Part shown: positions 1 through 64,000 of the stretch, piece after piece
Layout of the letters: each line of letters opens with the position of its first letter
Numbering within the stretch: the stretch's first letter is position 1
NCBI GenBank assembly: GCA_003427395.1
Contig: BFEA01000009.1
Coordinates: forward strand, 4,529,726 to 4,593,725
Length of the DNA stretch: 64,000 bases
Reading direction: 5' to 3'
Source of the DNA: Chara braunii
Lineage: Eukaryota; Plantae; Charophyceae
Notes under the pieces: generated by a model
Told to the model about the DNA's origin: nothing
The model's database searches: none
Seen by the model: only the letters and a program-made list of their open reading frames with translations
Program-made: the position numbers and the translations under genes

Positions 1-1
1 A

Positions 2-383
2 TTCACTTGGGAGCAAATCGCAGTTCTTAGTTTGGCTTGCACTAGTGTTTTGATGATGATTACTCCTTGTTTAGTCTGTTTTTCCACTCCCATGTACATA
101 GCCACTTTCCCCCTTGTGTTTTCATGCCTTTGGGTGAGTTCCACTCACTCTACTCTCACTTTCGCTCCATCTCTTCACTTGGGTGCAAATCGCAACTCAT
201 GTTTTAGCTTATACTAATGCTTTGGTGATGATTACTTCATGCTTTGTCTGATTTTCCACCCGCATGTGCAGCGCCACTTTTCTCTTGTGTCTTCATGCTT
301 TTAAAGTGAGTTTCACTCAATCTACTCTCACTTTCTCGCCCCCTCTCCGCTTGGGGGCAAATTGCAACTCTTGTTTGGGCTTA
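2..383. repeat. Degenerate tandem repeat, ~173-bp unit, ~2.2 copies
   Basis: TTCACTTGGG(A/T)GCAAATCGCA at 2 and 174, variant CCGCTTGGGGGCAAATTGCA at ~347, with colinear flanks. Confidence 0.8.
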
Positions 384-467
384 CCAGAATTAGAGTTTGG
401 GTGATCCCTTCCATATGATCATATTCTGATCCTCACTTGACTGATCAAGTTCTCGTAGTTTCACTCT

Positions 468-1432
468 AATTTGTCAAGCTCATGATCTTGGTTGTGTTCC
501 GGTTCTCATTTGCTGTTCAATTTCTCATGTGTGTGCTTCCTCTCTCACTTGTCAAGTTCATGCTTTGGTTGTGCTCCTGTTCTCATTTGCTGTTCAATTT
601 CTCATGAGTGTGCTTCCACTCTCACTTGTCAAGTTTATGCTTTGGTTGTGTTCTGGTTCTCATATGTGTGTGCTTCTTCTGTCACTTGTCAAGTTCATGC
701 TTTGATTGGGTTCCGGTTCTCATTTGTTGTTCAATTTCTCATAAGTATGTTTCCACTCTCACTTGTCATGATCTTGGTTATGTTCCGGTTCTTATTTGCT
801 GTTCAATTTCTCATGTGTGTGCTTTCTCTCTCACTTGGCAAGTTCATGCTTTGGTTGTGTTTCGGTTCTCATTTGCTGTTCAATTTCTCATGAGTGCTTC
901 CACTCTCACTTGTCAAGTTCATGATCTTGATTGTGTCCAGGTTCTCATTTGCTGTTCAATTTCTCATGTGTGTGCTTCCTCTCTCACTTGTCAAGTTCAT
1001 GCTTCGGTTGTCTCTCGATTTTCATTTGCTGTTCAATTTCTCATGTGTGTGTGCTTCCTGTCTCACTTGTCAAGTTCATGCTTTGGTTGTGCTCCGGTTC
1101 CCATTTGCTGTTCAATTTCTCATAAGTGTGCTTCCACTCTCACTTGTCAAGTTCATTCTCTTGGTTGTGTTTCGATTCTCATTTGTTGTTCAATTTCTCA
1201 TGTGTGTGTGCTTCCACTCTCACTTGTCAAGTTCAGGCTCTTGGTTGTGTTTCGGTTCTCATTTGCTGTTCAATTTCTCATGTGTGTGTTCTTCCTCTCG
1301 CACTTGTCAAGTTCATGCTTTGGTTGGGATCCGATTGTCATTTGTTGTTTAATCTCTCATATGTGTGTGCTTCCTCTCTCACTTGTCAGGTTCATAATCT
1401 TGGTTTTGTTCCGGCTCTCACCTTGATGTTCA
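468..1432. repeat. Minisatellite, ~77-bp unit, ~12.5 copies
   Basis: CACTTGTCAAG(TTCATG) anchor at 546, 623, 683, 760, 832, 907, 985, 1064, 1141, 1221, 1301, 1380; the overlapping Cys/Phe-rich ORFs are repeat translations. Confidence 0.95.
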
Positions 1433-2261
1433 ACTTCCCTTGTGCATGTCGGATGTTCAGTCCCACCCCCCTGTGCTCTAATCGAATTATCGTCGGCTCT
1501 CACCCCCCCCCCCCACGTGCTCTATTCGAACGAGGTAATTAAAAGGTAGGTAGGAGTCTGTTTTTCAACTACTTGAACCACTGCTATTGCTTCTGCTGCT
1601 GATAGCTGTAGGACCATGGATGCTGCTAAGGTCTGGCCAATCCAGACGGCTGCTACTGCAAGAAAAGATAAGTGGGCAACCGCCCTACGCAAGGCCGCTC
1701 CGAAAACAGCCAACGGGCCAATATGACCCGGGGGCATGCCGATGACAACCTTGTCAAAGTTGGGATATGAGGCCTGAAACTTCTCAGACCTCATGTCCTG
1801 GGCATAAACAGATGGCTTGCAGACCCGGCAGGCCGTCGGAGTCCGTTTGCCTGAAAAATCAGAAAACGGACTTCCCCGAACTGTTCGCCTTGAGGCCGAA
1901 CGGCGCCCATAACAGGCAAGTAAGACCAAACGATATCAGAATCACACCAAACTTTGCAGAGGCCTTCCCCGGGATACAGTGAGAGGGCCCACCAAGTTTG
2001 GAGTGATTCTGAGGTCGTTTGGGGTAGGAAACACAGATCTGGGTTTTCCGGTTCCCCATACTTAGTCAAAAATGGCAAAACGGCAAAAATGTCGAAATCT
2101 GCAATCTGCAAATTCTGCGAATTTTTTGCAGGCTGTGTTTTCTGCAGAACTGTGTTTTTTCGCATGTTGGCTGTAGGATTAGTGCTGTAGGACTGAGATT
2201 TGTGTCCGGGGTTGGAAAAGAGTGGGAGAGACGGACCCGAACACTTAGAGTAGGAAACAGA

Positions 2262-2990
2262 ACCAACCACCCCGCACCTTCTTCCTCCTCCACCTCCTTC
2301 ACCATCCTCCATAGCCAGCCACCCCGCACCTTCTTCCTCCTCCACCTCCTTCACCCATCCTCCATAGCCAACCACCCCGCACCCTCTTCCTCCTCCATCT
2401 TCTTCACCCATCCTCCATAGCCGACCACCTCACACCTTCTTCCTCCTCCATCTTCTTCACCCATCCTCCATAGCCGACCACCCCACACCTCCTTCCTCCT
2501 CCACCTCCTTCACCCGTCCACCATAGCCACCCACCTCGCACCTTCTTCCTCCTCCACCTCCTTCACCCGTCCACCATAGCCACCCACCTCGCACCTTCTT
2601 CCTCCTCCATCTCCTTCACCCATCCGCCACAGCTAACCACCTCGCACCTCCTCCCTCCTCCATCTTCTTCACCCACTCTCCATGACCAACCACTCCGCAC
2701 CTTTTTTCTCCTCCATCTCCCACACCCATCCGCCATGGCTAACCACCTCATATCTCCTCCCTCCTCCATTTTCTTCACCCATCCTCCATGACCAACCACT
2801 CCGCACTTTCTTCCTCCTCGATCTCCCTCCCCATCCGCCATAGCTAACCGCCTCACACCTCCTCCCTCCTCTATCCTCTTCACCCATCCTCCATGACCAA
2901 CCACCCCGCACCTTCTTCCTCCCCCATCTCCTTCGTCCGTCCTCCATAGCCAACCATCCCATACCTTCTCCCTCCTCCACCTTCTTCCGC
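2262..2990. repeat. Pyrimidine-rich minisatellite, ~53-bp unit, ~13-14 copies
   Basis: Unit like CCTTCTTCCTCCTCCACCTCCTTCACCCATCCTCCATAGCCAACCACCCCGCA repeated with divergence. Confidence 0.93.
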
Positions 2991-5808
2991 CACTCAAGGG
3001 GTCGTAGGCAAAGGGGCATCAAAGAGCGCAAGGAACTTTAGGTAGGACGGTAGGACAAGCAAAGGAGTAAGGTTGATTAGGGATAGGAAGTCGTTTTCTC
3101 TTTCTCTCTCTTTCCCACTCTCTCTCCCTCTCTTTCTCTCTTCCTCTTTCCCCCTCCTTCTATCTATCTATCTAGCTATCTACCTCCCTCTCTCTTTCCT
3201 CTTTCCCGACCCTCGTTCCGCTTTCTCTTTCTCTTTCCTCCTTCTCCTCATCCGCCGCCATCTCCCCCCCTCTTCCCATCATTGTCTCTATCTCGGCCCC
3301 CTAAAGCCTTGACCTTCACCTTTCCCTCCCCCTCCTCTTTCTTCTTGGCACATGCCTAACCCTTCCCCAACTCACTTGTCACATTGCCAGGGAACGAACG
3401 GTGAAGGAATCTGTCCTCACTTGGTGGAGGAAGAGGGCAAGGGAGGGGTTGTCGGTCCCTTGCGCCACCAAGAAGGAGAAAGGGAAACCCTTGAGGATTT
3501 GGGAAGACAAAGTCCCAGAGAAAGTGGGAGAGTGAGAGTTTGGAACAAGGTTAGTTGACTCAACCATTTCCCCCGACTACATGACTAAGGAAAGGGTTGG
3601 GCTTGACTGTGGAAACGAAGGGAAAATCGAAAGAACCATGGAAGAGAAAGGACCTTAGGCTTGCGGGAAGGGCAATGTGTTGAACCCATTGGGGGATTGT
3701 ATCAGTCTTTGCTTGTGTGGGATTGTGTAGGTGAGTAGCTTGGGATGACTTGAGCGGGACTAGGTCTGGGATACGCAGGTGAAAGAGGGAAAGAGGAACG
3801 AACGGAAGGGCCTTAGGCCGTAGTGTAAACTCTACCGCGGGCGGACCTTGGTGTATGATGCTTCGAACAAAGGGTCAAGAGAGGGGTGTGACCTTGCATG
3901 ATGAAAGTGTGGGGTGATTCTTCGCATGCAACATTAAAGCCCGGAGAGACTAAGGGCAAGCAACGGAGACTATGGATGGGATGCATGTGTCAAGCAAAAA
4001 AAAAAAAAATGTAGGGGCTAAGGGAAAAACAGCGCGGCAGGGACTGATGTATTTAGGGAAATGGTACGTAGCCTAAGGATGACGCTTAGCCTACGCACAG
4101 AAAGAAGAAGATCTCTCAAAGAATCCCTGGACTGCATGAGTATGGGAAGGAGCAATTGCCTGCAATCATAATCAAGAATCGGAGAACTTGCGCTTGCCGA
4201 AAGGACCAACGAGACTACCACCTGGCGTGAGAGCTAAGCTACATCCCCAATGTCAAAGCTCTCTCACTCGATAGCCCACCCCCATCCATCTCAAAGCACT
4301 AGGTGGGGGTGACCCTGGGACGAACGGCCCGCGCCCTGAGCATGAGAGTGGGCGGGCCCACAAGAGGTTAACGGGGCATCTGGTTTTCAGGCGTGAAATT
4401 TGGGGTTATTTAGAGTTTTAGAATTTGTGCTATTAAGATTTCTGAAATTTTTGAAATTGGTCGAGTTTTTTTTGGGCCAAATTTCATGGAAATGCACCTT
4501 TGGCTTGCTGTTTTATATGTTTTTAATTGCTTTTTTTAGGGTTTTTTTTTGTGATAGGGTCGTAAGAAGTGCACTCTATAGATTGGTGTGAAGTGTTGTT
4601 AAAATGACTGTCTGTTTTTTTTATAAATGGGCCTGAAAAATGGGTGCTCGATTAACGTGCTCTCCACGGGCCGAGCCAAATGGGACCCGTATTGAGGTCG
4701 ACCAAGGCTCGAAAGTCTCCCGGGGTTTTACCCTACACCGGATGCCGTATGGGCCTTCGCGGGGTACTACTTATTGATTTCTGCAGTGCACCGAGCGTAC
4801 TTAGGGCGGTGCTCTGCTGCAGGTAGGTCCAACTGGTGCTTGTCCTAGCAAAAAGGGGGTTGTGCCACTGGATTTTCCTTTGGTCCGCGCAGGCTCGGCG
4901 CCCTGTTGTACAACAGGGCACTACCGGCCTGTGGTCGCGGTAGCCGCCGGGCTCGCCTAGGGACGCGAAGGTAGATAGATTTGTGTTGTCTTTTCTACTG
5001 CGCGCCAGGTGCCCTTCTCCTAGGTTATGGGTCAAATGCACGCAGTGCAGCTATCTCGGTCGATAAGAGAGAGGGTTAGGGAATGAAAAGAGAAAAGAAA
5101 ATAAAAGTGAAAGGGAAAACTACGCGTCATATCTGTTTGCCGCCCACGCCCTAGTTCGAGATGACCTAACAACCTATGTCAGCGGCGCCATTATAATTCC
5201 CTTATTTGTTTTTCTTATTTTATTACAATTGATATCGTCGTTAATATTAATATTATTGTTATTATTGATTTCCTTATTTAATTTTCTCTCCTGTCATTTC
5301 GCGGGAAGCTAACGGTTCGATTTTGAACCCAATTGTGGTCTAAGTGGCCTAGACTGGCCCGACTCTTCACTTGTCTTCCTGCGCCTGATCTGTCTGGCTG
5401 AACGCCGCGTGGTAGAGCCACAAAAGAAAAGGCAACCCACGGTCGCTTCGGTAGGAGGCTTATCACCCCCCGCGGAAGGTCATAAGCCCCCTCCTTGCTA
5501 TTGGACGCGGGTACCCGTTAAATATAAGGCCAACAACAAGTCTTGAAGGGAAGAAAACGTCAGTCGGTATCCTGTGATGGGACCACTGCGTCGAAGCCTG
5601 CGGTCACTTCGCATCTGAGGCGAGATGGTTAGTGGTTGGTAGAAGGGCAGGTGCTACGACTGTTGGCATCTTGCCTCGCACCCTCTTTTCTCTAATCGTT
5701 TTATGTTATTTTATTAATTTATGAACTTCTAATTATTAGAAGACAAGGTTCAAAAGTTTTATTTGAGTCCCTCGTTTTGAGCACAGGGATCGTTGAAGGT
5801 AGCGACCC

Positions 5809-5815
5809 TATATAA
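5809..5815 (+). promoter_or_regulatory. Candidate LTR TATA box (5' LTR)
   Basis: TATATAAGAGAG, conserved at 41710-41716 in the 3' LTR. Confidence 0.55.
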
Positions 5816-6764
5816 GAGAGGGAGATTAGTATCTGGTTACTCTGGCATAAGCCGTCTCGACACGCAGTTGCTGGCGAACTGAGAGAGGGTTATGTGGCAG
5901 TGTGAGTGTAGGACAACTCGCGTGGGCTTGCAAAGTGTTCGACCGCGGTTGTCTTGGACTTCAGCGGCTTCTCGGACTTTCGCGGTTGGGTACCGGTGTG
6001 TAGACCGAGTGGAGGAGGAACGATCATGGTTCGAAGCAGTGGGCTGTACGACTACAGGCCGAAGTACCTCCATTACATCTGGAGGTGGGAGCAGGTGTCA
6101 GGGGAAGGACCTACTGTGACGACTATCATGAAAAGTTGACGTTGAAGGGGGGAAAGAAGAGGAAATGAGGGCGGACCAGAGACTACAATTGGCAATCACA
6201 GAGGCCAAGGACCGAGCGGAGAGAAGATGCAGGCGGGACAGGATCACAAACGAAATCAAGGTGACAGTATCGTACCTGGAAGCGGAGACTTCTACGGACA
6301 CCGTGGAGAGGGAACAACAGCAATTGGATCGCGACACTTGGCAGAGAGCGGCGCCAGCGACCTGACGCTGCGACCCAATCCTGGCATGGACTGGATCAAT
6401 GGCGGAGGGATCACCCACCAGCCGAACCTGTGGAAAGGCCAACTCGAGACAGCGTACGGACCGGAGTCGCTAAAACTATTGGGTCGATGGGACTCAGAGA
6501 CTGTAGGGGGGGAGTTACAGTTAAGAAAATTTTGGCTACGACATGGTACACGCGAGAATCTGCGAGGGAACTATGAACGGGATATGGCAGTACACGCCCA
6601 GATTGAAAGGATTTTTTGTTGTTAACGTCACCGTCTGTCTGAGAGGTCAATGTCTCGAGAAAAGAAGTCAGTAGGATCACGGAAAGAAAGAGAGAGAGAA
6701 GGGGCAGTGAGCCAGAGGGCGCGGGCGGTTGTGAGAGAAGGAGAGAGACACAAGTTGGGACGAT

Positions 6765-6767
<3 letters not shown>

Positions 6768-6842
<75 letters not shown>
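6768..6842. repeat. (GA)n microsatellite, expanded relative to the 3' LTR copy (~42695-42710)
   Basis: Direct reading. Confidence 0.97.
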
Positions 6843-9701
6843 GGTGTGCGCGTTAAAGTTCGTCGAGAGAGTGTGAGCAAAAGTCGGACGATAGAGAGGG
6901 AATGGCGACGCCTCAGTGACAGGTAAAACGTCACAAGTTAACCACTTCGCCAGTACCTTAACTTCACGCTGGCTGTGTGTCGGGTAGAAGCCAGGACAGT
7001 ATCTTGTCACAGGGCTCGAAGCTAAGCTGGTTAATGGGTAGAGAAGGGAGTAACCTCGAACAAAGGTGAAAAGTGAGGGAGAAGTCAAACATCTGGCGGG
7101 GTCTCTGTACCAGGATTTATTGTTGATGTCAACAAGTGGTCTTCTCTCGGGGTTCCTGGTGCTGCTTGCTACTCCACCCATGGTGCAGAGATGGTCGGGA
7201 GCGAACACAGGATCTGAGAACAGCAGCAATTGAAAACCTGAGTAGGAAGGTTAAGAGCCGACGAAGAGTATGGTAAAAGTGGTGCATGATTAAGATAGGT
7301 TCTGGTTGATGTCACGATTGCCCTCAGGGCTTGGCATGGCATACCACTCGCTTCAAGAGGACGAGATCTATTGGTTTAGGGGTCGTGGGAGAGAGACGAC
7401 GGAAAAAGGAAATTGGACGCTTCCAGGGAAACGACGCTACCCCTACTCTGAATGCTCGCCATCTCTCCGGCTTCTGTTTTTCTTGGCCTCACAAGGTCGT
7501 GGAAAGCCTTCTCTATGAGAGTCTGTGATTGCATCAGGCGTAGCCCAAAAAGGGTCGATTTTGCGATGTTCTGCCTAATGAGTGTGTGAAGGGAAGTGCA
7601 TTGGGTGAAATCCTTGAAGGGGAGTTGTCAGATAGAGATTAGACGGAGGGAGAGAGGGAGATGTGTGCTTGCGATAAGCGAGGAAAAGATCATGACATTC
7701 GAAGAGGCACGACGAACATTACTTATCTAGTGCACTCGTCAGGCACTGGCGACCGTTCCATGGCTTGCCCTTGCTATAATCCAAACCCGTTTATGTGTGG
7801 GCCTATTGTTATTACCATAGTTCCACTAGAACGAGTGAGCTAGAAAGACTTTGTGTGCGTGCCTTGCCCAATTGGTACGTGGCTAGAGTGTGACATAGTG
7901 CAAAGCGTTGCAAACCTAGGAATGGCATGCCAAGAGAATCCACTGAGGGAGTGAGTGAGTGAATGTTTGGCGTGTGCAGAAGAGAGGAGAGAGGCTAGTG
8001 TAAGAATTCAGTGAAAACTATGTAAAAGCGATTCGATTGACGATATTACCCTCGCATGAGACCATTACTCGCGGGAGGTCCCGTGTGTGCGAGTCTTCCT
8101 GTTGATGTCATCACTTAGTAGAGAGCGGTGTCAAGCGCATCGGTCCGGCACCGCACGAGGCAGCGCGGGACCCTCCCGGCCGCGTCACGCAGGAGTTGGT
8201 TTAAATCCTTCGTCGCAATACACATGGAGCTTCCGCAAGCCGCTCTGGTCGAGTGCGCCAACCATACCTCCCGCGAGCCCCTACGACAGGATAGGGCCTA
8301 CACGAGGCACAACTTACCTCCACCTTATGGGAGCTGTCACCTCCCTTCGGTGGGCGTATCCCCAGCGAGCTACCAGTCCACAGTACAAAAGCTAATCAGT
8401 TGCAATCGCAGAGGTGGACCAGCCGAGGGCGTTTCTTGTTTGCTGTAGCATATGGGGTACGCGCGGTAATACACCTCCATTGGACCCGCACGCGAACCGA
8501 CTTTCTTGGGGGGCTGAAGTCCCAAGCGCGACCCGTCGTCGGTCGACTAGGACGTATCCCACTCGCCACGCGCACACCACAAGACACAAAAATAAATAAC
8601 ACACACACATACAAAAAAACAATGCGACAACACTCCTAGTCCCTTCAGCGTCTATCCCATAACTTTTGCTGCGGAAAAGCAAGTAAGCGGCACGCGCGAG
8701 GCTCATTATAAAAATCGCGCGGCCGTAGAGCCTTATCATATCGACTGGCAATGCAAACATACGCAAGCGGTCACAAGCATGGAGTACTATGTAGTACTCA
8801 TAATCATGGGGTCCTGGATAATAATCGAGGGTCACCTCCGACACTCAAGTGTCGGCTGACACGCGCCTCGAGGGGTTAATCTTTCGGCGCTAGACAATCG
8901 CCATGCGTGGTTGAAGACCACACACCCTCTTCTGCACCCTGTGCAGAGTGGGTGGTATACAGGTCCGTACCTGTGGTGGCAGTCATTTCTTACTGCCTTG
9001 GAGATGATCCCCACTCCAGGCGTGGACAAAAGTCAAGGGGTTTGACTTTGACGGTTGCCACGGACTATAACATCCAACCATGATAACTCAAAAAAACAAA
9101 AATAGGCCGAAGGTCCCCCTATCCCAGAAAATCATAACCTTGGGTACCCTTTTCGGTTGGTACCAGCGGCCTATAATAATCCCAAACATTCGTGCCTACT
9201 TACGAGTCCCTTAATCCCATAACTTTTAGACACTAGGACGGCGAAACGTCGCGCGTAGGAATTTGATATAAAGCCGCGCAGTCGCAGGTCAGTCCTATAC
9301 CAACCAACGATGTTAGTCATACGCGGTAATTGCAGTTCCGGCCCCCGCGACATTGAATGGCTAAAGGAATATATCGTGAGGGGCTACCCTTCACGATATT
9401 GAACGACTGAAAGACATGTCGTTCAGCCCTCGCGACACTTCTGCCCTTAGGGTTGGGTGTCTCGATGGGCAGGGTAGGTAGACTCTGCACGAGGGAAAGT
9501 TCTTTCGCTGCAGAGTCTGGGGTTCGGGGTGTCCTCGACAAGGACCTCGAATCCCGCCCGAAGACCAACGTCCGACTAAGAACTCTCAAGAAGCAAACAA
9601 ACAAGAGGAGGGACCTTCCTTATTTTCTCAATCTCAACCCTAATTACACCTTTACTACCTTTAGTAAGCGGCCCCTCAGGCCACGCGAACGTCCAACCTA
9701 G

Positions 9702-9703
<2 letters not shown>

Positions 9704-9772
<69 letters not shown>
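9704..9772. repeat. (CA)n(TA)n microsatellite
   Basis: Direct reading. Confidence 0.97.
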
Positions 9773-11046
9773 AGGGGAATAGGTATGTGACGATCACTTC
9801 TCATAATCACAGTGGGGCTCCGCACAACCATATGTATATATGTGATCGCAGGCAATCAAATCCAGAATCTGAGCCACAACACATACCTGCAATCACATCA
9901 AAGAGTCAAACAACAGTTCACGCACTACACGAAGTCAACCTCAACCAATCTCTACACTCATACCCCTCGCTTTAGCCACGCAAGCCCCAATCTCCTGTTC
10001 AACCAACCATAATTAAATACTCAGTACCTTTGTTAAATGGTCATTCAATAAAATTCCGGGTGAAACCTTAATGAAACAACAAAATCACCAGGGCTAAAAC
10101 CTTTTAGGTTGAGTATGGAGAGTGAGTTGGAATTGAGTCGTAAACCGACGGATCGACAACCGACCTGTTATCAGTGATAACAAAAGATAATCCTCGTAGA
10201 ATCAAGCCGAATACGACTGAAGTCCTGAACCAAACGATCAAGAGGACCTGTAACACAAGACAGGTCAATCCCAAGCTAAATCTACGAGTCCTTGGAGAAC
10301 AATCACGATCTCACTCCAAAACCTACATGACTAACGAAGCTTAAATTTACCCTTAAGCAATGCCCAAACCAAAGGTAGACCTTGGCAGAGTCTCCCCTAT
10401 ACAGGGTGGATCGTCAAAATCGTCACCTGTCAAAATATAACCTAGCTCTTTTAAACTAAGGAAATTTCGGCAACGCTTCCCGTAGGAGAAGTGTCTTTTC
10501 AGGATTTATATCAACCCGAGTATGAAAACAGAAATAGTCTTTGACTTTCCAAAGTTCAATTTTGTCTAACTCCCTGAATTAGCATAAATTTGGGCAGCAC
10601 TCCCTGTAGAAAATGAGACTTTCCAGATTTTTACTAAGTCATATATGAACTTAAGACAAGCTGAACTTTGAAAAGTCAAAATTTGTCTAACTCCCTTGGA
10701 TTTGCAGAAATTTCGGCAACGCTTCCCGTAGAGAAAGTAGCTTACCAAAATTTATACAAGCCAAGTATAACAAAAGATCCCAGAAAATGCGAGAATTGAT
10801 TTAAGTAAAGACTTAACTCAGAAAATGCATGAATTGAAGCTAACTCCTATTACTCTAACACGTGGCGAGCGACTAAAGCAACTACCTATCAAACTGAAAC
10901 TTACACTAGGTAACCATCTCACTCAGCCACATGCAAGGCCAAACCACAAAGGTAAGTACTCTCGTCATCCCAAGTCAATTTAGCAAGCAATAGTTCATGA
11001 TTTTTCCATGATTTAACCCTTTATACCCAGCTTACATACGACGTAC

Positions 11047-11952
11047 AGTCAGGCCATCCAATCTTATGGAACATGTCTGACTCAACCATTGAGTATACAC
11101 GAACAGGTTGCACAACTACTTCTCTCTTCCTTTAGGCATATGACTAAGCCATTCATCTTAGAAACAATGCTTAGCCGCCCTGAACTGTTTAATATCCAAG
11201 ATATATATACCTCTCTGAACATAGTGTTCAAAAGCTGGGCGTAGGACTGAGCCATTCATCTTAGAAACAAAGCTCAATCTGCCCAAAGTTACCTTCAATT
11301 ATATTCTTAATTATACTCTTCTTCAAATTTATGATAAGCTATAGTCAAACCACCCAATCTTATGGGACTCTGTCTGACCGGCCTGTTCTTTAATAAAATA
11401 GTAATAAAATATAACCAAATTATAACATTTTGGGTTCCAGCATGTGCGAGGCATTGGGCCAGACCATCCAATCTTATGGAACATGTCTGGTCCTCTGCCG
11501 AGTTCATTTCTCTCTGACCCTCATGTGTGCGGCACGAGTCCAAAGTCATCCAATCTTATGGAACATGCTTTGTCCTCAGCGAAAATTACTCCCTCAGAAT
11601 AAAACAAACAAAAAAGTTGAGTCATTCATCTTAGAAACAAAGCTGAACCTCTTTTTCTCAGCACAAAAAAACAGAGTACTCTGAATTAGACCCAGAGACT
11701 GTTCAAAAACTACCCAGAAATAAACAGCGACCAGACCATCCTATCTTATGGAACAATGTCTGGTCCTCAAGTTTGCACAATCGAAACCCCACAAAACAAG
11801 TAGCCAGGTCATTCATCTTAGAAACAAAGTCTGGCGAAATTAAGTAAACACAACGGTCAAGCCATTCATCTTAGAAACAAAGCTTGGCCTTTTCAGAAAA
11901 CAGAATAAACACAGCAGTCAGGCCATCCAAACTTATGGAACCATGCCTGACT
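11047..11952. other. Array of 11 conserved-structure hairpins with (A)TCTTA loop, variable stems and unique spacers
   Basis: Cores CATCCAATCTTATGGAACAT (type A) or CATTCATCTTAGAAACAAA (type B), each enclosed by its own 6-8 bp inverted repeat; units start at 11047, 11142, 11245, 11344, 11457, 11541, 11616, 11729, 11803, 11855, 11916. Confidence 0.85.
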
Positions 11953-14900
11953 CTATAAGACCCTCCCAATACCAAGCAAAACCACCTTTCTCCCAACCTT
12001 CCCCCTGACGCAATCCCTTATTATAATCTGCTTTCAGACAATCAAGAGAACTGAAACTGCCATTGCACATGCATTCCTTTACTTAGTCTGGTTTGTGTCC
12101 TGCCAGTCAAACTAAAAATCAAAGTAGGGGTGCATACAATATACTCAGCCAAACATAAAAAGATGTACAGATAGGGGTTATACATGGGTTTATAGAGGGA
12201 AGTGGAAAATTACCTTACAGTTCCCTGCCTCCAGAACTCCTCCTGAGTTCCGGCAGAGCTCCCGCAATCGATCGGTTAACCTCCCACGTAGGCCTTGCTG
12301 CGATCCTACGGATTGCAATCCCGCCTGCCGCCTTCCTCTCAGAACCAATAGACCAGACTTAGAGTAAGAAGGGCAGATAGAGATAATTTTGAGACTCTCT
12401 GATACAAGAGGGGTACACTCAGACTCGCGTGAGAGGGCCTTGTTACCTTGATGCGCCTGAGGGCCCCGCAACGGTGACCGACCGACAGCTTGGTCAACTC
12501 ACAGCCAAACGCAGGAGAAACGACAGTCTGACAAACCCCCAAGTCACAGCACTACCCCAATCGCTCCTCTGAGCTCCAACACCTCTCCTTCGCCCATTCG
12601 CTGCTGTATAACAGACCGTAATGATTGACGAAAGTTGATGGTAGTGTTCAACAGAGTGCAGTTACCAAACAGGCAGCAGTCTGTTCACAGTACGTAACGG
12701 CAAGTTGTGCCCAGTCAACAGACACATCGCCAGTTCATGCGGCCAGCGACAGCCAGCAGCAATGCGCAATACTGTCAATCGGTACAACAACAGTTCGTTA
12801 TATTATGCAGCAGCAGCTTGCCATATTCCGCAGCAGCAACTCATTACTGCATGTAGCAGCTATGGTCCCTCTTTCCATGCAGCAAGTCACCGCGCTCTCG
12901 GCGGTCAGCTTTGCAGGAACAGCGCAGTATGCACAAACGTCACCCTGGGTAGGCTCGACTATCTCCACAACTCTGCTTCTCACTCCCACAGTCAGCAGCT
13001 GAGCGGCCTCTTCAATCAGTCGGCAATCCCGCATCCCCCTCCTCCAAGCCGCGGCCACAGCCCTTTCTGCAGTCCAGTAATTTTTTTCATACCCCACTCT
13101 CGTTCCCCGGGCTGAAGCCGTGATTCCACGACTCCAAGCAGCCATTGTACTCACGGCCTCACCAACAGCGGTAACGACGATCAGGCTCGTGACAACAGCC
13201 CTCTCCAACAGATCGCCTTCATCCCATGCGCGGCAATGCACGATAGAGAGCGCAAAGGGCAGCGAGTGATAGTGGCACTGTAACAACTCAACACATCAGT
13301 GAATCCCCCCCCCCTTTTTATAGTAGTACTAACACTGCGCCAGCTGTTCACCAAATCCACATCCTGTAATTGGTCTGCTATTCCCCCCCCTTCCTGCTAA
13401 GCCCGGCCACATATGCAGGGCGATAGGAAGGGCTACTCTCCTCGATAGGATGAGTAAGAGTCGCAGGAGCCTGCCGCCTTAACGTGGGAGGGCACACCGC
13501 TGTCCGACTTTATGCGCCGAGAGACCGGGGTTGCTCTGAGAAAACTCGAATGGTTCTCCCACCGGATGTCGACCAAGTTCATTAGCAGCTCGAGCGACTC
13601 TCCTCCTGCTACTCCCACCTCTACGGTGGGGAGCGACGTCCCGCAGGTAAGTCTTCCACCTCCCGCGGTTGCCCCTTATGCCACTTCCCCCTACGAAATG
13701 AGCGACCCTGGAATGGGCCTTTCGCCAAGAGTCGGGGAGCTATGTCCCTGAACCTGGCCCGAACGGCTAAACAGATACACGTCCGAGGCTATTATCCTCC
13801 CCACGCAGCTCCTCCTACCATTCAAGCCCCGGACCTGATGCTACCATCCGATTCACGATGCCTTCAGACCCCAAACTCGAGCCTTCGTTCCCCCGTCTTC
13901 ACACCGAAACGGGTGAGTTCGACGATTTGACTCGGCTTCTTCACCGCTCCCCGCCATAGCTCTGCGCATCCTATTCCTCACTAACCTCCTAATCCACTAA
14001 CCCACGGCGAAAACTGACTTCGCCAATAACTCCGCCTTAGCCAAAGTATTAGGAATGAGCCTTTAGTTGCCCGTACCTATCGAGAAACAAGCCCGAGGTC
14101 ATCCTTTTCTCCCCCTGCCATGCCCAACTTCCGCCATCCCTTGCGCAACATTTCCCTGCTCTAGCTTCCTAAATACTGGCTTTCTACAAATTCCGTTCTT
14201 GAATATGGTGTCGCCTATTCCCAAACCCCACCCTATCTTCTTTTCAAGCCTGAATCCATGAAGGATCGAACTAGCTATTCGGCCCTCCCTCCGCCACTTT
14301 TACTCCCCACCATCTCCCTCGTTAAATGCACCTGTCCCCGCTCCTTGGCCAGGTCCGTTTTCCCCGTTCGCTACCCCGCTGCCCTGCTTTGGCGCCCGTT
14401 TTACTCCAGACATGCGCTCGCCTTATCTCCGCAATCGCCTACCCCCGTCCTCCTTCGCACCCAGTCACGAGTGCACCTGGCGAGGTTCAGCGTGCAGGTT
14501 CATTCTACTCCCCTGCTCCCCGTCTAACTCCTGCCTTTCCTACTTCGTCCGTCCTCCCTGTTTCCCACGCCGCTGGCCAGGCTCCTATCCGGATTCACCC
14601 GGTGCTTGTCCTCACCACCTCCTTGACTACGCCTGCCACCCCTCTACCATCATCTTCCCCGAATGTCCCTGGCGCCACTCTGCGCCCAGGTTCATCCCTC
14701 CACTGCTGTTCGCCCCGTCACCACCTTCGCCCAGCCTGTTCTCTCTCTCGTCACCCCGTGCTCTCCGCAGTGGCACCAAGAGTCACATGGGACCTACGTT
14801 CCTCGTTCCTCCATATCCCGTCTTCCCCACCTTACATACACACCGGGTCCGATTCACGCCCAGGTCCACCCCTGCTCGTAGCCGCCCTCGGCTAACGCAC

Positions 14901-15423
14901 CATTTCGACAGTACCTGGCTCGATAGTGACGAGCTCCGGCCGTTACGAACGAGTCAAAATAGACTCCGCGCGACCCTCCCCTGATTTATACACATCATCC
15001 TTGCGCCGGGGCCCTGCCAATCGTTCCGAGTTGTAACAGGTGTCCTGAAGAACGCCGACCAGGGCAATGCCCCGCGGCTCTCCGAAACCTGAAACAAAAA
15101 GAAAATAATAATAATAAAGTTAAACCCCACCCAAAAAGATAAAAATGAGAAAACTAGGGGACGGGGATGCGGGACTTACCAATACTTTCCTCGGCCCTGC
15201 AGGGCGGGCCCGCGATCGGACTACCCCGACAAAACTAAAGGGGATAGTCTCATGGGACTTTCAACCCCTCAGCCCCTCCGACACTCCTTCACTCCTACGC
15301 CAACGCCCATTGGCCTCAATCCTTGTACCTTCATAACAACATTCCAACATCATAACCAATAGGGCTAAGCCCAAACCTAAGGTTGGTTTGCGTGGAATCC
15401 AATAAAGGTGGTGTGGTGCCGCG

Positions 15424-15733
15424 CCCGGACCTGGGAAGACAGCCCGGCCTCATCCCTACCTATAACTAAGCACGCGGTCGCTACGCCCCCGCGCTGGCCT
15501 GCCCAATCAATCGGAAAGATCACACGCGCGCCTTAAAACTGCACGCCAACATGCCTCCCACTTAGCCAGGGCAAATCCCGGACCTGGGAAGACAGCCCGG
15601 CCTCATCCCTACCTATAACTAAGCACGCGGCCGCTAGGCCCCCGCGCCGGCCTGCCCAATCAATCGGAAAGATCACACACGCGCCTTAAAATTGCACGCC
15701 CACATACCTCCTACTTAGCCAGGGCAAATCCCA
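15424..15733. repeat. 153-bp tandem duplication near the right end of the 7.7-kb element
   Basis: CCCGGACCTGGGAAGACAGCCCGGCCTCATCCCTACC at 15424 and 15577. Confidence 0.92.
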
Positions 15734-16821
15734 GACGCAGCCGTGCCCCGCACGACTTATTTCGACCAAACCCATTTTCCCTGTTATCTGCAAAAACCAG
15801 GGCGGATACCCTTGTAAGGGTATTCGCGCCGACAACGGAATTCACAGTGAAGCTGTGTACTTCTTGCGGTTGGCGCTACCCCTGTTTTTGCTCGGTCTGA
15901 GCTGGCCATCTTAGCTAGTAGTTCCATCATCGTTCACAAACTTCAGTTACTATCGTCCTCTTTACTAGCATCGGGTTCTGGCCATTGGTGTTGAGATCGG
16001 ATATGGTTGCCATGTGATCGTGGGGGACACTCGAAGCTAGTTTGAGAGATCAATGAGAATAGACTTTGGAGACTCGACCTTTTGTCGGGTACACACGAGA
16101 GAACAAGTCAACCGATTCTCAGCTAGTTGCGCACTTGATATTATCTCCGCCGTGGTTATGACAACTACAGTTACTGGATTCAGTTAAAATTCGACGTTGA
16201 ATAAGGAGGAAGATGAAGTTGCAAATAATGATGGTTTTTGAATCAATCAATGATTGCTATTGCTTTAATTTTGTGAATGACTCATTCATGACAGTGTGAA
16301 CAAGAGAAGAGCTTCTCATTTTTCTTTTGCTGTTTAAGTTTGCTATGGTAAAACGTGGGTACTTGGAGTACGACCAACCTATGAAACACCCGTGGACGCG
16401 TCCGATCTCGGTGGCGGACGCAGATGAGGCCGCGTCCGTGGCCGACCTCGTCCGCGCCGCGGACCCGATTTTACCAGAAGTTTCCTGAATTAAATAATAT
16501 GTTAAAAAAAAACAAACATATGGGGTTGTAGGAAATTTTAAGCCCTACAACCCCATATTTTTCTTTTTGGAATCCTACTTTGTTTAGGATTTTAAAAAAA
16601 TCAAAAACTAAATTCGATTTAAAGAAAAACAAAAATATATTTATAAAGAAAAGCTGGATTTTTTATTTTTTTATTTTTTATCATGAGATATATGGTCCCT
16701 GAGTTCACCTGTATTTTTTTAGTAATGAATTTATGTTTTTTGTATAGGTATGAGGTGTTTAAAAAAAATGCAGATGCAAAATTTAAAAATAAATAAAGAA
16801 GAAACTTCAAAAAAGGGGTTT

Positions 16822-16857
16822 GATTGATTGATTGATTGATTGTGAGTGAGTGAGTGA

Positions 16858-16892
<35 letters not shown>

Positions 16893-16897
16893 TGTGT

Positions 16898-16933
<36 letters not shown>
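16822..16933. repeat. Compound (TGAT)n(TGAG)n(TG)n microsatellite abutting a gap
   Basis: Direct reading. Confidence 0.95.
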
Positions 16934-17443
16934 NNNNNNNNNNNNNNNNNNNNNNNNNNNNNNNNNNNNNNNNNNNNNNNNNNNNNNNNNNNNNNNNNNN
17001 NNNNNNNNNNNNNNNNNNNNNNNNNNNNNNNNNNNNNNNNNNNNNNNNNNNNNNNNNNNNNNNNNNNNNNNNNNNNNNNNNNNNNNNNNNNNNNNNNNNN
17101 NNNNNNNNNNNNNNNNNNNNNNNNNNNNNNNNNNNNNNNNNNNNNNNNNNNNNNNNNNNNNNNNNNNNNNNNNNNNNNNNNNNNNNNNNNNNNNNNNNNN
17201 NNNNNNNNNNNNNNNNNNNNNNNNNNNNNNNNNNNNNNNNNNNNNNNNNNNNNNNNNNNNNNNNNNNNNNNNNNNNNNNNNNNNNNNNNNNNNNNNNNNN
17301 NNNNNNNNNNNNNNNNNNNNNNNNNNNNNNNNNNNNNNNNNNNNNNNNNNNNNNNNNNNNNNNNNNNNNNNNNNNNNNNNNNNNNNNNNNNNNNNNNNNN
17401 NNNNNNNNNNNNNNNNNNNNNNNNNNNNNNNNNNNNNNNNNNN
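16934..17443. other. Assembly gap (N run)
   Basis: N run. Confidence 1.
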
Positions 17444-17478
17444 AATACTCCATCTTCGTTGAGGATGAAGTTCTATAG

Positions 17479-17516
17479 CTGTCTCTTATACACATCTAGA
17501 TGTGTATAAGAGACAG
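17479..17516. other. Nextera mate-pair junction adapter (Tn5 mosaic-end pair), artefact
   Basis: CTGTCTCTTATACACATCT+AGATGTGTATAAGAGACAG, exact. Confidence 0.99.
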
Positions 17517-18874
17517 GTCCGACCTAGAAAAAAAAAAAAAAAAAAAAAAAAAAAAACATGTTTTTTTTCCTTCATTTCTTCTCAACCCCCCCCACCAAAA
17601 GATGTTATTTTTCCATTTTTTGTGTGGGGGGGTGGGACCGGGGATGTGCCGCTGAATGGCACTTCCCGAATCCCGAAATCCCCTCCCCTCTGGCCACCAC
17701 ATGGTGCCAAAGCCGCGCGTCCGCGCAGACTCATCCGCTGGCAGCGCGGCCTGGCCGCGGTTGTCCGCCGCCTAGGGGGATTCATAGTGACCAACCGCCT
17801 CGAGAGAGGTCACTGTTGTTTCACTTTCAGTCTGCCACCCTTCGAAGGTAGGTCTCTTATGACTAACCTTTACATATCCCAGGATAGTTGGAGTTATTAT
17901 CAGGATCAGAAACACTCGTGTATACTAAATTACAACGCAGTATAAGTATGCTATAATCTGGGGCAGAACTGTGTCAATTGTCAATGGTGGGTGAAAGTGT
18001 TCAAATACAGCCATGCATTACTGACCCTGATTTATGAGACCGGAGACTGTTGGATCGGTTTTCCGGATAATTGAGTGTACATAGGCTGAGTTTTATCCGC
18101 GAAAACCTACAGAATGATTGTTGTCAAATAATAAGTAAAGGAGTTTCGCTTTACTCATTGTCGTGTCCAACTTTCTTGGGGCTCCCACAGTAACACACCT
18201 TCCCATGTGCCTTAACAGAGTAAAGTTGTCTTACACGCTTTGAACGGTCTCCATAGCGTAAACAGGTCGCAAAGGGGCTACGGTAGATTGAGTTTCTGAT
18301 TATGTAGTTCTCTCGATTTTGTCTGTATGGTCCGAGTGATAATTTTGTCTTAAGTTGTAGGCACTAGTTTGACCAGGAAAGGCAAGAGTCATAAGCAGTC
18401 CGAAAATTCAATTGATTACTTGAAAGGCTTTCAATCTCAATGATGGGTAAACGTGGAGTCAAGTAAACTCAAGACCGCACGAGTTCTTGAGTATTCATGT
18501 AATTGTGTGAGCTTATCTGACACTCTCGTGATCACACAAGCCTTTGATGGCACAAGTCCGCAAATCTAGCGACTGTGCATACAGATGACCTTGCAGTCTT
18601 ATAGGCTTATGCGACTGTAAGGGCCTACGTGTGAAGGGACTGTATGAGTGTGTGCAATTATATCAATCTGAAAACAAAAGACCTTGGGTGTCGTTTCGAC
18701 TATGGAAGCTTTCAAGTCTCCACAAAATCACGAGTACATGATCAGCAAACCGGGTTATCAGTCAAATCCCAATCTCGAGTGATCGAAATGTTGAGGTAGA
18801 GTAATGAGCCGCGAAGGGAGAAAACGACAGCTGAGGAAAATCCTCTACTTGATTGTTAAGTTTTTACTAGACGG

Positions 18875-21800
18875 TGTCGAGCGCATCGGCCCCGCGAGGG
18901 CCCTCCCGACCGCGTCACGCAGGAGAAACTTAAGCTTTCCAACTTTTTAGAGACAGCTTGGGGACAACACGGTAACCCGCGTCGACCCGTCGCCGCTCCG
19001 GCCGAGTGCGCCAGCTGTACATCCCACGGTCCCCTACGACAGGATAGGTTTCCGCGGGGCACAACTTACCTTCCCTAAGGGGCTGTCACCACCCTTAGGG
19101 GCGTATCCCNNNNNNNNNNNNNNNNNNNNNNNNNNNNNNNNNNNNNNNNNNNNNNNNNNNNNNNNNNNNNNNNNNNNNNNNNNNNNNNNNNNNNNNNNNN
19201 NNNNNNNNNNNNNNNNNNNNNNNNNNNNNNNNNNNNNNNNNNNNNNNNNNNNNNNNNNNNNNNNNNNNNNNNNNNNNNNNNNNNNNNNNNNNNNNNNNNN
19301 NNNNNNNNNNNNNNNNNNNNNNNNNNNNNNNNNNNNNNNNNNNNNNNNNNNNNNNNNNNNNNNNNNNNNNNNNNNNNNNCGTTCCAAGCGTAAGGAAGAC
19401 TTCTAGCGATCCTAGTCCCTTCTTTCGAAGACAATCAAGAGTCACTCAGACAAACCCTTTCAAAAAAATGACTCAGGTCAACGCAAGTTGACTTATCTTC
19501 CAAAATCAACTTATATGTAATACAATCATGCATACGACAAAGGTTGACTTGGCTTCAAACAACACCTATCAATAAAAACTCAAAACATGACCAATACACA
19601 AGGCGACACTCAAGTGGCGTCTGACTAAAATACCTTCACTCTGCCTGCCAGACGACTGGACCGTCACGACTTTTTCGACTGGATGGGATGCGTTGCCAAG
19701 TTTTTTTCATTCTGCCCCATACTAACTGCTAGCACGGAATATGAGCGCCCCAACTCTCAAGCAAAGTTAGAGTGTCATTGTTTTAATGACGACTTCACGC
19801 TTTTCCTCTAACTTAGGTGTGAATGCCATCTGCAAATAACTCGGCTACCATCTATACAAATCAGCGACCAGCTCGAACAATCGGACGCGCGATGCCCCAT
19901 TAAGGTCAGCGATCCACCTTCAAACTTTGTTGGTCGCTCTGTCCTCCTGGACAATAATTACTCTCTTTGTTCCAAAGTACCAGCTTGCGACATGAAAACA
20001 TTTACAGCAATACTCTATTCACATCTTCCCGTCAACTAGTCTGATCACCTCATGTTTGCACTTCTTATGGTGCAACCCTATCCGCGAAGATGATGCCCAG
20101 TCGCACTCCGTTCATAGCTAGTGAAAACACGAACTGGGCTTCTTATGGCGTCAGTCCTCCATTCGTCTGTGGCTCCTAAGACGGCCACAAAGGGTAAACT
20201 ATGACGGTCCTCCTTAGCGCAAGCCGACAATGACTTAACGTATTCCGTGAATAGCGCATGTCCATCCCCTAGGAGGTGGTCTGGGATACCCCTCGTCCTC
20301 GCCCGGGTGAACCTCGGATCTCAGAAGTCGGGCCGGCTCCGCCACAACAGCATGGTATCCCCCCGCAGTGCGGTCCACTCCAAGTTGATCACAGGGCCGG
20401 CCCCTAAGGCAACGAACCCCCACCTCAGATGCCTCCTAGGGAAAGGAAACGCCTCTACCACAGCAGACGACCAACCCCTTGCCGCCTGACGTCAAGGTGA
20501 ACCTAGACGAAGAAGAAGATCACAGAGAAGGAAAGCATTCAGACAGACGGGCATAGACAAAGGTGGTCATTCGGGAAAGAATGGGTAACATCTGAAACGA
20601 GTCCATGTCCGATTAAGTTTCTTTTTTTTTGTGAGTGTGATCATTCCTTTTATCGTCGTCAACTGATTTTCTCTCTTGTGACAAACATGCAAACAAGAGA
20701 TAGAAGACAAACACCCTGTCCCCATTTTCATTGACATGACCAATCTCGTTTTCAAGCTTTCTTCTACCTACCTGCACATCAGACCAAACAACAAGTTCAA
20801 AGGAAAACAATGCGATTCACACTCACGTCAGACTTTCATTCACACACGCAAACACACATGTTCTCTACCTATCCAGTGAACATTCAAAGAATAGGGCCAA
20901 GCAAGTGTGGGTTCACACAGGTGTGAAGGGGTCTGAGTCAAACAGCTGACCGTGAGTGAAGTTGAAGAGACGACCCACTCAAGAAGACCGTGTAAAATCA
21001 CACTCCAGAGAAGACAATCGCCACAACAAGTCGCCCACAAAACGATCTACACTACTTTCTAGTACGGTCGCTTGCCGCGACACCCTCTCAACACACAACC
21101 ACATCCCAGTAATCTGACGGCGTCTCAGCGTCCCGCCACCAACCGCACCACCACGACGTTGCCGACAATACCAGAATATGCTGCCACAAAATGCCCCTCA
21201 CAGTCTAAGCGCTTCCACGTCACCACCTAGAACGTGCTGCTGCCGCCGCAAAAGTTCAGCAGCACGTCCGCGTCGCTGCCAGAAAAAACACCGTCGACGC
21301 CGGAAGATTTCGACAGCACCTCCGCGTCACCACCAAAATCTCAGTGATGCCGCTGCAAAAAATTGGCAGCGCTTCCGCGTTACTACCTAGAACGCACTGC
21401 CGCTGCCGCAAAAAAAAAAAAAAAAAAAAAAAACCGGCAGCGCTTCCGCATCACTGTCAAAAAGCATCGCCGTTGCCGTGCCAAACAGACAGAGTTTCCC
21501 CTGCACCGCTTGCCGAAGACTCGCTGCCGCCGTGCAAGACGGGCAGAGTTTTCCCTGCGCCACTTGCTAAAGACCCTGCCGCTGCCGTGCAAAACGGGCA
21601 GAGTTTCCCCTGTGCCCCACCAGCTGCAGGGGCAGCTATGGCTGCCCTCACTCTCATGCTCCCTGCACACCTCCAGCGCTTCCCTCTCTCTTCACCTTGC
21701 TGAGATGGCGGCTATGGTTGTGTTCCACAACTATGGCCACCTCCAGCAGTTCTCTTCCTTCCTCGCCTGCAGACCTCCTCTTCAACCAGCAGCAGTTCCC

Positions 21801-24209
21801 CCTCCTCTCACTAGCAGCTCCTCCCAGCAGCAGCAAGCCAGCATTCACTCAAGTGAATTGCTAGCAACACCAGCCACAAATGATTGCTGGCTGGCTGCTT
21901 GCTGGCTGCTTTTATAGTTGTGGGAGGTAGTGGTAGCAGCCTAAGCTCTCAGCCAAAATTTCGAGCTCAGGCTGGGCCCTTGATCTCTTGGTGAGATCAA
22001 TGGCACATACCAGCCCCACACAGCAGAAATGGCCAGGTCCATTCATAAAGAAAAGGACCTGGCCCTCTTCCTGCTGTAAAACCAGCAAGGGGGGGCTGTA
22101 TCTAGCCACAACCCTTGTTGGTCTGCTACTGCTGAGGTTCAATCTCAGCAGTGCACCTTCTCCTAGACCTGACCAAGTTCAGAGTCAGGCTCTTGCAGCA
22201 AACCACTTGGGAACATGGCCCGGACAGCGGCCAGGTTCAAGCAAAAATTAAGAAAGGTGCCCTCTTTCTCTCTTCAACCCTGGCCATATTCGGTGCAAGC
22301 CCCCTTGCTAGTTTGCTGCACCAAGTGCAGCAAACCGTTTGGGAACCTGGCCCCGACAGTGGCCAGGTACGTTATTTCTTTTATTTTTGTTGCTGCTCTA
22401 GCAGCCTCGTTTTGCCTCAGTCCCCCCCCTTCTTCTTTTCTCTTCNGGAACCTGGCCCCGACAGTGGCCAGGTACGTTATTTCTTTTATTTTTGTTGCTG
22501 CTCTAGCAGCCTCGTTTTGCCTCAGTCCCCCCCCCTTCTTCTTTTCTCTTCTTCTTTTCTTTTCTCCCCTGCCCTCCCCTGAAAATGGGGATGGCAGTTG
22601 TCAGATTGGGAGAGGTAGGGAAAGAACTCGTGAAAATTCACGAGTTCAAATCCCGACAGCCTCAAAGCGGGGTGCAAAAAGTACCCCGACTTTGAAGAAT
22701 TTTAGAAAAATATTCGCTAAATAAAAAAATCTAAAAACATTCATGTACATGGCGTACGTGCCTGACTACCTACGGAAAAAAAATCAAGGTCAACAAAATT
22801 ATTTTGCGCCACCAAAACAATAGTGGCGCAAACTGAAAAATACAGCTTCTCAGAAAAACTCAGATCCTATTTTTTCGTTTTCTTTTTCTTTTCTTTTTCT
22901 TCTTTTGTTTTCTTTTTCTTCTTTTCTTTTCTTTTCTCTTCTTACCCCCCTAACAACGGGGAGGCAGCTGGCAGGTCGGGAGGAGCAGGTCCTCCTCTCC
23001 CCATCCTCCCATTTCTCTTTCTCTCTCACTCTTCACTCAATTCCAACCCCCTCTTGCTTTCCGTGTGTGAACTGTGGGCCGCGAGATTTCAAGATCTCGC
23101 GGCCACAATCATCCGTCCAAAACGAAGTGGGTGTCTTTGTGCTCCCACACAGTCTCCAAGACGAAGTGGGAGCCTTTGTGCTCCTACACAGTTTGCAAAG
23201 ACTGTTTTCCCCTTTTTTTTCTTTTTTTTTTTGTCGTTGGCTATGCCAACGGCCACGTCGGTGGTCACATCGTGTGCCCCCCCCAAACACGATCTATCGA
23301 ATTACAGACCCAAGTTCGACCCCATCCGAGACCAAAAAAGGGAAAATTTTGGCCTTTTCTCGATTTATGTGTGTCATCCTTGCGCGCGGGGGCCACTTTG
23401 ATCTGGGGGCGGCAGATCTCAGTCGCGCGATCTTGAGGATCGCGCGGCCGAGATTGGCCGCGCCCAACTGCCTTGGGCTGCTCCAAAAGAAGCTAGCCCG
23501 GTAAGATGCTTGCAGCCAAGCTTGATCCCGGTACCAGATAGGTAAGAGTCCTCTGCGATAACCTACTGGGCTAGCTCCTATCATGATAATAACAAGAGCA
23601 ACTCGCCTATGTGAAGAGCTCGCCCAGTCAGGTTTCCCCCATACCGTGACCTTGCAGGCTTTGCCTGCCCGCTTCTTCCCTATGAATGGTTGCTCATCCA
23701 CCACTCCGGGCCCGCCCATCGGGTAGGCCTCGGTATAGGCCTGCTGGCCTCACCCTGGCTCGAGGATAACCCGGCGGCCCAAAAAAAAGGAAAAAAACCT
23801 TGCTATTCCTTTCGCACCGTAGCCCTATACCCTGCGCATCCCTCCTTTTTAGCCTACTTAGGCCCTGAATCGCAGCCGCGCGACATCTTTTAGGTAGAAT
23901 AAGTCTAGTCTCAGACTTTCTACGACCACGCACCCCTGCGGCCATGTCCAGACCCGCGGACGACAGGCCATACCGCCGACTCCCGCTGTCTCGAACGGAC
24001 GCCGTTGTCGTCACATGTCAACGACGTCCCATGTCAACGACGTCATACATCAATGACGTCAGGCTTTAGGTTTCTCAGTTATAGGGTTGGTCTGAACAAC
24101 TTTTGACAACGTCACTCTCAACCAGTTCCTCAATCCCATAAAAAAATCGAACAGCGACTGACCTTGACAAACTCGGGTAGAAACCCTTACAGGGGTTTCT
24201 GTCCCGACA
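18875..24209 (-). mobile_element. ~5.3-kb non-coding TGTC...GACA element related to 8129-15834, perfect 4-bp TSD ACGG
   Basis: CTAG-ACGG|TGTCGAGCGC ... GTCCCGACA|ACGG-GGATTAG; empty site CTAG-ACGG-GGACTAG at 45578-45581; shares left-end blocks with the 8129 element; minus-strand TATAAA at ~21911-21916. Confidence 0.88.
19110..19379. other. Assembly gap (N run)
   Basis: N run. Confidence 1.
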
Positions 24210-25675
24210 ACGGGGATTAGTACTAACTGTAATTAATGCCTCAGGTGTTGGCTGGGAACATACGAAATTAACCGAAATAAGAGACAATACTTCCTTGGCA
24301 TACGACTGTAGACGAAGTCTATAGTTGAAAGGTGATTTCTCGCATACTTTAGTGGACTATTGCCCAGGGACAAGATTATATAATTAACCTTTATACAATC
24401 AAAACTGAGGTGGAATCTACCGCTGCGTGCACTAACATCAGACCTAATCTAAGCAGATTGCACAAGTTTTGAGAAGATGTAGCAGCAGTCAGTGTACTAA
24501 TTAATTGTTGTGCACTCTCCTAAGTTATGGGTTATTGCTGCATGCATTGATAAATGGTTTCCTCTACATGCTGCATCCTCATTCCTTCAGTTCAAACTGA
24601 CTCTTGAAGCGGATTTGTGCAGTAGCCACAATGTGAACGGTCCAATGAGGCTTGGTAAATAAGTTGTAATTGCCCCTTAAAAAGAAAATGGTATGGTAAT
24701 GACTGGACCTCATAATTTAGAGGAAAGACAGAGCCAAGATCAACGGAGTCGGCTCCAAACACATCACATGCTCGGTATGGGCCATAACCATGCCAAGTGG
24801 TGTAGACACACAAGTACAACTTTGCCACCTTCTATCGGATAGTCGGCATGAACCGTGCCTAACCAGACTTCTCCAAGTTAGTGGGGTTTTCCTTTTGCCG
24901 AACATGCCTCAATGTCGAGTCAACTACAGATAGCCTGAGTCTTGGGTGTGGCCCTTCAGTCTTGAGCGTAGATCTCGCGAAAGTTGTAAGTGGTCTTTTC
25001 TACCTATTACTTGGGTTCCGGAGTGTAAACGAAACCATGAAGGAGAATGGGGTCCTAGCGATAAAATGCGAGATCATTTTGGAAAAGCACAAAAATTGGG
25101 AAGATGAGGCTATTCTGTGTATGGAGCGTCAAAAGATGATGATGAGGGAGAATGCAACCCAACGGATTAAGAAAGAAAAATTAATTGAGTACGCATTCTA
25201 CTTTCGTGATCAGAACGGCAAGTTGCACATCACCGACTCATGGTTAGAGTCGGTAGAGCAAGCTAGGGCAAGGCTCAAGTGAGCATAAAGATGCCTAGGC
25301 TTCTTCCTTGGCTTTTTACCATTATGCAATTAGCAGCCCTCTCAACATTTCGACATTCAGTCGTTCGAGTTATCAGAAGGCTCCAGTCAAAATTTTAGCC
25401 AGTATCCAGTCAACCTTCTATCAAATGTGCCATTTGTATTACTCAAGAGTTTCTGTTAGAAGAAATCTACATTTAATCATCTCCAATTGACACAGAGATC
25501 AGACATAAGTTGGATTGTATTTTTATCATAAAACACGGAGAACAATAACAACCAAGACTGTCTCTGTCAGAAGACACAAGATCGGTTTCAACATCCACTT
25601 CAGTACATAAATGCAGTTCAGTCGTTTCCCGTCGATGGATCGGTTTTGACCAGACTCAACACGATCTCTTTCAAG

Positions 25676-25995
25676 GACGCCTTCTGATACCAATATGTCA
25701 GTGGTTTTGGTTTCAAACGAGAGGATTTGTAAGTTTTTGTAGTTCTCACCAGTTTTGGAAGTGGCATTGTCCATGATCTGAGACTCCACGTGAAGAAGGG
25801 TATGGAGACTCGTGAACACTTTGATTTAGTTTGGATCTCAGCAGCTAGATACCTGAAGAGAGAGAGGAGCTCGATGGGAACAGTATCAAGCGGATCCCCA
25901 ACTTTGGCCCGAAACTCTACTCTGACCATCCGAGACCTCCAATACTCTCACAGACGGCTCTTGCTGGGGCGACTTGGTAGATCTGGACAAGAGGT
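25676..25995 (+). pseudogene. LTR-borne decayed copy of an unknown ~110-aa repeated domain (5' LTR)
   Basis: Translates DAF*YQY...VFVVLTSFGSGIVHDLRLHVKKGMETREHFDLVWISAARYL..., aligning by eye with the 27080 domain. Confidence 0.55.
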
Positions 25996-26737
25996 ACATT
26001 TCCCCTGCAGAGATTGACTACGAGACAGTCACTGAGCCATCCGAGTTTCGACATCTCAAACGGGGGATCTTCTCTCAACCTGATCTTCTTACACCACGAG
26101 AGGAATTTTGTACTATGGTTGATTTTCGAATCAGGTGCCTTGGATGGAAGAGTTCAGAACTTGCAGGCTTTAGGAGGTTCTACATCGAGAGAACACAACC
26201 TCAGAGAATACAGAGACATGACCAAAAGCTCAAGCGACAGACGGCAAGATGAAAGATTGAGTGTGAGGATTCAGAGGGATGAGTGAGGACTCTTGCCTGT
26301 GGCTAGTCATGCTCTCTACATGTGTACTTTCTGATAATATTATGAATTTTCATTCTTTCATTATTTAACCTTGTCTTTGCTCGAGTCAGTAAGTCTTGCA
26401 TCATCTACATTGCCTTGCTTGATGATCATGCTCTCTGATGATTCTGTCACAGTTCTAAAAATTAGAAAATTGGCAAAATTGATACATGCATGACATATTA
26501 GACTTTTATGATCATTACTTGCATAACTTCTTGCTGTTCCGAATCAAAATAAAAGATTCCTAAGATCGGGGACTGGCGAAGACCGCAATTGAAGGGTCTC
26601 GCTCGAAGCCGGGCGCACACAACAGGAAGGGATTTTTTGTATTTAATTTATTGCAAACATTATTCAAAATCCTACATGACAGTCTATTGGTTTTTCGGTC
26701 GCCCAATGAGGCCCGATTGGAAAAAGCGCGACAAAAA

Positions 26738-26755
26738 TGGCACCGTTGTTGGGGA
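26738..26755 (+). promoter_or_regulatory. Primer-binding site, tRNA-Asp type
   Basis: TGGCACCGTTGTTGGGGA, three transitions from the tRNA-Asp PBS TGGCGCCGTTGCCGGGGA, 4 nt after the LTR end. Confidence 0.85.
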
Positions 26756-27079
26756 TATGAAAATTTTTCGTGTTCGGAATGAGCCTGGGTCAGCAAACAC
26801 TTTGAGCCTTTGATTAGGTCATGAGAACTGTTGATAATGTCTAAATTTTCAGATCGACTCTGACATCTTGAGTGACTCTTTATTTTATTGAAAATTTTCG
26901 GTCGCTAACTGAGCCTTATCTCTTCATGTGTGAGATACCACACTGGATCGGAGGAGGAGACTGACATTACTTATTGGAGAGGATCAGGTTTGATCACATG
27001 TATGCCTTATGAGCCCTAAATGTTCATGAAGAATTGAGAAAAAAGAAAACGAGTAAGAGGTTAAGGGATTCCATCAAGA

Positions 27080-27455
27080 ATGCTAACTGCTGATTCACTG
27101 AAAGAATTCTTAAAATTTACTGTTAAAGGAGTATTCCCCCATCAGTACGAGCACTGTTGGGTTTACCACTTTGGCAGTTCGACAATTTGCGTAGTGTTGA
27201 CTCACTTCTTGGAGGGAGATGTTTATGATATTCGTCCCTACGTCAGGGAGGGAGGCAGCAACGATGGTGAGGCATTTAACTCGTTATGAGAAATTGTTGT
27301 TCAGTCTATCTACGACGAAAAGGCAGATCTAATCAAACGAAAGAAGAAAGTGGAATGGGGGTTAATATCTGTAGCCTATGAGACAATTCCAACTCCTCTT
27401 ATTCCTGAGAGGTATTGTAACGGAAGTAATTGGTTACCAATAATTAACATGATAC
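27080..27455 (+). pseudogene. Accessory ORF remnant upstream of gag: unknown ~110-aa domain, first internal copy
   Basis: GVFPHQY...CVVLTHFLEGDVYDIRPYV...SL*EIVV...EKADL...IPTPLIPE...SNWLPII; the TGA falls at a Trp conserved in other copies. Confidence 0.6.
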
Positions 27456-28941
27456 TTTTTTTTTTTTTTTTTTTTTTTTCCCAAAAAGGGTCCGGTGCCC
27501 AAGGCTGATATTACCAATGAAAATATTGAGGCCGGGATCCTCACAGTCTGTCCGGAGTGACCGAACCAAACTTGCTGAGAACCGGGCTCAGCGTCCCTCA
27601 TATGGTGATGATGATGATTCTGATGATGATATTAATGATGTTGCTACTAATGATGATGATGATTAAAATTTATAAAAATTGATTAGTAGACTATGCTATA
27701 TCACATATTCTGGTCTCCCAAACCAAGAGTAACTCCTATCCTTCCCTATACCAGGACACAGTAACTCAGAGACAATACCCCTCTCACCAACGTCACCCAT
27801 TGATGATCTCTTCTCGCCACCTAGCAGCCCCCCCCGGTTCGCCGCAACACCCCAGCTCCGGCCAGCGTCGTTCTGGCATCGACAAACCAGAGGCACATAA
27901 CAGAACAACTTTACAGATATCAGTCCGGGTTCGACCATCTCTGAACTCCTGTACCCCAGATGTGTACGAAGGCTAGATGCTGCCAAAAATCCAGAACCCC
28001 AGAAAAAAGGTGATACTAATGGAGATGGTGAAAACTCAGAAACATTCAGAAATTGTGCATCAACAAGCCTCCCAACCACGAATCAGATAGGTGAAACCTA
28101 TTCAATCCACCTTTGACCACCACCAGCATGGTCGTTTTCAGCACGGACCGAAGCTCTTCCAGGCCTCATGCTCCCATCAGGCTGGGTTACAGAGTTGCAC
28201 CACCTTGCTCTAGCACCGGCCAACATTGCTTAAGTTACGACCCCCGATGACCACTGAGACTGCCCCCGCAAACAGCCCCCCAGATCTCTCTACCAGGCCT
28301 CACGCCCCCACTAAGCTAGGTCACAGAGTTGCGCCACCTGGCTCCGGCTCCGGCCATCGTTGCTCCAGCATCGGTCTTCAAGGGCCACCGAATTTTCGAC
28401 CACCCTACGCAGGATTAAAAATAACCTGCCAGATCTCACCTATTCCACAACCTCCTCGAGAGGCGAACAAAAAAATACTGGGCTGGAAGATTATAAATCT
28501 TCAAAAGAACATCACCCCTCCCTCCCCCTACCCCCTCATCCCTACACTACCCCCGCCGAGGCGAGCGTCCCGCTCTCCCTCGGCCCCAATATAGGACCTA
28601 CCCCCTCCACCCCTGTCCCCGAGGACACGCAGTTCCCTCCTAAAACATGCCCTCGCCACCCCTTGCCCATTTCTGCCTCCACTGAGGTGGAACAGAAAAA
28701 CTATCAGGATTTATTAAAGAGTATAGTCAAGGAACAAAATTACGTAATTATCGTGATGATTTATGCAAATATGTTAACGATTCAGAACCGATGATGTTAG
28801 AGTGAGATTTCTAAATGATGTCAATGATGATGAATCTAATAGTGATATTGATGATGATGATAATGATGATATTGGTAATGATGATGATGTTGATAATGGT
28901 AGTGATGATTAAGATGATAATGGCTATGATGATGATCGCGC

Positions 28942-28979
28942 CTGTCTCTTATACACATCTAGATGTGTATAAGAGACAG
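28942..28979. other. Nextera mate-pair junction adapter, artefact
   Basis: Exact 38-bp junction; ~50 bp of flanking GAT-rich sequence duplicated on both sides. Confidence 0.99.
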
Positions 28980-29924
28980 AGATTATGCTGATAATGGTAG
29001 TGATGATTAAGATGATAATGGCTATGATGATGATCGCGCCCATCACCCTGCACTAACTCAAGATGCTGCTAGTGCTGGTGACCAGATGATGATGATGGTG
29101 ATAATACTAAAAGGGGCGAGCAGCGCCGATGATGAAGGTGATGATTAAGATGATAATGGCTATGATGATGATCGCGCCCATCACCCTGCGCTAACTCAAG
29201 ATGCTGCTAGTGCTGATGACCGGATGATGATGATGGTGATGATACTAAAAGGGGCGAGCAGCTCCAATGATGAAATTTTAACAATGAGTGTCGCACAACC
29301 CCCCTAAACATGGTGTTAAAGTTGAAACCTACCCTGATAAAGACGATGAAGATGACGAATAACTCCTTGATGATGATACCTGTCGTTGTAGCCCATTGCT
29401 GCAGATAAACGATCTCTCCCCGTTGCTTGATACTGCTGTTTGTATGTCGCGAAGATAAAGACAGTCTCAAACACTCCATTCCTTATCCCCTTGCACTCCT
29501 CCTCCCATCTCGTGGGACACACAACGCTCCTCTCCCTCTTGCTCTTGACCGACCTCCTCCACCAAATTGTGCAAGACAAAGAGCACAAATAATTCCTCCC
29601 GATGCAAGACCCAGTAGAGAGCCTTATCCCGCCTCACACGGCATGCTAACCCGCAGCATCCGCGTGAGAGACACCAAATAGTGAGATGGCACTACAAGTG
29701 CTTTCAAGTGTTAGGAGATAGAGAGTAGGTCCTACAGCAACAGTAACATCGCTGACTCTCTGCATCATTGGGCACCTATCATAGCCACCCTCTATGCCCA
29801 GCGGCGCCCAACATCGCCTCGCGTTACCGCTCAACCACACCTGGCATAGTCGCGCCACGTCTGCCTGCTACTCCATCTCTCGTCCGTGAGGTGGTACTGA
29901 GATGGAAGAAATGAGAATGTTGTC

Positions 29925-31630
29925 ATGAGAACAAGAAAAACTTCAGCCGAGGAAATCAGACAGAGAAGACTGGAATTTGGCAAAGGCTCAGGTCCAAGCA
30001 AGAAAAAGGTTGAGTGCCTCTTGGGATCACTGAACGCTTTAAGTGAGAAAGAGGTGTTCCCATACAAGATTGTCAAGTATGAGATGGTCGAGAGTGGATG
30101 GGAGCAGGAACGTTTTTATGTCCTGACATTCAACTTTACAGACTTTGACAGGAATGATGTAAGGGTTTATGTTCCTAAAGAAAGAAGTGTTGACGCTGTC
30201 TATGAGAGATGCTGGGATTTGTCGCGGAAGTTGTACTGAAAGAAAAACAAAGACTTGAGAGAGAAAATAAATGTTTCATTGGATCTACTCGGTTTGCTGT
30301 CTTTGAGGGATTCATAGCTCCTCCTTTACCTGATATTTTGTTAACAAACAACTGGTCTACTGTGATTGAGTTTGCATTTAAAGTGAGAAGAGACCAAATA
30401 CATAAATGAGTCGATCATACGTACCTTTAAAAGTGAAACCCTGGATTAGGTTGGGAAGTGGATATAGGAAGCTTCGTAAGGAGGATTATGATAAACTGCT
30501 TAATTATCTTAATTCTGTAACAAGGAGAGTGGTGATTCCCTACGAAATCGTGAGGTATGAGGCACTAAAGAATCTGGGATGAGAACTTGATGGTATGTAT
30601 GTTCTTACCTGTTATTTTATTGACCTTGACGAGTTTGATATTGGGATCTACGTGCCACGACATAGGTTTGAAGAGCGTAGAAGTGGTCGATGTTGGCAAC
30701 GAGCATCAGATGTTGTGCATGAAGAAAAGAGAAGGCTTGAATAAGGAGGGGAGAGTTTCTCTTGGAGTACTTACGTCAGGTCTTTTATTGGGATACCGTC
30801 TCCACCTGTTGAAGGACGTATGTTCTCAAGGAATAATTGGTCGGTCATGATAGATTTTGTATGGAAGGTGAGGAGGACTCAAGAAGAATACTCTCAGCAG
30901 CAAGAATAACTGTTGTGAGAGGTAGACTTTATGAAGTAATTGAATCTAATAATCCTTTTGTAATCCTGAGATACGGGACTTGCGTAAGAGGATAAATAAT
31001 ATTTCACATTCCAGTAGTCAAGTTCCTGAACACAGGCAGTTTGAACGTAAGGATTTACGCTCCGGTATGCCTAGAGAAGGAAGCTGATTATTTGGAATAT
31101 CGGTTAGTAGCTTATATCAGTCTTATAAGGACAAAAGAATGACTAGAAAAATTACAGAGGAAGGTAACTTGGGGAGAAGGAATAAGGCAATTTGAGAGAC
31201 TCCCTAGTTTTTTAACTATTGATGACTTTGACGACAGGAGAGACTGGTCGCCTCTACTGGAAGCCATTGTCATAGTAAGTAACGCAAGGGAGAGTAACTT
31301 CATAGTGATGATAAAGTCCCTACTCTTAAATATTTTTGAATATCAGTTCGAGGTCCCTGACTATATTCATCCTGAAATTTACCTCTTCTGACACTGTTCA
31401 TGATGGTCGATAATGCCTGGTACGGTTGAACAGCTAATATTCAGGGTTGTATTGGAAGATAGAGTTGTTAAGACAGAAGAGACTCTTTGGATCTCAGACG
31501 GAAAACTCTCTACTTTAGAAGAACTTGAATGTCTACAACCTTTCTTTGATCGGATGAGAGATTCTGCTTTGAGAGCCGTCACTGACTAGACTGAGATCAA
31601 CTACTTACTGAAGGTAGTGAAAGTGAGAAT
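29925..31630 (+). pseudogene. Accessory ORF remnant upstream of gag with 3-4 tandem copies of the same unknown domain
   Basis: VFPYKIVKYE...FYVLTFNFTDFDRNDVRVYVP...RCW...EKQRLE...NNWSTVIEFAFKVR (~30050-30395); VIPYEIVRYE...MYVLTCYFIDLDEFDIGIYVP...RCW...EKRRLE...NNWSVMIDFVWKVR (30532-30875); ...NVRIYAP...KVTWG...DWSPLL (~31000-31280). Confidence 0.65.
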
Positions 31631-32028
31631 TACTGAGATAATATCATATCACTCTTCTAGAGAACGAGTCTCTCTTGCCAGAAGAAGCAACAACGGTCCG
31701 TAAGCCATACAATTTGACTATGAGATTATAGACCTGACACGATACTTTATGATCAGGGTTATTGTAAAATGGTATAGCAGAAGATTGAGTAGGGATGATG
31801 AAAAAGAACTGATTGAAGATTATATTGGAAGACTGAGAATAATTGCATTGCCTTTGATCACCACCCAGTCTAGTATTGCCTACACTCTCTATGTACAAAA
31901 CTCTTAAGGGGTAGAGCAAACACGGGAAGAGAGAAATAAACTTGTATCTCTTACAAGAAGAGTAAGAGATTGCAAAATAAAAAAGAGGAGGACAAAAGTG
32001 ACAGGAAGAGAGATATCAGGGAAATTTT

Positions 32029-33000
32029 ATGGTCAAAATGGCAGAACGAGGGATACCTAATTCTTCTGCAGGAACTAATGAAGAGACTCTGATAGGTGTT
32101 ATAAGAGATTTGGTCGAGGGAGTTGACACAATAAAAGGAGGGTCAGATATTGCACGAGCAAAGAGGCCAGATGAGAGGATTCCTTGCTTCAAAGGACCTC
32201 AAGTAAATGATTTATTGGATGAGTATGAATTATTCGGGCTCAGTTATGGTTGAATAGACAAACAGCGACTCAAACACCTTTTTTCTTATTGTGACACTGA
32301 TTTGAGGTTGGTTGTTCAAGAGTTGATGGAAGGGGCTATAACGTGGGAAGAAGTCAAAAAGAGAATGAAGAGGGAATTTGAGAAAGACTTTGTTTCAACC
32401 ACTACCAAAGACCTACTCAATATCAGAAGAGCTAAGTATGACACCTTCAATGTGTTCCTTCAAACTTTCATCAGAACAGCCAGGAGAATCCTATATTTGG
32501 ATGAGGCTCAAAGATGCCATATTTTTCTGGCTAATTTTACAGATAATGAGAAACAGACTGTTCTCAATCAAGCTCAACAGTACCCTCTCAGATGGGACGA
32601 AATAATGACAATAGTAGGAACTCTGCCTATGGTCTCACATAAAAAGTGGTCACTGGATTAAATCAGTACACTGGTTAAAGACTGAGAGACTGAGAATGGT
32701 ATGAGCAGAGGGAACAATTTGAGTGCAGAAAATCTTATTCAACGAGTTATGACCAATTACATGCCCGCTAACCATGCCGCTGATGAAAAAGGAAAGAAGA
32801 ATGCTGAAAGCGAAGATGAAGATGATGATTCTGATGATGCTGGTTATGGTAAGAGATGAGATTCCTCCAGGTCAAGAAAAAACATAGGGAATGGTGGAAA
32901 AAAAAACAGAGAGAGAAGAAATTATGATGAACGTCCAAGGAAGAGTTTTGTCTGTTATTATTGTGGCGCAGAAGGTCATACTACCACCTATAGTAAACCT
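32029..33000 (+). pseudogene. gag: Ty3/Gypsy gag (decayed) with zinc knuckle
   Basis: Capsid-like RIPCFKGPQVNDLLDEYE...TWEEVKKRMKREF; knuckle CYYCGAEGHTTTYS at 32953-32994 (last Cys lost); in-frame stops. Confidence 0.8.
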
Positions 33001-33480
33001 CTGGAGGAGGATGTGAAGAGTAGGGTGACTAAGAAAGACGCAACGAGACATGTCTGTCACAGTTCATGGAACAAACTGGATCCCAAACATCCAAGAGGTA
33101 TGAGACTTCTTGCCCTTAAACATGAAGAGAAGATGAAGAAAAAGAAGAAGAGAAATGTCAATGTGAATGTTCACTTCTTCCTTGGTGAGTTGCCTGAAGA
33201 GCTTGTACAAAAGACTAATGACTCACTTTTATTGACGAAATTGTCTCTACAGTCTCTAAAACTAGTAAAAGACATATCTGATGAGACTTCACTAAGTGAG
33301 CTCTCATTGGGGGAGAGATCTGCTTCTCAAGTTTTTTCTGAGTTAGTAGCATTTTCACCTAACAAACTCTCTTGCTCAACCAACATGATGTCTTTCGAGG
33401 GTGATCTATTGTCGGAACTCATCATGGAACCCAATGAGGTAATTGGAGAAGTGAGGAATCTTCAATAGTTTACGCCACAA

Positions 33481-36400
33481 ATGATAGAGGAGAAGAAGAG
33501 AAAAAAAGTTGAGGAGACTCTAATTAACATTCTTGATGATCAAGAACCAGACCCTCAATTTAAGAAGAGAGAGCAAGGGAAGAAGAAAAAATTTACCCTT
33601 AACAGTGAGTTGGAACATGAAACTGTAATTACAAATATAATTACAAAAATGTTGGAAGAAACAGAAGTGACTTTGTCTTTCAAAGAGACAATGACGTTAG
33701 TGCCAAAGTTGAGAGAGGAACTCAAAAAATTAACTGATAAGAAGAGGATAAAAGTTAACTATTTGGGATCAGTCTTTCCCAGTCAAGTTAACAGGATCTT
33801 ACCAGGATGTAAAATGAGATTCGCAACCATGGGTTGTGGATATTTAACTATCTACATTAATCAGGTGAAAATCCGAGCCCTAGTGGATTCTGGAGCAGAA
33901 ATGATACCTATCTCTCAGTGAGCTATCGAAGCCTGTGACCTGACCATTGATAGGCCTTCAAAGCAAATATTAAGTAATATTGCAGGGCAACTCTTCGTAG
34001 CAGGGTTTATTGACAACCTACCCATCAAGGTTGGGATGATGGCAGTCGAATTGTTGAGATTCGTGATGTCAGATCTGGACCATAATTGTATTCTGGGCAC
34101 TTCATTCTTACACCGGATGGAAGCTGTCCAGTTCTTCTGTCATGAGGGGTCATCTTGGATTGGCTTGCAAGATCCGGAGACTGCACATGAACACACTTTT
34201 ATGGTCTATACTTCCCATCATCATAAGCATAAGGTATCAGCTAACTCAATTAGAAGAGAAGAATCTGTTGAGAAGATAAGGAAGGTAAAAGGAAAAAACA
34301 AACAGGAAGTCAAGGAGGAAGTTTCAGTTGATATTAAACAGATCTTAAAGATGATGAAAGCCCTTGGCAAACTCAACGATGAAGATGGGCAGATTAAAGC
34401 ATTTAAGAAGGCTGTTGAAAATGCTAAGGGTGAAAAAATAGAATTAAAGTTTGCATCAACACATCCTTTTTTAGGAAAATAGTCACTGGGTCAAAAGAAA
34501 ATACAAGCCCAAGGGGGTAAAGAGGAACCCAGTGAGAGTCTTAATTGAAAAATATTATGATGAGGCATTGAAAAAAGAAAGGAGAATCATTAAAGCATTA
34601 AGAGAGTCTGCGAAATTGGGGAATAGAGTCACCAAGGAAAGGTTTGACACAATGAAGATAGGTTCAAACCAGTTCATCTTGCATAAAGAGAAAGAATATA
34701 TCTTGAAACTGTGTCAAAAGTTTTCTGGTGCATTTTTTTTTAATGATGAAGAAAGAGAGCGGTAGGATGTGGATATGATTAAAATGCCAAAGATCTGGAC
34801 AGTTGATCATATCTCATTGAATGACAGACCAACCAAGTATGCCTTGAAAAAAAAGGCAGAAGTGGTGAAGTACCTTGATAAGAAGATTGTCTCCAATGTT
34901 GCTGAACCTGCTGACGGTCCGTATGCTAACCACTGGTTTTGTTTCTGGAAACCAGAGGGTGGACTGAGATGGATACAAAATCTTCAAAAGTTCAATTCAG
35001 TAACGGTACGTGACGCAGGTAGCCTCCCTAATGCTGATCTCCTTTCTCAATCTTTTGTTGGTCGAATCATTTATTCTTTAATTGATTTATATTCTGGCTA
35101 TGATCAGTTGTTCAGTGATCCCACTAACCGACCAATGACTGTCATGCACACGCCGAGGGGCCTCATTCAAATGTACGTAGTACCCAGGGTTGGACCAATG
35201 GTGTGGCAGTGGTTCAGAGGGACATGATCCAAGTCATGCAGGACATCTCACCTGAGATAACCAGTCCTTACATTGATGATAACCCTGTGAAAGGACCCCT
35301 AGTAAGAGACGAGACTTTGATTGCTGATGGAGTCAGAAAGTTTGTCTGGAAACATGCTGAGGGAGTGAAGATGGTCTTAGAGAGACTTCAGAAATATAAC
35401 ATGACTGTCAGTGGACTAAAGTCCCTTCTCTTTCAAGCAGAGGTAACCATCTTGGGCTTTAGATGTTTCTCCAAGGGTAGGAGCCCTGACCCCAAGAAGA
35501 TAAATAAAATTTTGAACTAACCTCTGCTGCTCAAACGAGTGACATACGTTAGAAGCTTCTTGGATGTCTGTGGGTTATGGAGGATTTTCATTCCTCATTT
35601 TGCTACCCTTGCAGAGTCTCTAAGAGAAATTGTGAGATAAGGGGCTGACTTATCTTGGACTGAGAAAAGACAGATTGTTGCAGGAACTTTACAAGAAAAC
35701 TTAAAAGATGGGAGAGTAGTGTTGGGGTTGTCTTTTTATGATGATAAGGAGGGACGACCCTTCATCATCGAGGCAGATGGGGGACCGGTAGCTCTTGGTA
35801 GTGTACTTATCCAAAAAGTCGAGAATGAAAATGAGAGACCTCTGAGATTTGAGAGTAAAACTCTTGACTGTATAGAAAGAGGCTACACTCTGTTTGTAAA
35901 AGAGCTATTGACAATCATCCATTGCCTCAAGTGTTTCAGGCACTATGTACTTGGAAGGAGATTCATCTTGAGGATTGATGCATTTACTGTGATTGGTGCT
36001 ATTAAAAAGCATCAACTAGTGGATCCAACAGTAAGCAGGTGAATTGCTTTCATTTGGACTTTTGATTTTAAATTGGAAAAGATTTCCACTGAAAAGAATC
36101 GGGCAGATGACCTAAGTCGGATTGAATGGAGAAAAAATGAAGATGAAGACATTAATGAAACAATCGAAGAGTCTGCCTATGTCGATAACTTCCTGAATGA
36201 GGAAGACGACGAAGACTATAAGGCTCCAAGCTCTTACAAGTGGAGCTTATGGCTTGAAGAGAGAGACAGCTGGGGAGAAACCCCTGATGTTTATGTGTAT
36301 GAATTAATTCTTGAAAAAGAAGAAGAAAAAGAGTAAAATGATTGGTATGCTAGGGTCAACGCAGTGGTTGTGGTTGCTCATGAACTGAGAGAGAGTTCTG

Positions 36401-37705
36401 GTTCAAAGAATGAGGAAGATGATGAGCAGAAAAATGAAGAGATAATGTTTATCTTTGAAGAATATGATGAAATTTATCAAGAAATTGGGAAAAAGATGGA
36501 AAGAGAGCGATTAAATGAGTATTACTGCAAAAACTTAAGGAGAAGTTTAGATTAAAGAGAGGTCACCTCTTTGTGGATAGCAAAAGAGGTTTGCGTCCAC
36601 TAAGAGTTGTCTGTGGGAAAGAAAGACAACTAGAGATAATTGCTGCTCTACATGAGGGTGTTGCTGGTGGTTGTAGAGCTGCTGAAGCAACATACTCTAA
36701 GACAGTCAAACTGTATTTCTGGTTTGGCATTAGAGATATGATTTATAGATTTTGTGAGTCATGTGTATTATGTCAGAAGAGGTCTACAACAAGGATGATT
36801 AAGCCCTTGTTTCCTACTATTTTGGTAGAACCAGGGAGCCGGGTCCACTTGTACCTTATTACCATGCCTTTGGGCAAGAGTGAGATGAGATACATATTGA
36901 ACATGAGGGATAATTTCACAGACTCTGAAAAAGAAAACAATCGAGCAAGTGGTTAACTGGATAGAGGAAGTCTATCTCAGGTACCCTTGTATCAAAGAGT
37001 TTGTCTCAAATAGAGAATGCGAATTCAGGAATGAGATCGTGAGAAGAACCACTCTCAGACCGGGAGTTAGAATTCGGTATGTAACCACGTATCACCCTCA
37101 AGCAAATGCATCAGTCGAAAGAGGTCACATGACGCTGAAAGATTCATGTGGCTAAATGGTGTGAAGGAAACCTCAAGAATTGACCAAAAGTATTGAGAAC
37201 TGCAGTTTATGCTGATAACATCATTATCAAAAGAACCACTGGTTATGCTTCATTCACTCTGTGGTATGGTCGGTATGCTACTCTACCTATTGAAAGTCTA
37301 ATTAAGACATGGTTGAGCCAAGAGAGTGACAAAGAGTACTCAATTTCATAACTTCTTCACATCAGAATGAGACAGATAACAGAAGTTGACCAGACAGTAA
37401 TGGATGCGACAGAGAGAATGACAACCAGTAGATTGCCAGATCAAGAGAGATGGAACAAGAAGAGGTATGTAAGAGAAGAAAAACTGAAAGTTTGTGACGT
37501 TATCCTCTTATTCGACAATTCCTTTAAGACTAAGTGGACTAAAAAATTGGGACCTTGATGGCTCGGTCCCTACAAAATTACAGGTAAAGCAGAAGGCAAG
37601 GTCTATGAGATATCAGAGATGGATGATTCAAGAGTTCATGATATGGTATCGGGGTCAAGACTTCGTAAGTTTATCTTCAGAGAACCTGACTTGGTCCCTA
37701 CAATG
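33481..37705 (+). pseudogene. pol: Ty3/Gypsy pol (PR-RT-RNase H-INT), decayed, no chromodomain
   Basis: ALVDSGAE (~33886); IDLYSGYDQL; YIDDNPVKGP (35269); ADGGPVALGSVL...RPLRFESK...ELLTIIHCLKCFRHY; integrase zinc-binding remnant HEGVAGG...CVLCQK; YHPQANASVERGH; WLGPYKI (37565); many stops and frameshifts. Confidence 0.93.
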
Positions 37706-38995
37706 ATCACCAATAAAGGGAAGAAAAATCAATCATCAAGTAAGAGAGTTGTTTTCGAGAACTAAGAGAAATACAGTGAGATAGAAAAACATTACAAAAA
37801 TGAAAATTCTAGTAGACCTTGACTACTCTCGCATTGTCAATTCAGTATGTCAATTTTCAGCATGTCAGACTTTGTCACAAAGGACTTGAAAGAGACTCTT
37901 CTGATGATTTGTATTTGTTCCTGCATCTGAACTGATTTTATTATTTTTTACAAATGACAAAATTAATGAGATCAAAATGTCGAGAAAGATGAGTCACAGT
38001 TGACCCATGAGTATCAGATTCCTAAGTAAGAAACAACTGTGAAGTGCAATTGCAAAGATATCAAGTTTAGAAAATTCATTGTTGTGGTATATCAAAGAGC
38101 AACCAGCATTAATCTCATGATGAGGAGAAAGTCTAACGGGCATAAAGAGGTTCAACTTTATCTGGTCAAAGAGTTGCCAATAGAGAGACTTCGTGTCTTC
38201 TGACTGAGTTTCCTGTCGAAGAGAGCTATCAGGAAGATGGGCATAAAGAAGTTCAGTATTGCTTGACCAAGAGAGTTATCAGCTTGGGGACTTCGTGTTT
38301 CGTGACTAAGATGCCTATCTTCTGTCTCAGATGAGGGAAGGGACCTCTATGGGATCAACACTTTGTATTTCCTGAGGCTGAAGAGAGGTCTTTAGGAAGT
38401 GCTTATCTGGGGCATGGATTGCGGGCATGAGATGTGTGTTGGCTGTCTGTGCCTGAGACTTTCTTCACTAATCTAAAGATGCATTGATTGTTAGGGTCAG
38501 CCAAAGCCTTACCGCAGTAGGTTGCAATCTGGTGGGGTCAACAGGTCCCCGATGCGAGTGTCGAATTTCGTAGTTGACCGAGGCTAAAGACTCCGGGAAT
38601 CTAGCCTGTAAGGTCAAAAGGGGTCATCTGGAACCCTATCGCAGCCAGAGGATGCAATCCAGTGAGGTTCGCCAGAGCCTGGAACTGTGGTTAGACTGGG
38701 TCCCACGTTCGAAAATCTGGGCGGGGCAGCCAGCGCCCTAGACCAAAAACTGGTGGGTGAGCCGGTCCCCGACCGCAATGGTCAAATCCGGGTACGGTTT
38801 AGCTGGGCCGAACAAGGTATGTCAGACTGACGGGAGGTCTGTCATTCCTGGCCAGTGGTGGTCCAAAACCAAGGCAATCAATAACTCTTGGGTGTGAAGA
38901 ATTGTCTTGTGGTGTCTATTATTTTATTAATTTATTAATTTGTTATTTGATTTTGGGTTTTATCTTATTTACTTGTTGCTTGACTGTTAATTGTT

Positions 38996-39001
38996 GGGGG
39001 G
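38996..39001 (+). promoter_or_regulatory. Short G-tract/polypurine tract before the 3' LTR
   Basis: TTGGGGGG-CCTGCT-TGTTGGGGAC; the LTR start at 39008 is inferred from this because the matching 5' LTR start is outside the window. Confidence 0.55.
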
Positions 39002-41709
39002 CCTGCTTGTTGGGGACAAAGTCAGTTGTCTGTGGAACTTGTTGTTCTGCAGGTATATACAAGTTTACATGAAGTTCCCAGACTAGAGAAAAGAAAATGG
39101 GTTTGGTATCCCCTTCTTTCTATCTGAAAAGTTGAGAAGACGCCTCACCCAAATCGGAGAAAAGAGAACGAGGTTTGATATCCCCTTTTAATGCTTGAGA
39201 AGCTGAGAAAATGTATCACTCAGGCCAAAACAAAAAAAAGGCCCTATCCCCAGCATAGCAGGCAGAGTAAGTGCTCTTGTCATTCAGACAACTCCCCTGG
39301 TATCACTGCCAAGATAAGGAACGAGGTAACTTCATCATTGAAAAGATTCAGCGGCAAGCCAAGTCGGCAGCAAAAAAAAGTGAAATATAAATCCTTCTTA
39401 AATTTATTTTGGTGCTCGACAAGCGGTCATGTTCACAAGGAACCTGCATCCCTGGCCTCAAGGTATTTAAACTCTTAAGCCAGGAATGTTACAAAAGTGT
39501 AAAATGAACAGAAAGGTTTAAGAGAAACGGATTCAAAAATCCGAGAAAAATTCGCACTTATACAGGATATAGAAAACAACCATGACCTCAATCTAAAGTA
39601 AAGAAAGAAGAAAGAAGATGCAAAAAAAAGTGCAGTTACTAGTATGAGAAGGGGAAAAAACTGTACACGAGATAGAACGTGAAGGAACAGGCACTAGAGC
39701 TCTGCTCGACGCTGAGGTAGTAGGGGCTCTAGGCGAGTAAGGAGGAGAGAAGGAGCTCGGAGCGCCATAGCGCGCCTCATACTTCTTCGGATAATACTCC
39801 ATCTTCGTTGAGGATGAAGTTCTATAGTGGGATTTCAAACTCATGGACTTCATTTTTTGAGTTTTTTATTACCTCAAGGCGTACCTTTGCCACTAGCACC
39901 TTTTTTAGTACTTCTTGAACTAATTTCTTATTGTTTTCGCGCACTAAGTCTAGGAATACGTATAGCCAGATTTTATAACTGCCCTAAAGTTGACAGTTAG
40001 AGTTACTGCCGCCGTTTACTGGGGCTTCTATTCGAAGCTTATGTCACTTCTCCTTTTCACCTTCCAGCACCGGGCAGGTGTCAGACTCTATACATCGTGT
40101 TACCACTTTCATGCTAACCAGCGAGAGGGTGACGCGAGTATGACCTCACGTAAGAACCATATCGTCGCACTTTCTTTTCCTCCCCCTCTGAGTTGAACTC
40201 GCGTCGTGCGCGAGCTGGCGGTTCTTCGTGCGCCTTTCCTCCTCTACCACTTCTCCCTCTTCCGTGTCCTCTACGTGCCTCAGGCATAGTGAAAGAAGAA
40301 TCGAAAAATAAAAGGAGGAGCGCGGCGATGGAGACCAAGACAGGGGTAGCACTGCAAAGAGAAGGGAGAGACTACCACTAAAGAAGAAAGAAAAACAGCT
40401 ATGGGTTACGCAGAAAGGAGCGCTGCAAAAGAGAAAAGCGTTAGCGCTGACTCGCTCTCCTCACTGTGAAGCGCGGTGAAAATGAATGAGGAATATTGAC
40501 AATTGTTTTTTCTTTATACTACGCACTGCCTCATTTTGGCCCAGCGGGGACGCTGGCGGGGGTTTGGTATCATGTCGGAGGGCGCGGTGTCCCGACCCTC
40601 CGCTAAGTACCCAACACCTGCCCGGACCCACTACTTACCTATTACCAACTCGGAAAACCGGGTGTCGTATGGGCCTTCGTGGGGTACTGCTTATTGATTT
40701 CTGCAGTGCACCGGGCGTACTCAGGGCGGTGCTCTGCTGCGGGCAGGTCCAGTTGGTGCTTGTCCTAGCAAAAAGGGGGTTGCGGCGCTGGATTTTCCTT
40801 TGGTCCGCGCAGGCTCGACGCCCTGTTGTACAACAGGGCACTACTGGCCTGTGGTCGCGGTAGCAGCCGGGCTCGCCCAGGGACGCGAAGGTAGATAGAT
40901 TTGCTTTGTCCTTTCTATTACGCGCCAGGTGCCCTTCTCCTAGGTTATGGGTCAGATGCACGCAGTCTAGAGGGTTAGGGAATGAAAAGAGAAAAAGAAA
41001 ATAAAAGTGAAAGGTAAAACTATGGGTCAGATCTGTTCGTCGCCCTCGCCCTAGTTCAAGATGACCTAACAACCTATGTCAGCGGCGCCATTATAACTCC
41101 CTTCTTTTTTTTTCTTATTTTATTACAATTGATATCATTGTTAATATTAATATTATTGTTATTATTGATTTCCTTATTTAATTTTCTCTCCTGTCATTTC
41201 GCGGGAAGCAAACGGTTCGATTTTGAACCCAATTGTGGTCTAAGTGGCCTAGACTGGCCCGACTCTTCGCTTGTCTTCCTGCGCTTGATCTATCCGGTTA
41301 AACGCCGCACGGTAAAGCCGCAAAAGAGGGGGCGACCCGCGGCCGCTTCAGTAGGAGGCTTATCACCCCCCGCGGAAGGTCATAAACCCCCTCTTTGCCA
41401 TCGGACGCGGATACCCATTAAATGTAAGGCCAGCAACAAGTCTTGAAGGGAAGAAAACGCCAGTCGGTGTCCCGTTATGGGACCACTGCGTCGAAGCCTG
41501 CGGTCACTTCGCATCTGAGGCGAGATGGTTAGTGGTTGGTAGAAGGGCCAGGTGCTACGATTGTTGGCATCTTGCATCGCACCCCCTTTTCTGTGATCGT
41601 TTTATGTTATTTTATTAATCTATGAAGGTCTAATTATTAAAAAACAGGGTTCAAAAGTTTTATTTGAGTCCCTCGTTTTGAACACAGGGATCGCTGAAGG
41701 TAGCGACCT

Positions 41710-41716
41710 TATATAA
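41710..41716 (+). promoter_or_regulatory. Candidate LTR TATA box (3' LTR)
   Basis: TATATAAGAGAG, equivalent to 5809. Confidence 0.55.
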
Positions 41717-44700
41717 GAGAGCGAGATGAGTATCTGGTTACTCTGGCATACATTGTCTCGACACACAATTGTTGGCAAACTGAGAGAGGGTTATGTGGCA
41801 GTGTGAGTGTATGACAACTCGCGTGTGCTTGCTCTGAGTGTTCAACCATGGTTCTCTTGGACTTCAGTTGCTTCTCGGACTTCCGCGGCTGGGTACCGGT
41901 GTGTAGACCGACCGGAGGAGGAACGATCATGGTTCGAAGCAGTAGGCTATACGGCTATAGGCCGAAGTACCTCCAGTACATCTGGAGGTGGGCCTACTGT
42001 GACGACTATTATGGATTATAGTCGTTGCAATGAGAAGGCAAGGCTAAAAGTTAACGTTGAAGGGCGGAAGAAGAAGAAATGAGGGCAGACCAGAGACTAC
42101 AATTGGCGATCACAGAGGCCAAGGACCGAGCGGAGAGAAGATGCAGGCGGGACGACATCACACACGGAATCAAGGTGACAGTATCGTTCCTGGAAGCGGA
42201 GAGTTCTACGGACATCGTGGAGAGGGAACAACAACATTTGGATCGCTACACTTGGGCAGAGAGCGATGCCAGTGACCTGGACGTTGCGACCCAGTCCTGG
42301 CATGGACTTTATCAGTGGCGGAGGGATCACCCACCAACCGAACCTGTGGAAAGTGGCCCAGAGGCCAGCTCGAGACGACGTAGGGACCGAAGTTGCTAAA
42401 ACTACTGGGTCGATAGGACTCAGATAGTGTGGGGGGGCAGTTACGGTCAAGAAACTTTCGGCTACGAGGTGGTACACTCGAGAATCTGTGAGGGAACTAC
42501 GAACGGGATATGGTAGTACACGCCCGGATTGAAAGGTTTTCTGGTTGTTGACGTCACCGTCTGCCGGAGAGGTCAATGTCTCGAGAAAAGAAGTCAGTAG
42601 GATCACGAAAAGAAAAAGAGGGAGAAGGGGCAGTGAGCCAGAGGGTGCGAGCGGTTGTGAGAGAAGGAGAGAGACAGAAGCTGTGACGATCGATAGAGAG
42701 AGAGAGAGAGGGTGCGCACGTGAAAGTTGGTCGAGAGAGTGCGAGCAAAAATCGGAATGGCGACGCCTCGGCGACAGGTAAAATGTCACAAGTTAACCAC
42801 TTCGCCGATAGCTTAACTGCGCGCTGGCTGTGTGTCGGGTAACAGCCAGGACAGTATCTTGTCGCAGGGCTCGAAGTTGAGCTGGTTAAAGGGTACAGAA
42901 TGGAGTAACCTCGAACAAAGGTGGAAAGTGAGAGAGAAGTCAGACATCTGGCGGGGTCTCTCTACCAGGATTTACTGTTGATGTCAGCAAGTGGTCTTCT
43001 CTCGGGGTTCCTGGTGCTGCTTGCTCTCCACCCCTGGTGCAGAGATGGTCGGGAGCGAATACGTGATCCGGGAACAGTGGCGATTGAAAACCTGAGTAGG
43101 AAGGTTAAGAGCCGACGGAGAGTATGGTTTAAGTGGTGCATGATTAAGATGCGTTCTGGTTAACGTCACGATTGCCCTCAGGGCTTGGCATCGCGTACCA
43201 CTCGCTTGAAGAGGACGGGATCTATTGTTGTAGGGGTCGTAGGAGAGAGAGGATGAAAAGAAGGAGATTGGACGCTTCCAGGGAGTCGACGTGACCCCTA
43301 CACTGAATGCTCGCCATCTCTCCGGCTTCTATTTTTCTTGGTCTCGCTAGGTCGTGGACAACCTTCTCTCTGAGAGTCTTAGATTGCATCAGGCGTAGCC
43401 CAAAAAGGGTTGATTCTGCGATGTTCTACCTGATGAGTGTGTGAAGGGCAGTACATTGGGTGAAATCCCTGAAGGGGAGTTGTCAGATAGAGATTAGACG
43501 GAGGGAGGGAGGGAGATGTGTGCTTGCGATAAGTGAGGAAGAGATCACAAGATTCGAAGAGGCACAGCGAACATTACTTATCTAGTGCACTCGTCAGACA
43601 CTGGTGACCGTTCCATGGCTTGCCCTTGCTATAATCCAAACCGGTTTATGCATGGGCTTATGCTATTACCATAGTTCCACTAGAACGAGTGAGCTAGAAA
43701 GACTCCGTGTGCGTGCCCTGCCTAATTGATACGTGACTAGAGCGTGACATAGTGCAAAGCGTTGCAAGCCTAAGAATGGCATGCCAAGAGAATCCACTGA
43801 GGGAGTGAGTGAGTGAACGTTTGGCATGTGCAGAAGTGAGGAGAGAAACTAGTGCAAGAATTTAGTGAAAACTATGTAAAAGCGATTCGATTGACGACAT
43901 TACCCTCGCATGAGACCATTACTTGCGGGAAGTCCCGTGTGTGCGAGTCTTCCTGTTGATGTTATCACTTAGTAGAGAGCGGAATTCACAGTGAAGCTGT
44001 GTACTTCTTCCGGTTGGCGCTACCCCTGTTTTTGCTTGGTCTGAGCTGGCCATCTTAGTTAGTTTCATCATTGTTCACAAACTTCAGTTACTATCGTCCT
44101 CTTTACTAGCGCCGGTTTCTGGTCATTGGTGTTGAGATCGGATATGGTTGCTATGTGATCGTGAGAAACACTCGAAGCTGGCTTGAGAGATCAATGAGAA
44201 TGGACTTTGGAGACTCGACCCTTTGTCGGGTACACACGAGAGAACGAGTTAACCGATTCTCAGCTAGTTGCGCACTTGATATTATCTCCGCCCTGGTTAT
44301 GACAACTACAGTTACTGGATTTAGTTAAAAGTCGACATTGAATAAGGAGGAAGATGGAGTTGCAAATAATGATGGTTTTTTAATCAATCAATGATTGCAA
44401 TTGCTTTACATTTGTGAATGGCTCATTCATGACAGTGTGAACCAAAGAAGAGTTCCTCATTTTTCCTTTGCTGTTTGAGTTTGCTATGGTAAAACGTGGG
44501 TACTTGGAGTATGATTAACCACCTCGAATGAGGTCACTGTTGCTTCACTTTCAGTCTGCCACCCTTCTACGGTAAGTCTCTTATGACTAGCCTTTACATA
44601 TCCCAAGATAGTTGGGGTTATTGTCAGGATCAGAAGCACTCGTGTATACTCAATTACAACCCTGTATCCGTATGCTATGATTTGGGGTAGAACTTTGTCA

Positions 44701-47043
44701 ATTATCAATGGTGGGTGAAAGTGTTCAAATACAGCTATGCATTACTGACCCTGATTTCTGAGACAAGAGAATGTTGGATAGATTTTTCGGATAATTGGGT
44801 GTACGCAAGCTGAGTTTTATCCGTGAAAACCTACAGAATGATTGTTGTCAAGTAATAAATAAAGGAGTTTTGCTTTACTCATTGTTGTGTCCGACTTTCT
44901 TGGGGCTCCCATAGTAACAGACCTTCTCATGTGCCTCCACAAAGTAAAGTTGTCTTACACGCTTTGAACGGCCTCCATAGAGGGTCTAGCTAGATTGAGT
45001 TTCTGATTATGTAGTTCTCTCGATTTCGTCTGTATGGTACGAGTGATAATTTTGTCTTAAGTTGTAGGCACTAGTTTCACTGGGAAAGGCAAGAGTCATA
45101 AGCAGTCCGAAAATTCAATTGATTACTTGAAAGGCTTTCAATCTTAGTGATGGGTAAACGTGCAGTCAAGTAAACTCAAGACTGCAAAGGGTTTTTGAGT
45201 ACTCATGTAATTGTGCGAGCTTATCTGGCACTCGCGTGATCACACAAGCCTTTGATGGCACGAGTCCGCAAATCTAGCGACTGTGCATACAGATGACCTT
45301 GCAGTAGTATAGGCTTATGCGACTGTAAGTGCGTACGTGTGAAGGGACGGTATGAGTGTGTGCAATTATATCAATCTGAAAACAAACGACCTTGGGTGCC
45401 ATTTCGATTGTGGAAGCTTTCAAGTCTCCACAAAATCACGAGTACATGATCAGCAAACCGGGTTATCAGTCAAATCCCAATCTCGAGTGATCGAAATGTT
45501 CACGTTGGTAATGAGTCGCGAAGGGAGAAAACAACGGCTGAGGAAAATACTCTACTTGATTGTTAAGTTTTTACTAGACGGGGACTAGTACTAACTGTGA
45601 TTAATGCCTCAGGTGTTGGCTGGGAACAAACAAAATCAACCGAGATAAGAGACAATACTTCCTTGTCATGTGACTGTAGACGAAGTCTATAGTTGAAAGG
45701 TGATTTCTTACATACTTTAGTGGCCTATTGCCCAGAGACAAGATTACATAATTAACCTTTATACGATCAAAACTGAGGTGGAATTTACTGTTGCCTGAGC
45801 TAACATCAGGCCTAATCTAAGTGGATTGCACGAGTTTTCAGAATATGTAGCAGCAGTCAATGTACTAATTAATTGTTGTGCATTCTCCTAAGCTGTGGGC
45901 TATTGCTGCATGCATCAATAACTGGTTTCCTCTACATACTGCATCCTCATTCCTTCAGTTCAAACCGACTCTTGAAGCAGATTTGTGCAGTAGTCACAAT
46001 GTGAACGGTCCGATGAGGCTTGCTTAATAAGTTGTAATTGCCCCTTAAAGTGAAAAATGGTCTGGTAGTGACAGGACCTTGTAATTTAGAGGAAAGATAC
46101 AGCCAAGATCAACGGAGTCGGCTCCAAACACATCACAGGCTCGGTATGGGCCATAACCATGCCAAGTGTTGTAGACACACAGGTACCTTTTGTCACCTCC
46201 TATCGGATAGTCGACGTTAACTGTGCCTAACCAGACTTCTCCCTTTTTCCTTTTGTCGAATCATGCCTCAATGTCGAGCCAACTACAGATAGCCTGAGTC
46301 TTGGGTGTGACCCTTCAATCTTGAGCGTAGATCTTGCGAAAGTTGTCAGTGTTTTTTCCTGACTATTACCTGGGTTCCGGAGTGTAAACGAAACCATGAA
46401 GGAGAATGGGGTCCTTTGGAAAAGCACACGAACTAGTAAGACGGGGCTATTCTGCGTATGGAGCGTCAGAAGATGGTGATGAGGGAGAATGCAACCCAAC
46501 GGATTAAGAAATAAAAATTCATTGAGTACGCATTTTACTTTTGTGATCAGAACGACAAGTTGCACACCACCGGTTCGTTGTTAGAGTCGGTAAAGCAAGC
46601 TAGGGCAAGGTTCAAGTGAGCGTAAAGATGTCTAGGCTTCTCCTTGGCTTTTTACCATTGTGCAATCAGCAGTTCTCTCAACATTTCGACATTCAGTCGT
46701 TCAAGTTATCAAAAAGCTCCAGTCAAAATTTTAGCCAGTATCCAGTCGATCCTCAGAGGCCATACGCCAGACGCACGGAAACCTTCTATCAATTGTGCCA
46801 TTTGTGTTACTCAAGAGTTTCTGTCAGAAGGAATGTACATTTAATCATCTCCAATTGACACAGAGATCAGGTATCAGTTGGACTGTATTCTTATCAGAAA
46901 ACACGGAGAACAATAACAACAAAAACTGTCTCTATCAGAAGACAAAAGATCGGTTTCAGCATCCACTTCAGCACATGAATGTTGTTCAGTCGTTTCCTGT
47001 CGATGGATCAGTTTTGACCAGACTCAACACGATCTCTTCCAAT

Positions 47044-47478
47044 GACGCCTTCTGATACCAATATGTCAATGCTACTGGTTTCAAACGAGATGATTCGTAA
47101 GTTTTTGTAGTTCTCACCAGTTTTGGAGGTGGCATTATCCATGATATGAGACCTTACGTAAAGAAGGGTGAGGAGACCCATGAAAACTATCATTCAGTTT
47201 GGATCTCTGCTGCTAGATACCTTGAAGAGAGAGAGAAGGAGCTCGATGAGAGCAATATCAAGCTGATCCGTAGCTTTGGCCCGAAACTCTACTCTGACTA
47301 CCCCAGACCTCCAATACCCTTCACTCTCACAGACGACTCTTGCTGGAGCAACTTGGTAGATCTGGCCAAGAGGTACATTTCCCCTGCAGAGATTGACTGC
47401 GAGGTAGTCACTGAGCCATCCGAGTTTCGACATCTCAGACGGGGGATCTTCTCTCAACCATATCTTCCTACACTATGA
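47044..47478 (+). pseudogene. LTR-borne copy of the unknown ~110-aa domain (3' LTR)
   Basis: VFVVLTSFGGGIIHDMRPYVKKGEETHENYHSVWISAARYLEEREKEL...YSDYPRPPIPFTLTDDSCWSNLV aligns with the 27080 copy. Confidence 0.6.
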
Positions 47479-50400
47479 GAGAAATTTGAAACTATGGTTG
47501 ATTTTCAAATCAGGTGTCTTGGATGCAAGAGTTCAGAACTTGCAGGCTTCAGGTGGTTCTACATCAGGAGACCACAACCTAAGAGAATACGGAGACATGG
47601 CCGAAAGCTCAAGCGACAGACGACAAGATGAGAGATTGAGTGTGAGGATGCAGAGGGATGAGTGATGACTCTTGACTGTGGCTGACCATGCTCTCTACAT
47701 GTGTACTTTTTGATAATATTATGAGTTCTCATGCTTCCCTCATTTAACCTTGTCTTTGCTCGAGTCAGTCAGTCTTGCATCATCTACATTGCCTTGCTTG
47801 ATCATGCTCTCTGATAATTCTGTCACAGTTCTCAAAATTAAAAAATTGACAAATTTGATACATGCATGACATATCAGACTTTTATGATCATTACTTGCAT
47901 AAATTCTTGCTGTTCTGAATCAAAATAAAAGATTCCTAAGACTGGGGACCCTCGACGACCACAATTGAAGGGTCTCGCTCGAAGCCGGATGCACATAACA
48001 GGAAGGGATTTGCTCTATTTAATTTATTTTATTTATTGCAAACATTATTCAAAATCCTGCGTGACAGCCTGTTGGTTTTCCGGTCGCTCAATGAGGCCCG
48101 ATTGGAAAAAGTGTGAAAGGGTGGGTTGAGAGGCTGCGCTTACAGGGGCAAGTGCAGCGCCTGGGTCCACCTGTGCCAACAAACAATGCATGGTAGTCAA
48201 CGACCTTCTCCAAGATGTTGAGTGTTGTTTCCCGTACGCGAGGGGAATTGAGACATCGCATGTCGTTCCTAGTGAGCGATAATCTCCCTATGGATATCTT
48301 GTTACGTATGTACTACCTCACCGTGGCACAACCCCAGTTTGACTGGGACTGAAAGGTGGTCAAACACACTTTGCCAGGTGTGGGGACCGCCAAATTACGT
48401 AAGTTTAAAGCTAGTAGTCTGATTGAGTCCCACGGATGCATGTGTGCGGCCGCGTTCTATAACTATTATAAGGAAAATCTGAAGGAGGGTATGTATCTAG
48501 TCTATGTCTTTGCAGCAGGCGAGACGGTGAAAATGTCGCTGGAGATAGAGGGAGTAGTTGCCAAATACCCTGATTTATTTGAAGAGCCTACAGGGGTTGT
48601 TGAGAGGGAGGTCGTCCATGCAATAGAGATTATCCCAGGGTCTAGTATCCCGAAGGGTAGGATCTATAGGATGTCTCCAGGCGAGCTTGATGAGTTTCAC
48701 CGGAAACTCAAGGAACTCCTAGAGAAGGGTTGAATCCGACCGAGTGTTTCTCCTATGGATCTCTAGTCCTATTCGTACCGAAGAAGGAAAGAACACTTAG
48801 GATGTGCATTGACTATAGGGGCCTCAATGCCATCACTGTCAAGAACAGAGAGCCCCTACCGCCCATCGATGACTTGCTAGATAGAGTGCAAGGATGTCGG
48901 TACTTCAGTAAGATAGATTTGAAGTCCGGGTACCATCATATTGCAATCCGGCCCGAGGATCAACACAAAACCGCATTTTAGACCAGGTACGGTCTATACG
49001 AGTTTGTGGTGATGCCTTTCAGCCTGTGCAATGCTCCTGGCAACTTTCAACACGCTACGAATCAGATTTTTCATGACTACTTGGATAAGTTTATCATCGT
49101 GTACCTCGATGACATACTTATTTTTAGTAGGACTGTCGAGGAGCATGTAGCGCACTTAGACGAAGTCCTCAGTCTCACAAGTTCAAGATAAATGGGGAGA
49201 AGTGTGAGTTTGGCCACCACTCATATCGTGTACTTGGATCATGAGATTTCCGCGGAGGGTCTGAAGCCCGATGACGCGAAGGTGACCAACATTCGTGACC
49301 GGCCGTCCTCAGTTTGTGACTGAGATGAGGCCCTTCTTAGGGATGACAGACTACTACCGCAATTTTGTTCAGAATTACAGCATAGTGGCCGCCCCTTTGA
49401 CGGACCTGACTCGCCTTGACACCCTATGGGAGTGGACAAACAGGTGTGAGGCTGCTTTCAGACATTTGAAGCATGCGTTGACACACCATGAGGTCTTGAA
49501 ACTTTCTGATCCTGACAAACCTTTTGTAGTAACTACGGATGTCAGCCAATATAGCATAGGCGTCGTACTTGTGCAGTAGGAGGGGAAGAAGTTGAGGCCA
49601 ATAGAGTACATATCCAAAAAAACGCCCTCTCAGAAGTTGGCTAAGTCCACCTATGAGAAGGAGCTCTATGCGATCTACAATGCGCTCACCCATTGGAGGC
49701 ACTATCTCCTTAAGAGGTTATTCTACGTCAGGACTTATCATCGGACCCTGAAGTGGATGAGAACCCAGCCTGTCCTCTCCGACGCTTTGAAGCGTTGGAT
49801 TGAAGTCATAGAGCAGTATAACTTTGAGCCCCAGTACATCGAAGGCGAGTACAACAAGGTTGCTAACGCGTTGTTGCGTAGACCAGATTTCTCCGGTGCG
49901 CTGATCACTGAGTTTGGGCTTGCGGACGATGTTACTCACTCTCTGATGGAAGCTTACCACGAGGATCAGTTTATGTCCGAGATCATTCGCAGACTCGAGG
50001 CGAAGGACAAAATTACTTCTGTCGAGTTTGAGTTGGTCAACGATTTGCTATTCCTTGAGAAGGCCGCGAATAAACGTTTGAGTGTTCCCAATAGGGAGTC
50101 TTTGCGTAGTTTATTTTTAGGTGAGTGTCATGATGCCACCGGGCATTTTGGCTTCAAGAAGACTGCAATCAATCTCCTGCAGCGGTTTTGGTGGCCCACG
50201 ATGATGAGAGATGTCAAGCTGTACGTGGAGACTTGTCAAGTCTGTCAAAGAGACAAACCCCATACACATGCCCCTCTTGGGCTCCTCAAGCCCCTTCCAA
50301 TATCGGAAAGGCCTGGTGAGAGCCTGTCCATGGACATGAACACACTGGTCACCAACAAGAGTGGAATGATACACATCTTTGCCATTGTGGATAGGTTTAG

Positions 50401-51376
50401 TAAGTATGCTAGGTTAGTTGCAATGTCGGAAACAGCAAAGACTGAGTACGTCATTAGACTATTCAAGGAGAATTGGGTCAAAGATTTCGGATCACCAAAG
50501 TCTATCGTGAGTGATCGGGATGTCAGATTCACTAGCGAGTTGTGGAAGGCTGCAGCTGCAGAACAGGGGACACAGTTGCAGATGACCTCTGGGAACCACC
50601 CAGAGGCCAACGGCCAAGCAGAGCAGCTGAATCGCGTTGTACAACACCTGTTGCGGCATTATATCAAGCCCAACCAGGTGGACTGGGATGAGAAGCTTAC
50701 TCTCATCGCCATCTTGTACAACAACGTTGTGCACAGCGCCATAGGGGTGAGCCCTAACAGCCTGCTACTAATTTTCAAGCCTAGATTGCCCCTAGACTTT
50801 CTGTTACGTGAGAACCAGCAAACTGCTGCACCGGGTACACTAGAATTTGCTTATCGATATGAACAAACGATGCAGCAAAAGCATAGGTGGCAATGATAGA
50901 GTCTGAGAACAAACACCGCCGCCCGTCCACATTTATGGTAGGGGACCGAGTCTGGGTCAAGTCCTCAGAACTGGGACACGAGCACAAAATTTTCCGTAAG
51001 CTCATGCCACAGTACTTTGGACCATGGGAGGTTTCAGATGTCGTTGGGGATGAACTGGATGATCCTTCTTATGTTGTTCTCATCCCTGGTCACCTACGCA
51101 CATATCCGGTATTTCACGCCTTAAAGCTTGCACCGTTCGAAGAAACTGATCAGTTTCCCTCTTGTCGCTCTATGCTGCCCCCAACCATGGATGGAGAGGT
51201 TGACATCGACGACATCGTTGATCACAGGGAGATCAAGACCGACAGGCAGAGGATGTTCTTCGAAACCGAAGCTGCAGTATAGAGTTTGGTTCAGACATCA
51301 CACGGATCCAAATGAGGATCGATGGTTCACCAGGGAGGAACTGATGCAGACCGCTCCTCAGGTTGTCACCCAATAT

Positions 51377-51797
51377 CTACGTTGCATAGAGTACACGTAC
51401 GGGGGCTTCCCGTACAAAACGTACAGGTTATTTCTGTACGGGATCTGTACGGGAACCTGTACGGGAACCTGTACGTCTTGTAGGCCCCCGTACGAAAAAN
51501 NNNNNNNNNNNNNNNNNNNNNNNNNNNNNNNNNNNNNNNNNNNNNNNNNNNNNNNNNNNNNNNNNNNNNNNNNNNNNNNNNNNNNNNNNNNNNNNNNNNN
51601 NNNNNNNNNNNNNNNNNNNNNNNNNNNNNNNNNNNNNNNNNNNNNNNNNNNNNNNNNNNNNNNNNNNNNNNNNNNNNNNNNNNNNNNNNNNNNNNNNNNN
51701 NNNNNNNNNNNNNNNNNNNNNNNNNNNNNNNNNNNNNNNNNNNNNNNNNNNNNNNNNNNNNNNNNNNNNNNNNNNNNGCGTACAAGTGGCAACGCAG
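51377..51797. mobile_element. Non-autonomous DNA transposon in the chromodomain, TIR CTRCGTTGC, perfect 8-bp TSD CCCAATAT; spans a gap
   Basis: CCCAATAT|CTACGTTGC ... GCAACGCAG|CCCAATAT; removing it restores VVTQYEKSLQKG; subterminal GTACGGG repeats. Confidence 0.85.
51500..51777. other. Assembly gap (N run)
   Basis: N run. Confidence 1.
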
Positions 51798-51875
51798 CCC
51801 AATATGAAAAGTCTCTGCAGAAAGGAACGCGCCAGATCATTGAAGACTAGACTTCTCAGAGGATAATTGAAGTAT

Positions 51876-51886
51876 GGAGGAGGGAA
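51876..51886 (+). promoter_or_regulatory. Polypurine tract of the chromovirus element
   Basis: GGAGGAGGGAA shortly after the pol stop, directly followed by TG. Confidence 0.8.
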
Positions 51887-52617
51887 TGCGAGGCACAAAC
51901 CCTCAATTTGTTTTACAAGGCCTATCTTTCACTTAGTCGGCCGCCCTAAGTGAAGGCAGGCACGACCGAGGTCCTCATGCCATTTTTGGGGTCATTACGC
52001 AACTGGGGCAATTTCAAGCAGTTGTGCAGCGCCAATTGGTTGGAAGCGCTCAGGCCCAGGCTGCCTTGCATTGCATATAACTAAGGCAGGCCCTGGGCCG
52101 GATACACAAAGTGGACCGAACAAAGGCTGAGGGCAGTTAGGTGCTGGTAACCACCACAGGCCCTGGGCCTGTTGACTTCGGACTGAGGCTCGGCCTCCCT
52201 GGGCCGGGGCCAGTACCGCAACACAACACGCATCAGCAGGCCACTTCGATATAGGGAGGGGCCTGCCTACACATTGGACATTCGGGCACTAGCTGCTTTG
52301 TGCGCAAGCGCTGCTGCGCTATCGCCTGCCAGGCTCACGCATTCACGGGAGATATGAAAGGAGCAACCATAGTCGAGCTGCGCTACTGTATGTTGGATGG
52401 GGCACATGGTGGTCCTTGGGTGCAAGTTGCATCTGTGAGTTGGGGAACGAGGTTGTGAGTGATACGAGAAACATACCTGGTGCTTGACGCGTGCGACATT
52501 AGCTGCGGTCTGCTCGTACTTGGGAAGTTGTTGACGTCATCAATGACATTGTAGTCTAGGCTACATAGGATCCGCCATTCGTAATCTGGGCGTCGAGCGC
52601 CAGATAGGATATCAACA
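51887..52617 (+). repeat. 3' LTR of the chromovirus element (~730 bp; right end inferred)
   Basis: Starts TGCGAGGC after the PPT; GC-rich block ends ...GGATATCAACA where composition shifts; partner LTR not in the window. Confidence 0.55.
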
Positions 52618-54287
52618 TCGGTTCTTCGTTGATGATGATGAGACTATTCCAACATTGTCAATTATGAGCTTTTTGTGTGCTCTTATTTGGTGAAACTCGT
52701 GATGCAATTCTGCTTTTGGTTCGAGGTCACGACTATCTGGTCTCATGTGTATGATGTTGTTTGATTGCTGAAGTTCGCTATTGCTCATCTTCATTGCAAA
52801 ATCAAGTACACAACTAAAAATAGGACGTGTTATCCAGAAAAAAACCTACGAATGATAGATTTGATATAGATTTTGATATCCCAAAGCGGATTTTTGAATC
52901 GATTCTCACACCGCAGTATGAAGATCATTTAGCAACCGAGATTGACACTTTTGAGAAAATTCGTAAGAAGTTAGTTCCAAATCATACCTAGGCATTTTTT
53001 AACAAAATTGAAATTATTTCAAGACAAAAAGGATCATACGAAACTCATAATCAGAATTAAACAACATCAACTACTTTGCAGTTACTAATTAAGAAATCAC
53101 AGAAGAAAACAAAGGTAGGATTCATCTTCTAAATCAACCATAAAGGATCAATCAGCTCTAAATTCAAATCAGATCAAAATCAGATCGAAGTCAAAAAAAA
53201 ATCAGAAGATTAATAGTAATTATTTCAGTATGAACATTCATGCTGATATGGATAAAAAAACAGAAACCAAGTTATTATCACGAGGATCATTAGCAACAGC
53301 TAACAGAAAACCGCGGAGATCATCATTATCAAAAATTGAAAAACCTCCTCCCCCACTTCCTCAACATCCACCTACTTGTCACCTTTCCCCTCAAACCCTA
53401 CCTCACTGTCTTCGGGGAAAGAGAAACACACCTCCTCCCACTGCTAGCCACTAGGCATCAAATCGATGCTAACACCAAAGACAACAACGACCCTCTTTGA
53501 CCCCCCAAAGATCAGAAAATAGTGCGACACCACCTCGCCAAGCCTGTCAGCGAGTCGTCACAGGGGGTTCAAGCCATCCTAAACATCCATTCACCACACT
53601 GTTGGGGAAAGGGGGAGGAGATGAAACCCATAACCCACTCTGAGTCACCGCCACAACCCTCTATTCGCCTTTGTCATCCTTTAATTCCAATCTTGGCAGT
53701 GTCCATCTCTCAGGTGTTACTAGCTTCCTCCGTGGTGTTTTGTCCTCTCAGTTCGCCGAACAGCCCACCTCAGCTTCGACGATACGAAAACTCGGCCACA
53801 CCTCAATCCTCCTCATCTCAATACCAGCTCGATAAGGGCTATCACGACACCCCCACGGTTGGCAACGTGGAGCAACTTTCCATTCACCCACTGCCCACTC
53901 CCTCACAAAAGCCCCCATCACTACCTCGCGTGTAGCTGCCTTCATCACCAACCTTAGCTCCCCCCTTTGTGTCCCTTCCTGAACGCCTCCCATGCCGCTT
54001 CAACCGGCCGCCCGTGTGGACTCTCCTGCGATGTCGCTTCGGCAAGGCCAGGGGCGCAACACTCCCAGTCGCGCTGCGCCCCAACTCCTTTTTTTTTTTT
54101 TCCACCGATGGTCCACAACTTTCTCTCCGAGCATAGCAGTCACACAACGTCGCTCCTGATTGAAAGCTGAACGTTGAGCTAGTCCTACCGTGTAGGTGGG
54201 ACATGGGCCCGAAATGATTGCGGAAGGAGACACGACATAATAGAACCGAGACACGCAAACGTGTGTGAGGAAGTGGATACAAAAGGA

Positions 54288-54318
<31 letters not shown>

Positions 54319-56311
54319 GAACATCATGAGGCAGCTCCTCTATCCTGGAGCAAGGTCCAACTAGCAAAGAGGATTGGATTAAACACCCTGAATCTGGATG
54401 GGTTTGAAGCATAGATGCAGAGAAGCAAGTCAAGAGCCATTTTCTGCACCTATCCACAAACATGCCCAGATTCATAAATTAAATCCAATCCTCTTTGAAA
54501 GGTGGACCTTGCCACCGGTGGTGGTGAGAGAACCGCCGGGTTGAGGTTGCAGTCGGGATGGCTCCAATCTTTTGGCAGGGAGCTGCGCCTGCTGGAGACA
54601 ACCAACCTTAAACCATCAGTTCACATGCGCCTGCAATTGCACCTTTCCAAAGCTCCCTGCCGCTTTCACTACCGGCCCAGGGACAGAGCCAAGTTCTCTT
54701 ACCACATATACTGGCAAGAGCACCACTTAGGTTCATGTGACATTGTGGTTTAATCTCTGAAGTGTGTGGAAGTGGAAACGACAGAACAAATCTTAATCTC
54801 CGTAAAACCAATCATAGGGCCTGGCCGCCACCACTCACCACACCGGAATTTCGGCAGTGAGTTCTCACCTGGGGCAAAAAGGCCAAAGACACACCAAAAC
54901 AGGTTGTCGCCATGCACACGCACCCACATCAGCAAAAGTGCGTGCAGAATTGAAGAAATCTCAACTGATGCGTGCTTAGGACCTGTGTGTGGGACTGAAA
55001 AAATCTCAATGGACGCATGGTCAAGACCTACGAAATCTCGTAAGAAGCGTGGTTGAACCAAGTCCTCTAAAAGTATCTACGATAACACAACTTTGCGTGC
55101 AGGGACACGCGACAATTGAAATCCCATTTCGGAATGAGAGCATTTGGTGGGACCGGTGAACCATTCAGGTCGAATGGGACAGAGGGTTCTTAAAATCTAA
55201 CTAAGGGGCTTGTTAGATACTCCTCGGAGCGTCCTCGTGCCCAAGGACGAAATCCTTCGAAAAATTTAGTGTTTTTGGCATCATTGTTTGACGCATCTCT
55301 GGAGCGTCGACTCAGAGATTCATCCTCAGAGCCTTTTCCGGAAAAAAAAAAAAAAAAAAAAAATTGCGCTTGAGACTTTCAGCCAATAGGGTGCCGTCAC
55401 GATCGAGATTCAACCGTTGTAACGTCTTTCTACGTGTGTACCCTCTGCTCTCCTTGAAACGTGGATCATGGGCTCCGAAGAACCTCGTGAGTTCCCTTGG
55501 AGCCAAGGATGATTTGGCTAGGGAATCCTTGGATCCCAAGGATTTGTCCTCCGAGTATTTTCACATTTTCATTGCCTATTTCATCTCCAAGGACAGGTGG
55601 AATTGCGTCCACGAGGAGTGTCTAACAAGTTCCTAAGTGAATCAGCAGACGGGAAGGAGCCTAAATCGGCGGACTTGAGTTAATTTGTCGCTTACTCACA
55701 GCCAACGAATGAAGTGGGCACTCGAACTCCGAAACTGCTTGGTGGAGGCCGCACCTGCATTTGTACTCGAGTAGACGCTTCACTTTTGATCTATCACCAG
55801 ATTGGAGCCAAACGCACAACGGGAAGCAGAGGCCTCTCTTATTCCACATTTAAGACCGAAGGATGATTCATATATGAGAATCGACTCAACTCATTCTCAG
55901 TGAACTTACAAATGAGAAATAATGCGGAGAGTTTAATTACAGTTCACCGCCTACTCTTTTTCACGTCTTCAATCTCATCTCCTGTTGGGTGTTTTCGATG
56001 CAGCACCCCCAAACTCACAAAAAGTCATTTTTTGCGATTGGTGTGACGACGCGCATAATCTCCCAAATGAGTGTGGAAGTGGCAACAGCAAACCGTGCAG
56101 ATTCAGCAGAAGAATATTTTGTATTTGAGGAAAAAAAAAAAAAAAAAAAAAGCCACAAACATACAAATTCAAGACACAAATCCATATGATGCAAGTTGTG
56201 CATGCCACGTATGAGATTTTCTACACACACACACACATAATAATAATAAAAAAAAAGGCACACAAGGTGACACAACGTGTTAGCGGGACGAGAGCATTCA
56301 AACTTCAAAGA

Positions 56312-56392
56312 CAATACTTGGATCAGTGGTTAGAGCACCGATTGAAAATGCGCATTGTGATATGAGGTTGTGGGTTCAAATCCGCAGCCTCA
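56312..56392 (+). mobile_element. tRNA-derived (SINE-like) head or tRNA pseudogene
   Basis: A-box-like TGGATCAGTGG (56319-56329) followed by TTAGAGCA; B box GGTTCAAATCC (56373-56383) within a 10-bp hairpin; no acceptor stem. Confidence 0.4.
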
Positions 56393-56490
56393 CGCATGGA
56401 CACCGGCAGGACGTTAGAATGACGCATGGCTTGACACACACCCTTTGGGCTGACGCATGGTAAGTTATTACAGACATTGCCTGCCCATAA

Positions 56491-57170
56491 CCACCCTTCA
56501 CCACTTCAAAATGTAGCCTGCCTAAACAAGTGGTTTTCAGAGTCTTCGGAGCTTTCACCACTTCAAGACCATTCATGATTTTCAGACCTAAATGGTCCTG
56601 AAGTGGTGAAAGGTCTGAAGACCCTGAAAACCACCTGTTTAGGCAGGCTGACTGCATCCTGAAGAGGTGACGAAAAATGCGACCGTTGTTAACCGTCTCT
56701 CACCACCCAGCACAAGCGGTTATCAGGTAGCTGAAAATTTAAGAATGAAAATTCTGAAGTGAGAGTCTTGGGCAGTTTGAAAATCCTGAATGGTCCTGAA
56801 GCGATGAAAGGTCCGAAAACCCTGAAAAACACATGTTTAGGCAGGCTGCATCCTGAAGTGGTGAAGAGTGTCCTGAAGTGGTCAAGTGAGAGTTTTTGGC
56901 AGTCTGAAAATCCTGAATGGTCCTGAAGTGATGAAGGTCCGAAGACCATGAAAACCACCCTTCACCACTACAAGATGTAGCCTGCCTAAACAGGTGGTTT
57001 TCAGAGTCTTCGGAGCTTTCACCACTTCAAGACTATTCAGGATTTTCATACCTAAATGGTCCTGAAGTGGTAAGAGGTCTGAAGACCCTGAAAACCACCT
57101 GTTTAGGCAGGCTGGCTGCATCTTGAAGTGGTGATGAAAAATACGACCGTTGTTAACCGTCTCCCCCACC
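56491..57170. repeat. Foldback repeat: ~175-nt hairpin present twice (56497-56670, ~56962-57133) with partial arms between
   Basis: TCACCACTTCA...AGCCTGCCTAAACA.GTGGTTTTCAG.GTCTTC...GACCATT is inverted by AATGGTCCTGAAGTGGT...GAAGACCCTGAAAACCACCTGTTTAGGCAGGCT. Confidence 0.9.
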
Positions 57171-58191
57171 CAGGGGACTGTCCATGGTGTTGTATGTTGG
57201 TTCCTGGCCTATGAGGGGTTTGCCTGCTACAGTTAGCAGTCTAATGAGGATGCAGGAACGGGTTTGTGGTTAGACTGCTCATGTGTGTTGGTTACCTTAG
57301 GCGTTGGCTTGGGACAAGCTCTGCTGGAGGATATCGGTGGAGAACCTAGGGGATTGTCTTAAGGGTTTCTGTTTAGGATTTTACTGGAATCAGATCCTGA
57401 AATGCTAGGTATTATTATTGAAAAAAAAAAAAAAAAGGATCCCGGTACGAAGGGTGTTAGTAGACAGACTCTGGTGGAGGAAATCATTGGGAACCTGCAG
57501 TAGGGGCTGTCTGAGGGGGATCCTCCAAGATAGGATGGTCTGGGTCCATAAATTAGTTGCTGACTGTAGATAGGTACCTGTCGTGGGTCCAGAAACCATC
57601 CTCTGCAACACCCTGGACTGGGGCTGTTCTCCCAGCTTCATATATAAAAGAAAAAAACTTAAAAAAAAGGGGCTTTAAATTTTAAAATTAAAATCACACA
57701 AAAAAAAAAACGAAAGAATGTGACTGATCTCAATCTTTCCTTTTGTTTTCTCCCATCCACATCTGACAGTAAAGACCGACAGGCGGATTGAAGCCATTGA
57801 TTTTCTTAATATTTTTTGAAGGACCACAGGCATATATAAGGGGCCGAGGGCGCTGCATCCTGTTGATTGTGAGAGCTAGCTACGCTTGCAGGGGTCCCCT
57901 GTATAGCCGTTGGAGTAGTGGTAGGTAGGTAGCGAAAGGTGAAATTGAAAGAAGAACATAGCTTAGCTTTACAAAGAAAGAAAGGAAAAAAAAAAGAGCA
58001 GCAGAGGTCGCCGATGTAAGGACCTGGGTGTAGGTCAAAGACTTCTCAAAAGTCAAACAGCGGAAAAACTTCTCAAAAGCCAAACAACAGACAAGATCCA
58101 GACTTCTGAGCAGGCATCTTGTTATCGTCAAACAGAGCTGCCTGGTACACCGTAGGCAGAGAGGGAGAAGAGGACAACAACGAGGGGCTGT

Positions 58192-58240
58192 GACAAACTG
58201 TTTCGTCGGAGTTTCACCTACCTACTCATCAGGAGGATGA
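58192..58240 (-). ncRNA. Hammerhead-ribozyme-like core (degenerate stem II)
   Basis: Minus strand CTGATGA-GTAGGTAGGTGAAACTCCGAC-GAAACA-GTT-TGTC; stem I not evident. Confidence 0.4.
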
Positions 58241-58434
58241 AGCCGCTGAACGCTATATACATAGCTATGAGCTAAAAGAGTGCACTTCGTGAAAGAAAGG
58301 ATAAAAAAACAAAAAAACAAGGGCACATTGAAACCATTCAATTTCTCATTCTTCTTTTTCTAACCCTGCACTGTGCCTCTCACATGCAAGGCTCGCCACG
58401 CTGATGAACAGAGTACATCGTCAAATATATAAGG

Positions 58435-58490
58435 TTCAGCCTCCTGATGAGTCGGTGAAACTCCAATGAAGCAGTTTGTCATAGTCCCTC
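58435..58490 (+). ncRNA. Hammerhead-ribozyme-like core (mutated)
   Basis: CTGATGA-GTCGGTGAAACTCCAAT-GAAGCA-GTT-TGTC; transitions break stem II and GAAA. Confidence 0.35.
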
Positions 58491-58542
58491 ATTTGTTGCG
58501 CTCTCCTCTTTTTGAGACAAACTCCGATATACGACGGACTGT

Positions 58543-58590
58543 GACGAACTGTTTCGTCGGAGTTTCACCGACTCATCAGGAGGTTGAACC
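58543..58590 (-). ncRNA. Hammerhead-ribozyme-like core (best copy)
   Basis: Minus strand CTGATGA-GTCGG(TGAAACT)CCGAC-GAAAC-AGTTC-GTC; perfect 5-bp stem II; stem I not evident. Confidence 0.5.
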
Positions 58591-58604
58591 CCATGTATAT
58601 ATAC

Positions 58605-59950
58605 CATACTTGCGGCGCACTTAAGCGGTGCGCAGTGTGGTGCGCTGCGCCGTGCGTCATGCGCTCACGGGTGACGTGTGCGCACGTGCGCACTGGGCGC
58701 GCACAGGCAGTGCGCTGGAGTGCGGCTGAGTGACCCCCATGCCCGTGCATCTGCGGATGTGTCTTTCTTTTCTTTCTTTTTTTTTTTTTTTGTGTGTGTG
58801 TGTGTCTGCCGTTGATACAGGCGTTTGTCTGCTGTGCCACGACACCATTCGCCTGACACTATCAGATAATCAGACCGAACAAAACGCCTGTATCAACGGA
58901 CACTATGGATTCTCGACAGAGGATGTTTTGTTCAGCCCGATAGGCCCGCTGCTTTTCCTTTTTTTTTTTCTTATTTGTTTTTGTCTTATTTGGGAAACAG
59001 TTACAGCCTGTTTACTGACAGGGCCTCGCTCCACTGCTCTCCACATGCACAAAAGACAAAAAATATGGCGGTGTATCTTTCCATGTTCTAGCGGAAGATT
59101 CATTCTCATTTTGCACATTTGGAGAGTGGTGGAGCGAGGGCCATACATCTTCTTCCGCTAGAACATGGAAAGATACACCGCCATATTTTTTGTCTTTTCA
59201 ATCTTTTGTGCATGAGTAGTGGAGCGAGGCCCTTGCATCACACCGGACTACAGCTGGACTTGAAGCTTACTTGCAGCCCTCATGTGACAGAGGCACTACA
59301 ACGGACGTGCGTAGTTGAGAGAGGCCCTACGGATTCTGGCGGCAGGGAAGTTGTAATAGGGCCTCACTCTACTACTCTCCAATTTGTGCAAAATTAGAAT
59401 GAATCTTTCACTAGCACATGGAAAGATACATCGCCATATTTTTTGTCATTTGTGCATGTTTATAGCTACTGCCTGTTACCACGTTGTTGGTTTTCAACTT
59501 GTCACGGACGTTCTCTTTCGCTTTTTTTTTTTTTTTTTTTTTTAAATAGCAAAATCACCAATGAAACACAACGGTCAGTTCTGTCGTTTTCTATACCTGG
59601 AAGTAATGAGCCGAAACTTCCCGAAAGCAATGGTTCCACAGACGCGTCCTCGTCATGACCGTATTGGACCTCTGAAAGGGCTCAGATACACTGAACATAG
59701 CATGGAGTTGTGTACAGCAAACATGACAACACAGGTTTTGGGGCCGTGCGGCCCTGAAAAAAAATTGTGCGGGCAATGTCCTAATTTTTGGCTGGGCGTG
59801 GGAACTTCGATTTTCCCCCTCCCCAACTTTTTTGTTTTTTTGGCTGACCCCAAATTTTGCCCATGCGGCACCTGGTGCGCGCGCCACGTACGCAATGCGC
59901 AGTGCGCCGCATGTGCGCGAGTGGCGCGCACGGGATGCGACGCAAGTATG
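58605..59950. mobile_element. Non-autonomous hAT-like element, 15-bp TIR CATACTTGCGkCGCA, 8-bp TSD ATATAYAC
   Basis: ATATATAC|CATACTTGCGGCGCA ... TGCGACGCAAGTATG|ATATACAC; GCGCA-rich subterminal regions at both ends. Confidence 0.85.
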
Positions 59951-61299
59951 ATATACACATATATGTTGCCAATGACCATATTTGCAGCCAGGAGGGTTAC
60001 CTCGGTGCGTTTTTTCATTTTCTGCATGTTTCGATTCTGGGAATTATCATGCGGTGCAATGAAACACGGAGGGGTTGTTTCTTTGGTTTGCAAGGTTGTG
60101 AGTAGGTGGCCTAAGACCGGTAGGCCAACAAGCTTGAGCAGAGGGCCGTGGGAAGAAACAGGGGGTCGTAGGTGGTATGTGGTGGTCGTCATCTGCCATT
60201 TCCTTTTATGAAGGAACAAGCCGGGGGGGGAGGTGAAGCAGAACAGCCCCCGCATGTTCTCTCATGAACACGGTTTTGGCTGCTATGGGGTTCCCCGTAT
60301 GACTATACTTAGTAGTGGTAGGCAGGTAATATGAAGTGAACTTGAGAGAAGAATGTAGCATACCACTACTCTGAAGGCTTAGGTTGTGAAGGTGAATTGA
60401 AAGATCTTGGAAGATGATGAAAGATTTGAGAGAAGAATATATAGTGTAGTTTAAAAAACACACACAAATAAAAAAGAAGCAGAACAGACAGATTTCCACT
60501 TCCGTTGATGTATCTCTCCATATTTGTAACTGTAATCCGTCACCGCAGATGTGACTCGAGTCTACCCTTTATAGACCCTTATTAGACATTAAGGGAATTC
60601 CTGAACATCCCTATTAACCCTGCTAGTCGGACCTGCTCCTTGCTTCTTTTTAAGGGAATTCCTGAACATCCCTATCTGGGCGTGTTTGTTGGAGATGTGA
60701 TTTTTCTGCACATCTCCTCAAACATGTCCAGATTCGGGCATTGAGGAAACTCAACCCTGCTAGTCAGACCTGGTCCTTGCTTCTTTTTTTTCTTTTGTGG
60801 GTTACATTTTCTTCCGCAGCGGCATCAGGAGCTCACTCCCCCTCCCCCCCCAGAGATGTGATTTCCTGCACATCTTCACAAACATGTCCAAAATCTGGCA
60901 CGCAGGTGCAGACGCAAATGGCACTGGTGTGTCTCGCAAGCAGCACCCAACTGGGACCGGTTATATGTATTTGGCATACACGACATTCGAGACCCGGGTG
61001 CAGTTGTGACTCGCGAGTCCGTTACAGCTCAACACAGGCTCATAAGGCTGTCAAAAAGAGACCAGGGTGCAGTTGCGACTCAGAAAGCTGAGAAAAATTC
61101 CTGCAATGGGGCCGGGAGGGGTTCTTTTTACGGTTGGGAAGGGTGGTGGTCGCTGGCAGAACTAAGACCGTTAGAGAAATGAGCCAGAGCAGCGGGCGAC
61201 AGTCGGTAGACTTAGGGGGTCGTTGGCGTAGTGTTGTGGTCCTCATCTGGTGTCCTTTTATGGAGGAACGGCTACGGACACAGCTAGACTACCCACAAA

Positions 61300-61393
61300 C
61301 CAAACGTTTAGAATGTACCGGAACAGCGGAAAGCTCCAGAAACGTTTAGAATGTATTGGAACAGCGGAAAGCTCCAGAAACGTTTAGAATGTT
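61300..61393. repeat. 38-bp tandem repeat, ~2.4 copies
   Basis: AAACGTTTAGAATGTA..GGAACAGCGGAAAGCTCCAG repeated. Confidence 0.9.
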
Positions 61394-61574
61394 GTTCAGT
61401 GGAGCGAGGCCCCGCTTGGATGTGTCTGATAGCAAACAAGCCCATGAACCGTTAATCCGGGGCACTTTGAAACTGAAAAAAGAAACGTCTGTCCTTCGGG
61501 GGGGGGGGTATCCGTTGAAATTGAATGATACACAGAGGGTCCCATGAGCAGCATTCATCCCTTCAACGTCTGAG

Positions 61575-61629
61575 TGTACATCCCTTAAACGCCTGACTGT
61601 ACATCCCTTAAACGCCTGACTGTACATCC
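61575..61629. repeat. 23-bp tandem repeat, ~2.4 copies
   Basis: TGTACATCCCTTAAACGCCTGAC repeated. Confidence 0.9.
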
Positions 61630-61879
61630 AGGTTCCATGTCACAGTGATAGCGAAATTACTTTCTTTCTTCTCTGTTCTACATTTCCATAAACAATCCTG
61701 ATGAATTGAGATTGTCCATGATATGCTTCCGATGAACTACCGTGAATCCCCTGAAAACAACGCACCCTCATTTTTGGCTGTATCTGACTGGAGATATAGC
61801 TTGTACACATTCATTACCGGGGTTTGTTATGTTCGGGGGATGACGGTAGTCAGAATCCGCCTCTCTCTCGCCTCGCACT

Positions 61880-62905
61880 ACCAATGTCCAACATTTGGGG
61901 GAGGAGGGGTGTGGGGAGGTGGAGGCATAGGTCCCCCTCTCCCCACACATGCACATCATCCATGATGTGCATCCAACGAACCAGTCACACCGAAACAATT
62001 TCGCAAGGCTTTGACTGTTTGACATGAATTTTCTCCTCCGCAGAAGCAGATCATGCTCACAACCTGAATTTTCCCTCGCACTGACAATGCGATGAGGTGC
62101 AGGAAAGGGGAAGGTGTGGCCCCCCCCCCCCCTCTCCACACATGCACATCGTCCAAGATGTCCATCCAACAAACCGGTCGGTGCGGTCACACTGAAACTA
62201 TTTTGCAAGGTGACAAAATACACACACAGACTCCGACATGAAGTCTGATCCGCAAAAACAGACCACACTCATGACCTCAACTTTCTGCCGCACTAAGGGC
62301 AGACCCACACTCGGGACTCAAAATCCCAGAATCGCATAATCAGTGGCCAGATCCAGTCCTCCTCAAAGAAGAACTCGATCCGGCTGCTCATTTTGCTATT
62401 CTATGATTTTGAGGGTCGAGTGTGAGTATACTCTAACAATGTCCAACATTTCGGGGAAGCTGGCATCCATGATATGCATCCAACGAACCAGTCGCACTGA
62501 AACAATTTTGCCAGTCGGTACTTCGATTCATATTATTGAATGGAATCCAGGCCAAGGCGCCACATTCGTTCGCGCTGCAGGGAGTTTTGCTCAATTGATT
62601 CAAAAACGTGAGGCAACCGTCAGGTTGCGGTACCCTCAAAGCCTCAGGCGCGTGTTATTGTCTATAAATTCTCAGGCTTTGACATGGTCCCACCTGCAGA
62701 CACAGACAACACCCACAACCTTCCATGCTGTGCATCCAATGAACCAGTCACACCGGAACAATTTGGCAAGCTGGCAAAATACACGCACAGGCTTTGACAT
62801 GAAGAAGTCTCATCCGCAAAAAACAGATTGCACTCACAACCTGAATTTCTCCTCGAGCTGACAATGTTAAACATTTGAAGGCGGAGGGGTGTGGGGAGGG
62901 GTGCA
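61880..62905. repeat. Degenerate local repeat, ~4 copies of a ~190-250 bp unit
   Basis: CATCCAA.GAACCAGTC.CAC.GAAAC.ATTT at ~61970, ~62163, ~62477, ~62733; CACAACCTGAATTT and GGAGGGGTGTGGGGAGG also recur. Confidence 0.75.
62508..62672 (+). pseudogene. rpl2: Ribosomal protein L2 fragment, organellar (mitochondrial-like) insertion
   Basis: LPVGTSIHIIEWNPGQGATFVRAAGSFAQLI matches the uL2 motif IPxGTxVHNIExxPGxGxxxxRAAGxxAQ; IEWNPGQGA resembles plant mitochondrial rpl2. Confidence 0.8.
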
Positions 62906-63483
62906 TCCCATTATCATTATTTTGCCTGCGTCACTCAGCCGGAGGTTCCAAGTTCCAACAAACCAGTTACACAGAGACAATCTGGCTGTACACACTTGAG
63001 TATGCCCCTATGCAAGGAAACTGAACAGAAGCGAGATGACGATATTCAGATTGCACAATCACATTGAAAGCCAGGTCGTATCACAGTGTTCAGAAAGCAG
63101 CATTGCACCAATATAACACCAATGGAGAATCGTAGCACTGAAAACCAATGTTAATGAGAGCTTACTCTTGCCACCGCCAACATATATATCCAGTCCCTAT
63201 GTTGCATACTGTAACGGTGCAGACCAGAACAAGAACCGACCTCTCGATACAAAGTACAAGATAGCGTAGCGGAAGACTTAGATACCAATGATCCGAACAA
63301 TCAATATTGCAATGCAGCCCCGAACATACATCATCATCATCATTCCATGGTGTGAAGGGGTCTGGCGCTCACACAGGAAGAATGCGCCAGCCCCAACCAT
63401 ACACAGACGAAGAAGAGGGGGGTTAGACGAAGAAGAGGGGAAGATGGGAATGTCGTCAACACCAAGTCTTCAGCACAGGCCCA

Positions 63484-63763
63484 NNNNNNNNNNNNNNNNN
63501 NNNNNNNNNNNNNNNNNNNNNNNNNNNNNNNNNNNNNNNNNNNNNNNNNNNNNNNNNNNNNNNNNNNNNNNNNNNNNNNNNNNNNNNNNNNNNNNNNNNN
63601 NNNNNNNNNNNNNNNNNNNNNNNNNNNNNNNNNNNNNNNNNNNNNNNNNNNNNNNNNNNNNNNNNNNNNNNNNNNNNNNNNNNNNNNNNNNNNNNNNNNN
63701 NNNNNNNNNNNNNNNNNNNNNNNNNNNNNNNNNNNNNNNNNNNNNNNNNNNNNNNNNNNNNNN
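63484..63763. other. Assembly gap (N run)
   Basis: N run. Confidence 1.
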
Positions 63764-63847
63764 GGAGCTGGAGCTATGGCGCCACAGGTAAGTCTCACTG
63801 GCCTCCGCCAGCCATCTCTCCCCAACACTACTACTACCACCTACTAG

Positions 63848-63945
63848 CGCCCAGCGCTGAAGACTACTGCTATGGCTACTGGCACCCAGCGCTGAAGACT
63901 ACTGCTATGGCTACTGGCGCCCAGCGCTGAAGACTACTGCTAGCG
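63848..63945. repeat. ~35-bp tandem repeat, ~2.7 copies
   Basis: CCCAGCGCTGAAGACTACTGCTATGGCTACTGGC repeated. Confidence 0.9.
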
Positions 63946-64000
63946 CTAAGCTACTCCGGCAGCGCTCCTCCTGAGTGCTGCGGCCGAATCCTGAAGACTA

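What the first reader, a model, noticed from the sequence alone, without database searches (positions are those of the whole stretch)
4731..24213. Three independent ...ACA-ended insertions all at 4-bp NCGG targets
Seen, using the 3' LTR as the empty allele: ...CTACA|CCGG (4737; left end not in the window), GCGG|TGTC...GACA|ACGG (8129-15834) and ACGG|TGTC...GACA|ACGG (18875-24209). The inferred end of the chromovirus LTR also reads ...ATCAACA|TCGG (52617). Established: land-plant LTR elements usually make 5-bp TSDs with little sequence preference, whereas 4-bp CCGG/CCGT-specific TSDs (CCGT = ACGG on the other strand) with TGT...ACA ends are described for Ginger1 DNA transposons with Gypsy-like integrases. 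These elements lack Ginger1-length TIRs (only ~5-10 imperfect bp). Inference: a Gypsy-integrase lineage that targets CCG/CGG sites, possibly reading cytosine methylation and so steering insertions into old TEs.
Basis: partly seen in the sequence, partly recalled or inferred. Interest (0 to 1): 0.75.

Follow-up and report, generated by a model that had tools for sequence, protein, structure and literature searches.

The report
CG-targeting giant Gypsy LTRs in Chara
Two long insertions (and the visible end of a third) sit at four-base targets with CG in the middle; they are likely leftover end-repeats of retrotransposons in what is likely a stonewort alga, using a target rule already reported for the moss Phygy elements, so this likely extends a known habit to a new lineage.

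Summary
E2 (8129-15834) and E3 (18875-24209) are real insertions in the 5' LTR of a Gypsy element, each duplicating 4 bp with a central CG. E1 shows one end only; the end at 52617 cannot be checked. Other copies of E3's end carry CG at flank positions 2-3 in at least 28 of 58 and 32 of 67 partly laid contigs, against 4-5% by chance; positions 1 and 4 vary, so the rule is NCGN, not NCGG. That rule is published: all 186 moss Phygy elements have 4-bp NCGN duplications (PMC6317226). E2 and E3 lack TIRs and transposase, so they are not Ginger1; they look like solo LTRs related to the host's 7.5-kb LTR (inferred). The host polymerase groups with Chara braunii elements, not with the liverwort clade, so Phygy membership is not shown. 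Against the link: the host's own visible flank is GGGT. Nothing supports methylation reading; CG as a bendable central step explains it more simply. No earlier scan finding on this rule turned up. Side find: a decayed U6 copy at the same offset in E2 and E3.

The parts
1..4737 (-). E1, visible part of an insertion 84 bp into the host 5' LTR; begins TGTAGG on the minus strand; other end outside the window; kind not determined
   Evidence: no similarity to E2, E3 or host ends beyond TGT
4738..4741 (+). E1 right flank CCGG (duplication length unreadable)
4738..26733 (+). Host 5' LTR in four pieces, ending GCGCGACA; 91.1% identical to the 3' LTR over 7357 columns
8125..8128 (+). E2 left target copy GCGG
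8129..15834 (-). E2, 7706 bp, TGTC...GACA, 4-bp terminal complementarity only, non-coding; likely solo LTR
14955..15059 (-). Decayed near-full-length U6 snRNA copy in E2, lacking 11 central model positions (25.1 bits, gathering score 44)
15835..15838 (+). E2 right target copy ACGG (G to A against the empty site)
16379..17787 (.). Unrelated short-TIR element with 8-bp duplication, also inside the host LTR; not part of the CG rule
18871..18874 (+). E3 left target copy ACGG
18875..24209 (-). E3, 5335 bp with N gaps, TGTCG...CGACA, non-coding; likely solo LTR; multi-copy family whose depth ends at 24209
23342..23395 (-). 3' half of a decayed U6 copy in E3, same offset from the element's 5' end as in E2 (25.2 bits)
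24210..24213 (+). E3 right target copy ACGG
26738..26755 (+). Host primer-binding-site-like 18-mer starting TGG, 4 nt after the LTR (tRNA-Asp type by recall, not tested)
32002..37750 (+). Host gag-pol, broken by stops and frameshifts; gag, RT, RNase H, integrase zinc finger; GPY motif, no chromodomain-like stretch seen after it
40543..40562 (+). G-rich polypurine-tract-like stretch, 10 nt before the 3' LTR
40573..48118 (+). Host 3' LTR, 7546 bp, TGTCGG...GTGTGAAA (decayed end), followed by GGGT; serves as empty allele
52610..52621 (+). Proposed end of a second (Tf2-type) element; unverified

Best explanation
E2 and E3 sit between 4-bp target copies with a central CG and are likely solo LTRs left by non-chromoviral Gypsy retrotransposons, related to the host element, whose integrase would cut target DNA with a 4-base stagger centred on CG, as moss Phygy elements do. 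Shown: the two duplications; a multi-copy family ending at E3's GACA with CG at flank positions 2-3; no TIRs or coding capacity. Inferred: full elements (LTR-gag-pol-LTR) inserted and lost their interior by LTR-LTR recombination; the integrase comes from the Chara clade that holds the host; the preference arises from direct target contacts plus the sharp bend that a 4-bp stagger needs, which favours a flexible pyrimidine-purine step in the centre, here narrowed to CG. Methylation would not be required, and nesting would follow from a repeat-rich genome and CG-rich LTRs.
For: Junctions. Family flanks: depth falls from about 7900-8400 to about 50 across 24209-24216; contigs laid through flank position 3 or further number 28 of 49 (X2) and 32 of 52 (X4) in the right-side rows shown, at least 28 of 58 and 32 of 67 of all partly laid contigs; the rest (21, 20) have majority GCGT; chance 3.8-5.4%. 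At the other end, a 36-contig loose-end majority reads GCGG before TGTC, and one nested copy seen in all four runs has GCGC: CG at -3/-2 and at +2/+3 fixes a 4-bp, CG-centred site. LTR nature: on the minus strand E2 and E3 start TGTCGG and a hairpin like the host LTR, share an exact 11-mer with it 50-66 nt from the 3' end (its only three copies in the window; 3 of 613 control tiles reach 11), and E2 has the same length scale; 0 of 81 ORFs hit a transposase or integrase family. Precedent: Phygy 186 elements, 4 bp 100%, NCGN; Selgy 4 bp 96%. Mechanism: 4-bp retroviral sites favour a central YR step, largely independent of chromatin (PMC4422553); Drosophila Gypsy clades have clade-specific 4-bp motifs (PMC3276498).
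Against: The host's own visible flank is GGGT, not NCGN; its LTR end is decayed at 3 of the last 8 bases and its left flank is outside the window, but it is the only element here tied directly to a polymerase. No copy of E2 or E3 joined to a PBS, PPT or pol gene was recovered. Host-to-E2/E3 likeness is limited to short motifs; nhmmer finds no alignable end. The Chara clade is not sister to the liverwort/fern clade, and no named Phygy sequence was in the tree. The laid runs come from one study, may be the window's own source, may count a junction twice, and 22 rows were not shown. The CG preference is much sharper than the general YR bias of retroviruses, so bending alone does not explain it.
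Confidence: 0.7

Rival explanations
1. Same elements, but the integrase or a partner reads methylated (or unmethylated) CpG and so steers insertions by epigenetic state.
For: The invariant bases are exactly the CpG; the host LTR shows C-to-T change at 10-11% in CG and CHG against 5% in CHH, consistent with methylated DNA; all three insertions are nested.
Against: No chromodomain, MBD or SRA family listed for 106 Chara relatives. CHG is as mutated as CG yet is not the target. Sharp 4-bp motifs occur in Drosophila Gypsy clades as TATA/ATAT, where methylation plays no part (recalled). Present methylation would follow insertion anyway. No methylome was available.
Confidence: 0.1
2. E2 and E3 are complete non-autonomous cut-and-paste elements moved by a Ginger1-like integrase-transposase.
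For: Ginger1 makes 4-bp CCGG (75%) or CCGT/ACGG (24%) duplications and has TGT ends (PMC2836005 passages); ACGG is common among E3 flanks; no PBS- or PPT-joined copy was recovered.
Against: Terminal complementarity is 4-5 bp against 40-270 bp TIRs; no transposase; many flanks are GCGT or ACG plus non-G, outside the Ginger1 set; ends are polar and parallel the host LTR. Ginger1 is listed from animals only in the passages seen.
Confidence: 0.07
3. E2 and E3 are LTRs of a different Gypsy lineage than the host (for example Tat-like elements with 4-bp duplications); the host lineage itself has no CG rule.
For: Host flank GGGT; only motif-level likeness; TatI has 4-bp and TatII 49% 4-bp duplications.
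Against: Shared TGTCGG start, hairpin, 11-mer and size; the same paper reports a sequence preference for Phygy only; the host clade and the liverwort clade lie on the same side of a long, fully supported branch.
Confidence: 0.13

Closest known systems
Phygy, non-chromoviral Ty3/gypsy clade of Physcomitrella (Neumann et al. 2019, PMC6317226; passages and supplement table seen)
   Same: 4-bp duplication with NCGN preference; Gypsy domain order; no extra integrase domain; often nested in other elements (PMC6911290 passages).
   Different: Phygy elements are 7.7-10 kb, mostly coding, 81% tRNA-Trp primed. The host here is about 29 kb with 7.5-kb LTRs (the paper gives about 5 kb as its largest), a PBS that looks Asp-type (recalled), and a polymerase in a separate Chara clade. 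E2 and E3 carry a U6 remnant.
Selgy (Selaginella) and fungal Ylt1-like Gypsy elements
   Same: Selgy has 4-bp duplications in 96%. Basidiomycete relatives fall in the same broad group (P0225 Phenoliferia; Atlas rows with Basidiomycota). The name Ylt1 and its 4-bp duplication are recalled, not from a call.
   Different: No sequence preference reported for Selgy; short elements; tRNA-Ala primer.
Ginger1 DNA transposons (Bao et al. 2010, PMC2836005; passages seen)
   Same: 4-bp CG-centred target, TGT ends, Gypsy-type integrase.
   Different: Ginger1 has 40-270 bp TIRs, encodes its transposase, no LTR structure, and is confined to CCGG/CCGT.
Cassandra, Helenus and Ajax: LTRs carrying small-RNA-derived sequence (PMC10886601; passages seen)
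   Same: A small-RNA gene remnant inside an LTR shared by sister families.
   Different: Those are short TRIMs with 5S or tRNA parts; the terms 'U6 snRNA' and 'snRNA' have no hit in that paper. Function here untested.

Membership tests
Phygy | 4-bp target duplication | tested here: met
   E3 exact, E2 one mismatch; both-end flank majorities
Phygy | NCGN target preference | tested here: met
   at least 28 of 58 and 32 of 67 partly laid contigs for the E3 family; not met at the host's one visible flank
Phygy | RT-RH-INT clustering with the REXdb Phygy clade (the defining criterion) | tested here: inconclusive
   No named Phygy sequence obtained (REXdb fasta too large; no Physcomitrium name). Host groups with Chara elements 96/94 and is not sister to the Riccia clade, which is only inferred to be Phygy-like (PMC12885004 reports Phygy and Selgy in a liverwort). 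E2/E3 have no polymerase to place.
Phygy | Short element (7.7-10 kb), coding region filling the interior | tested here: not met
   Host about 29 kb; gag-pol about 5.7 of 13.8 kb interior; E2 and E3 alone are 7.7 and 5.3 kb
Phygy | tRNA-Trp primer site (81%) | tested here: inconclusive
   PBS-like 18-mer found; assignment to Asp is from recall, no tRNA set was compared
Solo LTR of a Gypsy element | TG...CA ends, target duplication, no coding region, no inner LTR pair | tested here: met
Solo LTR of a Gypsy element | Same sequence found as twin LTRs with PBS, PPT and gag-pol elsewhere | not testable with these tools
   no genome held; contig look-ups empty; short contigs only
Ginger1 | TIRs of 40-270 bp | tested here: not met
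   4 bp (E2) and 5 bp (E3)
Ginger1 | Integrase-like transposase without RT | tested here: not met
   0 of 81 ORFs of 70 aa or more in E1-E3 hit such a family; 0 of 120 pol proteins hit E1-E3 by tblastn. A non-autonomous copy would also lack it.
Ginger1 | Duplication restricted to CCGG or CCGT/ACGG | tested here: not met
   E2 GCGG; 21 and 20 contigs with majority GCGT; 10 and 11 with ACG plus non-G
Ginger1 | Integrase groups with Ginger1 transposases | not tested
   no Ginger1 sequence was obtained

The most novel reading that the evidence does not exclude
A charophyte Gypsy lineage with 5-8 kb LTRs has an integrase that recognises CpG directly and senses its methylation without any reader domain; the trait is ancestral to a deep clade spanning Chara, bryophytes, ferns and fungi and is the source of Ginger1's CCGG rule; and sister families keep a captured U6 module at a fixed LTR position as a working part.
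Probability: 0.08. Interest if true: 0.75.

Novelty: new member of a known kind. Interest (0 to 1): 0.3.

Why it matters
It extends the one known sequence-specific target rule of plant LTR retrotransposons from a moss to a likely charophyte lineage that is phylogenetically separate, which suggests that CG-centred targeting is old or has recurred. A high-copy family with a sharp CpG rule is a good system for asking whether an integrase senses cytosine methylation, and it warns that 5-bp assumptions will mis-annotate these very long LTRs. The rule itself is in print, so the gain is in range, not in kind.

Tried and rejected
No whole genome is held, so no genome-wide paired TSD logo. Contig look-ups for P0001 and P0020 found no record. 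A 15-base terminal pattern in metagenome contigs gave chance hits: 0 of 120 loci match the window by blastn. Viral contigs hold no relative of P0267 or P0001. No RNA holder listed; expression not tested. The first lay was too wide to list most terminal flanks and gave none for the host LTR end. 3-, 5- and 6-bp duplications rejected. Troyka (3 bp, CG ends; abstract) and GingerRoot (6 bp, 100-150 bp TIRs; passages) do not fit. A CCCTC stretch in both 24209 loose-end majorities could reflect a polypurine tract, but agreement is 0.43-0.45 like the other rows: not used. Chara proteins, Riccia relatives and cluster look-ups gave no named Physcomitrium or Selaginella sequence. The first tree (97 rows) was a quick search; one search used 50 rows picked by me from it, leaving out near-duplicates and the long-branched second element. 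Literature searches for a Chara report of this rule (listings only) found none; most subscription papers and Repbase are not searched. PMC13728883 and PMC4522978 (passages) added nothing.

Full report
Anatomy. Self-comparison shows one large LTR element. Its 3' LTR runs 40573-48118 (7546 bp) and its 5' LTR is broken into four pieces between 4738 and 26733, 91.1% identical over 7357 columns. A PBS-like 18-mer follows at 26738, a broken gag-pol lies at about 32002-37750 and a G-rich tract precedes the 3' LTR. Four insertions interrupt the 5' LTR: E1 (ends 4737), E2 (8129-15834), a short-TIR element (16379-17787) and E3 (18875-24209). Of the 120 listed relatives of the host RT-RNase H, the first 106 are named Chara braunii proteins, the best at 65% identity, so the window is likely from Chara; earlier notes on this genome say the same (unchecked).

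Observation. E3 duplicates ACGG exactly; E2 has GCGG left, ACGG right and GCGG in the empty site. Lengths 3, 5 and 6 do not match on both sides. E1 shows CCGG on its one visible side, with a one-base ambiguity. The end at 52617 has no twin in the window, and 62 of 1176 ACA words are followed by NCGN, so it carries no weight. Three CG-centred sites in DNA with 4.1% CG have P about 7e-5, with the caveat that the pattern was chosen after seeing it.

Other copies. No genome was held, so I laid short contigs of public DNA runs on E3. On 24162-24250 142 and 146 contigs were laid for X2 and X4; summed depth falls from about 7900-8400 at 24207-24209 to about 50 at 24216, so 24209 is a family terminus. 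Right-side loose ends in the rows shown: X2 21 at 24209, 10 at 24212, 12 at 24213, 6 at 24214; X4 20, 11, 15, 6. Those laid to 24212 or beyond match CG at flank positions 2-3: 28 of 49 and 32 of 52, or at least 28 of 58 and 32 of 67 if all partly laid contigs are counted; 3.8-5.4% is expected. The contigs that stop at 24209 have majority GCGT. At the opposite end a 36-contig majority reads GCGG before TGTC (median loose length 17, so only some reach the flank), and a nested copy seen in all four runs has GCGC. CG at -3/-2 and +2/+3 defines a 4-bp NCGN site; among contigs laid to 24212 or beyond the fourth base is G in 18 of 28 and 21 of 32. Limits: one study, possibly the window's own source, 22 rows not shown, and matching flanks are slightly favoured by the aligner.

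What E2 and E3 are. Terminal complementarity is 4 and 5 bp. None of 81 ORFs of 70 aa or more in E1-E3 hits a transposase, integrase or RT family (one weak unrelated hit), and none of 120 pol proteins hits them. They hold no inner LTR pair. Read on the minus strand both start TGTCGG followed by a hairpin, as the host LTR does, and share with it an exact 11-mer 50-66 nt from the 3' end, the only three copies in the window; 3 of 613 control tiles reach a shared word of 11. E2 and E3 are 80% alike over 124 nt near that end and carry a U6 remnant at the same offset. This fits solo LTRs of sister families of the host. It is an inference: no full-length partner was recovered, and nhmmer finds no alignable end between them and the host. 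E1 shares only TGT and remains unassigned.

Lineage. A 50-row RT-RNase H tree puts the host with eight Chara proteins (96/94), joined by two unnamed proteins (100/99). A clade with Riccia proteins and unnamed close relatives (100/100; Calypogeia and Adiantum relatives) groups instead with a set that includes a basidiomycete protein (100/96). All 40 are set off from ten other Gypsy-type proteins by a branch of 0.64 at 100/100. No named Phygy, Selgy, Ylt1 or Ginger1 sequence was in the tree. The host's own visible flank is GGGT, which does not fit NCGN; its LTR end is decayed and its left flank unseen, but this counts against a simple link between this polymerase and the rule.

Known systems. 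Neumann et al. 2019 (PMC6317226; passages; supplement table) state that Phygy elements prefer NCGN, 4 bp in 100% of 186, and that other lineages show no sequence preference. PMC6911290 (passages) confirms 4-bp dominance in Phygy and GC-rich centres of 4-bp duplications. Ginger1 (PMC2836005 passages) shares the target but needs 40-270 bp TIRs and is confined to CCGG and CCGT/ACGG: not met. The elements work like Phygy; membership is not shown, and size argues against it. Additional files 1 and 3 of the 2019 paper, which I could not see, would allow a direct comparison.

Mechanism. For retroviruses with 4-bp duplications a flexible pyrimidine-purine step is favoured at the centre, largely independent of chromatin, together with base contacts by integrase (PMC4422553 abstract and section 6). 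Drosophila Gypsy clades have inherited 4-bp motifs (PMC3276498 section 12). CG is such a step, so direct readout plus bending is the simplest account (inferred). For methyl reading there is no positive evidence: no reader domain is listed for the 106 Chara relatives, CHG is as deaminated as CG in the host LTR yet is not targeted, and CG density is higher in the LTR than in the interior (41 versus 23 per kb). It is not excluded either.

Novelty. Searches for a report in Chara (listings only) and among earlier scan findings found none. The rule is known; the host range, the very long LTRs and the U6 remnant appear to be additions. Verdict: real feature, new member of a known kind, interest 0.3.

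Noticed in passing
window 14955-15059 and 23342-23395 (minus strand): Decayed U6 snRNA copy at the same offset in E2 and E3 (shared 10-mer at nt 831 and 827 from the 5' end), below Rfam's gathering score. The bin 23358-23631 has several-fold the contig depth of its neighbours, so this region is shared by many more repeats.
   Followed up: partly
window 40573-48118: The host LTR is 7546 bp, above the about 5 kb given as largest in PMC6317226; the PBS-like site lies 4 nt and the G-rich tract 10 nt from the LTR.
   Followed up: partly
window 16379-17787: Short-TIR element, CTATGAA...TTCATAG, with an 8-bp duplication (one mismatch); contains an N gap; superfamily not determined.
   Followed up: partly
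window 17479 and 28942: Back-to-back 19-mer that looks like a mate-pair library junction adapter (recalled) left in the assembly; local duplications nearby may be artefacts.
   Followed up: no
window 39956-40076 (minus strand): Fragment matching bacterial-type LSU rRNA (61 bits) in the host's 3' non-coding interior, perhaps organelle-derived.
   Followed up: no
window 58425-58598: Inverted pair with a weak type III hammerhead match at 58546-58595 (31 bits, gathering 48.5).
   Followed up: no
window 424-1444 and 2262-2987: Tandem arrays of about 79-bp and 53-bp units inside E1.
   Followed up: no
window 56489-57173 and 59020-59466: Nested inverted repeats forming long hairpins; weak miRNA-family scores below threshold.
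   Followed up: no
window 29900-31900: About 5 kb between the host PBS and gag, with coding-like but broken sequence just upstream of gag; earlier notes describe extra 5' ORFs in other elements of this genome.
   Followed up: no
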